Positions 1 through 64,000 of a stretch of 64,000 nt of DNA are shown in pieces (position 1 is the stretch's first letter; each line of letters opens with the position of its first letter). The notes under the pieces are model-generated. The model did no database searches. It had not been told where the DNA came from and was given only the letters and a program-made list of their open reading frames with translations. The stretch comes from Octopus vulgaris. Taxonomy: Eukaryota. The position numbers were made by a program, and so were the translations under genes. The DNA is taken from contig CATOCA020000002.1 in assembly GCA_951406725.2 (NCBI GenBank), positions 868,001 to 932,000 on the forward strand, written 5' to 3'.

Positions 1-166
1 TGTATTTGTGGGTGTGTGTGTGCATGTATTTGTGGGTGTGTTAGTCCATATTGATTGTCAGTGGGGTGGTTTATGTGAGTGTGTAGGTGTTAATGTGTAT
101 ATGTAAGGGCATGTGCTTGTTTGTGTATACATGCCTCTACATGAAACTGTGTGCAGAGTCTGTGTG

Positions 167-169
<3 letters not shown>

Positions 170-204
<35 letters not shown>

Positions 205-218
205 AGAAGAGGAAGAAG
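170..218. repeat. (GA)n/(GAA)n microsatellite
   Basis: Directly visible just 3' of the FAM162-like stop. Confidence 0.9.
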
Positions 219-227
219 CAATATGTC

Positions 228-668
228 TTAGTTCTTGGTGTCATCTCCATTCTTTTCTTTATTATATTGGCGGTGCCACTCCATGTTGGTCTTTGACACT
301 CCTTCACCCCGTTTTGCAGCCTGTCTCCCGCTGTACATCACAATGATGCAAAGGACAATGGTGACAGCAACCATGCAGAGGCTGACATAGACACGGCTCA
401 AGTCTTTGGCTTTGTTGATCACTGATATCGAAATGTATTCGGGGACATCTTCAACAGATTTATATTTCTTATGCCAAACCAAAATGCGTTTATCAAAATT
501 AGTTGCTCTCTTAAGGTTGGCAGGAGTTCCTTGAAGTTGTGAAGAAGTACGGATCCCAGGAGTGAATTGCAATAATGACTTGAAGCGATTGCCGACGAAA
601 GAATTAGAGCATCGAAGATAATGTGACAGCCGAAGGAACCGACAACAGAACAGAGATGATGAAGACAT
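228..668 (-). CDS. FAM162/UPF0389 (DUF1075) family small membrane protein, single coding exon
   Basis: 146-aa ORF with an Arg/Ser-rich, presequence-like N-terminus. Contains TNFDKRILVW-KKYKSVEDVPEYIS...KAKDLSRV, one TM helix, then SGRQAAKRGE...NMEWH, typical of the FAM162 family. Confidence 0.85.
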   Translation of the reverse strand: MSSSSLFCCRFLRLSHYLRCSNSFVGNRFKSLLQFTPGIRTSSQLQGTPANLKRATNFDKRILVWHKKYKSVEDVPEYISISVINKAKDLSRVYVSLCMVAVTIVLCIIVMYSGRQAAKRGEGVSKTNMEWHRQYNKEKNGDDTKN

Positions 669-1022
669 ATTTTCTTAATAAATGTTTGGATGTCAATGAC
701 AGACGGTGTATATTAAAAAATTTTCATTTTATCAAAAATATTCATTTAACAAACTCTGTAAACTGATAATATTCCTGAAATTGTGTCTCGTGTCAAAGTT
801 ATAAAGCTTTTATTAAATTATCATTAATGAAAATAGAGGCGAGCGAGAATGAGAGACTGTTGGAAATAAAAAAGTAAAATAGTGTTTATTATGAAACATT
901 AAAATTTACTCCGCAGTGAATGCAATGAATATTTAAATTTATGAAGAATTGGATGCAGTGAATGCAATGAGTATTTAAATTTGTGAGAATTTGGAGTTAA
1001 AAAAATTCAATAAACTTCAGAA

Positions 1023-1335
1023 ATTGAAATTATAGGAAATTTCTTAGAACATGAATTTATAAAAAATATTTCCAGACAGTCAAGTTTTTAATATTACTTT
1101 CTTTTAGTACTTTTAGTAATTGCTACATACCTAATTGATAATCAGCTTTCTCCATTATAGTATCATCATCATCATCAGGTTAAGGTAATGATGATGATAC
1201 TATAATGGAGAAAGCTGATTATCAATTAGGTAAGTAGCAATTACTAAAAGTACTAAAAGAAAGCAATATTAAAAAAAAACTGTCTGGAAATATTTTTATA
1301 AATTCATGTTCTAAGAAATTTCCTATAATTTCAAT
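1023..1335. repeat. Near-perfect fold-back (about 150-bp arms, about 10-nt loop) ending in (TA)n
   Basis: attgaaattataggaaatttcttagaac...tatcatcatcat is mirrored by atgatgatgata...gttctaagaaatttcctataatttcaat. Confidence 0.85.
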
Positions 1336-1779
1336 ATATATATATATACTACTGATCCAGAGTAGTAGCACATGTTAGGATTCCAGCTATGGGTTAACTA
1401 ACATGTTGACTAAACCCTGCCTTATCTTTTCTCTTTTGTCAAATCCAGAACAGCATTTGTTCCAGCATCTGGTGGCTACTCCAGTCACACACCCTCTGTG
1501 TCTGTCCAACATTAGGTCGCAAGTCATATGTTTTGTGCTGCTATTAACTATTAACTACAATAGGACAAAGGTGAGTGGGTTGGCTGTAAAGGCACTCCAC
1601 TACATACTGTTGATGCAGCTTGTCCCTGATCACAGCTGTCCTGGATATTTTCCTTGTCACTGAACCAGTCACAGATAAGTCAAGTTGTGCCATGGAAGAT
1701 TGTGTACTCTTTTCATCACTGCAAACAAATCTTTGCACAGACAGTTCACCCTTCTAATGCAGTTGAAACTTTAAAAAAC

Positions 1780-2500
1780 TGTCAATTGCTTCCTGGAATG
1801 TCAGAACTTTATTTGATCTTTCTCAGATCAACTTCATTGAAAAACTTCTTTGGTTGCATCAAAGTTCAAATATAACATAGTGGCTCTTGGACAGGGAGAG
1901 GGATCCATATTCTACAGGAGTGGTGTCCTCAATGGCAATGACAGAAATCATGGTGAGGGGAGGGGATTAAAACACGAATCCATTCTTACCTTGTGCTGTT
2001 TAACATTTACTTGGTGGCTGTACCCCTTCTTTCAAGGAGACAGTTCACCAAGACAATGGATTTCGTATTGGGTACTACTATGAATGCAGCATCTTTAACA
2101 TTTGCCACCTGAAAGCTACATCAAAACCTGACGATTGAGTTGCACTATCTCATACCCTTGCCTCTTTTCAACACATGATGAACTCAATGAACAGTGCCTA
2201 TTCTCATCTTTGTCTTCAAGTGAATCATCGAAAAACTGAAATTCAATCAGTCTTCCAGTACTTACCTCCCCATCAGCCAATCCTTATTGATAATGCTCCT
2301 CTACCACAAGAAGTAGATTCAGTTTGCTATCTTAGAAGCACAATCTCTAACACTGGATTCCTCAATGAGGAGATACTCCATCGGATTAACTTGGCCTCTG
2401 CCTCTTTCGGAAGACTCAGCGAACAAGCCTTTTGGAACAAGAACCTTAGAGTAAGTACAAAAATCTCTGTTTATTAAGCTGTCTGTGTATCCACAGATGC
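1780..2500 (+). mobile_element. Decayed, internally deleted RTE-clade LINE
   Basis: APE N-terminal remnants (IASWNVRTL, NIVAL, GEGS) near 1785-1925 and RT C-terminal YLRSTISN...EEILHRINLASASFGRL at 2175-2477. Confidence 0.7.
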
Positions 2501-2874
2501 TGGAGCAGAATGTTTTGAAACTGAATGCAGGGGACTTTATGAAGAGAAGAGTAGACATTGTCATAAGTACTCTGTAGCTGTTGTTTGGGGTCACTTTCAG
2601 TACCCTCAATACCACAGGATCTGCCTGTCTCGAATTGGTCTTGTCAGTCACATCTGCTCCCATAAGAAACAATATATTGGAGGGGGAGGAGGGTGAATAT
2701 CCGGGATCAACACTGTCATCGCCTTTGATGGACAACAAGTTTAGAAAACATTCTTTTAGTATGTGCTTTCAAACTACAACCTGTTTTGTAAACACATGCT
2801 AAAAAAAACACATCAGAGTAGACTGTGGTCCTTTTGACAGGTTAGCACCCTAATTAAAAAGGAGAAATGCATTA

Positions 2875-3392
2875 AGGCAGCGAGCAAGCAGAATTGTTAG
2901 CATGCCGGGCGAAATGCGTAGCAGTATTTCGTCTGCCGTTACGTTCTGAGTTCAAATTCTGCTGAGGTCGACTTTGCCTTTCATCCTTTCAGGGTTGATA
3001 AATTAAGTGCCAGTTACGCACTGGAGTTGATGTAATCAACTTAATCCGTTTGTCTGTCCCCTCTGTGTTTAGCCCCTTGTGGGTAGTAAAGAAATAGGTA
3101 TTTCGTCTGCCGCTATGTTCTGAGTTCAAATTCCGTCGAGGTCAACTTTGCCTTTCATCCTTTTGGGGTCGATTAAATAAGTACCAGCTATGCACTGGTG
3201 TCGATATAATCGACTTAAACCGTTTGTCTGTCCTTGTTTGTCCTCTCTGTGTTTAGCCCCCTGTGGGTAGTAAAGAAATAGGTATTTCGTTTGTCTTTAC
3301 GTTGTAAGTTCAAATTCCATCAAGGTCCACTCTGCCTTTCATCCTCTCGGGGTCGATAAAATAAGTTCCAGTTGAGTACTGGGGTCGACGTA
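2875..3392 (+). mobile_element. tRNA-derived SINE with tandemly repeated body (3 partial units)
   Basis: A-box-like head, B-box GAGTTCAAATTC, and body gactttgcctttcatcctttcggggtcgat repeated three times. Same family as 16697 and 38871. Confidence 0.8.
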
Positions 3393-3400
3393 GGATCTTT

Positions 3401-4183
3401 TCCTTTTGAACGGCACTTTGTAACATAATTTCTAGGTAACTAAAAAGTTTTAAACTTCGTATACTGGTAGAATGTGTTTATAAAACATCATTTTCTCTTG
3501 GCTTTATTGAGAAAATTCTATATGTTGTAAGATATTTCGTCTTTAATTTTGAGCATTTCGGCAATTTTAACCAATCGCTGATGTCCATTTAGGTAAATAA
3601 CATTCTATGCATAATGAATATGTCCCTCCTTTAAGAAACAGATTGGGTTTATTTACATTTGTGAAGAAAAAAAGATACCCTTCCCCCACCCCTAACTCTA
3701 ACCCTAAAATAGATTGAAATGCAATAGATTGATACTAGGGCCATAATTATGGGTGACATTTTCATTTGTCACCGCTAGAAAAAAATCCCATTTTCTGTAG
3801 CGGTGTCGTATGAAATTGTCACGCATAATTATAACCCTAGTATCGATCTATTGCATTTCAATCTATTTTAGATTTAGGGTTAGTTAAGGTTAGGGTTAGG
3901 GGAAGGGTATCTTTTTTCTTCACAAATGTAAATAAACCCAATCTGTTTCTTAAAGGAGGGACATATTCATTATGCACAGAATGTTATTTACCTAAATGGA
4001 CGTCAGCGATTGGTTAAAATTGCCGAAATGCTCGAAATTAAAGACGAAATATCTTACAACATATAGAATTTTCTCAATAAAGCCAAGAGAAAATGATGTT
4101 TTATAAACACATTCTACCAGTATACGAAGTTTAAAACTTTTTAGTTACCTAGGAATTATGTTACAAAGTGCCGTTCAAAAGGA
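3401..4183. mobile_element. Palindromic MITE/fold-back element inserted in a SINE
   Basis: Arms of about 380 bp are almost exact reverse complements (tccttttgaacggcac... / ...gtgccgttcaaaagga) with internal CCCTAA/TTAGGG-like repeats. SINE 3' sequence (gctggctttgtgccaaaatttgaaacc) resumes afterwards. Confidence 0.8.
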
Positions 4184-5278
4184 CGTAATTGCTGGCTTTG
4201 TGCCAAAATTTGAAACCATTATAAAGGACTGATACAAGAGGAAACCACTCCATATGCGAGAAATAGCAGCCAAATGTTATCAAACTACTCCCTACCATTT
4301 TGTCTTATTTTATGATTCCGTTCACATATAGGGTGCCTTAGAGGAATATTAAGCAGATCTCAGTACTTAAGTGGTATATCGTATAACGACGCCGGAAAAA
4401 TGAAAGGAATAGTTGATTTCAACAAGGGATACATTAGATAAGGTAATCTGGAGTATGTTTAATTGAACAAGAAAAAATTGAAATGATCATGCTGGAATGA
4501 TTTTCATGAAATGCCTGCCCTATTAAAGCAGGTTTCGAACTACTTGAAATAGTAATCAAATTTTCCCCAAATTACAATAGCATTTCTAAACAAAATGTAG
4601 TTCTGGATACACTCACTACAACTGGGAAAAAGAAATAAAAAGATTGTAAAGTTACAACTGGAACGCTTCTGATAGCAGGTCTGCTCGATCAAGGTTAATT
4701 TAAACAAAATAACTACCATCTGGTCATGTTTAACTTAATTTTTTTTAAATACCAAATTTAAACGCAGTTATGGATAACATCAGACATAGAGATTTGTAAG
4801 CAAGTATTGGTACACCGATCTACATATGTGTGTGCGTGTATGTATGTGTGTGTTTATATTACATAAACACACACGTTCTAGACGCTTCTCTTAACTTATA
4901 ACCAGATGATCAAACACCTACTGAACGTTTAAAGAGTAGAGTTACCTCCCTTCTGCATGTTCGTGTGTCTATGTATGATGTAGTTGTGAGTATGTTTATA
5001 TTTACGAAAATGATTCCGTATTTGGAATATGTATAAGTCTTTCAATTAGTGTGCGTTTGTAGTGTCAGCCTACCGAAGCTTGTGTGGGAGACTTGTTCAC
5101 AGGGACCTTTCATTATTTGTATTATTTTTGTGAAAAATCAGTAATAACAATTTGAACTCATAAGCGATACAAAACCATCGATATCAAGTTAAGGTAACCT
5201 TTGTATCACTTTTGCTCACTTTATTTGTCTGACTTTTGGCAAAATCATATACGCACATAATTAACTTTCCCTTTCAAT

Positions 5279-7516
5279 ATGGCGTCGAAGGAAGAGCCGA
5301 TGGTTCAGTTCGTCGACGAAAAACTTATAAGCAACGTTATGAAAAATTTATACGATCAAAGAAAGATATCCCGTTTCTGTGACATTGTATTTAAAGTATG
5401 TGGCGAGGAAATTTTTGCTCATAGTAATGTATTGGCTGCTGCTAGTCCATATTTTGCTTCCTTTCTGGGCATGGGACAAGACTTGCCACGCGCTTTCTCT
5501 CAGAAAGCACCCCAAATAATTGAAATTCACATCGATGGAGCGAGTGATTCCAATAGTGGCTACGGGATGGCCGTTAGGAAGGTTGTAGATTTTATGTATA
5601 CAAGCGTCATCGAGCTTTCTCTCAACGTTCTCTCTCAGGTGGTTGAGATAGCCAAGATCATGCAGATGGACAGAGTTTTAGAATATTGTGAAAGATTCCG
5701 ACAGAGTGTCCAAACTTCTGGCATAACAACTGTTGTCGACAGTAAACATACCAGCCAAGAAGATCCACAGCAAATAAAGAAGGATCCCGACTATCAACTG
5801 GACAATCTTATAACTAATAATTTTGTTGGCGAATCTTTACCTCCGCAGGAAATTGGTGACAGTAAAGACCAAACAACTCAAACTAATATTTTTACTCATT
5901 CTAACTCGAATGTTTTATCAGTTTCCAACAATTGTTTAGTGTTAAGTTCCACAACTGTGACTTCTTCAGCCTCTGTACAGCCATGTGAAACTATTAATGG
6001 TCAGCCTTTTCAAGTATCAGGTAGTACTGCTGAAACAATTTTCGAAGAATCTACACCTATCCAAGACATAACCACAGATAGTTTAATGGACGAAACTTTA
6101 TCAACATTGGTGACGCATACAGCTACCTCAACAAACACAACTTCCATTATTACTACTGCTACTAATATTAATTCAGTTTCAAATTCAGAAATTCAAAATT
6201 TAAGTTCCACAATTGAAGGTGATAAAACGGAAGATTCAGTGGAGACAGGTAAGCCTGACACGGAACCTGAAGCACAGATTGAACTTGAAGAAAAATCGCT
6301 ATCTCAATGTCCAGGAGCTGTACGTTCAAGTCTTCGAATACGACTCAGCAAGAAACACACGCGTAGTCGATCCATTTACAGAAACAAGGGTAAAACGAGA
6401 TCACGTCTACACAGTTCTTCAAATAACAATCAAAATTCTGCCAACAATAACGACAGTAGTAGTGGTGATGGTGGTAATGGTAAGTGTAAGAAGCTTGGTA
6501 AGGTAAATAATGTAAATTTTGAAGTATACGTCTGTGATGACTGCCTGTATAGTACCTATAGTTTCTATCATTTTAAAAGACATCAAAAAATACACTTGGA
6601 AGGTAAATATGGTTGTGATAAATGTGATTATAAAGCCAACAAATTGAAATCTCTTACAGATCATAACCGAAGCCATTTACATGCTGAACTTCAATGCAGT
6701 TATTGTGATTATAAAGCTACTAATGCTGAAGAACTTACATTACACTTATCTCGACATAGTGGGGAACATCCATATTTCTGTTGCCTGTGTGATATGAAAT
6801 TTAAAACAAAAACTCAACTCAATTTGCATGCACCTAAGCATTCAGAAGACAAACCATTTGTATGTCCAAAATGTTTTGCAGGTTTCAAATGGAAGCATGC
6901 TCTCAAAAGTCATATGGTGGTACATAGCAATACTAAGGACCATTTGTGTGATGTTTGTGGTTTTGCAACTGCACATAAAAGTCAGCTTAAGGCTCATCAT
7001 CTTATACACACAGGGGAAACGTTCAAGTGCACTGTTCAAGGTTGTATATTTCAAGCATTAAAGAGACAAAATCTCAAGTATCATATGTTGACACACACTC
7101 ATGAAAAACCACATATTTGTCGGGTGTGCAACCAAAGTTTCTCACTCATAAAAAACATGAAACGGCACATGTTGCTTCATTCAAATGATCGGCCATACAA
7201 GTGTGACCATTGCTCATTCACGTCAACACGGTATGACAAACTCAAAGAACACTTATTAAAACAGCATGGCATTGGGGAAAGGCCAAACAAAAAACATCGA
7301 ATTTCTGATTACCAGATTAGTAACAACAATGGACTGTTTACTGAATCATATGGAGAAGAAGCAGAAGAAAATAGCACAAAAGAAGAAAACACAATTCCTC
7401 CAACAACAACACAAATTGTCATTACAGCTTCAGATGACATCCCTGTACCATTTGCTATTACAAGAGTCAATAGTGATGGTTTTACAGAAATAAGTTATCC
7501 TATTCAGTATGTGTAA
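5279..7516 (+). CDS. BTB/POZ domain + nine C2H2 zinc-finger transcription factor (ZBTB-like), single coding exon
   Basis: 745-aa ORF. BTB motifs FCDIVFKV..EEIFAHSNVLAAASPYF and VVDFMYT, an S/T-rich linker, and nine CX2-4CX12HX3-4H fingers with SGEHPY/THEKPH/TGETF linkers. Confidence 0.93.
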   Translation: MASKEEPMVQFVDEKLISNVMKNLYDQRKISRFCDIVFKVCGEEIFAHSNVLAAASPYFASFLGMGQDLPRAFSQKAPQIIEIHIDGASDSNSGYGMAVRKVVDFMYTSVIELSLNVLSQVVEIAKIMQMDRVLEYCERFRQSVQTSGITTVVDSKHTSQEDPQQIKKDPDYQLDNLITNNFVGESLPPQEIGDSKDQTTQTNIFTHSNSNVLSVSNNCLVLSSTTVTSSASVQPCETINGQPFQVSGSTAETIFEESTPIQDITTDSLMDETLSTLVTHTATSTNTTSIITTATNINSVSNSEIQNLSSTIEGDKTEDSVETGKPDTEPEAQIELEEKSLSQCPGAVRSSLRIRLSKKHTRSRSIYRNKGKTRSRLHSSSNNNQNSANNNDSSSGDGGNGKCKKLGKVNNVNFEVYVCDDCLYSTYSFYHFKRHQKIHLEGKYGCDKCDYKANKLKSLTDHNRSHLHAELQCSYCDYKATNAEELTLHLSRHSGEHPYFCCLCDMKFKTKTQLNLHAPKHSEDKPFVCPKCFAGFKWKHALKSHMVVHSNTKDHLCDVCGFATAHKSQLKAHHLIHTGETFKCTVQGCIFQALKRQNLKYHMLTHTHEKPHICRVCNQSFSLIKNMKRHMLLHSNDRPYKCDHCSFTSTRYDKLKEHLLKQHGIGERPNKKHRISDYQISNNNGLFTESYGEEAEENSTKEENTIPPTTTQIVITASDDIPVPFAITRVNSDGFTEISYPIQYV

Positions 7517-7973
7517 TGAATTACCTGACTCCCATTGTTATATATTTGTTTATTTATCTGTATTTCTTTTTACCTGTGTGGTAAATATGAGGTGTGTATA
7601 TATAAACACACACATATATATATATATTTATATGTATATATGCATAAATAAATTTATTATATATTTATATATGCGTATACACACACAGAGGCAAACTTAT
7701 TTTATACTTTATTCTTTCATTTAATGTCCCATTTTTTTCATGGTAGCTTAGGTTAGATTGAGGAGCTGGATGCTCTCCCTCTCATCAACACTTAGCTGTT
7801 TTCCAAGTAAAAGATTTTTATTCTACAGCTCTTTGAAAGTGCAGGATAACTTGGTCATAAGGTTAATAAGGAACATAACCACCATCATGTGGAGACAAGC
7901 ATAGAATATCAACAGTCATGCACATGTATTTATATATGAGAGGCTTTCAGGGACTCTATTAGAAAACGCACAC

Positions 7974-8005
<32 letters not shown>

Positions 8006-8174
8006 ATACATACACACAGATATGTATGTATATAATATATATACATATATATATGAGAAAAAATAAGTTGAAAAAGAACAACTCAAACTTTTTGAGAGAT
8101 CCAAAAAGGGAGCAAAAAGGGTTTCTAATAAAGATTCATCATATTCATAAAAATCAGCCAGAGCAAGTAATATG

Positions 8175-8492
8175 AATATGAAAATAATAGTTGGAAAATT
8201 TTGTTATTGGTATAAATATACCATAAACAAGTATAGAAAAATGGAGAAAAAAGATGTTGAATCAAAATTAGATTTAATACAAAATAGGATTCAATATATA
8301 CGCATGTTTCGAAAGACAATACAAATAAGTTAGAAAAATATTATAATTAAATTTATGCTTAAATTTCGAAATGTGCATATGTACTGAATCCAATTTTGTA
8401 TTAAATCTAATTTTGATTCAACATCTTATTTCTCCATTTTTTAAACACTTGTTTATGGTATATTTATACCTATAACGAAATTTTTCAACTAT
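8175..8492. mobile_element. Inverted-repeat element with half-hammerhead motif, flanked by (TA)n
   Basis: 8187-8310 is inverted at about 8365-8492. The minus strand reads GAAA-CATGCG-TA at 8299-8310, but no CUGANGA is present. Confidence 0.55.
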
Positions 8493-9875
8493 ATATATAT
8501 ATATATATTATTCAACTTGATTCAGGTTTGGTCTTATTCCTGGTAGAATTTAAGTGGGTAATGGGTTACTACCTGTTACCTTAGATATCCACAAGCTTTC
8601 AAGTGCTCAAAACCCTTCTGATAATCTTTCCTGTTCCTAAGAGACAAACTTTCTGTAGAAGCTCCACAGGACACTCCAGTTCAATCACCTTCAACCATTT
8701 GTCTATCATTTCTTACAGTCCCTAATTTACCAGTTATTACTGGCACAACCCTTACAGTTTCATATTCCAATTTATTGCTATTTCAAATTTTAAGGGAGTA
8801 TATTTTTTTTAATTTTTCATCTTTCTTTACAATCTTGAAATCAAATGGACATGATGAATCAATTAGTAAGCATCTTTGCTTTTCCTTGTGTATTATTGTT
8901 ATATCTAGTTTATTATTTTCTATCTTTTCTGTTTGAATTGGAAAATCCCATAAAATCTTGCACTTCTCCAACTCAGGCACCCTTTCAACTTGATGATAAT
9001 ACCAAGTCCTTCCAGCTTCAAATCCCCATTACTGACAAAGCCTCCAGTGCAAAACTTTCACAACTTGGTCATGCCTCCATTTCTTGTATTCTCCTTGAGC
9101 CAACTTGGGACATTCTGTCACAATGTGTACCATTGTTTCATCCAAAATTTCACACACTCTGACATTTCATATTTTCTCAAGTTGTTTGTTTTTAACACTT
9201 TATATTGAGCTGCTAAAATAAGTCTTTTTTTTTTTAATTGCTCTTTTTTCAACCAAGTCCAGGTTTTTGTTCCACACACAACCTCACTGGCTTTCCAAAT
9301 CTGATCATACAAAGGTTTCTCTTCAATCTATTTAATATACTCTCTTAAGATTTCATTCTTGTCCTTTTTTCCTATTCCACACTTGATCATCTGTTCTTTA
9401 TTTACTACTTTTCGTAATTTCTCTGTGCTGTTCTGTAAATATTCTAGTAGGCTTTTCTTTCCTTCTGTATATACTCTTCCACCCTGGTCTCTCTTCAAGT
9501 ACAACCGTTTTAATATTAGCTCTTTGATGGTAGTCTCCAAACATTGTTAACAGCTTTCTAGTTTTTCTGTCAAGTTTCTGCATGTCACTTTTTGTCCAAT
9601 CAACAATTCCAATTCCATATCTGATTACCAGTACTGTTCTTGCATTTATTGCTTCAATAGCATATTTTGAATTCAGCTTAAACAGTATTTTTCTCACTCT
9701 CCTTGTATACTCCCTAATTGTAATCTGCTTCATCTCTTCATGTTTTATTTCATCTGCCTCCAGTATTCCCAAATACTTATACCACTGTCTTTTCTCAACT
9801 ACTTTTATTTTTTGCCCATTTGGCATTTCAATTCCCTGGCTTCCTTCAAACCTTCCCTGGTTCATTATCAATTTA

Positions 9876-10618
9876 CAGTGATCCCTTGTTTATCGCGGTA
9901 GATTGGTTCCGAGACCAGCTGCGATAACTGAATTTCCACGAAGTAGGGACACCATATTTACAGTATTTATTTAACGTGTATTTGGACTTTTAAAACCTTC
10001 CCTGTACTATTAACAACTCACCCATTACAGTAGTCTATTAATATCAAGGACAACTGTTAAGCAATAACACTTTAGATTAAAAAAGATTGTTACTGTACTC
10101 AACATGAAAGAAGTTGAAGTAAAATTTGAATGATGATGGTGATGAATTTGCTGTGCAGTAGAAATGATGGCGGTGCCCTTTCCTGGGACACCTCTTCCAC
10201 TTCATCTGAAGGTGCAACCGTAGTAGTAGCAGCAGGAACTGGCTCTTTTTTTGCGAGGCTGCAAAAACATTGTGATAGGAAGTTGCTGCCGCTGCTTCTT
10301 TTTCCATTCAAAGAGCTTCTTGTTGGGATTCATGACTTCATCGACCTTGTTGCAAAATTGCACAGAACGAACCATATCGTCGTCCAATTCCTATGATTCG
10401 CCTTTCAATTCTTTAGCCAGGTTGCAGACCTTGGCCAGCCGTTGCAAAGTCAAGCCAGTTTGGTTGACAACTTCTGTTCCTTGCTGCGTTTCTTCTTTTT
10501 TATTATTAATATTTTAATGGATTTAATGAAAAATTTTAGGTGTTCATATATATATTTTTAAAATTTGCAAAGTCGTGATTCCATGATAGTTGAACCGCGA
10601 AGTAGCAAGGGATCACTG
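9876..10618 (-). mobile_element. Tigger/pogo-like (Tc1/mariner) internally deleted DNA transposon
   Basis: TA target duplication at 9874-9875 and 10619-10620. TIRs CAGTGATCCCTTG..TCGCGG at both ends. Transposase C-terminal remnant KKKQRQQLPITMFL. The R4 sequence resumes on both sides. Confidence 0.85.
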
Positions 10619-12249
10619 TAGTGCATTTTTCAATCCCAAATTCTATACCTACATCATTTCAGAAAATGCAAACAGTACGCACAAGACTTTCAAGCTACTT
10701 CTCATTATATATAAAGCTTTATATTATCCATAAAAAGGAGACCATATCCTTTTCCAAAATCATAAAGCTATTTTGGATCTTTTTTGTTTGGTAGCATCTA
10801 TGGAAATTTTAAAGTTTAGTGAAAATTTTAAAATTTGGTGTATTGATGTAATTTTCCATGCTGAATCTCAGAAGCTAATTCACTTTTTCCATAAAATTTA
10901 AAAAAAAAAAGTTACAAATGTTTAAAGTTTGATAATTTTTACTAGTCAGAAAACAGGATTTGGAAGATGTCATTTTGTGCGTGACTGCCCATGTAAACTG
11001 TAAACAAATGGAATATTGGCAGAATTCTACCTTACGCACCCCTTAAATCTTTTTTATTTTTTGGAATTTTCCGAAAATTTTTCTAAATTTGTATTCTACA
11101 TATGGGAACTCACAGTTATGCAAAAAAAAAAATTGGTGTGTGATTTAAGGCTTATTTGGCTGTTATTTTTAGTATATCTCATGACCATCTTATACCTCAT
11201 GTATTTTACACTTGATAAGCGAAAAATGATCATATGGGTAAGCAGCTTGGTTTGTTACTATGGAAACAAGCACCTATATGTCTCTTGATGGGCTAAAATT
11301 TGCAAACATTAAAATCTATTAACTCTGTTGTATTAAGGCAAAATGAATTTCATGTCAATGATTACCATACAAAACTACACCAATACACCAAATATGAAAT
11401 TAATTGGAACAAAAATTGAAAAGTGGCAGCCAAATAGCTCTTTTGATTTCTTCTAATATCAAACTGAGCAGTATTATGACCAATACAAATAAGCTATCTC
11501 CTTGAAATATACCACATCTGATTTTCGCTTTCCCAAGCCTTTTATTTTTTCTTTCCAATCAATACAGTACTCCAATGTTTCATACTTTCCTTGACTTTTC
11601 TCCACATTTTGTGTCACTCATTCTCATTGTTTTACTTGTCCAACAGTGTGGTACGATGTCATATGCTTTTCTGTAACCCAACCATGCTACATTCAAGCCT
11701 GTCAATCTGCTTCTACAATTTCTAATTATCATTTTATCAACTAACTATTGGTCTTTAATTGCACTACTGTGCTTCATGCATCACTTCTGTTCATAGAAGT
11801 AAACTGTTACTTTCCAGATGATTATATAACGTTTCTGCCAAGACACCTCTCATAAACTTCCATATAAGTGCTAAACAGGTTGTAGTTTGAAAATTTGATA
11901 CCAGCTTACCTTTGAAGGGGTCCTCGAGACATAGCAAATGTTTGTCCACTTGTCATCCAGGTAAAGACATGTCCTTGCTGCAGCCATTCGTCAAGGTGTA
12001 CAACAATCTTTTCATGCAACTATGGTAAAATTCTTCAGCCAATATCCTTGTACTCCATCCAATCCAGGTCCTTTCCAATTGCTATTTTTTAAACTTCAGT
12101 CGCACTGAATACAGCTCAATTCTGATGCTCATTTGTCTTGGTACAATTTCAAACTGTTTCTCCGACTGTGTTAACCACTCTGTACTTTCTTTATGTTTCA
12201 CTGGCCTATTCCATAGCTATGGGAGTAATTCTTTATTTTTTCAAAACGA

Positions 12250-13680
12250 TACCTTTTATTAGGTATCACTATAGAGTGCCATACAATGGAGACAAGCATA
12301 GTTTGAACACGAAAAACACATCTTTTGGCTTTATCATTTTCATGTCAAAATAAATATTTTCCATGGAAAATTATATATCATTTGAAAGCTTTGGCTGTGA
12401 ACTTTCTTCTCATAGTTTTAATTGAAATCCAACAGTTACATATGTCAGGGTCCCTCAAACACCTTAGTATTTTTATGTATTTTCAAAGTTAGTCCTGTTT
12501 TTTTTTCTTTGTCTGCTGAATGGCAGCCGTTATTTTAGTTCAGTGAGCTTGAGTGCCATATCTCAAGTTCTCTTAAAAATTATATACATGTGTTGAAGAA
12601 TGTTTTAGCTTGATTTTGATATAAAACTCGATGGGGGTTGGTCAGGAAGATGATCGTTACAAAATGTAAAAGTGAAACTTTTATTGTAAATTTTCACTTA
12701 GAAAAGAACATAATTTCTTCAAGATTTTTATACCATAAGAAAGGAAAATTTCTGGCTAAATAATCAAGGACATTGCCGATTCTGGCCAAAATATGGTGAA
12801 AAAGTGCAAAGTGAAAAATGAGGGTGGTATACTGATGCTTTTTGTGTACAGTTAACACATATTGACACTACTTGTCAGAATGATGGATTCCCACTCCGTG
12901 AATTCAAGAATTCAAATGTCAATTTTAATCCAGAATTTCAAGAAATAGACAAATTGATTGGTAAGTAAACATATTTCTACAAGAACTAAATTGAGTTACA
13001 TAGGGCTTCTAGAATCCAAAATTAGCATGTAATCATTGTATTAATAATGTTTATTCCCTATTGCTTCGTACCAAGCAACATATGAATTTTAGCTTGTGAA
13101 TTTCATATTTCTTAGAGAAATATTGGTCTATTTTCATCAATAAAAATTATATTGTTAGTTTGTAGTTTATTAAAGTCCTATGTGATTTTAAAAACTTTTC
13201 CTCTGATTTTGAATACAGTCTTGTAAAGTTTACATTTTCACAAATGCTGATTTTCACTTTTATATTTTGTAACGATTATCTGACCTACTACCATTGAGAT
13301 TTATATCAAAATAAATCTAAAGAATTCATCTACATGTGTGTATGGATTATCAACACAACTTGAGTTACAGTGCTCAAGCACATTGAACTAAATCAAGGGC
13401 TACTGTTCAGCAGTCAAAAAAAAAAAAAAAAAATCAAAATATGGGATAAACTTTAGAAATGCCAGGATATTTGAGGGATCCTGACATCTTAGGTAAGTAT
13501 CAGATTTTGATTAAAACTATATGAGAACAAAGTTCACATCCAGAACTTTCAAATAATATATAATTTTCCAAGGTATTTTGTCATGAAAATGATGTATCAA
13601 AAAATGGGTTTTTGCATGGTTAAACTGTGCATCACCCATTCCATAGAGCTCTCCAAGGATACTTATTAAATTTATTGTAA
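12250..13680. mobile_element. Old fold-back/MITE-like insertion with diverged inverted arms of about 430 bp
   Basis: About 12250-12690 is a degenerate reverse complement of about 13240-13680 (e.g. atgtcagggtccctcaaa / tttgagggatcctgacat). It interrupts the R4 element. Confidence 0.6.
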
Positions 13681-15629
13681 AGCCTGAAACTTAGAGAAGA
13701 TTCAGTTTTATGCTCTGTACCAGTGTATCAAAACTGAACCCCTTAGAGACAACAGATCGCAATATAATCATGTCTGAATACACGGGAAATGTTTATGATA
13801 GCTGTAATTTTATTTAATTATTTGTAGGACTGAGTTTTGGATTAGGACACCCCCATAATCTGGATTTTGTTAATTTTGACTGAGGTTTTTCTCATTTTTT
13901 TTCACCATAGTCTTGGTAATGAAGAGGGAAAGCTTTTTATAAAACAAAAGTTTGAGTTTTTAACACACACACCCAACCAATTTAGGCCAATTTTTTGACA
14001 CTAGGCATAGTGATAACTACTTCTATTTGATTGAAACAATGTATTCTGTACAAAACCTTTGCATCTAGCATCATATCTTTTCAATTTGCTCTTTGTGGCA
14101 ATTCTTCATACTATGTATAGTTTGCTTTTCCTTTACTTCTAACCTGTACTGTCCATTTAGTGTTCTGATAACAAACTCATTCTTGAGTTCTCTCACTATC
14201 CTATTTAATTACCCAGTTCTTTCCATGTCTTTTCCAACTTCATTCTTATTCTTTTTCTCCAGTTTGGTACCTTCTTTTCCTTCCTGTTCCTTTCTTCAAT
14301 AGTCTTCTGCCTTTATTCTATTATGTTAGCCACAACAATGGCAGTAGCTATGGTTAGCTGGTTTGTTTCATTAATGTTCTCTGTTTTACAGTCACTTGTC
14401 CAGTTAAATCACCTGCACTATTTGCACACCATCAGCTTTCTAAGGCATATAGTGATTTCCTTCTTTTTCATTTTTTTTTTCTCTTACCCTTTCATTACTA
14501 CTTTCTTCTACTGTTGTTTCACACTCTTCCTGTTAATTTTTTATTCTTTTCTCAGTTTCTTTAGCCTCTAATCCTAATCCTGTAAGCCAATCATTCATAC
14601 GAATTGCCCTTGCCTGGTCTATCAATCATTGGGTAGAAGCATTAAAGACTCCCTTTTCATCCCATATTCTCTTCATCCATTTTTTGAAACCTTTCAGCTC
14701 ACTTCTCAGCCAACATTCATTCACAATCTTGTTTACCTCTTTTTGCCATTTCAATTTTTTTCTACTGCACTTTTGACTTCAATTCTGAGCAATGATTTGA
14801 TGACAACCTGCCAGGGCTTAATCAGACATTCCTTGCCTGCTGTGCAATACTTTCCCTGTTAACAGTTCCAGTCCCATTAATGCAGTTATGATTATTATTT
14901 GAATATGACATCATTCATTTTGAAGTAACATTTATAATGAGGTTGTACATTTGTATTATCATTACATCATCACTAGGTGGTTTGCCAACCAAGGTTCAGA
15001 GAGTCCACACCTACTCTCATGTACTGTTGGGTGACCATTGACTCTGATGAGATCGTCTTCCCCCTTACAGCCATGTTTTTCTTTCTGCACTTTGTTCAAC
15101 TACCCTCCTCCTCACTAAGCTTGCTTGTTGGGTTTGCCAGTGTCGTTGCCAACAATCCAACGGTTAGTATGTTTATTTTAAACCTAAGTACATCATAATG
15201 TTGCTAACAATGGAAGCTCATTAGACACTCCCTCCAGACCAACACAATAAGTCAAGTACAAAATATATAGCTGATGGTCCCTTTCCTCATCTATTCTCTC
15301 CATCATTGCTTGGTCTAACAAATTTACCTTAATATTCTTTATCAATATTAATATTAATCTCGGTATAGTAATTATTACCATCCTCATCACTACTACTACC
15401 ACTATCATTATTATTTTTATGAACACAACCAATTTTACTATCATTGTCACTATCAGTTTCGCCATTAATATCACTATCACTATTTTTATAATCTTCACTA
15501 CAATCTTCATCAAGATTTCTAGTATAGGTGGAATGGGTGCAATTAGGTGAGTGCATTGCTGAAATGCAAGCAAGTTTTCAACATTGAAGATATAAGTGAA
15601 ACAAAATTGAAATATTGAACCAAATTCAA

Positions 15630-16080
15630 TGAGTGGCACCCATGCCAGTGGAGCGCTAACAGCTCCATCTGAGTGGGATCTCTGCCAGAGCAGCTGTCTG
15701 GCTTCCGTGCTGGTGGGCACGTAAAAAGCACCATTTGAGTGTGATCGTTACCAGCATTGCCTTACTGGCATGTGGACAAAACATTCGAGTGAGGTCGTTG
15801 CCAGTGCCACTGGACTGACTCCTGTGCAGGTGGCACGTAAAGAAACACCATTTCGAGTGTAGCCGTAGCGAGTACTGCCAGACTGGCCCTCGTGCAGGTG
15901 GCACGTAAAAGCACCTACTGCACTCTCAGAGTGGTTGGTGTTAGGAAGGGTATCCAGCTGTGGAAGCTCTGCCAGATCAGATTGGAGCCTGGTGCAGCCA
16001 TCTGGTTCGCCAGTCCTCAGTCAAATTGTCCAACCCATGCTAGCATGGAAGCGGACAATAAATGATGATGATGATAATGA
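15630..16080 (+). mobile_element. RTE 3'-UTR-derived element
   Basis: ggtggcacgtaaaaagcacc repeats, gttaggaagggcatccagctgt...aacccatgctagcatggaa and an (ATG)n tail, as in the 3' UTR at 25460-26082. Confidence 0.75.
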
Positions 16081-16129
16081 TATATATATATATATATACA
16101 CACACTGTGATGATGACGAAGATATATAT

Positions 16130-16450
16130 ATCACTGTGCTTGAGGAGACCTATTGAGACAAGTACATCAACATCAAAATTCAAATGGAAACTGTAGTCGT
16201 GATACCTGTGCTGGTGGTATGTAAAAAGCACCAAACTATCGTGGCCGTTGCCAGCCTCGCCTGGCACCTGTGCCGGTGGCATATAAAAAGAACCCACTAC
16301 ACTCACGGAGTGACTGGCATTAGGAAGGGCATCCAGCTGTAAAAACACTGCCAGATCAGACTGGAGCCTGGTGCAGCCTCCTGGCTTCCCAGACCCCGGT
16401 CGAACTGTCCAACCCATGCTAGCATGGAAAACGGACGTTAAACGATGATC
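16130..16450 (+). mobile_element. RTE 3'-UTR-derived element
   Basis: Same terminal sequence, ending ggacgttaaacgatgat. Confidence 0.75.
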
Positions 16451-16696
16451 TGAAATTTGATGAGAAAAAGAAAGCAAATTTGAAAAAAAAAACATCACTG
16501 TTATTCTATATGCAAAAGAAGAAACATAAACACATAAATTTTACCTGGTCCTTGACTTCCTGCATACAATATCATTAGTCGAAACTATAACCATAGAGAC
16601 AAGCGGAAAAGAAATACAATATATGACTATTTCAATATGGAGCACTATTCTGAAGTGAGACAGAGAGAGCCAGCAAGCCTTCCAGTTATTGTTATT

Positions 16697-16900
16697 AAGG
16701 TAGCAAGCTGGCAGAATCATTAACATTCCTGGTGAAATGCTTAACAGCATCTTGTCCGTCTTTACGTGCTGAGGTGAACTTTGCCTTTCATCCTTTCAGA
16801 ATCGATAAATTAAGTACCAGTGAAACACTAGGGTCAATGTAATCAACTAGTACCTCTCCCCCAAATTGCAGGCCTTGTGTCTATAGTAGAAAGGCTTATT
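16697..16900 (+). mobile_element. tRNA-derived SINE (degenerate, same family as 2875)
   Basis: aggtagcaagctggcagaatcattaac...actttgcctttcatcctttc...gataaattaagtaccag. Confidence 0.75.
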
Positions 16901-17061
16901 ATTTAAAAAGAGTTTGAGTCAGCCCTATGCAACTTGAAGATTCATAAATGCAACACTCAAACCTAGCTCATCAGGCACAGTTGACTGAATGCAGAGACAG
17001 AGGAATTCCAAAATGATTATGGAAATTGGGCTGCCATAGGTCAATATATTTTTTTATTCAT

Positions 17062-18025
17062 TTACTTGTTTCAGTCATTTGACTGGCCATACTGGAGCAC
17101 CATCTTTAGTCAATAAATTGACCCCAGGACTTATTCTATGTAAGCCTAGTACTTATTCTGTCGGTCCTTTTTTGCTGAACTGCTAAGTTATGAGGATGCA
17201 AACACACCAACATTGGTTGTCAAGCAATAGTGTAGGAACAAACACACAACAGGCTTCTTTATGTTTCCATCTACCAAATCCACTCACAAGGCTTTGGGCA
17301 GCCCAAGGCTATAGTAGAAGACACCCAAGGTGGCCCACAGGGGGACTGAACCTGGAGCCATATGGTTGGGAAGCAAGCTTCTTACCACACAGCCACTCCT
17401 GTGCCTATATGTATATTATATATGTTATATATAAATATACATTATATATTCTTTAATTCTTTTATTTCAGTCATTTGACTGCGGCCATGCTGGTGCACTG
17501 CCTGGCAGGGTTTTAGTCAGACAAATCAACCCCAGGACTTCTTTCTTAAGCCTGGTATTTATTCTCTGTCTCCTTTCTCGAACTGCAACGTTACAAGGAC
17601 ATAAGCACACATACACATATACATACATACACACACACATATATACATACATATACATGTGTATGTGTGTGTGTGTATATATATATGTATATATATATAT
17701 ATTCTTTTACTTGTTTCAGTCGAGTAAATTGACACCAGGACTTATTGTTTGGAAGCCTAGTACTTATTCTATCGGTATCTTTTGCCGAATCGCTAAGTTA
17801 CAGGGACGTAAACACACCACCATCGGTTGTCAAATGATGTTGGGGGACAAATAGACACACACACATACATATCTATATATACTTATATACGACGGGCTTC
17901 TTTCAGATTCTGTCTACCAAATCCACTCACAAGGCTTTGGTCGGCTCGAGGCTATAGTAGAAAACACTTGCCCAAGGTTCCATATGGTTGGTAAGCAAGC
18001 TACTTACCATACAGCCACTCCTGCA

Positions 18026-18027
<2 letters not shown>
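17062..18027 (-). mobile_element. Cluster of three tRNA-derived SINEs (second family) with CR1-type 3' tail
   Basis: Heads GGAGTGGCTGTGTGGTAAG...GGTTCAGTCCC at about 17400 and 18020. Tails CCAGCATGGCCGCAGTCAAATGACTGAAA at about 17065-17100 and 17465-17495. Confidence 0.75.
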
Positions 18028-18065
<38 letters not shown>

Positions 18066-18071
18066 ATATGT

Positions 18072-19530
18072 TTCAGCCTTGAGACTGCGACCATGCTGGT
18101 GTACCACTCGTGTAATCATCGTTTAATTGGCCAATTCTATGGGATTGGCTTTTGGTGAAGGAGGGATTTCGATACTGCTGCCCTGTTTTGAGTTTTCTGC
18201 CTTGATATTGGTTCATCTGGGATCTTGGATGGCAAGAGGTCAAGTTGTCTTTCAAAAATATCTACTCCCACTCCATGGAGATCCCTCATATTTTGGCAAG
18301 AAGTTAAATAGCTGTGGGCCCTTGAATCCCAGGCTATTGTAGTACATTGTCCCCACTCTGGATGAGACAGCTGGGACTTTTCAAACAGTGCATTGATGTC
18401 CATTTTGAGGTTTTGTATGACTCTCAATTCCAAAGTTTGGTGCCAACCCCTCCAGTATCTTCCCCACATATATCACTGCATACCTCTCCCGTCTTTGCTC
18501 CGGGAGTAAAATCATAACTCATTCAGCCTCTCCCAGTAACTCAGCTGTTCCATTGATGCAATCTTTGTGTAGTATTGCTGAACTGCCTCAATTTCTGCTA
18601 CTAATCCTACAGTGCAAGGTGAATACAGTTGAGATCAGTAGTCCAGACGGCTGAGGTCAAATGTCCACAGTAGGACCAGCATAATTTCCTGGTCCTTTGT
18701 TCTGAGGGTTCTCAGAATCCATCCTGCACACTGCCACCATCTTGGTGATATGCATGTGAAATGAGGCATCGTTGCTATCAATTCTAACTGTATGTGATTT
18801 TAGGATTGCTGCTCTTTTTGGCCCAAAGTATCGTTGTGACTTCTGAGCACCAATTAGCTGGTAGCAGAGGGCTTGGAATTTGCCTGCATTAAATTGCATG
18901 TTCTCAGCCCATTTATATATGGCATCTAGGTCTTTTTGTAGAAGAGTAGCATCAGAAGGTTCCTTGATTGCTTGTACTACTTCCGTGTCGTCGCCATAGC
19001 TAGTAAGTGTAGCTATCTGTGTAACTGATGGCATGCCTGAAATAACCACCATGAACAGCAGTGGTCCCAATACAGTTGCCTGAGGCACTTCACTTTCTAT
19101 TAATGTCTCTGTGGAAAGGGCTCTGTTGGCTTTTACAGCCTGGTTTCAGCCTTTTTAGAAGTCATGCAAACACTCTCGGATTTTCCCAGTTATGCTGAAT
19201 CTCTGTAATTTGTGACATATCATCCCATGATCAACCTTATTAAAGGCCTTTGCAAATTCAAGACATATCACAACTACATTTGGGCCATTCATTAATTGTT
19301 TCAACACTCAGTCATAGTTTTGCAAAAGTTGTGTAAGGCAGCATCTGCCTGAGTGACAGCCATGTTGGGTGTCAGGAAGCAAGTCATTATCTTCAAGGAA
19401 CGCAATTAGTTTCATCCTGACAATGCACCCCATGACTTCGCTGGCATAGAAAGTTAGAGACACAGGTCTATAATTCTTAGCATCTGCTCTTCTACCTCCC
19501 TTATGGATAAGGCATATAATGCCTTTACTT
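18072..19530 (-). mobile_element. Decayed CR1-group LINE (RT to 3' UTR)
   Basis: [35 protein letters not shown] and IPDEP remnants with frameshifts. The 3' tail abuts (TA)n. Confidence 0.85.
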
Positions 19531-19952
19531 TTTTTCAGAAGTCTCTCTGTTTGTGATTTTGCTACATTAACTCCATCGTAACTGTCCGGCAGACCTTGAT
19601 GAAACTTGACATGGGTGTGGGACTTATATCCATGCATTCACTTACACACTTCGAATTTCTAAAAAATTGATTTTTAATCAGCATCAATTTTTCAAAAACC
19701 GTAAAATTATGGCATGTTTTGCACTAGTCATTGTGACATCAATTTGAGGAAAAATACTCAAATTTTACAAAAAATGTTTCATGGGTATAAACAGATCAAT
19801 GGTAATCTATTTAACATTTGCTAATTCTTCATTTCAATGCAAATTGTTTTGATTTGCTAAAACTTCTTATTTCAATTCGTTGTTTTAATTCCCCAGCATC
19901 TCAGATTTTCATTAGGTAAGAGCATTTTATCAATATATATATATGTATATAT

Positions 19953-20670
19953 CAACATCATCTTTTAACGTCCACTTTCCATGCTGGCATGGGTTGGACG
20001 GTTTGACTGAGGACTGGCAAGCCAGATAGCTACACCAGGCTCCAATCTGATCTGGCAGAGTTTCTACAGCTGGATGCCCTTCCTAACACCAACCACTCCA
20101 AGAGTGTAGTGGGTGCTTTTACATACCACTGGCACGAGGGCCAGTCAGGCAGTACTGGCAACAGCCATGCTCAAAAGGTGTTTTTTACGTGCCACCCGCA
20201 CAGGAGCCAGTCCAACGGTTCTGGCAACGACCTCACTTGAATATTGTTTTTTCACGTGCCAGTAAGGCAACACTGGTAACATTCATGCTCGAATGGTACT
20301 TTTTACGTACTACCAGCATCCTGGCAACGATCATGCTCAGATGGTGCTCTTAACGTTCCACTAGCATGGATGCCAGTCAGGTGGTGTTGTCATCAGCCAT
20401 GTCAGCGAATTTGATTTCAATTTCACTTGCCTCAACAGGTCTTCACAAGCAGAGTTTAGTGTCCAATGAAAGAAAGGTATACATAAGTGGGTTACACCAC
20501 TGGCATAGGCCATGGGTTATAGTCTCACTTTGCTTGCCAGGTCTTCTTAAGCAGAGCATATTTCCAAAGGTCTCGGTCACTAGTCATTGCCTCGGTGAGG
20601 CCTAATGTTCAAAGGTCATCCTTCACCACCTCATCCCAGGTCTTTCTCGGCCTACCTCTTCCACAGCATA
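19953..20670 (-). mobile_element. RTE LINE 3' fragment (RT C-terminus + 3' UTR)
   Basis: GRGRPRKTWDEVVKDDL remnant at about 20610-20665, then the 3' UTR and a (GAT)n tail into (TA)n. Confidence 0.8.
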
Positions 20671-20839
20671 AGTGGGCTGTTTACACTCTTGGCATAGGCC
20701 ACAAGGTTATGGTTTCACTTGGTTTGCCAAGTCTTCTCAAGCACAGCATATTTCTAAGAAATGTTCTCAAGAAAAGTTTAGCAAACAACCAAAAAGTAAT
20801 CTAGCAAGACAAAAGAAAAGCAATAAAAATATGGATTAT

Positions 20840-20911
20840 TCACATACATGTTTCACTATTAACATATTACATAATTTTACTTACATAAATGTCCGTAGAT
20901 CTTCGGTGTGA
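20840..20911 (-). ncRNA. Minimal type-I hammerhead ribozyme, variant core CCGAAGA
   Basis: Minus strand: UCACA-CCGAAGA-UCUA...UAGU-GAAA-CAUG-UA-UGUGA. 5-bp stem I, palindromic stem III, and loop II similar to the 54244 family. Confidence 0.6.
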
Positions 20912-21006
20912 CCGTCCAGATAAATATAATATGCAGAACTATATACTAGGACATCAGCACATAATATCAAGGTCTCTTTCTTTTGTTGTCTTACCATTTT
21001 TGTCAA

Positions 21007-21470
<464 letters not shown>

Positions 21471-21474
21471 TATG

Positions 21475-23217
21475 TTTTTTTTTTCTAGTTTCAGCTCAGA
21501 GCTGCGGCCATGCTGATGCACCGCCGTTTTGTGCTACACTGTTATTATGATGGACCTCGTCTAATATGTGGCACTTGGTGAAGAATGGAGTTTGATATAG
21601 CTACTCTCATTTGCACCTCTTGCCGTGAGGTAGGTTCATCTGGGACTCTTGACAGGAAGATGTCCAGCTTTGATTTAAAAACCGCAACATCTACTTTGTG
21701 CAAGTTCCTCAGACTCTTTGGGAGAATATTAAAAAGCTGTGGGCCCTTGAAACCCAGGCTGTTGCAGAAGCTGGTCCTGAAGTGTGATGGCATTGCTGAG
21801 ATTTTTGGCACTATGCAGTGTCGTCCCGTTCTAGCATTGGTGTAGCTTACAATGCCAAAATTTGGCACAATTCCTTCCAGGATCTTCAAGAAATATATTA
21901 CTGCATACCTCTCCCGTCTTCTCTCCAGGGAGTAGAGTCTTAGCTGTTTCAACCTTTCCCAGCAGCTGAGCTGTTGCAAAGAGATGATCTTCTTTGTGAA
22001 TCTTTTCTGGATTGCTTCAAGGTCCGCTGTTAATTTTACATTGGTGGGTGACCATAGCTGTGAGCAGTAATCCAGGCGACAGGACGAATGTCCGTCAGAG
22101 GACCATCATGGTTTCCTTATCTCTGGTTCTGAATGTTCTTAGGATCCACTCAGCCAGTCGTCTGCACTTTGTCGCCATCCTGGTAATGTGCACTTCGAAA
22201 GAGGTATCATCACTCATGTCGATACCCAGGTCCCTCACAGACTTAGGCTCTGGGATTGACATTCCCTGTGGACCGGTGTATCCTGTAAGTATAATATTCA
22301 GTTTTGGATGCTGGTAGCACAGGGCCTGGAATTTTTCAGCATTAAACTGCATATTATTATCCTCAGCCCATCTGTAGATTGAGTCCAACTCCTGCTGCAG
22401 GTGTGCAACATCGCTGGGGTTCTGTATTTTCTGCGAGACTTTTGTATCGTCTGCATAGCTGGCCAGAGTGGCTATCCGGGCATTTGAGGGCATATCTGAG
22501 AGGGCCACTATAAAAAGCAGTGGTCCCTAGATAGTGCCCTGTGGAACACCACTCACTATTTGTGTGTTCATAGAGGTGGCTCCATTAACCACTACTGCCT
22601 GACTCCTATCTGTCAGGAAGTCATGCAACCACACTCCAAGTTTTCCAGCTATGCCGAGGTCATGCAGTTTGTAGCATATCATACCATGATCCACCTTGTC
22701 AAAAGCTTTTGCAAAATCAAGGTAGATTACGTCCACATTTGATTTGTTGAGTAACAGCCTCAACACCCAGTCATAATGTTGTAAGAGCTGGGTCAGGCAG
22801 CTCATACCTGGTCGAAAACCATGCTGGGTATCACTCAGCAAGTTATTTTCCTCAAGGAATGCGATTAGTTTCTTTCTGACTATCCGTTCCATGACGTTGC
22901 TGATGTGTGAAGTCAGAGAGATAGGCCTATAGTTTTTGGCATCTGCTCTACTTCCCCCTTTATGTATTGGGCATATTATTCCCTCCTTCAGCTTGCTTGG
23001 CAGTTTGCCATTCGCAAGAAAGCTCTTGAAGAGAATCTTCAGAGGTTTTGCCAGGGCATGCTTACACACTTTGAGGAGGATGGCTGGGAAACCATCTGGA
23101 CCAGCAGCTGAGTTTGTGTCCACTTCATCTATGGGTTGTAGGACATCTTTTTCGCTAATGTCAATACATTCTTTTGTAACTGCCTCGCTGGTTATAGGTG
23201 AGGCGGCAAAGAAGTCC

Positions 23218-23219
<2 letters not shown>
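21475..23219 (-). mobile_element. 5'-truncated CR1-group LINE
   Basis: ORF pieces 22527-23219, 22095-22508 and 21545-21979: AGPDG, YLDFAKAFDKV, GVPQG, YADD, LYSLERRRERY. 3' UTR and A-tail present. (TA)n on both sides. Confidence 0.92.
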
Positions 23220-23279
<60 letters not shown>

Positions 23280-23280
23280 G

Positions 23281-23313
<33 letters not shown>

Positions 23314-23362
23314 TTATGTATATATATATATATTTATGTATATATATATATATATATTTATG

Positions 23363-23393
<31 letters not shown>

Positions 23394-23488
23394 ATATATA
23401 TTTATGTATATATATATATATATATTTATGTATATATATATTTATGTATATATATATATATATTTATGTATATATATATATATATATT

Positions 23489-23518
<30 letters not shown>

Positions 23519-23519
<1 letters not shown>

Positions 23520-26082
23520 CTAGGAGACAGGTTTATTTAGCCAGAGGGGAAGCGGATAAGAAAAAATTTGCCAATGTTCTGAGCCGTGAGGATGAAAGAC
23601 TTGAGGTATTTCGTGTTGCAAGACAGTGTGTGAGAGAGAATCGTGATGTGGTAGGAGAGAAGTGTGTTCGCATGGATGATGGTTCACTTGCGCTAAATGA
23701 GGATGCAAAGAGAGAGGTTTGGAGATGCCACTATGAAAGGTTGCTGAATAAAGAAAATGAATGGGATAAAGAGAGTCTGCCGAATGTTGACCCAACAGAG
23801 GGACCAGCTATCAGAGTTGATAGTTCCGTGGTAGCTAAGGCAATTAGAAGCATGAAGACAGGGAAAGCCCCAGGCCCATCAGGAATTACTGCAGAGATGC
23901 TCAAAATATCTGGCAGTGTCGGCTATAACCTAGTCACCCGTATAGTCAACCAGGTGATACACGAAGGAGTCATACCCAATGACTGGTGTAGCAGCATACT
24001 AGTCAACTGCTACAAAGGTAAAGGTGATGCCCTGGATACAAATAATTACAGAGGTATCAAGCTGTTGGATCAGGTAATGAAGGTTACGGAGAGGGTCATA
24101 GCCCAACTAATTAGAGAGAGAGTTAGTTTAGATGAGATGCAGTTTGGGTTTGTCCCAGGGAAAAGCACCACTGATGATATATTCCTGGTAAAGCAGCTGC
24201 AGGAGAAATACCTAGCCAAAGATAAGCCCCTGTACCTGGCTTTCGTTGACATGGAGAAAGCCTTTGATAGGGTCCCCCGATCCCTCATCTGGTGGTCAAT
24301 GAGGAAACTAGGGATAGATGAATGGCTGGTGAGGGCTGTGCAAGCCATGTACAGAGATGCCGTAAGTAAGGTTAGAGTTGGCAACATGTACACAGAAGAA
24401 TTCAAAGTAGAGGTTGGGGTCCACCAGGGTTCAGTACTCAGCCCCCTCCTATTTATCATAGTCCTCCAGGCAATTGTGGAGGAATTCAAGACAGGTTGCC
24501 CCTGGGAGCTCCTCTATGCTGACGACCTCGCTCTAATCGCTGAGTCACTATCAGAACTGGAGGAGAAGTTCCAGGTGTGGAAGGAGGGTTTAGAATCGAG
24601 GGGCCTTAGAGTCAACCTAGCTAAAACCAAAGCACTAATAAGTAGAAAGGTAGAAAATCCACAAATATCCTCAGGAAGATGGCCCTGCTCGATCTGTAGA
24701 AAAGGTGTAGGTAGAAACTCTATAAGATGTACCCAGTGTAAGCTATGGACACATAAGAGGTGCAGCAATGTCAAAGGTAGGCTAACTGGGAAGATAGTTT
24801 TTGTATGTGGCAGATGCTCTGGAGCATTGACCTCCGAAAATCTGCAGGAAACAACTTCCGTCACTTTCCGGGGGAAAAACTAGAAGTAGTTGATAGCTTC
24901 CGCTATCTAGGTGACCAAGTCAGTAGTGGGGGTGGGTGCGCTGAAAGTGTAACTGCTAGAATAAGAATAGCCTGGGCAAAGTTTAGGGAGCTCTTACCTC
25001 TGCTGGTGACTAAAGGCCTCTCGCTCAGAGTAAAAGGCAGACTGTATGATGCATGTGTACGAACAGCTATGCTACATGGCAGTGAAACATGACTGCTGAG
25101 GACATGCGTAAGCTCGTGAGGAACGAAGCCAGTATGCTCCGATGGATGTGTAATGTCAGTGTACTTACTCGACAGAGCGTTAGTACCTTGAGAGAAATGT
25201 TGTACCTAAGAAGCATCAGTTGTTGTGTGCAAGAGAGACGATTGCGCTGGTATGGTCATGTGGCGAGAATGGATGAAGATAGGTGTGTGAGAAAGTGCCA
25301 ATCCCTAGCAGTTGAGGGAACCCGTGGAAGAGGTAGACCCAGGAAAACCTGGGACGAGGTGGTGAAGCACGACCTTCGGACGTTAGGTCTCACCATGGAA
25401 ATGACTAGAGACCGAGACCTATGGAAGTATGCTGTGCGTGAGAAGACCCGGCAAGACTAGTGAAGCCATAATCCGTGGCCCCTACCTGGGACGTAGTCAG
25501 TCCACCTGTGCATCCCTTCCTTCTTGTGACACTTGTGAAGACCTGTTGAGGCAAGTGAGAATCGAATCAAATCAAATCAAATCGAACCAAATCAAAATAG
25601 ATGAACATCAATGGAATTTGTATCCTTGTGGTACCAGTGCCGGTGGCACATAAGAAAACCATCCGAACGTGACCATAGCCAGTACCGCAACGACTGGCCT
25701 CCGTGCTGAGGGCACGTAACAAACACCATCCGAGCGTGGCCGTCCGCCAGCCTTGTCTGGCACCTGTGTCGGTGACACATAAGAAAACACCATCCGAGCG
25801 TGGCCGTCAGCCAGCCTCGTCTGGCACCTGTGTCAGTGGCACATAAAAAACACCATCCGAGCGTGGCCGTCTGCCAGCCTAGTCTGGCACCTGTGTCGGT
25901 GGCACATAAAATCACCCACTACACTCTCGGAGTGGTTGGCGTTAGGAAGGGCATCCAGCTGTAGAAACACTGCCAGATCTGACTGGCCTGGTGAAGCCTT
26001 CGGTCTTGCCAGACCCCAGTTGAACCGTCCAACCCATGCTAGCATGGAAAGCGGACGTTAAACGATGATGATGATGATGATG
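23519..26082 (+). mobile_element. 5'-truncated RTE-clade LINE with Cys-rich (PHD-like) insert and long repetitive 3' UTR
   Basis: [43 protein letters not shown] and RLRWYGHV..GRPRKTW. Two frameshifts. (ATG)n tail. (TA)n on both sides. Confidence 0.93.
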
Positions 26083-26135
26083 ATATATATATTTATGTAT
26101 ATATATATATATTTATGTATATATATATATATATT

Positions 26136-26178
<43 letters not shown>

Positions 26179-26327
26179 TTATGTATATATATATTTATGT
26201 ATATATATATATATATATATATTTATGTATATATATATATATTTATGTATATATATATATATATATTTATGTATATATATATATTTATGTATATATATAT
26301 ATATTTATGTATATATATATATGTATA

Positions 26328-26365
<38 letters not shown>

Positions 26366-26378
26366 GTATATATACATT

Positions 26379-26413
<35 letters not shown>

Positions 26414-26544
26414 GTATATATATATTTATGTATATATATATATATTTATGTATATATATATATATTTATGTATATATATATATATATTTATGTATATATA
26501 TATATATTTATGTATATATATATATTTATGTATATATATATATT

Positions 26545-26591
<47 letters not shown>

Positions 26592-26655
26592 GTATATATA
26601 TATATATTTATGTGTATATATATATATATATATATATTATGTATATATATATATA

Positions 26656-26698
<43 letters not shown>

Positions 26699-26719
26699 GT
26701 ATATATATATATATTTATG

Positions 26720-26750
<31 letters not shown>

Positions 26751-26850
26751 ATATATATATTTATGTATATATATATATATATATTATGTATATATATATA
26801 TTTATGTATATATATATATATTTATGTATATATATATATTTATGTATATA
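26083..26850. repeat. (TA)n array punctuated by TTTATG
   Basis: Directly visible. Confidence 0.95.
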
Positions 26851-27840
26851 AAAGGGCTTAGTAAAATAAATTACTTTTCCACATACTGAACTCATTAGAA
26901 ATAGTAGCTAAAAAAACTTTTTTTAAAACTATTTCTAATACTTAAAGAAAATCTCTCTCATATAGTGTTTGTTCAATTCAACTCACGAAAGTATGGGGGT
27001 AAAGACATTAAAAAATCAAATGCAAAGGTTATTTGAGCGTACGTTTCAAGATTAGTCAAACTCGACATTTCTATCATCAGCTCAGAACTCCTTGGTTTGG
27101 ATTTGAAAACACTGAAAGTGGGAGCATACCCTTTCGGCTTCTAATCGCTTCTGAAGATCTGCTCGAAACTAACAGTGCCAGCAAACCCAAAATATGCAAG
27201 CGAAGAATTTCTGCTCTCCCCTTTCCACCAGCGTGGGTTAAAATCAGCAAACACTATGTTTTTTCGGTAAATCCGAAAACATTAAATAGAGAGAGATGAA
27301 TTATAATTTCAACAATTGAGGGTAAAATTAATTAATTAATTATCAATCAATATCACCAAGTGTTCAGTATGTAAAGGGACCATTTAAGGCGAATTCAAAT
27401 TATTACATTATATAAAAGGGCTTAGTAAAATAAATTACTTTGCCACATACTGAACTCATTAGAAATAGTAGCTAAAAAAACTTTTTAAAACCATTTCTAA
27501 TACTTAAAGAAAATCTCTCTCATATAGTGTTTGTTCAATTCAACTCACGAAAGTATGGGGGTAAAGACATTAAAAAATCAAATGCAAAGGTTTCGTGAGT
27601 TGAATTGAACAAACACTATATGAGAGAGATTTTCTTTAAGTATTAGAAATGGTTTTAAAAAAAGTTTTTTTAGCTACTATTTCTAATGAGTTCAGTATGT
27701 GGCAAAGTAATTTATTTTACTAAGCCCTTTTATATAATGTAATAATTTGAATTCGCCTTAAATGGTCCCTTTACATACTGAACACTTGGTGATATTGATT
27801 GATAATTAATTAATTAATTTTACCCTCAATTGTTGAAATT
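26851..27840 (-). mobile_element. Retrozyme/Penelope pLTR-like non-coding element: 564-bp monomer + about 180-bp tandem copy + about 250-bp inverted copy
   Basis: aaagggcttagtaaaataaattac at 26851 recurs at 27415. 27593-27840 is the reverse complement of about 27303-27550. A degenerate hammerhead lies inside. Confidence 0.75.
27034..27084 (-). ncRNA. Degenerate hammerhead ribozyme (UH cleavage dinucleotide missing)
   Basis: UGAG-CUGAUGA-UAG...CUU-GAAA-CGUACG-(no UH)-CUCA. Confidence 0.55.
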
Positions 27841-32009
<4,169 letters not shown>

Positions 32010-32186
32010 GTATATATATATATGTATGTATATATATATATGTATGTATATATATATATGTATATATATATGTATATATATATGTATGTATATATATATA
32101 TATATGTATGTATATATATATATATGTATATATATATGTATGTATATATATATATGTATATATATATGTATATATATATGTATATA

Positions 32187-32239
<53 letters not shown>

Positions 32240-32272
32240 GTATATATATATGTATATATATATGTATATATG

Positions 32273-32319
<47 letters not shown>

Positions 32320-32432
32320 GTATATATATATGTAACGGGAAGCTTTATGAAAATAGACAAAAGACGAAGGCAGGTGGAAAACAAACAAACAATTGTATTA
32401 GTATGGCGCTCAGGAAATATAAATAAAACAAG

Positions 32433-32470
32433 TCTTTAACGTTTCGAGCCTACGCTCTTCAACAGAAAGA
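32433..32470 (-). ncRNA. Minimal hammerhead-like motif (core variant CUGUUGA) in a ~220-bp element between TA arrays
   Basis: UCUUU-CUGUUGA-A-GAGC-GUAG-GCUC-GAAA-CG-UU-AAAGA. Confidence 0.55.
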
Positions 32471-32546
32471 TACACAGAGAGAAAAAAAAACACAGAAAGA
32501 AGGAGAGAAAAAAAATGCGTGCAGTAACTAACGAATCAACATGGCG

Positions 32547-32592
<46 letters not shown>

Positions 32593-32615
32593 GTATTTAT
32601 ATATGTATATATATG

Positions 32616-32651
<36 letters not shown>

Positions 32652-32662
32652 TATGTATATAT

Positions 32663-34313
32663 CCTGAGGGACTGTACCCTCTGTGTCAGTGCTGGGAAGA
32701 GGGTACAGTCCCTCAGGATATGCGGGATGCTAACATCATGACGCTTTACAAAAACAAAGGTGACCGTGGTGATTGTAACAATTACCGTGGTATATCTCTT
32801 CTAAGCACTGTTGGAAAGACCTTTGGCCCCGTTATCCTGGCCAGGCTACAACTACTTGCTTCTCGAATCTATCCGGAATCGCAATGTGGCTTTAGAAGAA
32901 GCAGATCAACTATCGATATGATATTCTCCATACGCCAACTTCAGGAGAAGCCAGAGAGCAGAAAATGCCATTATATATGGCCTTCATTGATCTAACAAAC
33001 GCTTTTGACTCGGTAAGCAGAACAGGCCTCTTCATCCTGCTCCAAAAAATCGGATGTCCACCAAAGCTGCTGAGGATCATCAAGTCTTTCCATGATGACA
33101 TGCAAGGCACCATACAGCACAACGGTTCAACATCAGCCGCCTTCCAAATTATAAAACGGGGTAAAGCAAGGTTGTGTCCTTGCTCCTACATTGTTTGGCA
33201 TCTTCTCGCTCTTACTTTCACATGCCTTTCAGACATCTGATGATGGAGTGTTTCTGCACAGTAGAAGTGACGGGAAACTGTTCAATCTCTCGCGCCTGCG
33301 TGCCAAGACCAAAATCAGAAACGTCCTGATCAAGTAGATGTTATTTGCTGATGATGCCGCTCTGGTAACACACACAGAAGAAGCCCTCCAAAGGCTCATT
33401 AACTGTTTTGAGCAAGAATGTAACGACTTTGGCTTAGCTATCAGCCTTAAGAAGACCAACATCATGGGCCAGGCTACATCGGACATCCCAAACATACATA
33501 TTGGAGACCACAGATTACAAGAGGTGGAGAAGTTTACCTATCTGGGCTCTACCGTCACCTACAACCTATCCCTTGACGCTGAGCTCAATATACGCATTGG
33601 CAAGGCAACCGCTGCGATGGCCCAACTCTCCAATCGGGCTTGGGACAACAATAAGCTGACCAAGACTACGAAAATGAAGATCTACCAGTCATGTGTACTC
33701 AGCACTCTACTGTATGGAAGTGAGACTTGGACGCTATACACACGCCAAGAGCGTCGCCTAAACATCTTTCACCTGCGCTGCCTCCAAAAAATCCTCCGCA
33801 TCAAATGGCAGAATCATATCCCCAACAAAGATGTCCTCAGGCAAGCAGGAATACCAAGCATGTTTGCACTATGAAAGATGGCAGAATCCCCAAGGACATA
33901 CTCTACGGAGAGCTTGCTAGGGGTACTAGGTCTGTGGGTAGACCGATCTTACGTTACAAGGATGTTTGCAAAAAGGACATGAAGGCCTGCAACATCAATA
34001 TTAGCGTTTGGGAGGCAGTTGCCGGCAACCATGGAGAATGGCGACGTACCGTAAAAGAGGGAATACAAAGGAGTGACAGAGAGAGAGAGGAGAAATGGAA
34101 AGAAAAGAAGAGACGTCAACAAGAAACTATGGCATTTCAACCAGCCAGGAACAGTCTTCGCTACATTTGTGGTACCTGCCAGAGGGAGTGTTTGTCCAGG
34201 ATAGGACTACACAGCCACAGCAGGAAATGTATCAGGACATGAAATATAAAAGCCGGACTAGACTACTTTATGCGCAACTCCATTGTCTCCCGAGACAAAA
34301 AGGATGCCAACCA
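32663..34313 (+). mobile_element. 5'-truncated RTE/BovB-like LINE
   Basis: YKNKGDRGDCNNYRGISLL, QCGFR, FIDLTNAFD, LFADD, FTYLGS and C-terminal CGTCQRECLSRIGLHSH. Frameshifts and stops. (TA)n on both sides. Confidence 0.92.
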
Positions 34314-34344
34314 ATATATGTATATATATATATATATGTATATG

Positions 34345-37300
34345 CCTAAGGCATCAGCCCTTCCACCAATACCCAAAAATGGAAGATAAAATTCCTGGAG
34401 GACTGGGTCGATGCCCATCCAAACCACATCCCTTTCTTCGTCCTCACTGAAACCCATCTTAGTAACCTTCACTTGGAAGCCGAGGTGAAAGTTAAAAATT
34501 TCAAAGCCATTCGTGCTGGCAGAAGAAAGGGTGAGACTGCCATTTATGTTCATGATTCATTCTCAACAGAAGCTATGAACATATTTTCCAATGGATACTG
34601 CAAAGCACTCGCTGTATTCAGTCAAACCAACAACTTAACAGTAGTTGGGCTCTACAGACCACCCCAAACGCCCCTACCATACTTCAAGGAATGCCTCAAC
34701 AACATAAAGTGTTTCATTCAGCAGTGTCAACCTGACAACATTTTAATGATGGGAGACTTCAACCTTCCCAGGGTTGACTGGTCTACAAACAGTCTGCCGC
34801 CAGGTTCTTCTCTCTCAACCCCTGACAGGGAGGCAGTGGAATCGCTTCTTGACTTCATGGATGATTTCTTCCTGTACCAACTGGTGCTCGAACCAACGAG
34901 ATGTCATAAAAACGTCTTAGACTTAATTTTCAGCAATCACACTGATACTATCCACAATATTGCAGTGGAGAAAACCCTACTCTCTGATCATGACATGGTT
35001 CTCTGTGATCTGAGATTTCACTGGCCAAAATGCAAAACAAATGTCATCCCTCCTGTTCATCCATTTGACACTATGGATTTCCACAATGCAAACTGGGAAG
35101 CGATCAATAATGATCTTGCACAAGTTGATTGGTCCTTCACGCACACATACACACCCACTAACATCAAAAAGTCCTGGCAGTCATTTGTAGACACCATTAC
35201 GAACATATGTGCAAAACACACCCCATTAAGATCTGCAAACAAATCTAAGTGTCGAATCCCTAGAAATAGAAAATCTCTCATCAGGAAAATTAAAAGAATT
35301 AACAAAAAAATCAACAAGCTGAAATACTGTCAACAGCAACACACCAACCTGACTGCCATCTCGTCGCTAGAGATTAAAAAACATAAACTCCAAAACAACA
35401 TGATGTCTATCATCAATAGTCAGCGAAGAGCTGAAGAGGCCTGGGCCATTGAGAAGTGTTCTTTTCATTTGCAAAAAAAAAACAGAGTCACTGGTTCTAC
35501 TGTTGGCCCTCTGATTGATGAAAATGGTACTCTTCAAGACAATGCCAAAACCACGGGAGAGATATTGCAGAAACAATATTGCTCTGTTTTCAGCAATCCT
35601 GATATGACTGATCTGGGCTGTATCAGTGATATTACTCCCCAATACACTTTATCGGACATAACCTTTGGCACTCCTGATGTCTTAGCAGCAATAAAGGAAA
35701 TGAAGCATAATTCAGCAGTAGGTCCCGATAGGTTCCCTGCTTGTGTCTTGAAGATGTGTCAAAACCAACTTGCACCCCCTCTAGCCAATCTGTGGCGGAA
35801 CTCACTGGATGCTGGATATATACCAGAAGACCTTCTATCCCAGTCTGTTTTCCCAGTTTTCAAAAAAGGAAACAAATCGCTTGCCGTGAATTACTGTCCA
35901 ATCTCACTCACCTCTCATATCATTAACCCTTTCGTTACCAAACCGCCCAAAGCCACCTGAAAAAAATTTTGGTTAATGTGACCAAACCCGCCCGAATTTA
36001 CCTATTCATATTTAAATGAGAATATCAGTGCAAATCTCTTTAGTACATTCGTGAAAACACGTGATTATGCTTTGTAAACAGTTCATCGACAGTTTTGTAC
36101 AACGATCGACGTGTAATTTTAATTCCCTGAATTTTGGGAGATTTTTTTCCACATTTTTTTCGGCATCGATTTTTCTTCAACTTTGAAAATGGATAGGAGT
36201 TTCATGTTATCAAGCATTGATTCCGAATTGGAAAATTTGTGAAACAAATACTGGGTACTGTTGTGGATTTAGTTTTTATACAGGAAACTAATGTTAGTCA
36301 ACATGGCTTAGGGTATGATGTGGTCTGGAAGTTATTGTTTGAAGCGATCAATGCGGAAACAAACTTACGCAGAACGTAAACAAACCCAAAATGGGGGTTC
36401 AAATTTCGGAAAATTTGTGAAGCAAATACTGGGTACTGCATGGAGTTAGTTTTTATACAGGGAAAATAATGTTAGTCAGCATGGCCTAGGGAACGATGTG
36501 GTCTGGAATTTATCACTTCCATACCATAACCAGGGTCATATATTATTTTTTGACCAATTTCTTTAGTTCGGTCAAACTTGCGGTGGATTCAAGTATTTCA
36601 CTTTATTCCACCTTTATGGTACACCTGTTGTGCATTAAATTCAACTGATGATATAGTGATGTGCACAATTCTTCTTTATCAAAATTTTGTTGCATACCCA
36701 TTTGAATATTAGCTGATGATTCATTTTCTATGGTGATGTTTAAACAAAATTTTAATATTTTTACCTTTTGCTCAATTTACCTGGATTTACCTGTAATTAA
36801 AGTCACTTTGAGACAAAAGTTATGCAATAGAATTGATTAAGAACCCTTTCTTTAATTATGTTCCAAATATCACATTAAAATGTTGATAAGTAAAAAAGTT
36901 ACAGTTATTTAATGAAACAAGCCTAGATTCATGATTATTTTAGAATTTAATTGAAACTCATGAGGGGTGTATTTTGGTCAGAAATATAGTAACGAAAGGG
37001 TTAAGGTATTTGAGAGAGTGCTGAGATCGCGTATGACTCACTTCCTTGAGAGTCATAATATGCTGAACTCCAACCAGCATGGATTCCGTAATGGAAGAGA
37101 TTGCCTGACGCAACTACTGCATCATTTTGATGACATTTTGAGAGCCTTGGGAGAGGGTTCCAACACTGATGTCATCTACCTTGATTTCAGCAAGGCCTTT
37201 GACAGGGTTGATCATAAGATCCTTCTGAGAAAGCTGTCCAATATTGGTGTCACTGGAAAGCTGCTGCAGTGGATCAAGTGCTTCCTGTCTAACAGAACCC

Positions 37301-38398
37301 AACATGTTGTAGTCGAAGGAGTCAAATCCAGCCCAGCCAAAATCAGCAGTGGTGTCCCACAAGGCACTGTGTTGGGCCCACTTCTCTTCATCATCTACAT
37401 AAATGATATTACTGACACCATCAAACACAGTAACATCAGAACCTTCGCTGATGATTCCAAGCTCCAGAAGGTCATCAGTGGCGTGGATGACTGAATAAGC
37501 CTTCAGTCAGACCTACTGGCTGTTGTCCAATGGGCGGAAAAGAACAACATGTTGCTAAACAAAGACAAATTCGAACTGATCCACTTTGGATGGGAGGATG
37601 CTCTGAAACTCCCATACTCCCTTCTGGAGAAATTCTCATGGTGTCCAACAACATCAGAGACTTGGGAGTAACAGTGGACAACAACATAAGCTGGGCTGCA
37701 CATATAAGCAGCAAAGTTGACATGGCTGCAGAATGTGTTCCTGGATTCTCAGAACCTTCCAATCGAGAGATTCCCACACTATTATCCTTCTCTTCTCCAC
37801 TTTTGCCCGACCCCACCTTGAATACTGCTGTCCACTGTGGTCTTCCTACACAAAACAAAATATGAGAATTGAAGCTCCCCAAAGGTCAATCACAAAAAAG
37901 ATAGATGGCATGTCAGACCTTGACTACTGGGGTAGACTAGAGAAGCTGAAACTGTATTCACTCCAATGACGCCGTGAACGCTACATTATCTGTATGATGT
38001 GGAAAATATTCCATCAGCACTGTCCGAATGATGTTGGCATCACCTTCAAAATACATCCAAGGCTTGGACCACGTGCCATCGGTCCACAACAAAAATCTAA
38101 ATCGCATCACATAACGACAATACGGCACAATTATTTCACCTCAAATGGACCCGCTCTCTTCAACATTACACCAGGACACGTCAAAACAGAAACTGACCAC
38201 ACAAAATTCAAGAAGTCTTTGGACAAATTCCTTCAAACAGTCCTTGACAAACCACCCACACCCGGATATGTCTCCGCAAACAATAACTCTCTGCTCGAAT
38301 GGGCCTCGGTGCCCAAATCCTGAATTGAAAGACTTCGCCAGGTGGTGCTATTACGTTAGACATGGCCTGGGCCAATACTGGCCAAAACCTTTCTAAGT
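34345..38398 (+). mobile_element. CR1-group LINE ORF2 (APE + RT), second subfamily, split by a piggyBac insertion
   Basis: LTETHL, GLYRPP, MGDFNLP, LDLIF and SDH (APE). ISLTSHII | KVFERVLR rejoin across the insertion. GVPQGTVLGP, FADD, LEYCCPLWS. Confidence 0.92.
35927..37000 (+). mobile_element. Internally deleted piggyBac-like transposon
   Basis: TTAA duplication at 35923-35926 and 37001-37004. TIR CCCTTTCGTTAC / GTAACGAAAGGG. Transposase remnants FYTG..HGLGYDVVW and PYHNQGHILFFD. Confidence 0.9.
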
Positions 38399-38429
<31 letters not shown>

Positions 38430-38639
38430 AATATTAAGGAATAAATCCAAACTTACAGGGAAAAATCAGATTTAGGATTGAATCCAATTTTATAGTAAAA
38501 TATTATATTATATTAAATTAGAGACAAAACCACTATTAGGCGAATCATACAATGAAAAACTTAAGCCAATACACAAGATTATTTAATTTATATTATTTAA
38601 ATATATAACAAAATTATTAAAAAAATATAATTAATATAA

Positions 38640-38703
38640 CACTACGATCGTTTCATGGCTGTTAATTTCTTTAAATTTTCGAGTTACAGTCATTCATCAG
38701 GTG
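38640..38703 (-). ncRNA. Minimal type-I hammerhead ribozyme (canonical core)
   Basis: CAC-CUGAUGA-AUGACUGU...ACAGCCAU-GAAA-CGAUCG-UA-GUG, within a TA-flanked element (about 38425-38795) whose 38514-38570 segment is inverted at 38738-38792. Confidence 0.8.
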
Positions 38704-38794
38704 GTTTAAATATTTATCTTGGCGAGGTTTAAACCTCTTGGCTTAAGTTTTTCATTGTATGATTTGCCTAATAGTGGTTTTGTCTCTAATTTAT

Positions 38795-38864
<70 letters not shown>

Positions 38865-38870
38865 ATCACC

Positions 38871-39090
38871 AGGCGGTGAGCTGGCAGAATCGTTAGCACA
38901 CCGGGCGAAATGCTTGGCGGTATTTCGTCTGTCGTTACGTTCTGAGTTCAAATTCCGCCGAGGTTGACTTTGCCTTTCATCCTTCTGGGGTCGATAAATT
39001 AAGTACCAGTTTCGCACTGGGATCTTTGTAATCGACTGAATCCCTTTGTCTGTCCCCTCTATGTTTAGCCCCTTGTGGGCAATAAAGAAA
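38871..39090 (+). mobile_element. tRNA-derived SINE, full length
   Basis: AGGCGGTGAGCTGGCAGAATCGTTAGC...GAGTTCAAATTCC...gggcaataaagaaa, flanked by (TA)n. Confidence 0.85.
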
Positions 39091-39172
39091 TATATATATA
39101 TAAATATATATTTATATATATATAATAATGATAAATCTCAGAGCAAGTTATAAACAGTAGCAGCAACACATC

Positions 39173-39442
39173 GTGACTTATATTTGCGTTTGAATATGGC
39201 TAACCCCTAAGGGTGGATGCTACTGTAGTTTGTAGCCCCAAGAGGACGGGTCAATACCCTGAAACTCGAGTCCGTGTGTATCATAAGTTGAAGACGAGAA
39301 GGATGGCTTCCCTTTGCAAATACTGATAGGGCACAGAAAGTGTGTCTATAGCCAGCTGGAGGAGGTGTCCTCCTGGGGCTACAAACTACAGTAGCATCCA
39401 CCCTTAGGGGTTAGCCATATTCAAATGGCAAATATACGTCAC
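39173..39442 (+). mobile_element. Fold-back element (75-bp arms) with 5'-truncated hammerhead
   Basis: 39173-39247 is inverted at 39367-39442. The loop begins GGGU-CAAU-ACCC-U-GAAA-CUCGAG-UC-CGUG. Confidence 0.7.
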
Positions 39443-39800
39443 TATATATATATAAATTGAGATAACGGTTGTGAGTGCAACCCACCATGGGATAACATAT
39501 ATCCAATATACTGCCAGTAAAGCACCCAACAAAGTTAATACATAAATGTTAAGAATTGCAATGCAATTAATTCATTTATTGTATTATATGGGCAAAGGTA
39601 AAATATTTTACCACAAATTCATAATACAAAATAAGAAAATGAGGAATACACCTTAATCAATAATCAACTACCAGATAATACCCATTCACATAATTTATTA
39701 ACCAGCTACATATGAACAAACACAATAATACAGAACAAAACAATGATTAATATGATACAATAAGTACAATACGTATAAATAAATATAAATATAAACTAGA

Positions 39801-39925
39801 TCTTACAGCTGTTTCAGCCATGTAGATATGAGTATCTCATTATGCTCATATTAGCCAGGTGTGATAAGTTAATATGTGGTTATAAATGAGACACTTACAT
39901 ATATATCCCAAGGCCTCTTCAGAGA
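39801..39925 (-). ncRNA. Type-I hammerhead ribozyme with long loop II
   Basis: UCU-CUGAAGA-GGCC...GGCU-GAAA-CAGCUG-UA-AGA. Confidence 0.75.
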
Positions 39926-42459
39926 TTATAAAGTACAATCCAAATATGAATATAAGAGAAGGTACACCTATACAAGAATGAGTACATATACATAATATAT
40001 AATATACACATAGATATAAGTGTATATACACATGTACCTATATATATATAAGTATATACATAATACTATATAATAATATACATACATATAAGGTTACAGT
40101 TAGTCAAATCAATATATTAGAATATACAAACATACACATATCCACATGAAAATGTACATATACAAAGTCAAGAGTTCATTGTATTAAGTTACAAAATGCC
40201 ATTAATGGTATTATTATTATTATTACTATTATTATTATTATTATTATTAATAATAATAATACCAGTAAAAGAATATGTGCATCACGCCATTCACAATACA
40301 TATTAGATGGAAAATATCCCATAGAATACAGCAACAGCATAATATAGTGATTATAATAACATAATAATAATATAATACAATACATTATAGCTCAACCAAC
40401 ACATATAAAATGAAAAATATTGATTTACATCAGAAAAATCCAGAAGTGTACATGCGTATAAACGCATACAAATCAGATATTTATTAGCAGGTTTGGAAAT
40501 AATTTAAGATTGAAAGCTCAATACGATTGTCTTGCACATTTGAATTTCAGTTGTCTTAGTTACGGTTGGTTTATTAAGATACACTTACATACATAAACAT
40601 GTATATGCGCGCTTACACATGTACACATAGATAAACCAAAGTACTGAAAATACAAGCTTACATACACACAGACATGCTTACATACATAACTAGATACGTA
40701 TATATCCATATATGAATATATATATAAACAAATACGTATACCCAAAAGCAACCACGCACACATATATGTATATATATATACATACACATACATACTGTTA
40801 ACTAAAATAATATTAAGAATCATTAAAATTAAGATAATACTAAATGTTAATACAACGAAAGGGGTTGGAAGGGTAATTCGAAATGTACAAAAACGAGGGG
40901 CCTAAAAGGGTAGAAAAACGTAAGGGTTAATAAAAGGCAAAGGTTGGAAAATATTCAGATAAAATTTATAAGAGGGATATAAACTCAACACACATATTTA
41001 TCATAACTAGTGTAAAGAAGTATGTTATTTGCATAAGATACATAATGAAAAATTACACCGATTATACCGTAAAAAAACAGAAAACTACGAAAACGTCCAG
41101 ATATCAACACCTACAAGTATGAGCTTACTCAAACCACAATTCTGTACAAATCCCAACCCAGCATACCACACATCCATATACAAAACAAATATAAAGCTAC
41201 CAAATAAAAAACCGGAGTCATTTACCACCACAACCATGTACCCCCAAATACGAAACACAACCCATCAAAAATTACGTAATCTATATTTATCGGTGTATAC
41301 GTGCTTATTTTAATTTTAGGTATACACCGACAATAACATTTGTACAAAGACTCATACATATGTACTTTTATACCTAAAAACCTACACATAAATATACATA
41401 CAAGTAACAGATATACACCAATAAATCTAAATTTAATATATATATATACAGGTATACATACACTGACGTACCTAAATGTACCCTAAAAGAATAGACATAC
41501 GTATATATCCTCCTACATACAAATATACTGCATAAGAAAAATGAATACACATCCATATGTACACTCACAAACACACCATCAATAAATATGTATAGGTATG
41601 GGAAAACTGCACCAATATATATATGCACATATATATATACATATATACACCTGCATACACATATATACACAAACGCAAATTCACCCATAAAAGCATGAAT
41701 ATACATATAAACGTACGCAGACATACATACAGATAGAATTACAATATACATACAAAAATTATATATTATACACGTGTGGAGAACTACACCAAATTATATC
41801 CGCAAACATTTGTATACACATACATACACATGCACAACATCAATATATTTATTGATGTTGTGTATGTGCGTGTACATATGGATGTGTATTTATATTTTCT
41901 TATGGAGTATATTTGTATGTAGGCGGATATATACGTATGTCTATTCTTTTAGGGTACATTTAGGTACGTCAGTGTATGTATACCTGTATATATATATATT
42001 ATAAAATTTAGGTTTATAGGTGTATATCTGTTACTTATATGTATATTTATGTGTAGGTATTTGGGTATAAAAGTACATATGTATGAGTCTTTGTACAAAT
42101 GTTATTGTCGGTGTATACCTAAAATTAAAATAAACATGTATACACCGATAGATATAGATTACATAATTTTTGATGGGTTGTGTTTCGTGTTTGGGGGTAC
42201 ATGGTTGTGGTGGTAAATAACTCCGGTTTTTTATTTGGTAGCCTTATATTTGTTTTGTATATGGATGTGTGGTTTGCTAGGATAGGGTTTATACAGAATT
42301 GTGGTTTGAGCAAGCTCATACTTGTAGTTGTTGATATCTGGACGGTTTAGTAGTGTTTTGTTTTTTTACGGTATAATCGGTGTAATTTTTCATTATGTAT
42401 CTTCCGCAAATAACGCACTTTTTCTTTACCCTAGTTATTGTAAATGTGTGTGTTGAGTT

Positions 42460-42888
42460 TGTAGTGATGCTACTGTGTAAGGTTCAGCGCGCATGCGCAG
42501 AATGGGACTACTTCCGGGTGGCCACCGGAAGTCTTCCCCATGCGCATGTGCGGGAAACTGACCCCTAAGGCACAGTCCACTCACTCACTCTCTGGCCCCA
42601 ACAGCGCTCGTGAACAGACGTGCATTAGAAGTCTCTGAGAACTACGCATCGACTTAGCAGCGGACACATCGAACCACTTCGACCAGCCTACAAGAAGCAG
42701 TACAACAGATACGGCTGTCGGTCCCCCTCAGAAATAGGCACACCAGATCAACACCATCACGAGTAATAAAACAACATTTGCTGTCTTTCCCAGATAACCT
42801 GACTTCGTCTGTTATATTTAACTAAATTGAATGTGACGGGATCGGATCGGACACCCCTTCAGTGATACCGATTCCAGATCCTGTTACA
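42460..42888 (+). mobile_element. Solo LTR (429 bp, Gypsy-like 4-bp TSD)
   Basis: TGTAG...TTACA termini. AGTT duplicated at 42456-42459 and 42889-42892. The empty site is preserved in the other arm (about 40975-40990). AATAAA at about 42765. Confidence 0.85.
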
Positions 42889-43593
42889 AGTTTATATCCC
42901 TCTTGTAAACTCTATCTGAATATTTTCCAACCTTTGCCTAATATTAATCCTTACGTTTTCTACCCTTTTAGGCCCCTCTTTTTTGTACATTACGAATTAC
43001 CCTTCCAACCCTTTTTGATGTATTAACAATTAGTATTATCTTAATTTTAATGATTCTTAATATTATTTTAGTTAACAGTATATATATACATATATGTGTG
43101 CGTGGTTGCTTTTGGGTATATGTATTTGTTTATATATATGGATATATACGTATCTAGTTATGTATGTACGCATGTCTGTGTGTATGTAAGCTTGTATTTT
43201 CTGTGCTTAGGTTTATCTATGTGTGCATGTGTATGCACGCATATACATGTGTATGTATGTAAGTGTATCTTAACCAACCAACGGTAACTAAGACAATTGA
43301 AATTCAAATGTGCCAGCCAATCGTATTGAGCTTTCAATCTTAAATTATTTGCAAACCTGCTAATAAATATCAATCACCGTCCCAACTCTGATTTGTATGT
43401 ATGTATACGCATGCACACTTTCGGTTTTTTCTGTGATGTAAAGGAATATTTTTTCCTTATATATGTGTTTGTTGAGCTATAATGTATTGTATTATATTAT
43501 TATGTTATTATATTATGCTGTTGCTGTATTCTATGTGATATTTTCCATCTAATATGTATTGTGAATGGCGGAATGCACATATTCTTTTACTGG

Positions 43594-43624
<31 letters not shown>

Positions 43625-43893
43625 AATAATAGCCTTTTGTAGCTTAATACAATGAACTCTGAACTTTGTATATGTACACTTTCATGTGGATGTGTGTATG
43701 TATGTATATTATAATATATTGATTTGACTAACTGTAACCTTATATGTATGTATATTATTATGTATATACTTATATATATGTAGGTGCATGTGTATATACA
43801 CTTTTATGTATGTGTATATTATGTTATGTATATGTACTTATTCTTGTACATGTGTACCTTCTCTTATATTCATATTTGAATTGTACTTTATAA

Positions 43894-43983
43894 TCTCTGA
43901 AGAGGCCTTTATTACCTTAACACACCTGGCTAATATGAGCATAATGAGATACTCCTATCTACATGGCTGAAACAGCTGTAAGA
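43894..43983 (+). ncRNA. Type-I hammerhead ribozyme (partner of 39801)
   Basis: UCU-CUGAAGA-GGCC...GGCU-GAAA-CAGCUG-UA-AGA. Core is identical to the other arm while loop II differs in length. Confidence 0.75.
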
Positions 43984-44984
43984 TCTAGTTTATATTTATA
44001 TTTATCTATACGTATTGTACTTATGGTATCATATTAGTCATTGATGTGTACTGTTTTGTTCTATATTATTGTGTTTGATCTTGATGTTCCTATGTAGTTG
44101 GTTAATAAATTAAGTGAATGGGTATTATCTGGTAGTTGATGATTGATTAAAGTGTATTCCTCCATTTTCTTATTTTGAATTTGAGGTAAAACATTTTACC
44201 TTCGCCCATATAATATAATAAATGAATTAATTGCATTGCAATTCTTAGCATTTATGTATTAACTTTATTGGGTGCTTTACTGGCAGTATATTGGATATAT
44301 GTTATCCCATAGAGGGTTACACTCACAACGCCTATCTCACTTTATATATTTATATATATATTTTAGAAGAACCTTCAAGAGATCGATGTTATCAGAAGTG
44401 AATGTTGTCTGTAAAGCAAATATAAGTGAAAGTACGACAAGACACTGTATTTGAGAAGAATATTTTTGCTTTTGATGTAGTATATGCAACTAAAACATAC
44501 CTCGCGAAGAACCGAACACATATGCTAAAGCCACGTATTTGAAAACCTCTGAAAAGCTACTTCCTGATATTGAATTGCTCAAATATTAAATTCACAAGCT
44601 GATCAAAACTTGAAAACAATCCACAAAATATTGCATTTATGAACATTGGAACTCTATTATTTTTTTTTGTTTACAAAATGCAAGTAAAAAATACGGAAAT
44701 ATCGAAGGTCTGGCTTTTATATCTTTCTTTCTTCTAAAACAGAGTGAAGGAAAGTGTTCTCTCAACCAGAAGGTAAGAAAAAAATGTTATTTATTATTAT
44801 TGATAATCGACGATCTTACGGTTCTAAGATCACCAAATAATCTATAGATATAATCGCGATTATAGATTAAAATAAAAAATGCTATTTTTATTTTTCAACG
44901 CGCATCTGTTTGTATATAAATTCGTCCGTGATACAGTGTTTTCTTCTCTCAATCCTGACTATCTGTGTAACCTGCTTTACTCTT

Positions 44985-45810
44985 TCTATCTCTTTCGTAC
45001 AATTCTCCCCTCCTTATCTGTTTCTCCCTCCCTCAGACCCTCTATTCTACTCTCTTATCTCTCTCTCTCTCTCTGCCATCGTTTCTCTTTCTGCATCTCT
45101 CCCCCCGCTCCCTCTTAGATCAACTTTCTCACATCTCACCCACCTCTCTGTTCTACTTCACTCATTCTCTCTTGTATCTCTATCCCGCCCTCTCTCTCTT
45201 TTACTCTCTCTCTCCCTCTCTGCCTCTCTTCTCTCCACTCCTTCTCAGGTCAAACCCCTTTCTCTTTTCCTCTCTGTCCCCTTACTTCTTTCTCTACACC
45301 ACTCTCCCTGTCCCTTTACTACACTCCCTTGCACCTCTATTCCGCCCCCTCTTTCCCTCTCTCCTTTTTCTTCCTACATCTCCTCTCCCTGCTCCCTCCA
45401 AGGTTCACCCCCTTGTCTCTCTTTTCCAATCTCTGTCTCCTTTCTCCACACCACCCTCTCTGTCCCTTTACTTCTCTCTCTGGTGCCACTATCCCACCCT
45501 CTCTCTCCCTCTCCATTTTTTCTCTCTGCCTTTCTTCTTCCTGCTCCCCCTAAGGTCCATCCCCTTGTCTCTCTTTTCCTCCCTGTCCCTTTACTTTCTC
45601 TCTACCACACCTCTATCCCGCTCACTCTCCCCCTGCTGACCTGCCATTATTTCTCTCTTCTCTTAGGTGAATCCCCTTGTCTCTCTCTATCCCCCCCCCA
45701 GCTGATCTGCCACCAGCTTTTTTCTTCTCTTCTCTCCTGTCCCCCTCAGGTCAACCATCTTATCTTTCCTTCTCTCTCTGTTCCTCTATTTCACTCTCAC
45801 TGTATCTCAG
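44985..45810 (+). repeat. Polypyrimidine tract with degenerate ~150-bp periodicity
   Basis: Almost purely C/T. The motif aggt(t/c)ca.ccc.ttgtctctcttttcc recurs at about 45247, 45400, 45552, 45665 and 45748. Confidence 0.8.
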
Positions 45811-48800
45811 GCGAAAATGTCAAGGAACTGGTCTGCGAGGGAGTTGCAATTGTTCGTCCGTGCCTGGAAGATTGCCGAGGGCGACTTGCCAAAAATATCA
45901 TTGCAGCGGCGCTTAAGAGCAATGATTTCTCGAGGACCACCGCTCAGATAGAGCGAAAGAAACACGAATTCCTCCGTTTATACACTCTAATCAGACAACA
46001 CATGGACACTCTGGACATCATCCTAGGAGGTGACTGCACCAGTTAGGACCAATTGGATGGAGAAAACATCCAGGACCCAACAAAAGATACAACCGAGAAA
46101 CCTGCAACGAAGGGAAACAAGGGCACATGTCCACACAACTGAAGACCAAAGAGGTGCGATAGCCCCCCCCAAAAAAGGAAAGCACCCTAAAATCGACGGA
46201 AAACAAAAGGTAAAAGACAAGAAAACTAAAACAAACACTGTTCAGAAAAAGCAGAAGAACCCCAGCAAGAAACATCTGCAAATTCTACCTGAAGGGAGAC
46301 TGTTGGCATGGCGTCGAAGGTGCAAACTGTCGTTTTGCACATCAGAAGCCCTGCCAAAACCGCATGGACACAAGACAAAAATCCCTCCCTCGGGGAGAAC
46401 AAAAAGATAAAGAAAAATATAAAAGAAGGAAAAATGGCGCACTGACCACTCCTGAAAGACGATATGCGGATGTAGTGCGTGGTAGCCCAACAAATGCCAG
46501 TTTCACCAAGATGTGAGAAGGGCAGCAGTTGAACAACAATCTTTTTTGTACATGGCACAAAAAACATTCAGCAGCTGACCTGGCTACAAACACAAAGCTG
46601 GAACTACCACCACATAAGGCCACCACCAACAGATGCAGGATGGCCACCACGGACACCAACACCAACACACACACCACAAAAATATTTCTACTGAATGTAG
46701 GAGGGCTGCTGCGCGGAAACTGTAAAAGGAAAATCTCATTCCTGAGAGACCTTGTGACATGCAATCAAGCTATATGCATGGCACTCATAGAAACGCATCT
46801 TGGACCCGATATAGGGGATGCAGAAATACACATACCGCAATATGGTGTCATACACTCAGATAGAAAAGGGAGGAGCCCTGGTGGAGTTTCAATGTACATC
46901 CGAGATGACCTCACGCCCCAGGTCCTGATGTCATATTCAAACTCAGTGTGTGACACTCAAATTGTACACATAAGACAACTGAATATCATCATATGTACTA
47001 CATATCGCCCACCGGATGCCCCAAATCACTCGGGCATGTTTGAAGACTGCCTAACAAAAATAGGAGAAGTTCTCACTAACCTGGAACAACACAGTAGTGT
47101 ATTCTTCATGGGTGACTTTAAGTTCCCAGTGTGGAATGGCCGGGGGGTCAGATGCTCCCAGGGATGACACACCATCAGCAGGCACAGGCAGAGACCCTGC
47201 TCCATCTCACAAATGCCTCTTTCATGGAGCAAATAGTGCTGCAACCAACAAGGGCAGATAATATACTGGATCTCTGCTTCACAAACAATATGGATATTAT
47301 CCATAATGTTAAAGTGATGCCGACAATGATCTCGGATCACAACATAATAGAGCTGTCTATGTATGGACCAAAAGCCCCCGCAGACACACAGCCTATACGA
47401 AGCATCCACAATCTCTCCAACTTAAACTTTCATAAAGCAAATTGGAAGTTGATTGAGAAAAAGATCCTCAAACAGGATTGTCCTAAATGTCTCTCTACAC
47501 CGGACATTAACATGAAACACAAACACTTCATGTCCATAATACAAGCCATATGTGACAAATATGTCCCAGTGTGCAGGGCCAGCACACACAAAAACAAAAA
47601 CAGGATCCCTAGAGAAAGGAAGATTCTTATGAGATGACGGACAAGGATTGCGAACCGCCTGAGCAAGCACACCAAAAGTGGTGAGAAGTCTCGGCTCGAG
47701 AGAATGCTAATGGAAATTGAGAAAAGTCTGCATCAGTCTCATGAAAAGGAGAGAGCAGATAAAGAAGCTTGGGTAATAGAAAATATAAAGTCAAACCCTA
47801 AAGCTTTCTTTAAGTTTGCCAAAGAGACAGCCACAGTGCACCAGAGAATAGGACCTCTCTTCCAAAAAGATGGCTCTCTCACAGGAAATCCCACGAGGAT
47901 AAGTGAAATACTGAACGAACAGTTCCAAAGTGTGTTCACTACACCTCTAGGACACAGGCAAGTAAACAACCCAGAAGAATTCTTTGCCACTTTACCTGCA
48001 GCCAAAGAGGCAAAAATTGAGTACATCAACATTGAAGATGATGATATTACACTTGCCATAGATGAGATTGACACAAACTCAGCTGCTGGACCTGATGGAT
48101 TTCCAGCAATCCTTCTCAAATTGTGCAAACGAGCCCTTGCAAAACTGCTACAGCTTCTTTTTCAGAGCTTTCTTGCAAGTGGTAAGCTCCCAGTCAAATT
48201 GAAAGAGAGGGTAATTTGCCCTATCCATAAGGGAGGAAGCAGAGCAGATGCTAAAAATTATAGGCCTATCTCTCTGACCTCACACATCAGCAAAGTCATG
48301 GAACGAATAGTCCGTAAGAAACTAATCATGTTCCTTGAAGAAAATGACTTGCTGACTGACACCCAGCATGGATTTCGACCAGGTAGAAGCTGCCTAACAC
48401 AGCTCCTGCAACACTATGACTGGGTGTTAAAACAGCTACTAAATGGCTCAAATGTGGATGTGATATATCTCGACTTTGCAAAAGCCTTTGATAAAGTCGA
48501 CCAAGGTATGATTTGTCACAAACTGCGTGGTCTCGGCATAGGCGGAAAACTTGGGGAGTGGCTGCACAGCTTCCTAAAAGATAGAAGGCAGGCAGTCGTT
48601 ACCAATGGAGCCACCTCCAAGGAAACACAAATAACAAGCGGTGTTCCACAGGGCACTGTCTTGGGCCACTGCTGTTCATAGTGGCCCTTTCAGACATGCC
48701 TTCAGTTGCTAAGATGGCCACCCTTGCTAGCTATGCAGATGACACAAAAGTCTCCCACACAATACAAAACCCTGGAAATATTGCACATCTGCAACAGGAG

Positions 48801-49725
48801 TTGGATACAATATACAGGTGGGCTGAGGACAACAACATGCAGTTTAATGCAGGTAAGTTCCAGGCCCTGCGCTACCGGCACACAAAGGTAAACGACATGC
48901 AGACTGGATACACTGGCCCGGGAAGAATTGCAATCCCTGAGTCAAAATCAGTGCGTGACCTGGGCATTGACATGAGCAATGATGCATCTTTCCAAGTGCA
49001 TATTACTAATCTGGTGATAAAATGCTGACAGCTAGCTGGATGGATTCTCCAAACTTTCAGAACAAGAGAGAAGGAGACACTGATGGTCCTCTGGAAAACT
49101 TTCGTCCTCAGCTGCTTGGACTACTGCTCCCAACTATGGTCACCACACAATATAAAACTAACAGCAGAACTCGAAGCAATTCAAAGAAGCTACACAAAGA
49201 AGATCATCTCAATGCAACATGTCAGCTACTGGGAAAGACTGAAAGTATTAAACCGCTTCTCCTTAGAGCTAAGGGAGAGATATGCAGTGATATGCATCTG
49301 GAAAATCCTGGAGGGTCTTGTCCCAAACTTTGGCATTCAAAGTTACCCCAACTACAGAATGGGGTGCCACTGCATGGTGTCAAAGATTCCAACATCACCA
49401 TCAAAATACAGGGCCAAATACTGCAACAGCTTGGGTTTCAGAGGACCACAGCTCTTTAACATTCTCCCTAAATGCCTGAGAGACTTACATGGTGTGGATG
49501 TGGGTTTCTTTAAAACTAAACTGGAACTCTTCTTGTCGGGAATCCCAGATGAACCAACCTCACGACAGGAGATGCAGATGCGGGCAGCAGTATCGAACTC
49601 CCTTGTTGATCAAGTGCCACGTATCAGAGGTGGATTCACATATTAGTGTAGCTCATTCAGTGGTGGTGGCCCAGCATGGCCGCGGCCTTCAGGTTAAAAC
49701 ATTTTTTAGGATTTAAGCATTTAGA
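45810..49725 (+). mobile_element. Near full-length decayed CR1-group LINE (ORF1 remnant + APE + RT)
   Basis: ORF1-like CKFYLKGDCWHGVEGANCRFAH and RYADVVR. APE motifs LNVGGL, IETHL, TYRPP, MGDF, LDLCF, SDH. RT at 47704-49646 with frameshifts. 3' tail followed by (TA)n. Confidence 0.9.
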
Positions 49726-50120
49726 TATATATATATTTATATATATATACGTTTATATATTTGTAAGATGATGTGCAAGATTTTTTATGTGAATTCATGT
49801 GTTGAAACAGATATTGTTATATTTCGGAATGGTCATTTTGCCAGTTTAGCCATATGTAATGATAATATGCAATGATAATAATAAGTGGATGTAAACACAT
49901 GAACAAAATAAGAATAAACAAAAACAACAACAAAAACAAATTACATGAACGTATATAAACAGAAGATATAAATATTACAGGCACCCCCCCACACACACAC
50001 TAAATAAACATAGACGCACATAAAGATATAAGCATGCGCAAATGAAGACATACAATAGAAATACAAAATGGCTGATGGTAAGTACGGAGAGACACAAATA
50101 AGAAAGAAGAAAACAAAGGA

Positions 50121-50160
50121 CCACTGATGCGGTCACAGGAGTGTGACGAAAGAACTCTGG
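50121..50160 (+). ncRNA. Degenerate minimal hammerhead
   Basis: CCA-CUGAUGC-G-GUCAC-AGGAGU-GUGAC-GAAA-GAAC-UC-UGG. The host element has an inverted repeat, 49812-49850 vs 50243-50283. Confidence 0.55.
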
Positions 50161-50276
50161 CCGAAATAAGATTAAGATTAATATAAAAAATAAATAACAC
50201 TGAAGCAAAATAACACCAAATATATAGTGCGTGTGTTTTTATTGGCTAAACTGGCAAAATGACCATTCCAAAATAT

Positions 50277-50323
<47 letters not shown>

Positions 50324-51309
50324 TATATATATAAAACTGAAATGCGTTTTTACCGCTTGGATCTCACTCCAAAATTTACACCTTTTCTTTCTACCTCTAA
50401 CTCCCCTTCAAGTTCTCTTTATCTCCATTCATAAAGATAATTATCATCGCCACCACCACCAACACACAATCTGGACAATCTTTCTCTTAAAACAAATCAT
50501 GTTTACATTGCAATGACGTCTGTGCCACCTCTGCCATCTCTATTTATTCTGCAAATGACCAGAACTCGGGAAACTTGGTTGAGTGTTCTATGGTCTATGA
50601 CCAGAACTTGGGAAACTTGGTTGAGTCCTCATCTTATAAAATGTGGCCCCAGTAGACTCAAATGAAATTGGGTTATATTAACCAAAATGTGAAAAGGGGT
50701 CTAAATGGGGCTGGAAGGGGATTAAAATTTAAAGGAGCAGGTGTTTAGCAATTCTCTGTTACATCAAGCTAAAAAATTTGCGCCAGCCTTTTAATCATCA
50801 ATGTGTTGCCGTCCATGATGAAGAAGTTTTGAATGCTTGCCATGGTGAGTCTACTGTCGTGAGAAAGAATCACTTCAAAACTTGGTTTTTAGGGATTTTC
50901 TTTTACATCAAGTCCAAAATTTTACACCAGCCGTTGAACTGTCAATACATTGCTGTCCGTCGTTAAGAAATGCCAGCCATGGTGACTCTACTATCCTCAG
51001 ATTCTATCCCTTCAAACTTTGTTTTCCAATATTTTATTATTTTTATTCAGCTTGCAAGTTCGTCTGTCCCTTTTAAATGTTAGCGTTTTGCTGTCTGCCT
51101 TGAAGCAGACCTTTCCGTTGCCACTGCCTGATATTTATGATTGATCTTTCTAAATATTTTATTTCTCAACTTACTCAAGATCTTCTGTTGTTTATAAATG
51201 GGAGAGAGAGAGAGATAGATAAAGATAGAGAGTAAGAGAAAGCGAGGGAGAGTCCGAGAGAAAAGAAAAGTAAGAGAGTGGGAAAGTGAGAGAGAAACAA
51301 AGAGGGAGA

Positions 51310-51620
51310 ATCATCATCATCATCATCATCGTTTAACGTCCGTTTTCTGTGCTAGCACGGGTTGGACAGTGTGACCGGGGTCTGGGAAGCCAGGGGACTG
51401 CACCAGGCTCCAGTCTGATCTGGCAGTGTTTCTACAGGTGGATGACCTTCCTAACACCAACCACTCTGTGAGTGTAGTGGGTGCTTTTTTGTGCCGCCGG
51501 CACAGGTGACAGGGGGGCTTGCAGCGGCAACGATCGGTTGGTGCTTTTTACGTGCCACTGTCACAGAAGCAAGTCAAGGTGGTGCTGCAATCGGCCACGT
51601 TCGGATGGTGTTTTTTACAT
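51310..51620 (-). mobile_element. RTE 3'-UTR-derived element
   Basis: (CAT)n then cgtttaacgtccg...ttcctaacaccaaccactc. Confidence 0.75.
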
Positions 51621-51703
51621 GCTGAAAGGAAAACCAAAGCACTTGAAAACAAGCCACGCAGGCAAAAGGAAAAAATGACGAAAATCATTCTATATTAGGT
51701 TAT

Positions 51704-51794
51704 CCATGGACGTACGTTTCGGAATTAAGTCAGTATAAAGCATAAATAATAAATAATTATACCTTACCTGACTATTTTTATCTCTTCAGCGTGG
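51704..51794 (-). ncRNA. Type-I hammerhead ribozyme
   Basis: CCACG-CUGAAGA-...AGUCAG...CUGACU...-GAAA-CGUACG-UC-CAUGG. The host element (about 51625-52240) ends in an inverted repeat, 52030-52103 vs 52167-52240. Confidence 0.7.
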
Positions 51795-52239
51795 GATTCC
51801 TCAATTATAAATAATTGAATATTAAATTTGAAGGCACTGGAAAATATCTTTTAACTTAACGGTATCAGAGAGATCGTATTCCGTGCTAGTGCCGCCAAAT
51901 TAAAAAAAATGAGTGAGAGTAAGTCATCCTCCCTCGCCCACCAGCGTGTTGTCAAAGTGAGATGCTACAGTTTTTTTCTCGGGGAAAAATACCATTATCA
52001 ATAATAACAACGGGTGAAATTAATTAATAAAGAAGTAATCAGTAAATTCACCAAGCAGGATTCGGCATGAAAAGGACCATTTCATGGTAAGTTTAAGTAA
52101 TACTAAGACTGCTATTTCTAAACTCCGGTATGTGAAGCAAATCGTAGCTGAACCCTAATTATATAGCATTACTTAAACTTACCATGAAATGGTCCTTTTC
52201 ATGCCGAATCCTACTTGGTGAAATTGCTGATTACTTCTT

Positions 52240-54087
<1,848 letters not shown>

Positions 54088-54090
<3 letters not shown>

Positions 54091-54770
54091 AATAGATATA
54101 AGAGAGTGGTAACTATGTGGCTCACTCTAGCACCAGTTAATCCAAAAGGTTTCAACCACGAAAATACATGTTTCCCATGAAAGTCAGTACGATTGTTAGC
54201 TCACACGGACAGGGCAAATAAAAAATAACAAAAATACAGATTATTTTGGGACAATTGTTTCGCTATTAATGAATTAAATGTAATTTTACTTACAAAAAAA
54301 ATCCATTTGTAGCTCGTCAGCCAAAACTATCTGGATGAAATCCACTCAATCACACGCCAGATTTTACCATAACGATAAATACGCGTGTGGTTCAATTGAT
54401 TACATCCGACGTTATAATTCAAATGCCCCAACTAACAACGCGCCAAACTTTCACGGAAAACAAATACAGCATTTAGAAATAAATGCAGCATAATTATAAT
54501 TAATTAATAAGGGTGAGAGAATTAGATACTAATTTAATAGTATATCTATTCAACACCAAGTGGCCTAGTGCTCCGAGAAACCTGGATTATTATAATATTT
54601 TATAACATATTATAATATTTTTACAAAATAAATATAAGAGAGTGGTCACTATGTGGCTCACTCTAGCACCAGTTAATCCAATAATAATCCAGGTTTCTCG
54701 GAGCACTAGGCCACTTGGTGTTGAATAGATATACTATTAAATTAGTATCTAATTCTCTCACCCTTATTAA
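54088..54770 (-). mobile_element. Retrozyme-like element: 536-bp monomer + about 50-bp tandem copy + start of inverted copy
   Basis: agagagtggt.actatgtggctcactctagcaccag at 54101 and 54637. 54682-54770 inverts about 54503-54592. Confidence 0.8.
54244..54326 (-). ncRNA. Type-I hammerhead ribozyme (canonical core, GUC site)
   Basis: UUUUGG-CUGACGA-GCUA...UAGC-GAAA-CAAUUG-UC-CCAAAA. Confidence 0.88.
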
Positions 54771-55155
54771 TCTCTCTCTATATAAACGGCAGTTTGTCTG
54801 TGCGTGTTTCTGTGTGTCTGTTTGCTTGTACCCTTACCCTGACCACGGCTTTCAACCGATTCTGATGAAACTTGACACACACATAGCCCAATGTCATAAT
54901 TCAAAACTAACGCAGCGAAAATTTTGAAAAGTTCCCCCAGTTCTGAAAAAAATCGATAAATTCGACATGGGGTCGAGAATGAGAAACCCAAACCACAGAC
55001 CGTCTAGGGGACGCAACTCCACCTGTTTTAACTCTCAAAAAAAATTTACCATCATTTTTTTTCCATTTTTTTGCTATTTTTTGGCTATAACTCTCTAAAA
55101 ATGCTTTATAGTTATTTCCCTTACAAACCTGAGCAACGCCGGGCGATACTGCTAG
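54771..55155 (+). mobile_element. Non-autonomous Helitron
   Basis: 5' TC, 3' hairpin cctgagcaacgccggg followed by CTAG, no TSD. Confidence 0.8.
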
Positions 55156-55371
55156 TATATATATATATGTATATAAATATATATATATATATGTATATAA
55201 ATATATATATATATATGTATATAAATATATATATATATATGTATATAAATATATATATATATATGTATATAAATATATATATATATATGTATATAAATAT
55301 ATATATATATATATGTATATAAATATATATATATATATATGTATATAAATATATATATATATATGTATATA

Positions 55372-56676
55372 ATTTCGGGTATGGAAGCAAGGGTTGGAAT
55401 CAAAGGGCCTTAGAATAAATGTAGCAAAGACCAAAGTATTAGTAAGCAGCAAGAGGTACTCAACACACATCCCCTCGGGTAGGTGGCCCTGCTCAACCTG
55501 TAGGAAAGGTACAGGTAGAAACTCCATAAGATGCACCCAATGTAAGTTATGGACACATAAGAGGTGCAGCAACATTAAAGGGAAATTAACAGATAAGATA
55601 GCTTTCATGTGCGGCAGATGCACAGGGACAATAGACACAACAGACACTCAGAAAACAGATTCCATCACACTCCAGGGAGAGAAACTAGAAGTAGTTGATA
55701 GTTTCCGCTACCTGGGAGACCAAGTTAGTAGCGGAGGTGGATGCACAGAGAGTATCACCACTAGAATACGAATAGCCTGGGCAAAGTTCAGAAAGCTCCT
55801 ACCCCTACTGGCAACAAAAGGCCTCTCCCTCAGAGCAAAAGGTAGATTATATGATGCATGTGTGCGAACTGCCATGCTTCACGGTAATGAAACATGGGCT
55901 GTGACTGCAGAAGACATGCGTAGACTTGAAAGAAATGAAGCTAGCATGATCCGCTGGATGTGTAGTGTCAGTGTGCACGCAAAACAGAGTGTAAGTATCC
56001 TGAGAGAAATACTGGATATAAGAAGCATCAGATGTGGTGTGCAAGAGCGACGCTTGCGATGGTATGGTCATGTGCTGCGGATGGATGAAGAGAGATGTGT
56101 GAAGAAGTGCCACTCCCAAACAGTTGAAGGTATCAGGGGGAGAGGTAGACCCAGGAAGACATGGGATGAGGTGGTCAAGCATGACCTCAGAGCATTGGGC
56201 CTCACTGAGGCAATGGCGAAGGACCGAGATCTCTGGAGATATGCTGTGACTACAAAGACCCGGGCTGCTTTCTGCAGCAATTCCACATACCCCCTACCCA
56301 TTCTAAGTACCCCCCTACCCATTCTAAGTACCCCGGATCCCCAAAGTACCCCGGATCCCCAAAGTACCCTGGATCCCCAAAATACCCCAATCCCCAAAGT
56401 ACCCCGGACCTCGTTGCCCCCGTGCCGCTGACACGTTAAAATGCTCGAATCCGATCGTGACGATGCCGGACCCTCCGGCCCCTGTGCAGGTGGCACGTAA
56501 AAAGCACCCAATCCACTCACGGAGTGGTTGGCGTTAGGAAGGGCATCCAGCCGTAGAAACTCTGCCAGATTCAGACTGGAGCCTGGAGCGGCCCCTGGCT
56601 TCCCAGACCCGGTCAAACCGTCCAACCCGTGCTAGCGCGGAAAGCGGACGTTAAACGATGATGATGATGATGATGA
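55372..56676 (+). mobile_element. 5'-truncated RTE LINE (related to 23519)
   Basis: ORF 55394-56431 with the Cys-rich insert, FRYLG and GRPRKTW. 18-bp tandem repeat at 56285-56410. (ATG)n tail. (TA)n flanks. Confidence 0.92.
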
Positions 56677-56845
56677 TATATGTATATAAATATATAAATA
56701 TATATATGTATATAAATATATATATGTATATAAATATATATATGTATATAAATATATATATATGTATATAAATATATATATATATATATGTATATAAATA
56801 TATATATATATATATGTATATAAATATATATATATATGTATATAA

Positions 56846-56900
<55 letters not shown>

Positions 56901-56932
56901 AATATATATATATATATATATGTATATAAATA

Positions 56933-57375
56933 TTTAGTATCTAATTCTCTCACCCTTATTAATTAATTATAATTATGCTGCATTTATTTCTAAATGCTGT
57001 ATTTGTTTTCCGTGAAAGTTTGGCGCGCTGTTGGTTGGGGCATTTGAATTATAACGTCGGATGTAATCAATTGAACCACACGCGTATTTATCGTTATGGT
57101 AAAATCTGGCGTGTGATTGAGTGGATTTCATCCAGATAGTTTTGGCCGAAGAGCTACAAGTGGATTTTATTGTAAGTAAAATTACATTTAATTCATTAAT
57201 AGCGAAACAATTGTCCCAAAATAATCTGTATTTTCTTATTTTTTATTTGCCCTGTCCGTGTGAGCTAACAATCGTACTGACTTTCATGGGAAGCATGTAT
57301 TTTTTGTGGTTGAAACCTTTTGGATTAACTGGTGCTAGAGTGAGCCATATAGTGACCACTCTCTTATATTTATTT
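56933..57375 (+). mobile_element. Retrozyme-like monomer fragment (54088 family), no Helitron
   Basis: Slightly diverged reverse complement of about 54095-54535. Shows the empty Helitron site attaa^ttaattat. Confidence 0.8.
57140..57221 (+). ncRNA. Type-I hammerhead, core variant CCGAAGA
   Basis: UUUUGG-CCGAAGA-GCUA...UAGC-GAAA-CAAUUG-UC-CCAAAA. Confidence 0.75.
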
Positions 57376-60385
<3,010 letters not shown>

Positions 60386-60415
60386 TGTATATAAATATAT
60401 ATATATATACATATG

Positions 60416-60467
<52 letters not shown>

Positions 60468-60651
60468 AATATATAAATATATATATATATATGTATATAA
60501 ATATATATATATATGTATATAAATATATATATATATACGTATATAAATATATATATATATATGTATATAAATATATATATATATGTATATAAATATATAT
60601 ATATATGTATATAAATATATATATATATGTATATAAATATATATATATTTG

Positions 60652-60726
<75 letters not shown>

Positions 60727-60727
60727 A

Positions 60728-61888
60728 AAATCAAAATCAATTCAAATCAAATCAAACCAAATCAAAATAGACGAACATCAATGGAATTTGTATCTTTGTG
60801 GTACCAGTACCGGTGGCACACAAGAAAACCATCCGAACGTGGCCGTAGCCAGTACCGCATCGACTGGCCTCTGTGATGTGGGCACATAACAAACACCATC
60901 CGATCGTGGCCGTCCGCCAGCCTCATCTGGCACCTGTGTCGGTGGCACATAAAAACACCAACCGAAGACCCGGCAAGACTAGTCAGGCCATAACCCATGG
61001 CCCCTACTTGGGACGTAGTCAGTCCACCTGTGCATACCTTCCTTCCTTCTCATGACACTTGTGAAGACCTGTGAAGACCTGTTGAGGCAAGTGAAAATCA
61101 AATCAAATCAAATCAAAATAGATGAACATCAATGGAATTTGTATCTTGTGGTACCAGTGCCGGTGGCACACAAGAAAACCATCCGAACGTGGCCGTAGCC
61201 AGTACCGTATCGACTGGCCTCCGTGCTGTGGGCACGCAACAAACACCATCCGATCGTGGCCATTCGCCAGCCTCATCTGGCACCTGTGTCGGTGGCACAT
61301 AAAAACACCATCTGAAGACCCGGCAAGACTAGTCAGGCCATAACCCGTGGCCCCTACCTGGGACGTAGTCAGTCCACCTGTGCATACCTTCCTTCTTGTG
61401 ACACTTGTGAAGACCTGTTGAGGCAAGTTAAAATCAAAATCAAATCAAATCAAAACAAATCAAAATAGATGAAGATCAATGGAATTTGTATCCTTGTGGT
61501 ACCAGTGCCGGTGGCACACAAGAAAATCATCCGAACGTGGCCGTAGCCAGTACCGCATAGACTGGCCTCCGTGCTTTGGGGACGTAACAAACACCATCCG
61601 ATCGTGGCCGTCCGCCAGCCTCATCTGGCACCTGTGTCGGTGGCACATAAAAACACCATCCGAGCGTGGCCGTCTGCCAGCCTCGTCTGGCACCTGTGTC
61701 GGTGGCACATAAAATCACCCACTACACTCTCGGAGTGGTTGGCGTTAGGAAGGGCATCCAGCTGTAGAAACACTGCCAGATCTGACTGGCCTGGTGCAGC
61801 CTTCGGGCTCCCCAGACCCCAGTTGAACCGTCCAACCCATGCTAGCATGGAAAACGGACGCTAAATGATGATGATGATGATGATGATG
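60728..61888 (+). mobile_element. RTE 3' UTR, tandemly triplicated, no ORF
   Basis: Unit (aaatc)n-aaatagatgaacatcaatggaatttgtatc... starts at about 60730, 61095 and 61430. The last unit runs to the (ATG)n tail. Confidence 0.85.
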
Positions 61889-61943
61889 TATATAAATATA
61901 TATATATATATATGTATATAAATATATATATATATGTATATAA

Positions 61944-61978
<35 letters not shown>

Positions 61979-62113
61979 TATGTATATAAATATATATATA
62001 TATATGTATATAAATATATATATATGTATATAAATATATATATATATGTATATAAATATATGTATATAATATATATATATATGTATATATAATTATATAT
62101 ATATATGTATATA

Positions 62114-62148
<35 letters not shown>

Positions 62149-62157
62149 TGTATATAA

Positions 62158-62254
<97 letters not shown>

Positions 62255-62255
62255 A

Positions 62256-62289
<34 letters not shown>

Positions 62290-62788
62290 GTATATAAATA
62301 TATATATATGTATATAAATATATATATATATGTATATAATATATATATATATGTATATAAATATATATCTATATGTATATAAATATATATATATATATGT
62401 ATATAAATATATATATATATATGTATATAAATATATATATATGTATATAAATATATATATATGTATATGTATATAAATATATATATATGTATATAAATAT
62501 ATATAAAAGTATATAAATATATATATATGTATATAAATATATATATATATATATATGTATATAAATATATATATATGTATATAAATATATATATATATAT
62601 ATGTATATAAATATATATATATATGTATATAAATAAATAAATATAAGAGAGTGGTAACTATGTGGCTCACTCTAGCACCAGTTAATCCAAAAGGTTTCAA
62701 CCACGAAAATACATGTTTCCCATGAAAGTCAGTACGATTGTTAGCTCACACGGACAGGGCAAATAAAAAATAACAAAAATACAGATTA

Positions 62789-62871
62789 TTTTGGGACAAT
62801 TGTTTCGCTATTAATGAATTAAATGTAATTTTACTTACAAAAAAAATCCATTTGTAGCTCGTCAGCCAAAA
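62789..62871 (-). ncRNA. Type-I hammerhead ribozyme
   Basis: Same as 54244-54326. Confidence 0.88.
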
Positions 62872-63315
62872 CTATCTGGATGAAATCCACTCAATCACAC
62901 GCCAGATTTTACCATAACGATAAATACGCGTGTGGTTCAATTGATTACATCCGACGTTATAATTCAAATGCCCCAACTAACAACGCGCCAAACTTTTACG
63001 GAAAACAAATACAGCATTTAGAAATAAATGCAGCATAATTATAATTAATTAATAAGGGTGAGAGAATTAGATACTAATTTAATAGTATATCTATTCAACA
63101 CCAAGTGGCCTAGTGCTCCGAGAAACCTGGATTATTATAATATTTTATAACATATTATAATATTTTTACAAAATAAATATAAGAGAGTGGTCACTATGTG
63201 GCTCACTCTAGCACCAGTTAATCCAATAATAATCCAGGTTTCTCGGAGCACTAGGCCACTTGGTGTTGAATAGATATACTATTAAATTAGTATCTAATTC
63301 TCTCACCCTTATTAA

Positions 63316-63701
63316 TCTCTCTCTATATAAACGGCAGTTTGTCTGTGCGTGTTTCTGTGTGTCTGTTTGCTTGTACCCTTACCCTGACCACGGCTTTCAA
63401 CCGATTCTGATGAAACTTGACACACACATAGCCCAATGTCATAATTCAAAACTAACGCAGCGAAAATTTTGAAAAGTTCCCCCAGTTCTGAAAAAAATCG
63501 ATAAATTCGACATGGGGTCGAGAATCAGAAACACGAACCACAAACTGTCTAGGGGACGCAACTCCACCTTTTTTTAAATCTCAAAAAAAAATTTACCATC
63601 ATTTTTTTCCATTTTTTTGCTATTTTTTGGCTATAACTCTCTAAAAATTCTTTATAGTTATTTCCCTTACAAACCTGAGCAACGCCGGGCGATACTGCTA
63701 G
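63316..63701 (+). mobile_element. Non-autonomous Helitron
   Basis: TC...hairpin-CTAG inserted precisely between A and T of attaa^ttaattat without TSD (empty site at about 56962). Confidence 0.88.
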
Positions 63702-63878
63702 TTAATTATAATTATGCTGCATTTATTTCTAAATGCTGTATTTGTTTTCTGTGAAAGTTTGGCGCGCTGTTAGTTGGGGCATTTGAATTATAACGTTGGA
63801 TGTAATCAATTGAACCACACGCGTATTTATCGTTATGGTAAAATCTGGCGTGTGATTGAGTGGATTTCATCCAGATAG

Positions 63879-63962
63879 TTTTGGCTGACGAGCTACAAAT
63901 GGATTTTTTTTTGTAAGTAAAATTACATTTAATTCATTAATAGCGAAACAATTGTCCCAAAA
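63879..63962 (+). ncRNA. Type-I hammerhead ribozyme
   Basis: UUUUGG-CUGACGA-GCUA...UAGC-GAAA-CAAUUG-UC-CCAAAA. Confidence 0.88.
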
Positions 63963-64000
63963 TAATCTGTATTTTTGTTATTTTTTATTTGCCCTGTCCG

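Follow-up and report, generated by a model that had tools for sequence, protein, structure and literature searches.

A protein-free 536-nt hammerhead repeat of Octopus vulgaris that resembles a non-autonomous PLE

Insertions of Penelope-like elements (PLEs) typically consist of a partial tandem and an adjacent inverted, 5'-truncated copy (PMC8557442, PMC2377424), and the elements are described as biased towards microsatellites (PMC8557442) and as showing head-to-head inversion (PMC3846280). The inversions have been read as products of self-priming, but on antisense RNA (PMC3846280). In vitro, copying by a PLE of Anolis starts internally, downstream of the ribozyme and on AT-rich DNA, and ribozyme cleavage is dispensable; for the one PLE tested in this way uncut RNA was the main template (PMC11167929). 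Retrozymes have been described as PLE derivatives of 51-972 bp (10.64898/2026.07.22.740005), and the idea that a circular RNA serves as template is already published (PMC4209133, PMC7229834).

The window analyzed here, a stretch of 64,000 nt from the O. vulgaris genome, contains a repeat with a 536-nt unit that is comparable to both groups. Like the PLEs with pseudo-LTRs (Penelope/Poseidon and Neptune, among them D. virilis Penelope and Anolis PAc), it has a partial tandem, an inverted copy and an AT-rich, (TA)n target, as well as a hammerhead near the 3' end, a 3' end that lies past the cut, a helix II with an ATG and, close to the ribozyme, possible intron-type signals. Unlike autonomous PLEs it has no RT/GIY-YIG frame and its unit is only 536 nt, and the distance from 3' end to cut site is 160 nt as opposed to about 85-92 nt in PAc (PMC11167929). 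It resembles the animal non-LTR retrozymes of coral, mussel, axolotl and Xenopus in being a non-coding, low-GC, self-paired head-to-tail unit with a type I hammerhead (PMC7229834; 10.64898/2026.07.22.740005), and monomer copies are common in the surveyed retrozyme families (10.64898/2026.07.22.740005). Its length falls within the 51-972 bp of that 2026 survey and exceeds the 150-450 bp given for retrozyme units (PMC7229834). [quoted passage not shown] The non-autonomous Chlamys elements (such as MRC1) are likewise described as non-coding PLE derivatives with pseudo-LTRs and head-to-tail insertions, but differ in that they are algal, mostly lack canonical hammerheads and have known autonomous partners (PMC8557442).

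The traits of non-autonomous PLEs found here are the pseudo-LTR tandem, the inverted copy, the palindromic helix III (by motif and fold) and the combination of (TA)n with a preferred 3' end. We consider it probable (about 0.72) that the protein-free repeat is a non-autonomous PLE, that is, an animal retrozyme, copied by the RT/endonuclease of an autonomous PLE partner. The layout as such is ordinary for PLEs, and specialists would find nothing surprising in it. It is by its anatomy that the repeat is linked to a PLE enzyme, since no partner was found and a Pfam search of 20 of the window's 67 long frames returned no GIY-YIG match. The 4.9-kb inverted repeat at 39443-44354 was considered as the autonomous partner and rejected, its longest frame being 139 aa and of low complexity. 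The best of 50 matches to a host frame at 5261-7513 is a protein of Octopus bimaculoides, with 98% identity, which places the window in Octopus.

The full monomer occupies 62635..63170, with the minus strand as the ribozyme-sense strand of the direct arm, and its 3' end at about 62635 is uncertain by a few A/T bases. It is non-coding and highly self-paired, folding far below shuffled sequences (z = -7.45), and as a circle it gives z values of -8.7 for the sense and -3.6 for the antisense strand. Outside the TA array, 62630-64000 contains no frame longer than 79 aa. The unit restarts after exactly 536 nt at 62646 to 63182, and again at 54101 to 54637 in a second composite, with 44 of 45 positions identical and 536 as the sole offset between 500 and 559 that passed. 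What restarts is a pseudo-LTR-like partial tandem on the minus strand (63171..63226), which consists of 56 nt of the monomer's 3' end, lacks a hammerhead, and matches 62635-62690 at 55 of 56 positions. A head-to-head inversion begins at 63226/63227, 87 nt separating the direct from the inverted arm. Both the exact period and the short partial tandem followed by a flip to the reverse complement are as the preliminary description had them. The inverted arm, on the plus strand, comes in two parts, of which the first (63226..63315) is the reverse complement of 63049-63138 at 90 of 90 positions and the second (63702..64000) is 98% identical over 302 nt, carries an intact hammerhead and leaves the window. 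Adjoining the 3' end of the element is a (TA)n-based minisatellite (61879..62634) that is likely the priming target. Each of the two composites comprises 1.1 units and one same-strand ribozyme. A bacterial-type promoter scan, a model irrelevant to this host, gave 7 matches compared with 7.0 by chance.

A type I hammerhead descriptor, applied to both strands of the window, gave four matches, with CUGACGA cores at 62865 (-), 54320 (-) and 63885 (+) and a CCGAAGA core at 57146 (+), in agreement with the initial count of four ribozymes, three of them with a perfect core. Strict-core matches numbered three in the window, while 20 first-order Markov resamples gave none in 19 cases and one in the remaining case. 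The hammerhead of the direct arm (62788..62872, minus strand) has CUGACGA at 62865-62859, GAAA at 62806-62803 and a predicted cut after C62795; this cut site and the one predicted at 54250 are where they had been placed before. There are 7 bp in helix I, and ACAAUUGU, which is self-complementary, makes up helix III and its loop. Helix II is extended, with 52 nt between the core boxes, unlike the helix of 4 bp with a short loop of canonical retrozymes, in which loop 1 contacts loop 2, and Rfam returned no match in the window at the gathering threshold. An opposite-strand hammerhead had been ascribed to both composites; it is present at 63 kb (core 63885 (+), predicted cut after 63956) but absent from the 54-kb copy. 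The two minus-strand ribozymes stand 8545 nt apart, and no copy has two same-strand ribozymes 536 nt apart.

These hammerheads are like those of PLEs, which are of type I with a long helix II and a short, self-complementary helix III that favors dimers (PMC4209133). The hammerhead region folds with z = -5.4. Since the active monomer fold, at -21.9 kcal/mol, lies 5.6 above the minimum of -27.5, the energy model suggests that the dimer is likely the active form. Dimer activity has been described for PLE ribozymes with a palindromic helix III (PMC4209133), and for Xenopus retrozymes eight of nine dimers are reported to show no cleavage in vitro (10.64898/2026.07.22.740005).

The family extends well beyond the window, as at least half of the sampled words were present in 20 of the 24 listed runs, which represent 10 studies and 4 organism labels. 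Four runs were compared with 62630-63250, namely X2 (DNA by guess) and X9, X14 and X10 (RNA by guess, from three studies); all four consist of contigs, and the RNA nature of the last three is presumed, none of the listed runs being recorded as RNA. In X2, which was read to about 80%, 2664 contigs were placed and 108 fitted in part, and the share running into unlike sequence was 0. Summed depth in X2 reaches 1.5 million, a figure that is not a copy number; single listed contigs have depths of 19-404, from which it follows that the family is very large. Two X2 records (23 and 24) span the head-to-tail join at 63170/63171 with at least 31 letters on each side, among the 32 of 2822 pieces that are listed, and summed depth is 712,554 and 309,799 in the two bins around the join, the bins of the body ranging from 83,121 to 1,515,038. 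The family as such has the head-to-tail join.

Inversions with other turning points occur in the same runs. A contig of X9 (record 25) runs through 62635-62754, turns at 62708 and returns to 62635 with a spacer of 45 nt and the usual 3' end on both arms, and an inversion joint in X2 at 62919/63083 has a spacer of 163 nt. Another X9 contig, judged by eye, turns at 63112 with an arm of 11 nt and a spacer of about 0 nt and then enters TA. TA-joined left ends also cluster at 63040-63052 in X9, X10 and X14, partly in a diverged relative, and this cluster may be a second start site or the ends of inverted arms. One TA-joined end lies at 63160, 11 nt past the usual end, with no separate tail distinguished, although PLEs may carry one of 30-40 bp at the 3' end, and together with the cluster it indicates that the 3' end is not strictly single. 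The bin holding the locus's own inversion junction (63239-63250) had zero cover in all four runs, which is not counted as polymorphism, contigs being apt to drop rare forms.

The 63-kb insertion could have arisen as follows. Head-to-tail RNA, linear or circular, would be made elsewhere from a tandem or partial-tandem master; a linear template is somewhat favored over a circular one, though the two are not separable here. The partner would then nick (TA)n and reverse transcription would start about 160 nt 3' of the cut, where the copies have their 3' end. One unit plus 56 nt, the product found at the locus, would be copied, after which the 3' end of the cDNA would fold back over 87 nt and copy itself, giving the inverted arm with the geometry observed. 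Point changes, a Helitron-like insertion into the inverted arm and copying of the left part to a place 8.5 kb away would have followed, in the order that the sequence retains, the last step probably by ectopic conversion between the TA array and another Helitron copy. The patterns of fold-back, 3' end and truncation recur in separate insertions and in a second family. The two arms differ at 4 substitutions and in the length of one A-run, which fold-back explains only as later mutation, and self-priming on cDNA is not separable here from self-priming on antisense RNA. Twin priming ranks below fold-back, given the short spacers and the one inverted arm that returns to the 3' end, but it may still apply here, the far end of this arm lying outside the window.

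Copying of more than one unit of a 536-nt head-to-tail RNA followed by a strand switch, much as first proposed, survives as the likeliest origin in its general form but not as a statement about a circle, as no go-back joint was listed and linear read-through is equivalent. The expectation that copies would be permuted at the GUC site was not borne out either, as the 3' end common to the copies lies some 160 nt past the cut.

The explicit circular version, in which hammerheads cut multimers to 536-nt monomers that are ligated at the GUC site and the RT circles the ring repeatedly, is possible but doubtful. The sense strand does fold far beyond shuffles as a circle, retrozymes of coral, mussel and axolotl are reported to accumulate as circles (PMC7229834), and contigs of X10 and X14 span the cut site. 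X14 also covers all but about 5 positions of the unit and lacks the variants at 62705, 62738 and 62933 that are common in X2, as RNA from few loci would. Go-back joints, however, were listed in none of the four runs, which for such short contigs is a weak test, and the listed contigs of presumed RNA never reach 31 letters on both sides of the join (27 in X14, 17 in X9). A linear partial-tandem transcript would yield the same DNA, the Anolis PLE used uncut RNA in vitro (PMC11167929), and neither composite has the two same-strand ribozymes, 536 nt apart, needed to release a 536-nt circle.

The two composites are not independent records of the copying by a PLE partner proposed above. At 63 kb the inverted arm is split by an insert of 386 nt (63316..63701, plus strand) that begins with TC, ends with CTAG and occupies an A-T site, its flanks matching the other arm without target duplication. 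A 5' TC, a 3' CTAG, insertion between A and T and the lack of a target duplication are Helitron hallmarks (PMC4588551), and by its termini and site the insert would be a non-autonomous Helitron-like element, with a weak prediction of the 16-20 bp hairpin that Helitrons have 10-15 bp from the 3' end (-2.0 and -2.8 kcal/mol, the stretches folded having ended 2-3 nt short). Because it sits within the inverted arm with clean flanks, the insert postdates the inversion. A duplicate of 62635-63701 is found at 54090..55155 (minus strand), followed by a TA array, and consists of a monomer (54090-54625, core 54320), a partial tandem (54626-54681), an inverted arm (54681-54770) and the insert (54771-55155). 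The copy stops at the Helitron-like insert, which accounts for its missing second hammerhead. Both composites have the inversion junction, the insert and the variant at 62656, and in the TA arrays upstream of them odd units follow one another in the same order (the last ~19 units, ~400 nt); they are therefore not independent insertions.

Differences within the duplicate number 2 over its first 894 nt and 11 over its last 176 (p about 1e-7), and the copy ends exactly at the CTAG of the insert. Judged from the sequence, the 54-kb composite is a DNA-level copy of the 63-kb locus that switches halfway to another Helitron-like copy, and as its source ectopic conversion is clearly favored over mis-assembly. 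It is unlikely that the 54-kb composite is a mis-join entering the 63-kb locus through the TA array and leaving it through the Helitron-like repeat, even though the duplicated stretch has repeats at both ends and identity falls abruptly inside the insert. The copies differ by 2 substitutions in the element and in several TA-unit lengths, which fits a real, slightly aged copy, although the same few differences also fit two haplotypes. On the DNA-level reading the window's four ribozymes stem from two insertions, one of them duplicated as DNA, and the four copies lose the value as a sign of activity that they had been given.

The second insertion is an independent 5'-truncated copy at 56934..57375 (plus strand), which is 96.6% identical, has the CCGAAGA core at 57146, is flanked by TA arrays at either end and shares the composite's 3' end (here at 57375). 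A decayed, older relative at 20800..20915 (minus strand) is 73% identical over 89 nt and includes GTAAGT in helix II and a TTGCTAG. The window also contains a second hammerhead family of like layout, with a period of 564 and a spacer of 38. Matches to a 21-nt motif outside, two metagenomic and none viral, were set aside as chance, the likeness stopping at 21 letters.

It is improbable that a long coding PLE left the copies as its 5'-truncated ends, with the period produced by template jumps or a frame deletion in a few copies. The fixed 3' end downstream of the ribozyme, the helix II ATG and the donor motif do give the look of a coding PLE's pseudo-LTR, and rare autonomous copies would be invisible in depth-weighted contigs, 92 loose ends existing beyond those listed. 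In X2, however, depth is high through the join, two listed contigs span it and the share of unlike sequence is 0, which argues that the bulk of the copies are something other than ends of long coding elements; nor is there a long frame in or beside any copy in the window (Pfam having covered 20 of 67 frames). A rare or diverged partner may nonetheless exist.

Nine inverted structures were found in the window, with spacers of at most 15-305 nt (14-bp seed), four of them without a recognized hammerhead. That the tandem and the inversion came from DNA-level events (unequal crossover, repair of breaks in the TA array or Helitron rolling-circle activity), with the ribozyme a relic, is very improbable, for while the 54-kb duplicate itself arose at the DNA level and ends exactly at the insert's CTAG, satellite-type growth of retrozymes has been proposed (10.64898/2026.07.22.740005) and palindromes without a recognized hammerhead occur at 3401-4183, 8168-8510 and 1023-1335, the insert with its clean flanks is later than the inversion, the core is intact in three of four copies, and separate insertions, like the second family, repeat the pattern of common 3' ends, variable 5' truncation and short fold-backs in head-to-head orientation.

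The arms of the 63-kb composite differ at 4 of 388 nt, two of the differences being CpG transitions. With a published calibration of 0.09 for 25 Myr (PMC13282606), this divergence corresponds to 1.4 Myr (range 0.4-3.7) on the assumption that the arms were identical at birth, and it suggests an insertion that is young but not fresh. The designation of the element as recently active holds on an evolutionary scale, as the arms are about 1% apart and the same source sets a cut-off of 2%, but the locus has since gained an insert and been duplicated. The 63-kb locus is likely a dead end, because same-strand ribozymes spaced by one unit are lacking and the ribozyme would pair with its inverted copy in read-through RNA; neither composite could release a 536-nt circle.

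Comparison of the runs points to a signature like that of A-to-I editing. The table comprises 38 differences, each reaching at least 5% in some run, of which 14 are below 0.5% in X2, a threshold that was set after the table had been viewed. On the plus strand these 14 RNA-only differences are 12 T>C and 2 A>G, as against 9 of the remaining 24 (Fisher p 1e-4). Seen from the ribozyme strand the T>C changes are A>G, and the strand bias departs from base content with p 0.001. Seven RNA-only sites are found in both X9 and X10, and in X14 all 14 are absent. A cluster of likely A-to-I sites at 62695..62791 (minus strand) takes in eleven of the 12 RNA-only T>C sites; three of the eleven belong to helix I, in its 3' strand (62789-62791), and one X10 contig supplies two of these. 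The 5' neighbor is A or U at 10 of 11 edited positions and at 7 of 14 other A's (p 0.04), in line with the preference of ADAR. A bias of ADAR against a 5' G has been described (PMC9638939).

It is likely, from this pattern of substitutions, that RNA of the family is A-to-I edited on the ribozyme strand. Such a signature would mean that the ribozyme strand is transcribed and adopts a double-stranded state, and transcription of the family is likely. The differences could instead of editing reflect alleles or a rare subfamily, X2 not being from the same individual as X9, and X10 carrying another organism label. Editing from perfect-palindrome read-through alone fits poorly: given 231 A and 169 T on the plus strand, A>G should equal or outnumber T>C there, whereas 2 A>G and 12 T>C were seen. 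No title among the literature matches listed concerns editing of such ribozymes, and the available part of one retrozyme paper mentions editing merely as a possibility (PMC7229834).

The ribozyme strand also carries a GTAAGT 5' splice-donor motif in helix II (62833..62838, minus strand), 27 nt past the start of CUGACGA. An ATG precedes it at 62851-62849 (-), and the nearest acceptor-like AG is at 62746-62745. GTAAG begins 27, 22, 22 and 24 nt past the first base of the box in the 536-nt family, the relative at 20906, and the hammerheads at 51789 and 39922, respectively, the last two belonging to families that look unrelated to the 536-nt family. The families at 27080 and 38700 lack it, as does a second, shorter copy of the 39922 family at 43897. 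With five lineages chosen by eye from the list of hammerhead cores, the donor is present in three, for which the chance is about 0.001 if any place in the loop is allowed and 0.0002 if a 6-nt window, picked afterwards, is required. Common descent could lie behind the shared donor, and this would still mean conservation. The older relative has acceptor-like sequence, with a pyrimidine tract and TTGCTAG whose G is at 20801, whereas in the 536-nt family the aligned place reads CTGTCCG, and a weaker GTGAG follows 6 nt further.

One X10 contig (402 nt, depth 7) tracks the element from 62925 to 62840 and then enters unrelated sequence. The donor cut would fall at 62839/62838, and the offset of 1 nt lies in an A-run whose length varies among copies. 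Sequence past the break had no match in the window (16-letter motif, at most 2 mismatches), and no GT-AG skip within the unit was listed for the four runs. This contig suggests that element RNA can be spliced through the middle of the ribozyme, a genomic break at 62840 being a possible alternative source. As the donor is inside helix II, splicing would delete the GAAA box and the cut site. In D. virilis, by comparison, the intron abuts helix I with its 3' end, and spliced as well as unspliced RNA is described as forming the ribozyme (PMC4209133). We tentatively propose, as an idea that is more doubtful than not, that the helix II donor makes splicing and self-cleavage mutually exclusive, with spliced RNA serving as message and unspliced RNA, which alone retains the ribozyme, being cut or circularized and serving as template, and with helix I editing acting as a second, host-run off-switch; the 536-nt family, as a very abundant parasite, would have kept the donor, lost a proper acceptor and come to donate its splice site to host transcripts. 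A donor inside helix II is not described among the literature matches, but the supplementary alignments of one paper, which was available in part, could already contain such donors (PMC4209133).

No paper among the literature matches listed describes a short hammerhead element in Octopus, and the word 'ribozyme' does not occur in the available part of a 2026 O. vulgaris repeat annotation (PMC13282606). The value of the family is that of a short, young and very abundant hammerhead element in Octopus. What it offers beyond its layout is the editing-like signature and a possible switch between splicing and cleavage, the latter drawn from one contig and a count of motifs. The element packs donor, ribozyme and likely editing sites into 160 nt and is a cheap test object for whether splicing, editing and self-cleavage compete. 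What the PLE ribozyme does and why introns are retained have been stated as open questions (PMC8557442), and a choice between splicing and cleaving, if true, would explain why PLEs retain introns.

The hammerhead elements of the window lie among host genes, retrotransposon fragments and TA arrays. Host coding sequence comprises a DUF1075 frame on the reverse strand (231-674) and, on the forward strand, a BTB zinc-finger frame of 751 aa (5261-7513) that shares 98% identity with a protein of O. bimaculoides. Numerous fragments of LINE-type reverse transcriptase and endonuclease are found between TA arrays (18146-25451, 30456-37494, 47638-49686 and 55373-60366), and RVT_1 was matched in six of the 20 frames scanned with Pfam from the 67 long frames in the window. 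The TA arrays at 52232-54100, 57365-58358 and 61879-62645 are compound, with a repeated unit of ~20-26 nt that has a terminal G, rather than pure (TA)n.

The layout of the 536-nt family recurs in a second hammerhead-like family at 26845-27842, which has a period of 564, a partial tandem of ~184 nt, and a 38-nt spacer at its inversion point, 27591. It is flanked on both sides by TA arrays, and the cut site of its core, at 27080 on the reverse strand, is damaged. A head-to-head inverted repeat of 4.9 kb (39443-44354), whose arms are 84-93% identical, has one hammerhead-like core on the reverse strand (39922) and another on the forward strand (43897), and contains no long frame. It is a non-coding element of the same kind, older and much longer. 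Decayed hammerhead-like cores occur at 51789 (-), in the region 51620-52243, and at 38700 (-), in the region 38509-38798, each within or adjoining a short palindrome with an adjacent TA tract. Helix II of the core at 51789 contains CAG/GTAAG, which matches the splice-donor consensus. Long palindromes with short spacers at 1023-1335, 3401-4183, 8168-8510 and 39170-39445 contain no recognised hammerhead.

Contigs from three sequencing runs (X9, X10 and X14) show loose ends of the 536-nt unit at 63040-63052 and 63116. A diverged relative (~88% over 67 nt) has its TA junction at ~63050, not at 62635; it is possibly a sister family for which the same unit was opened at a different point, or else these are the ends of inverted arms. 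One X9 contig breaks off at 63226, equivalent to 62690, and continues into TA. This stop coincides with the point at which the copy in the window turns into its inverted arm, and position 63226 is perhaps a preferred pause.
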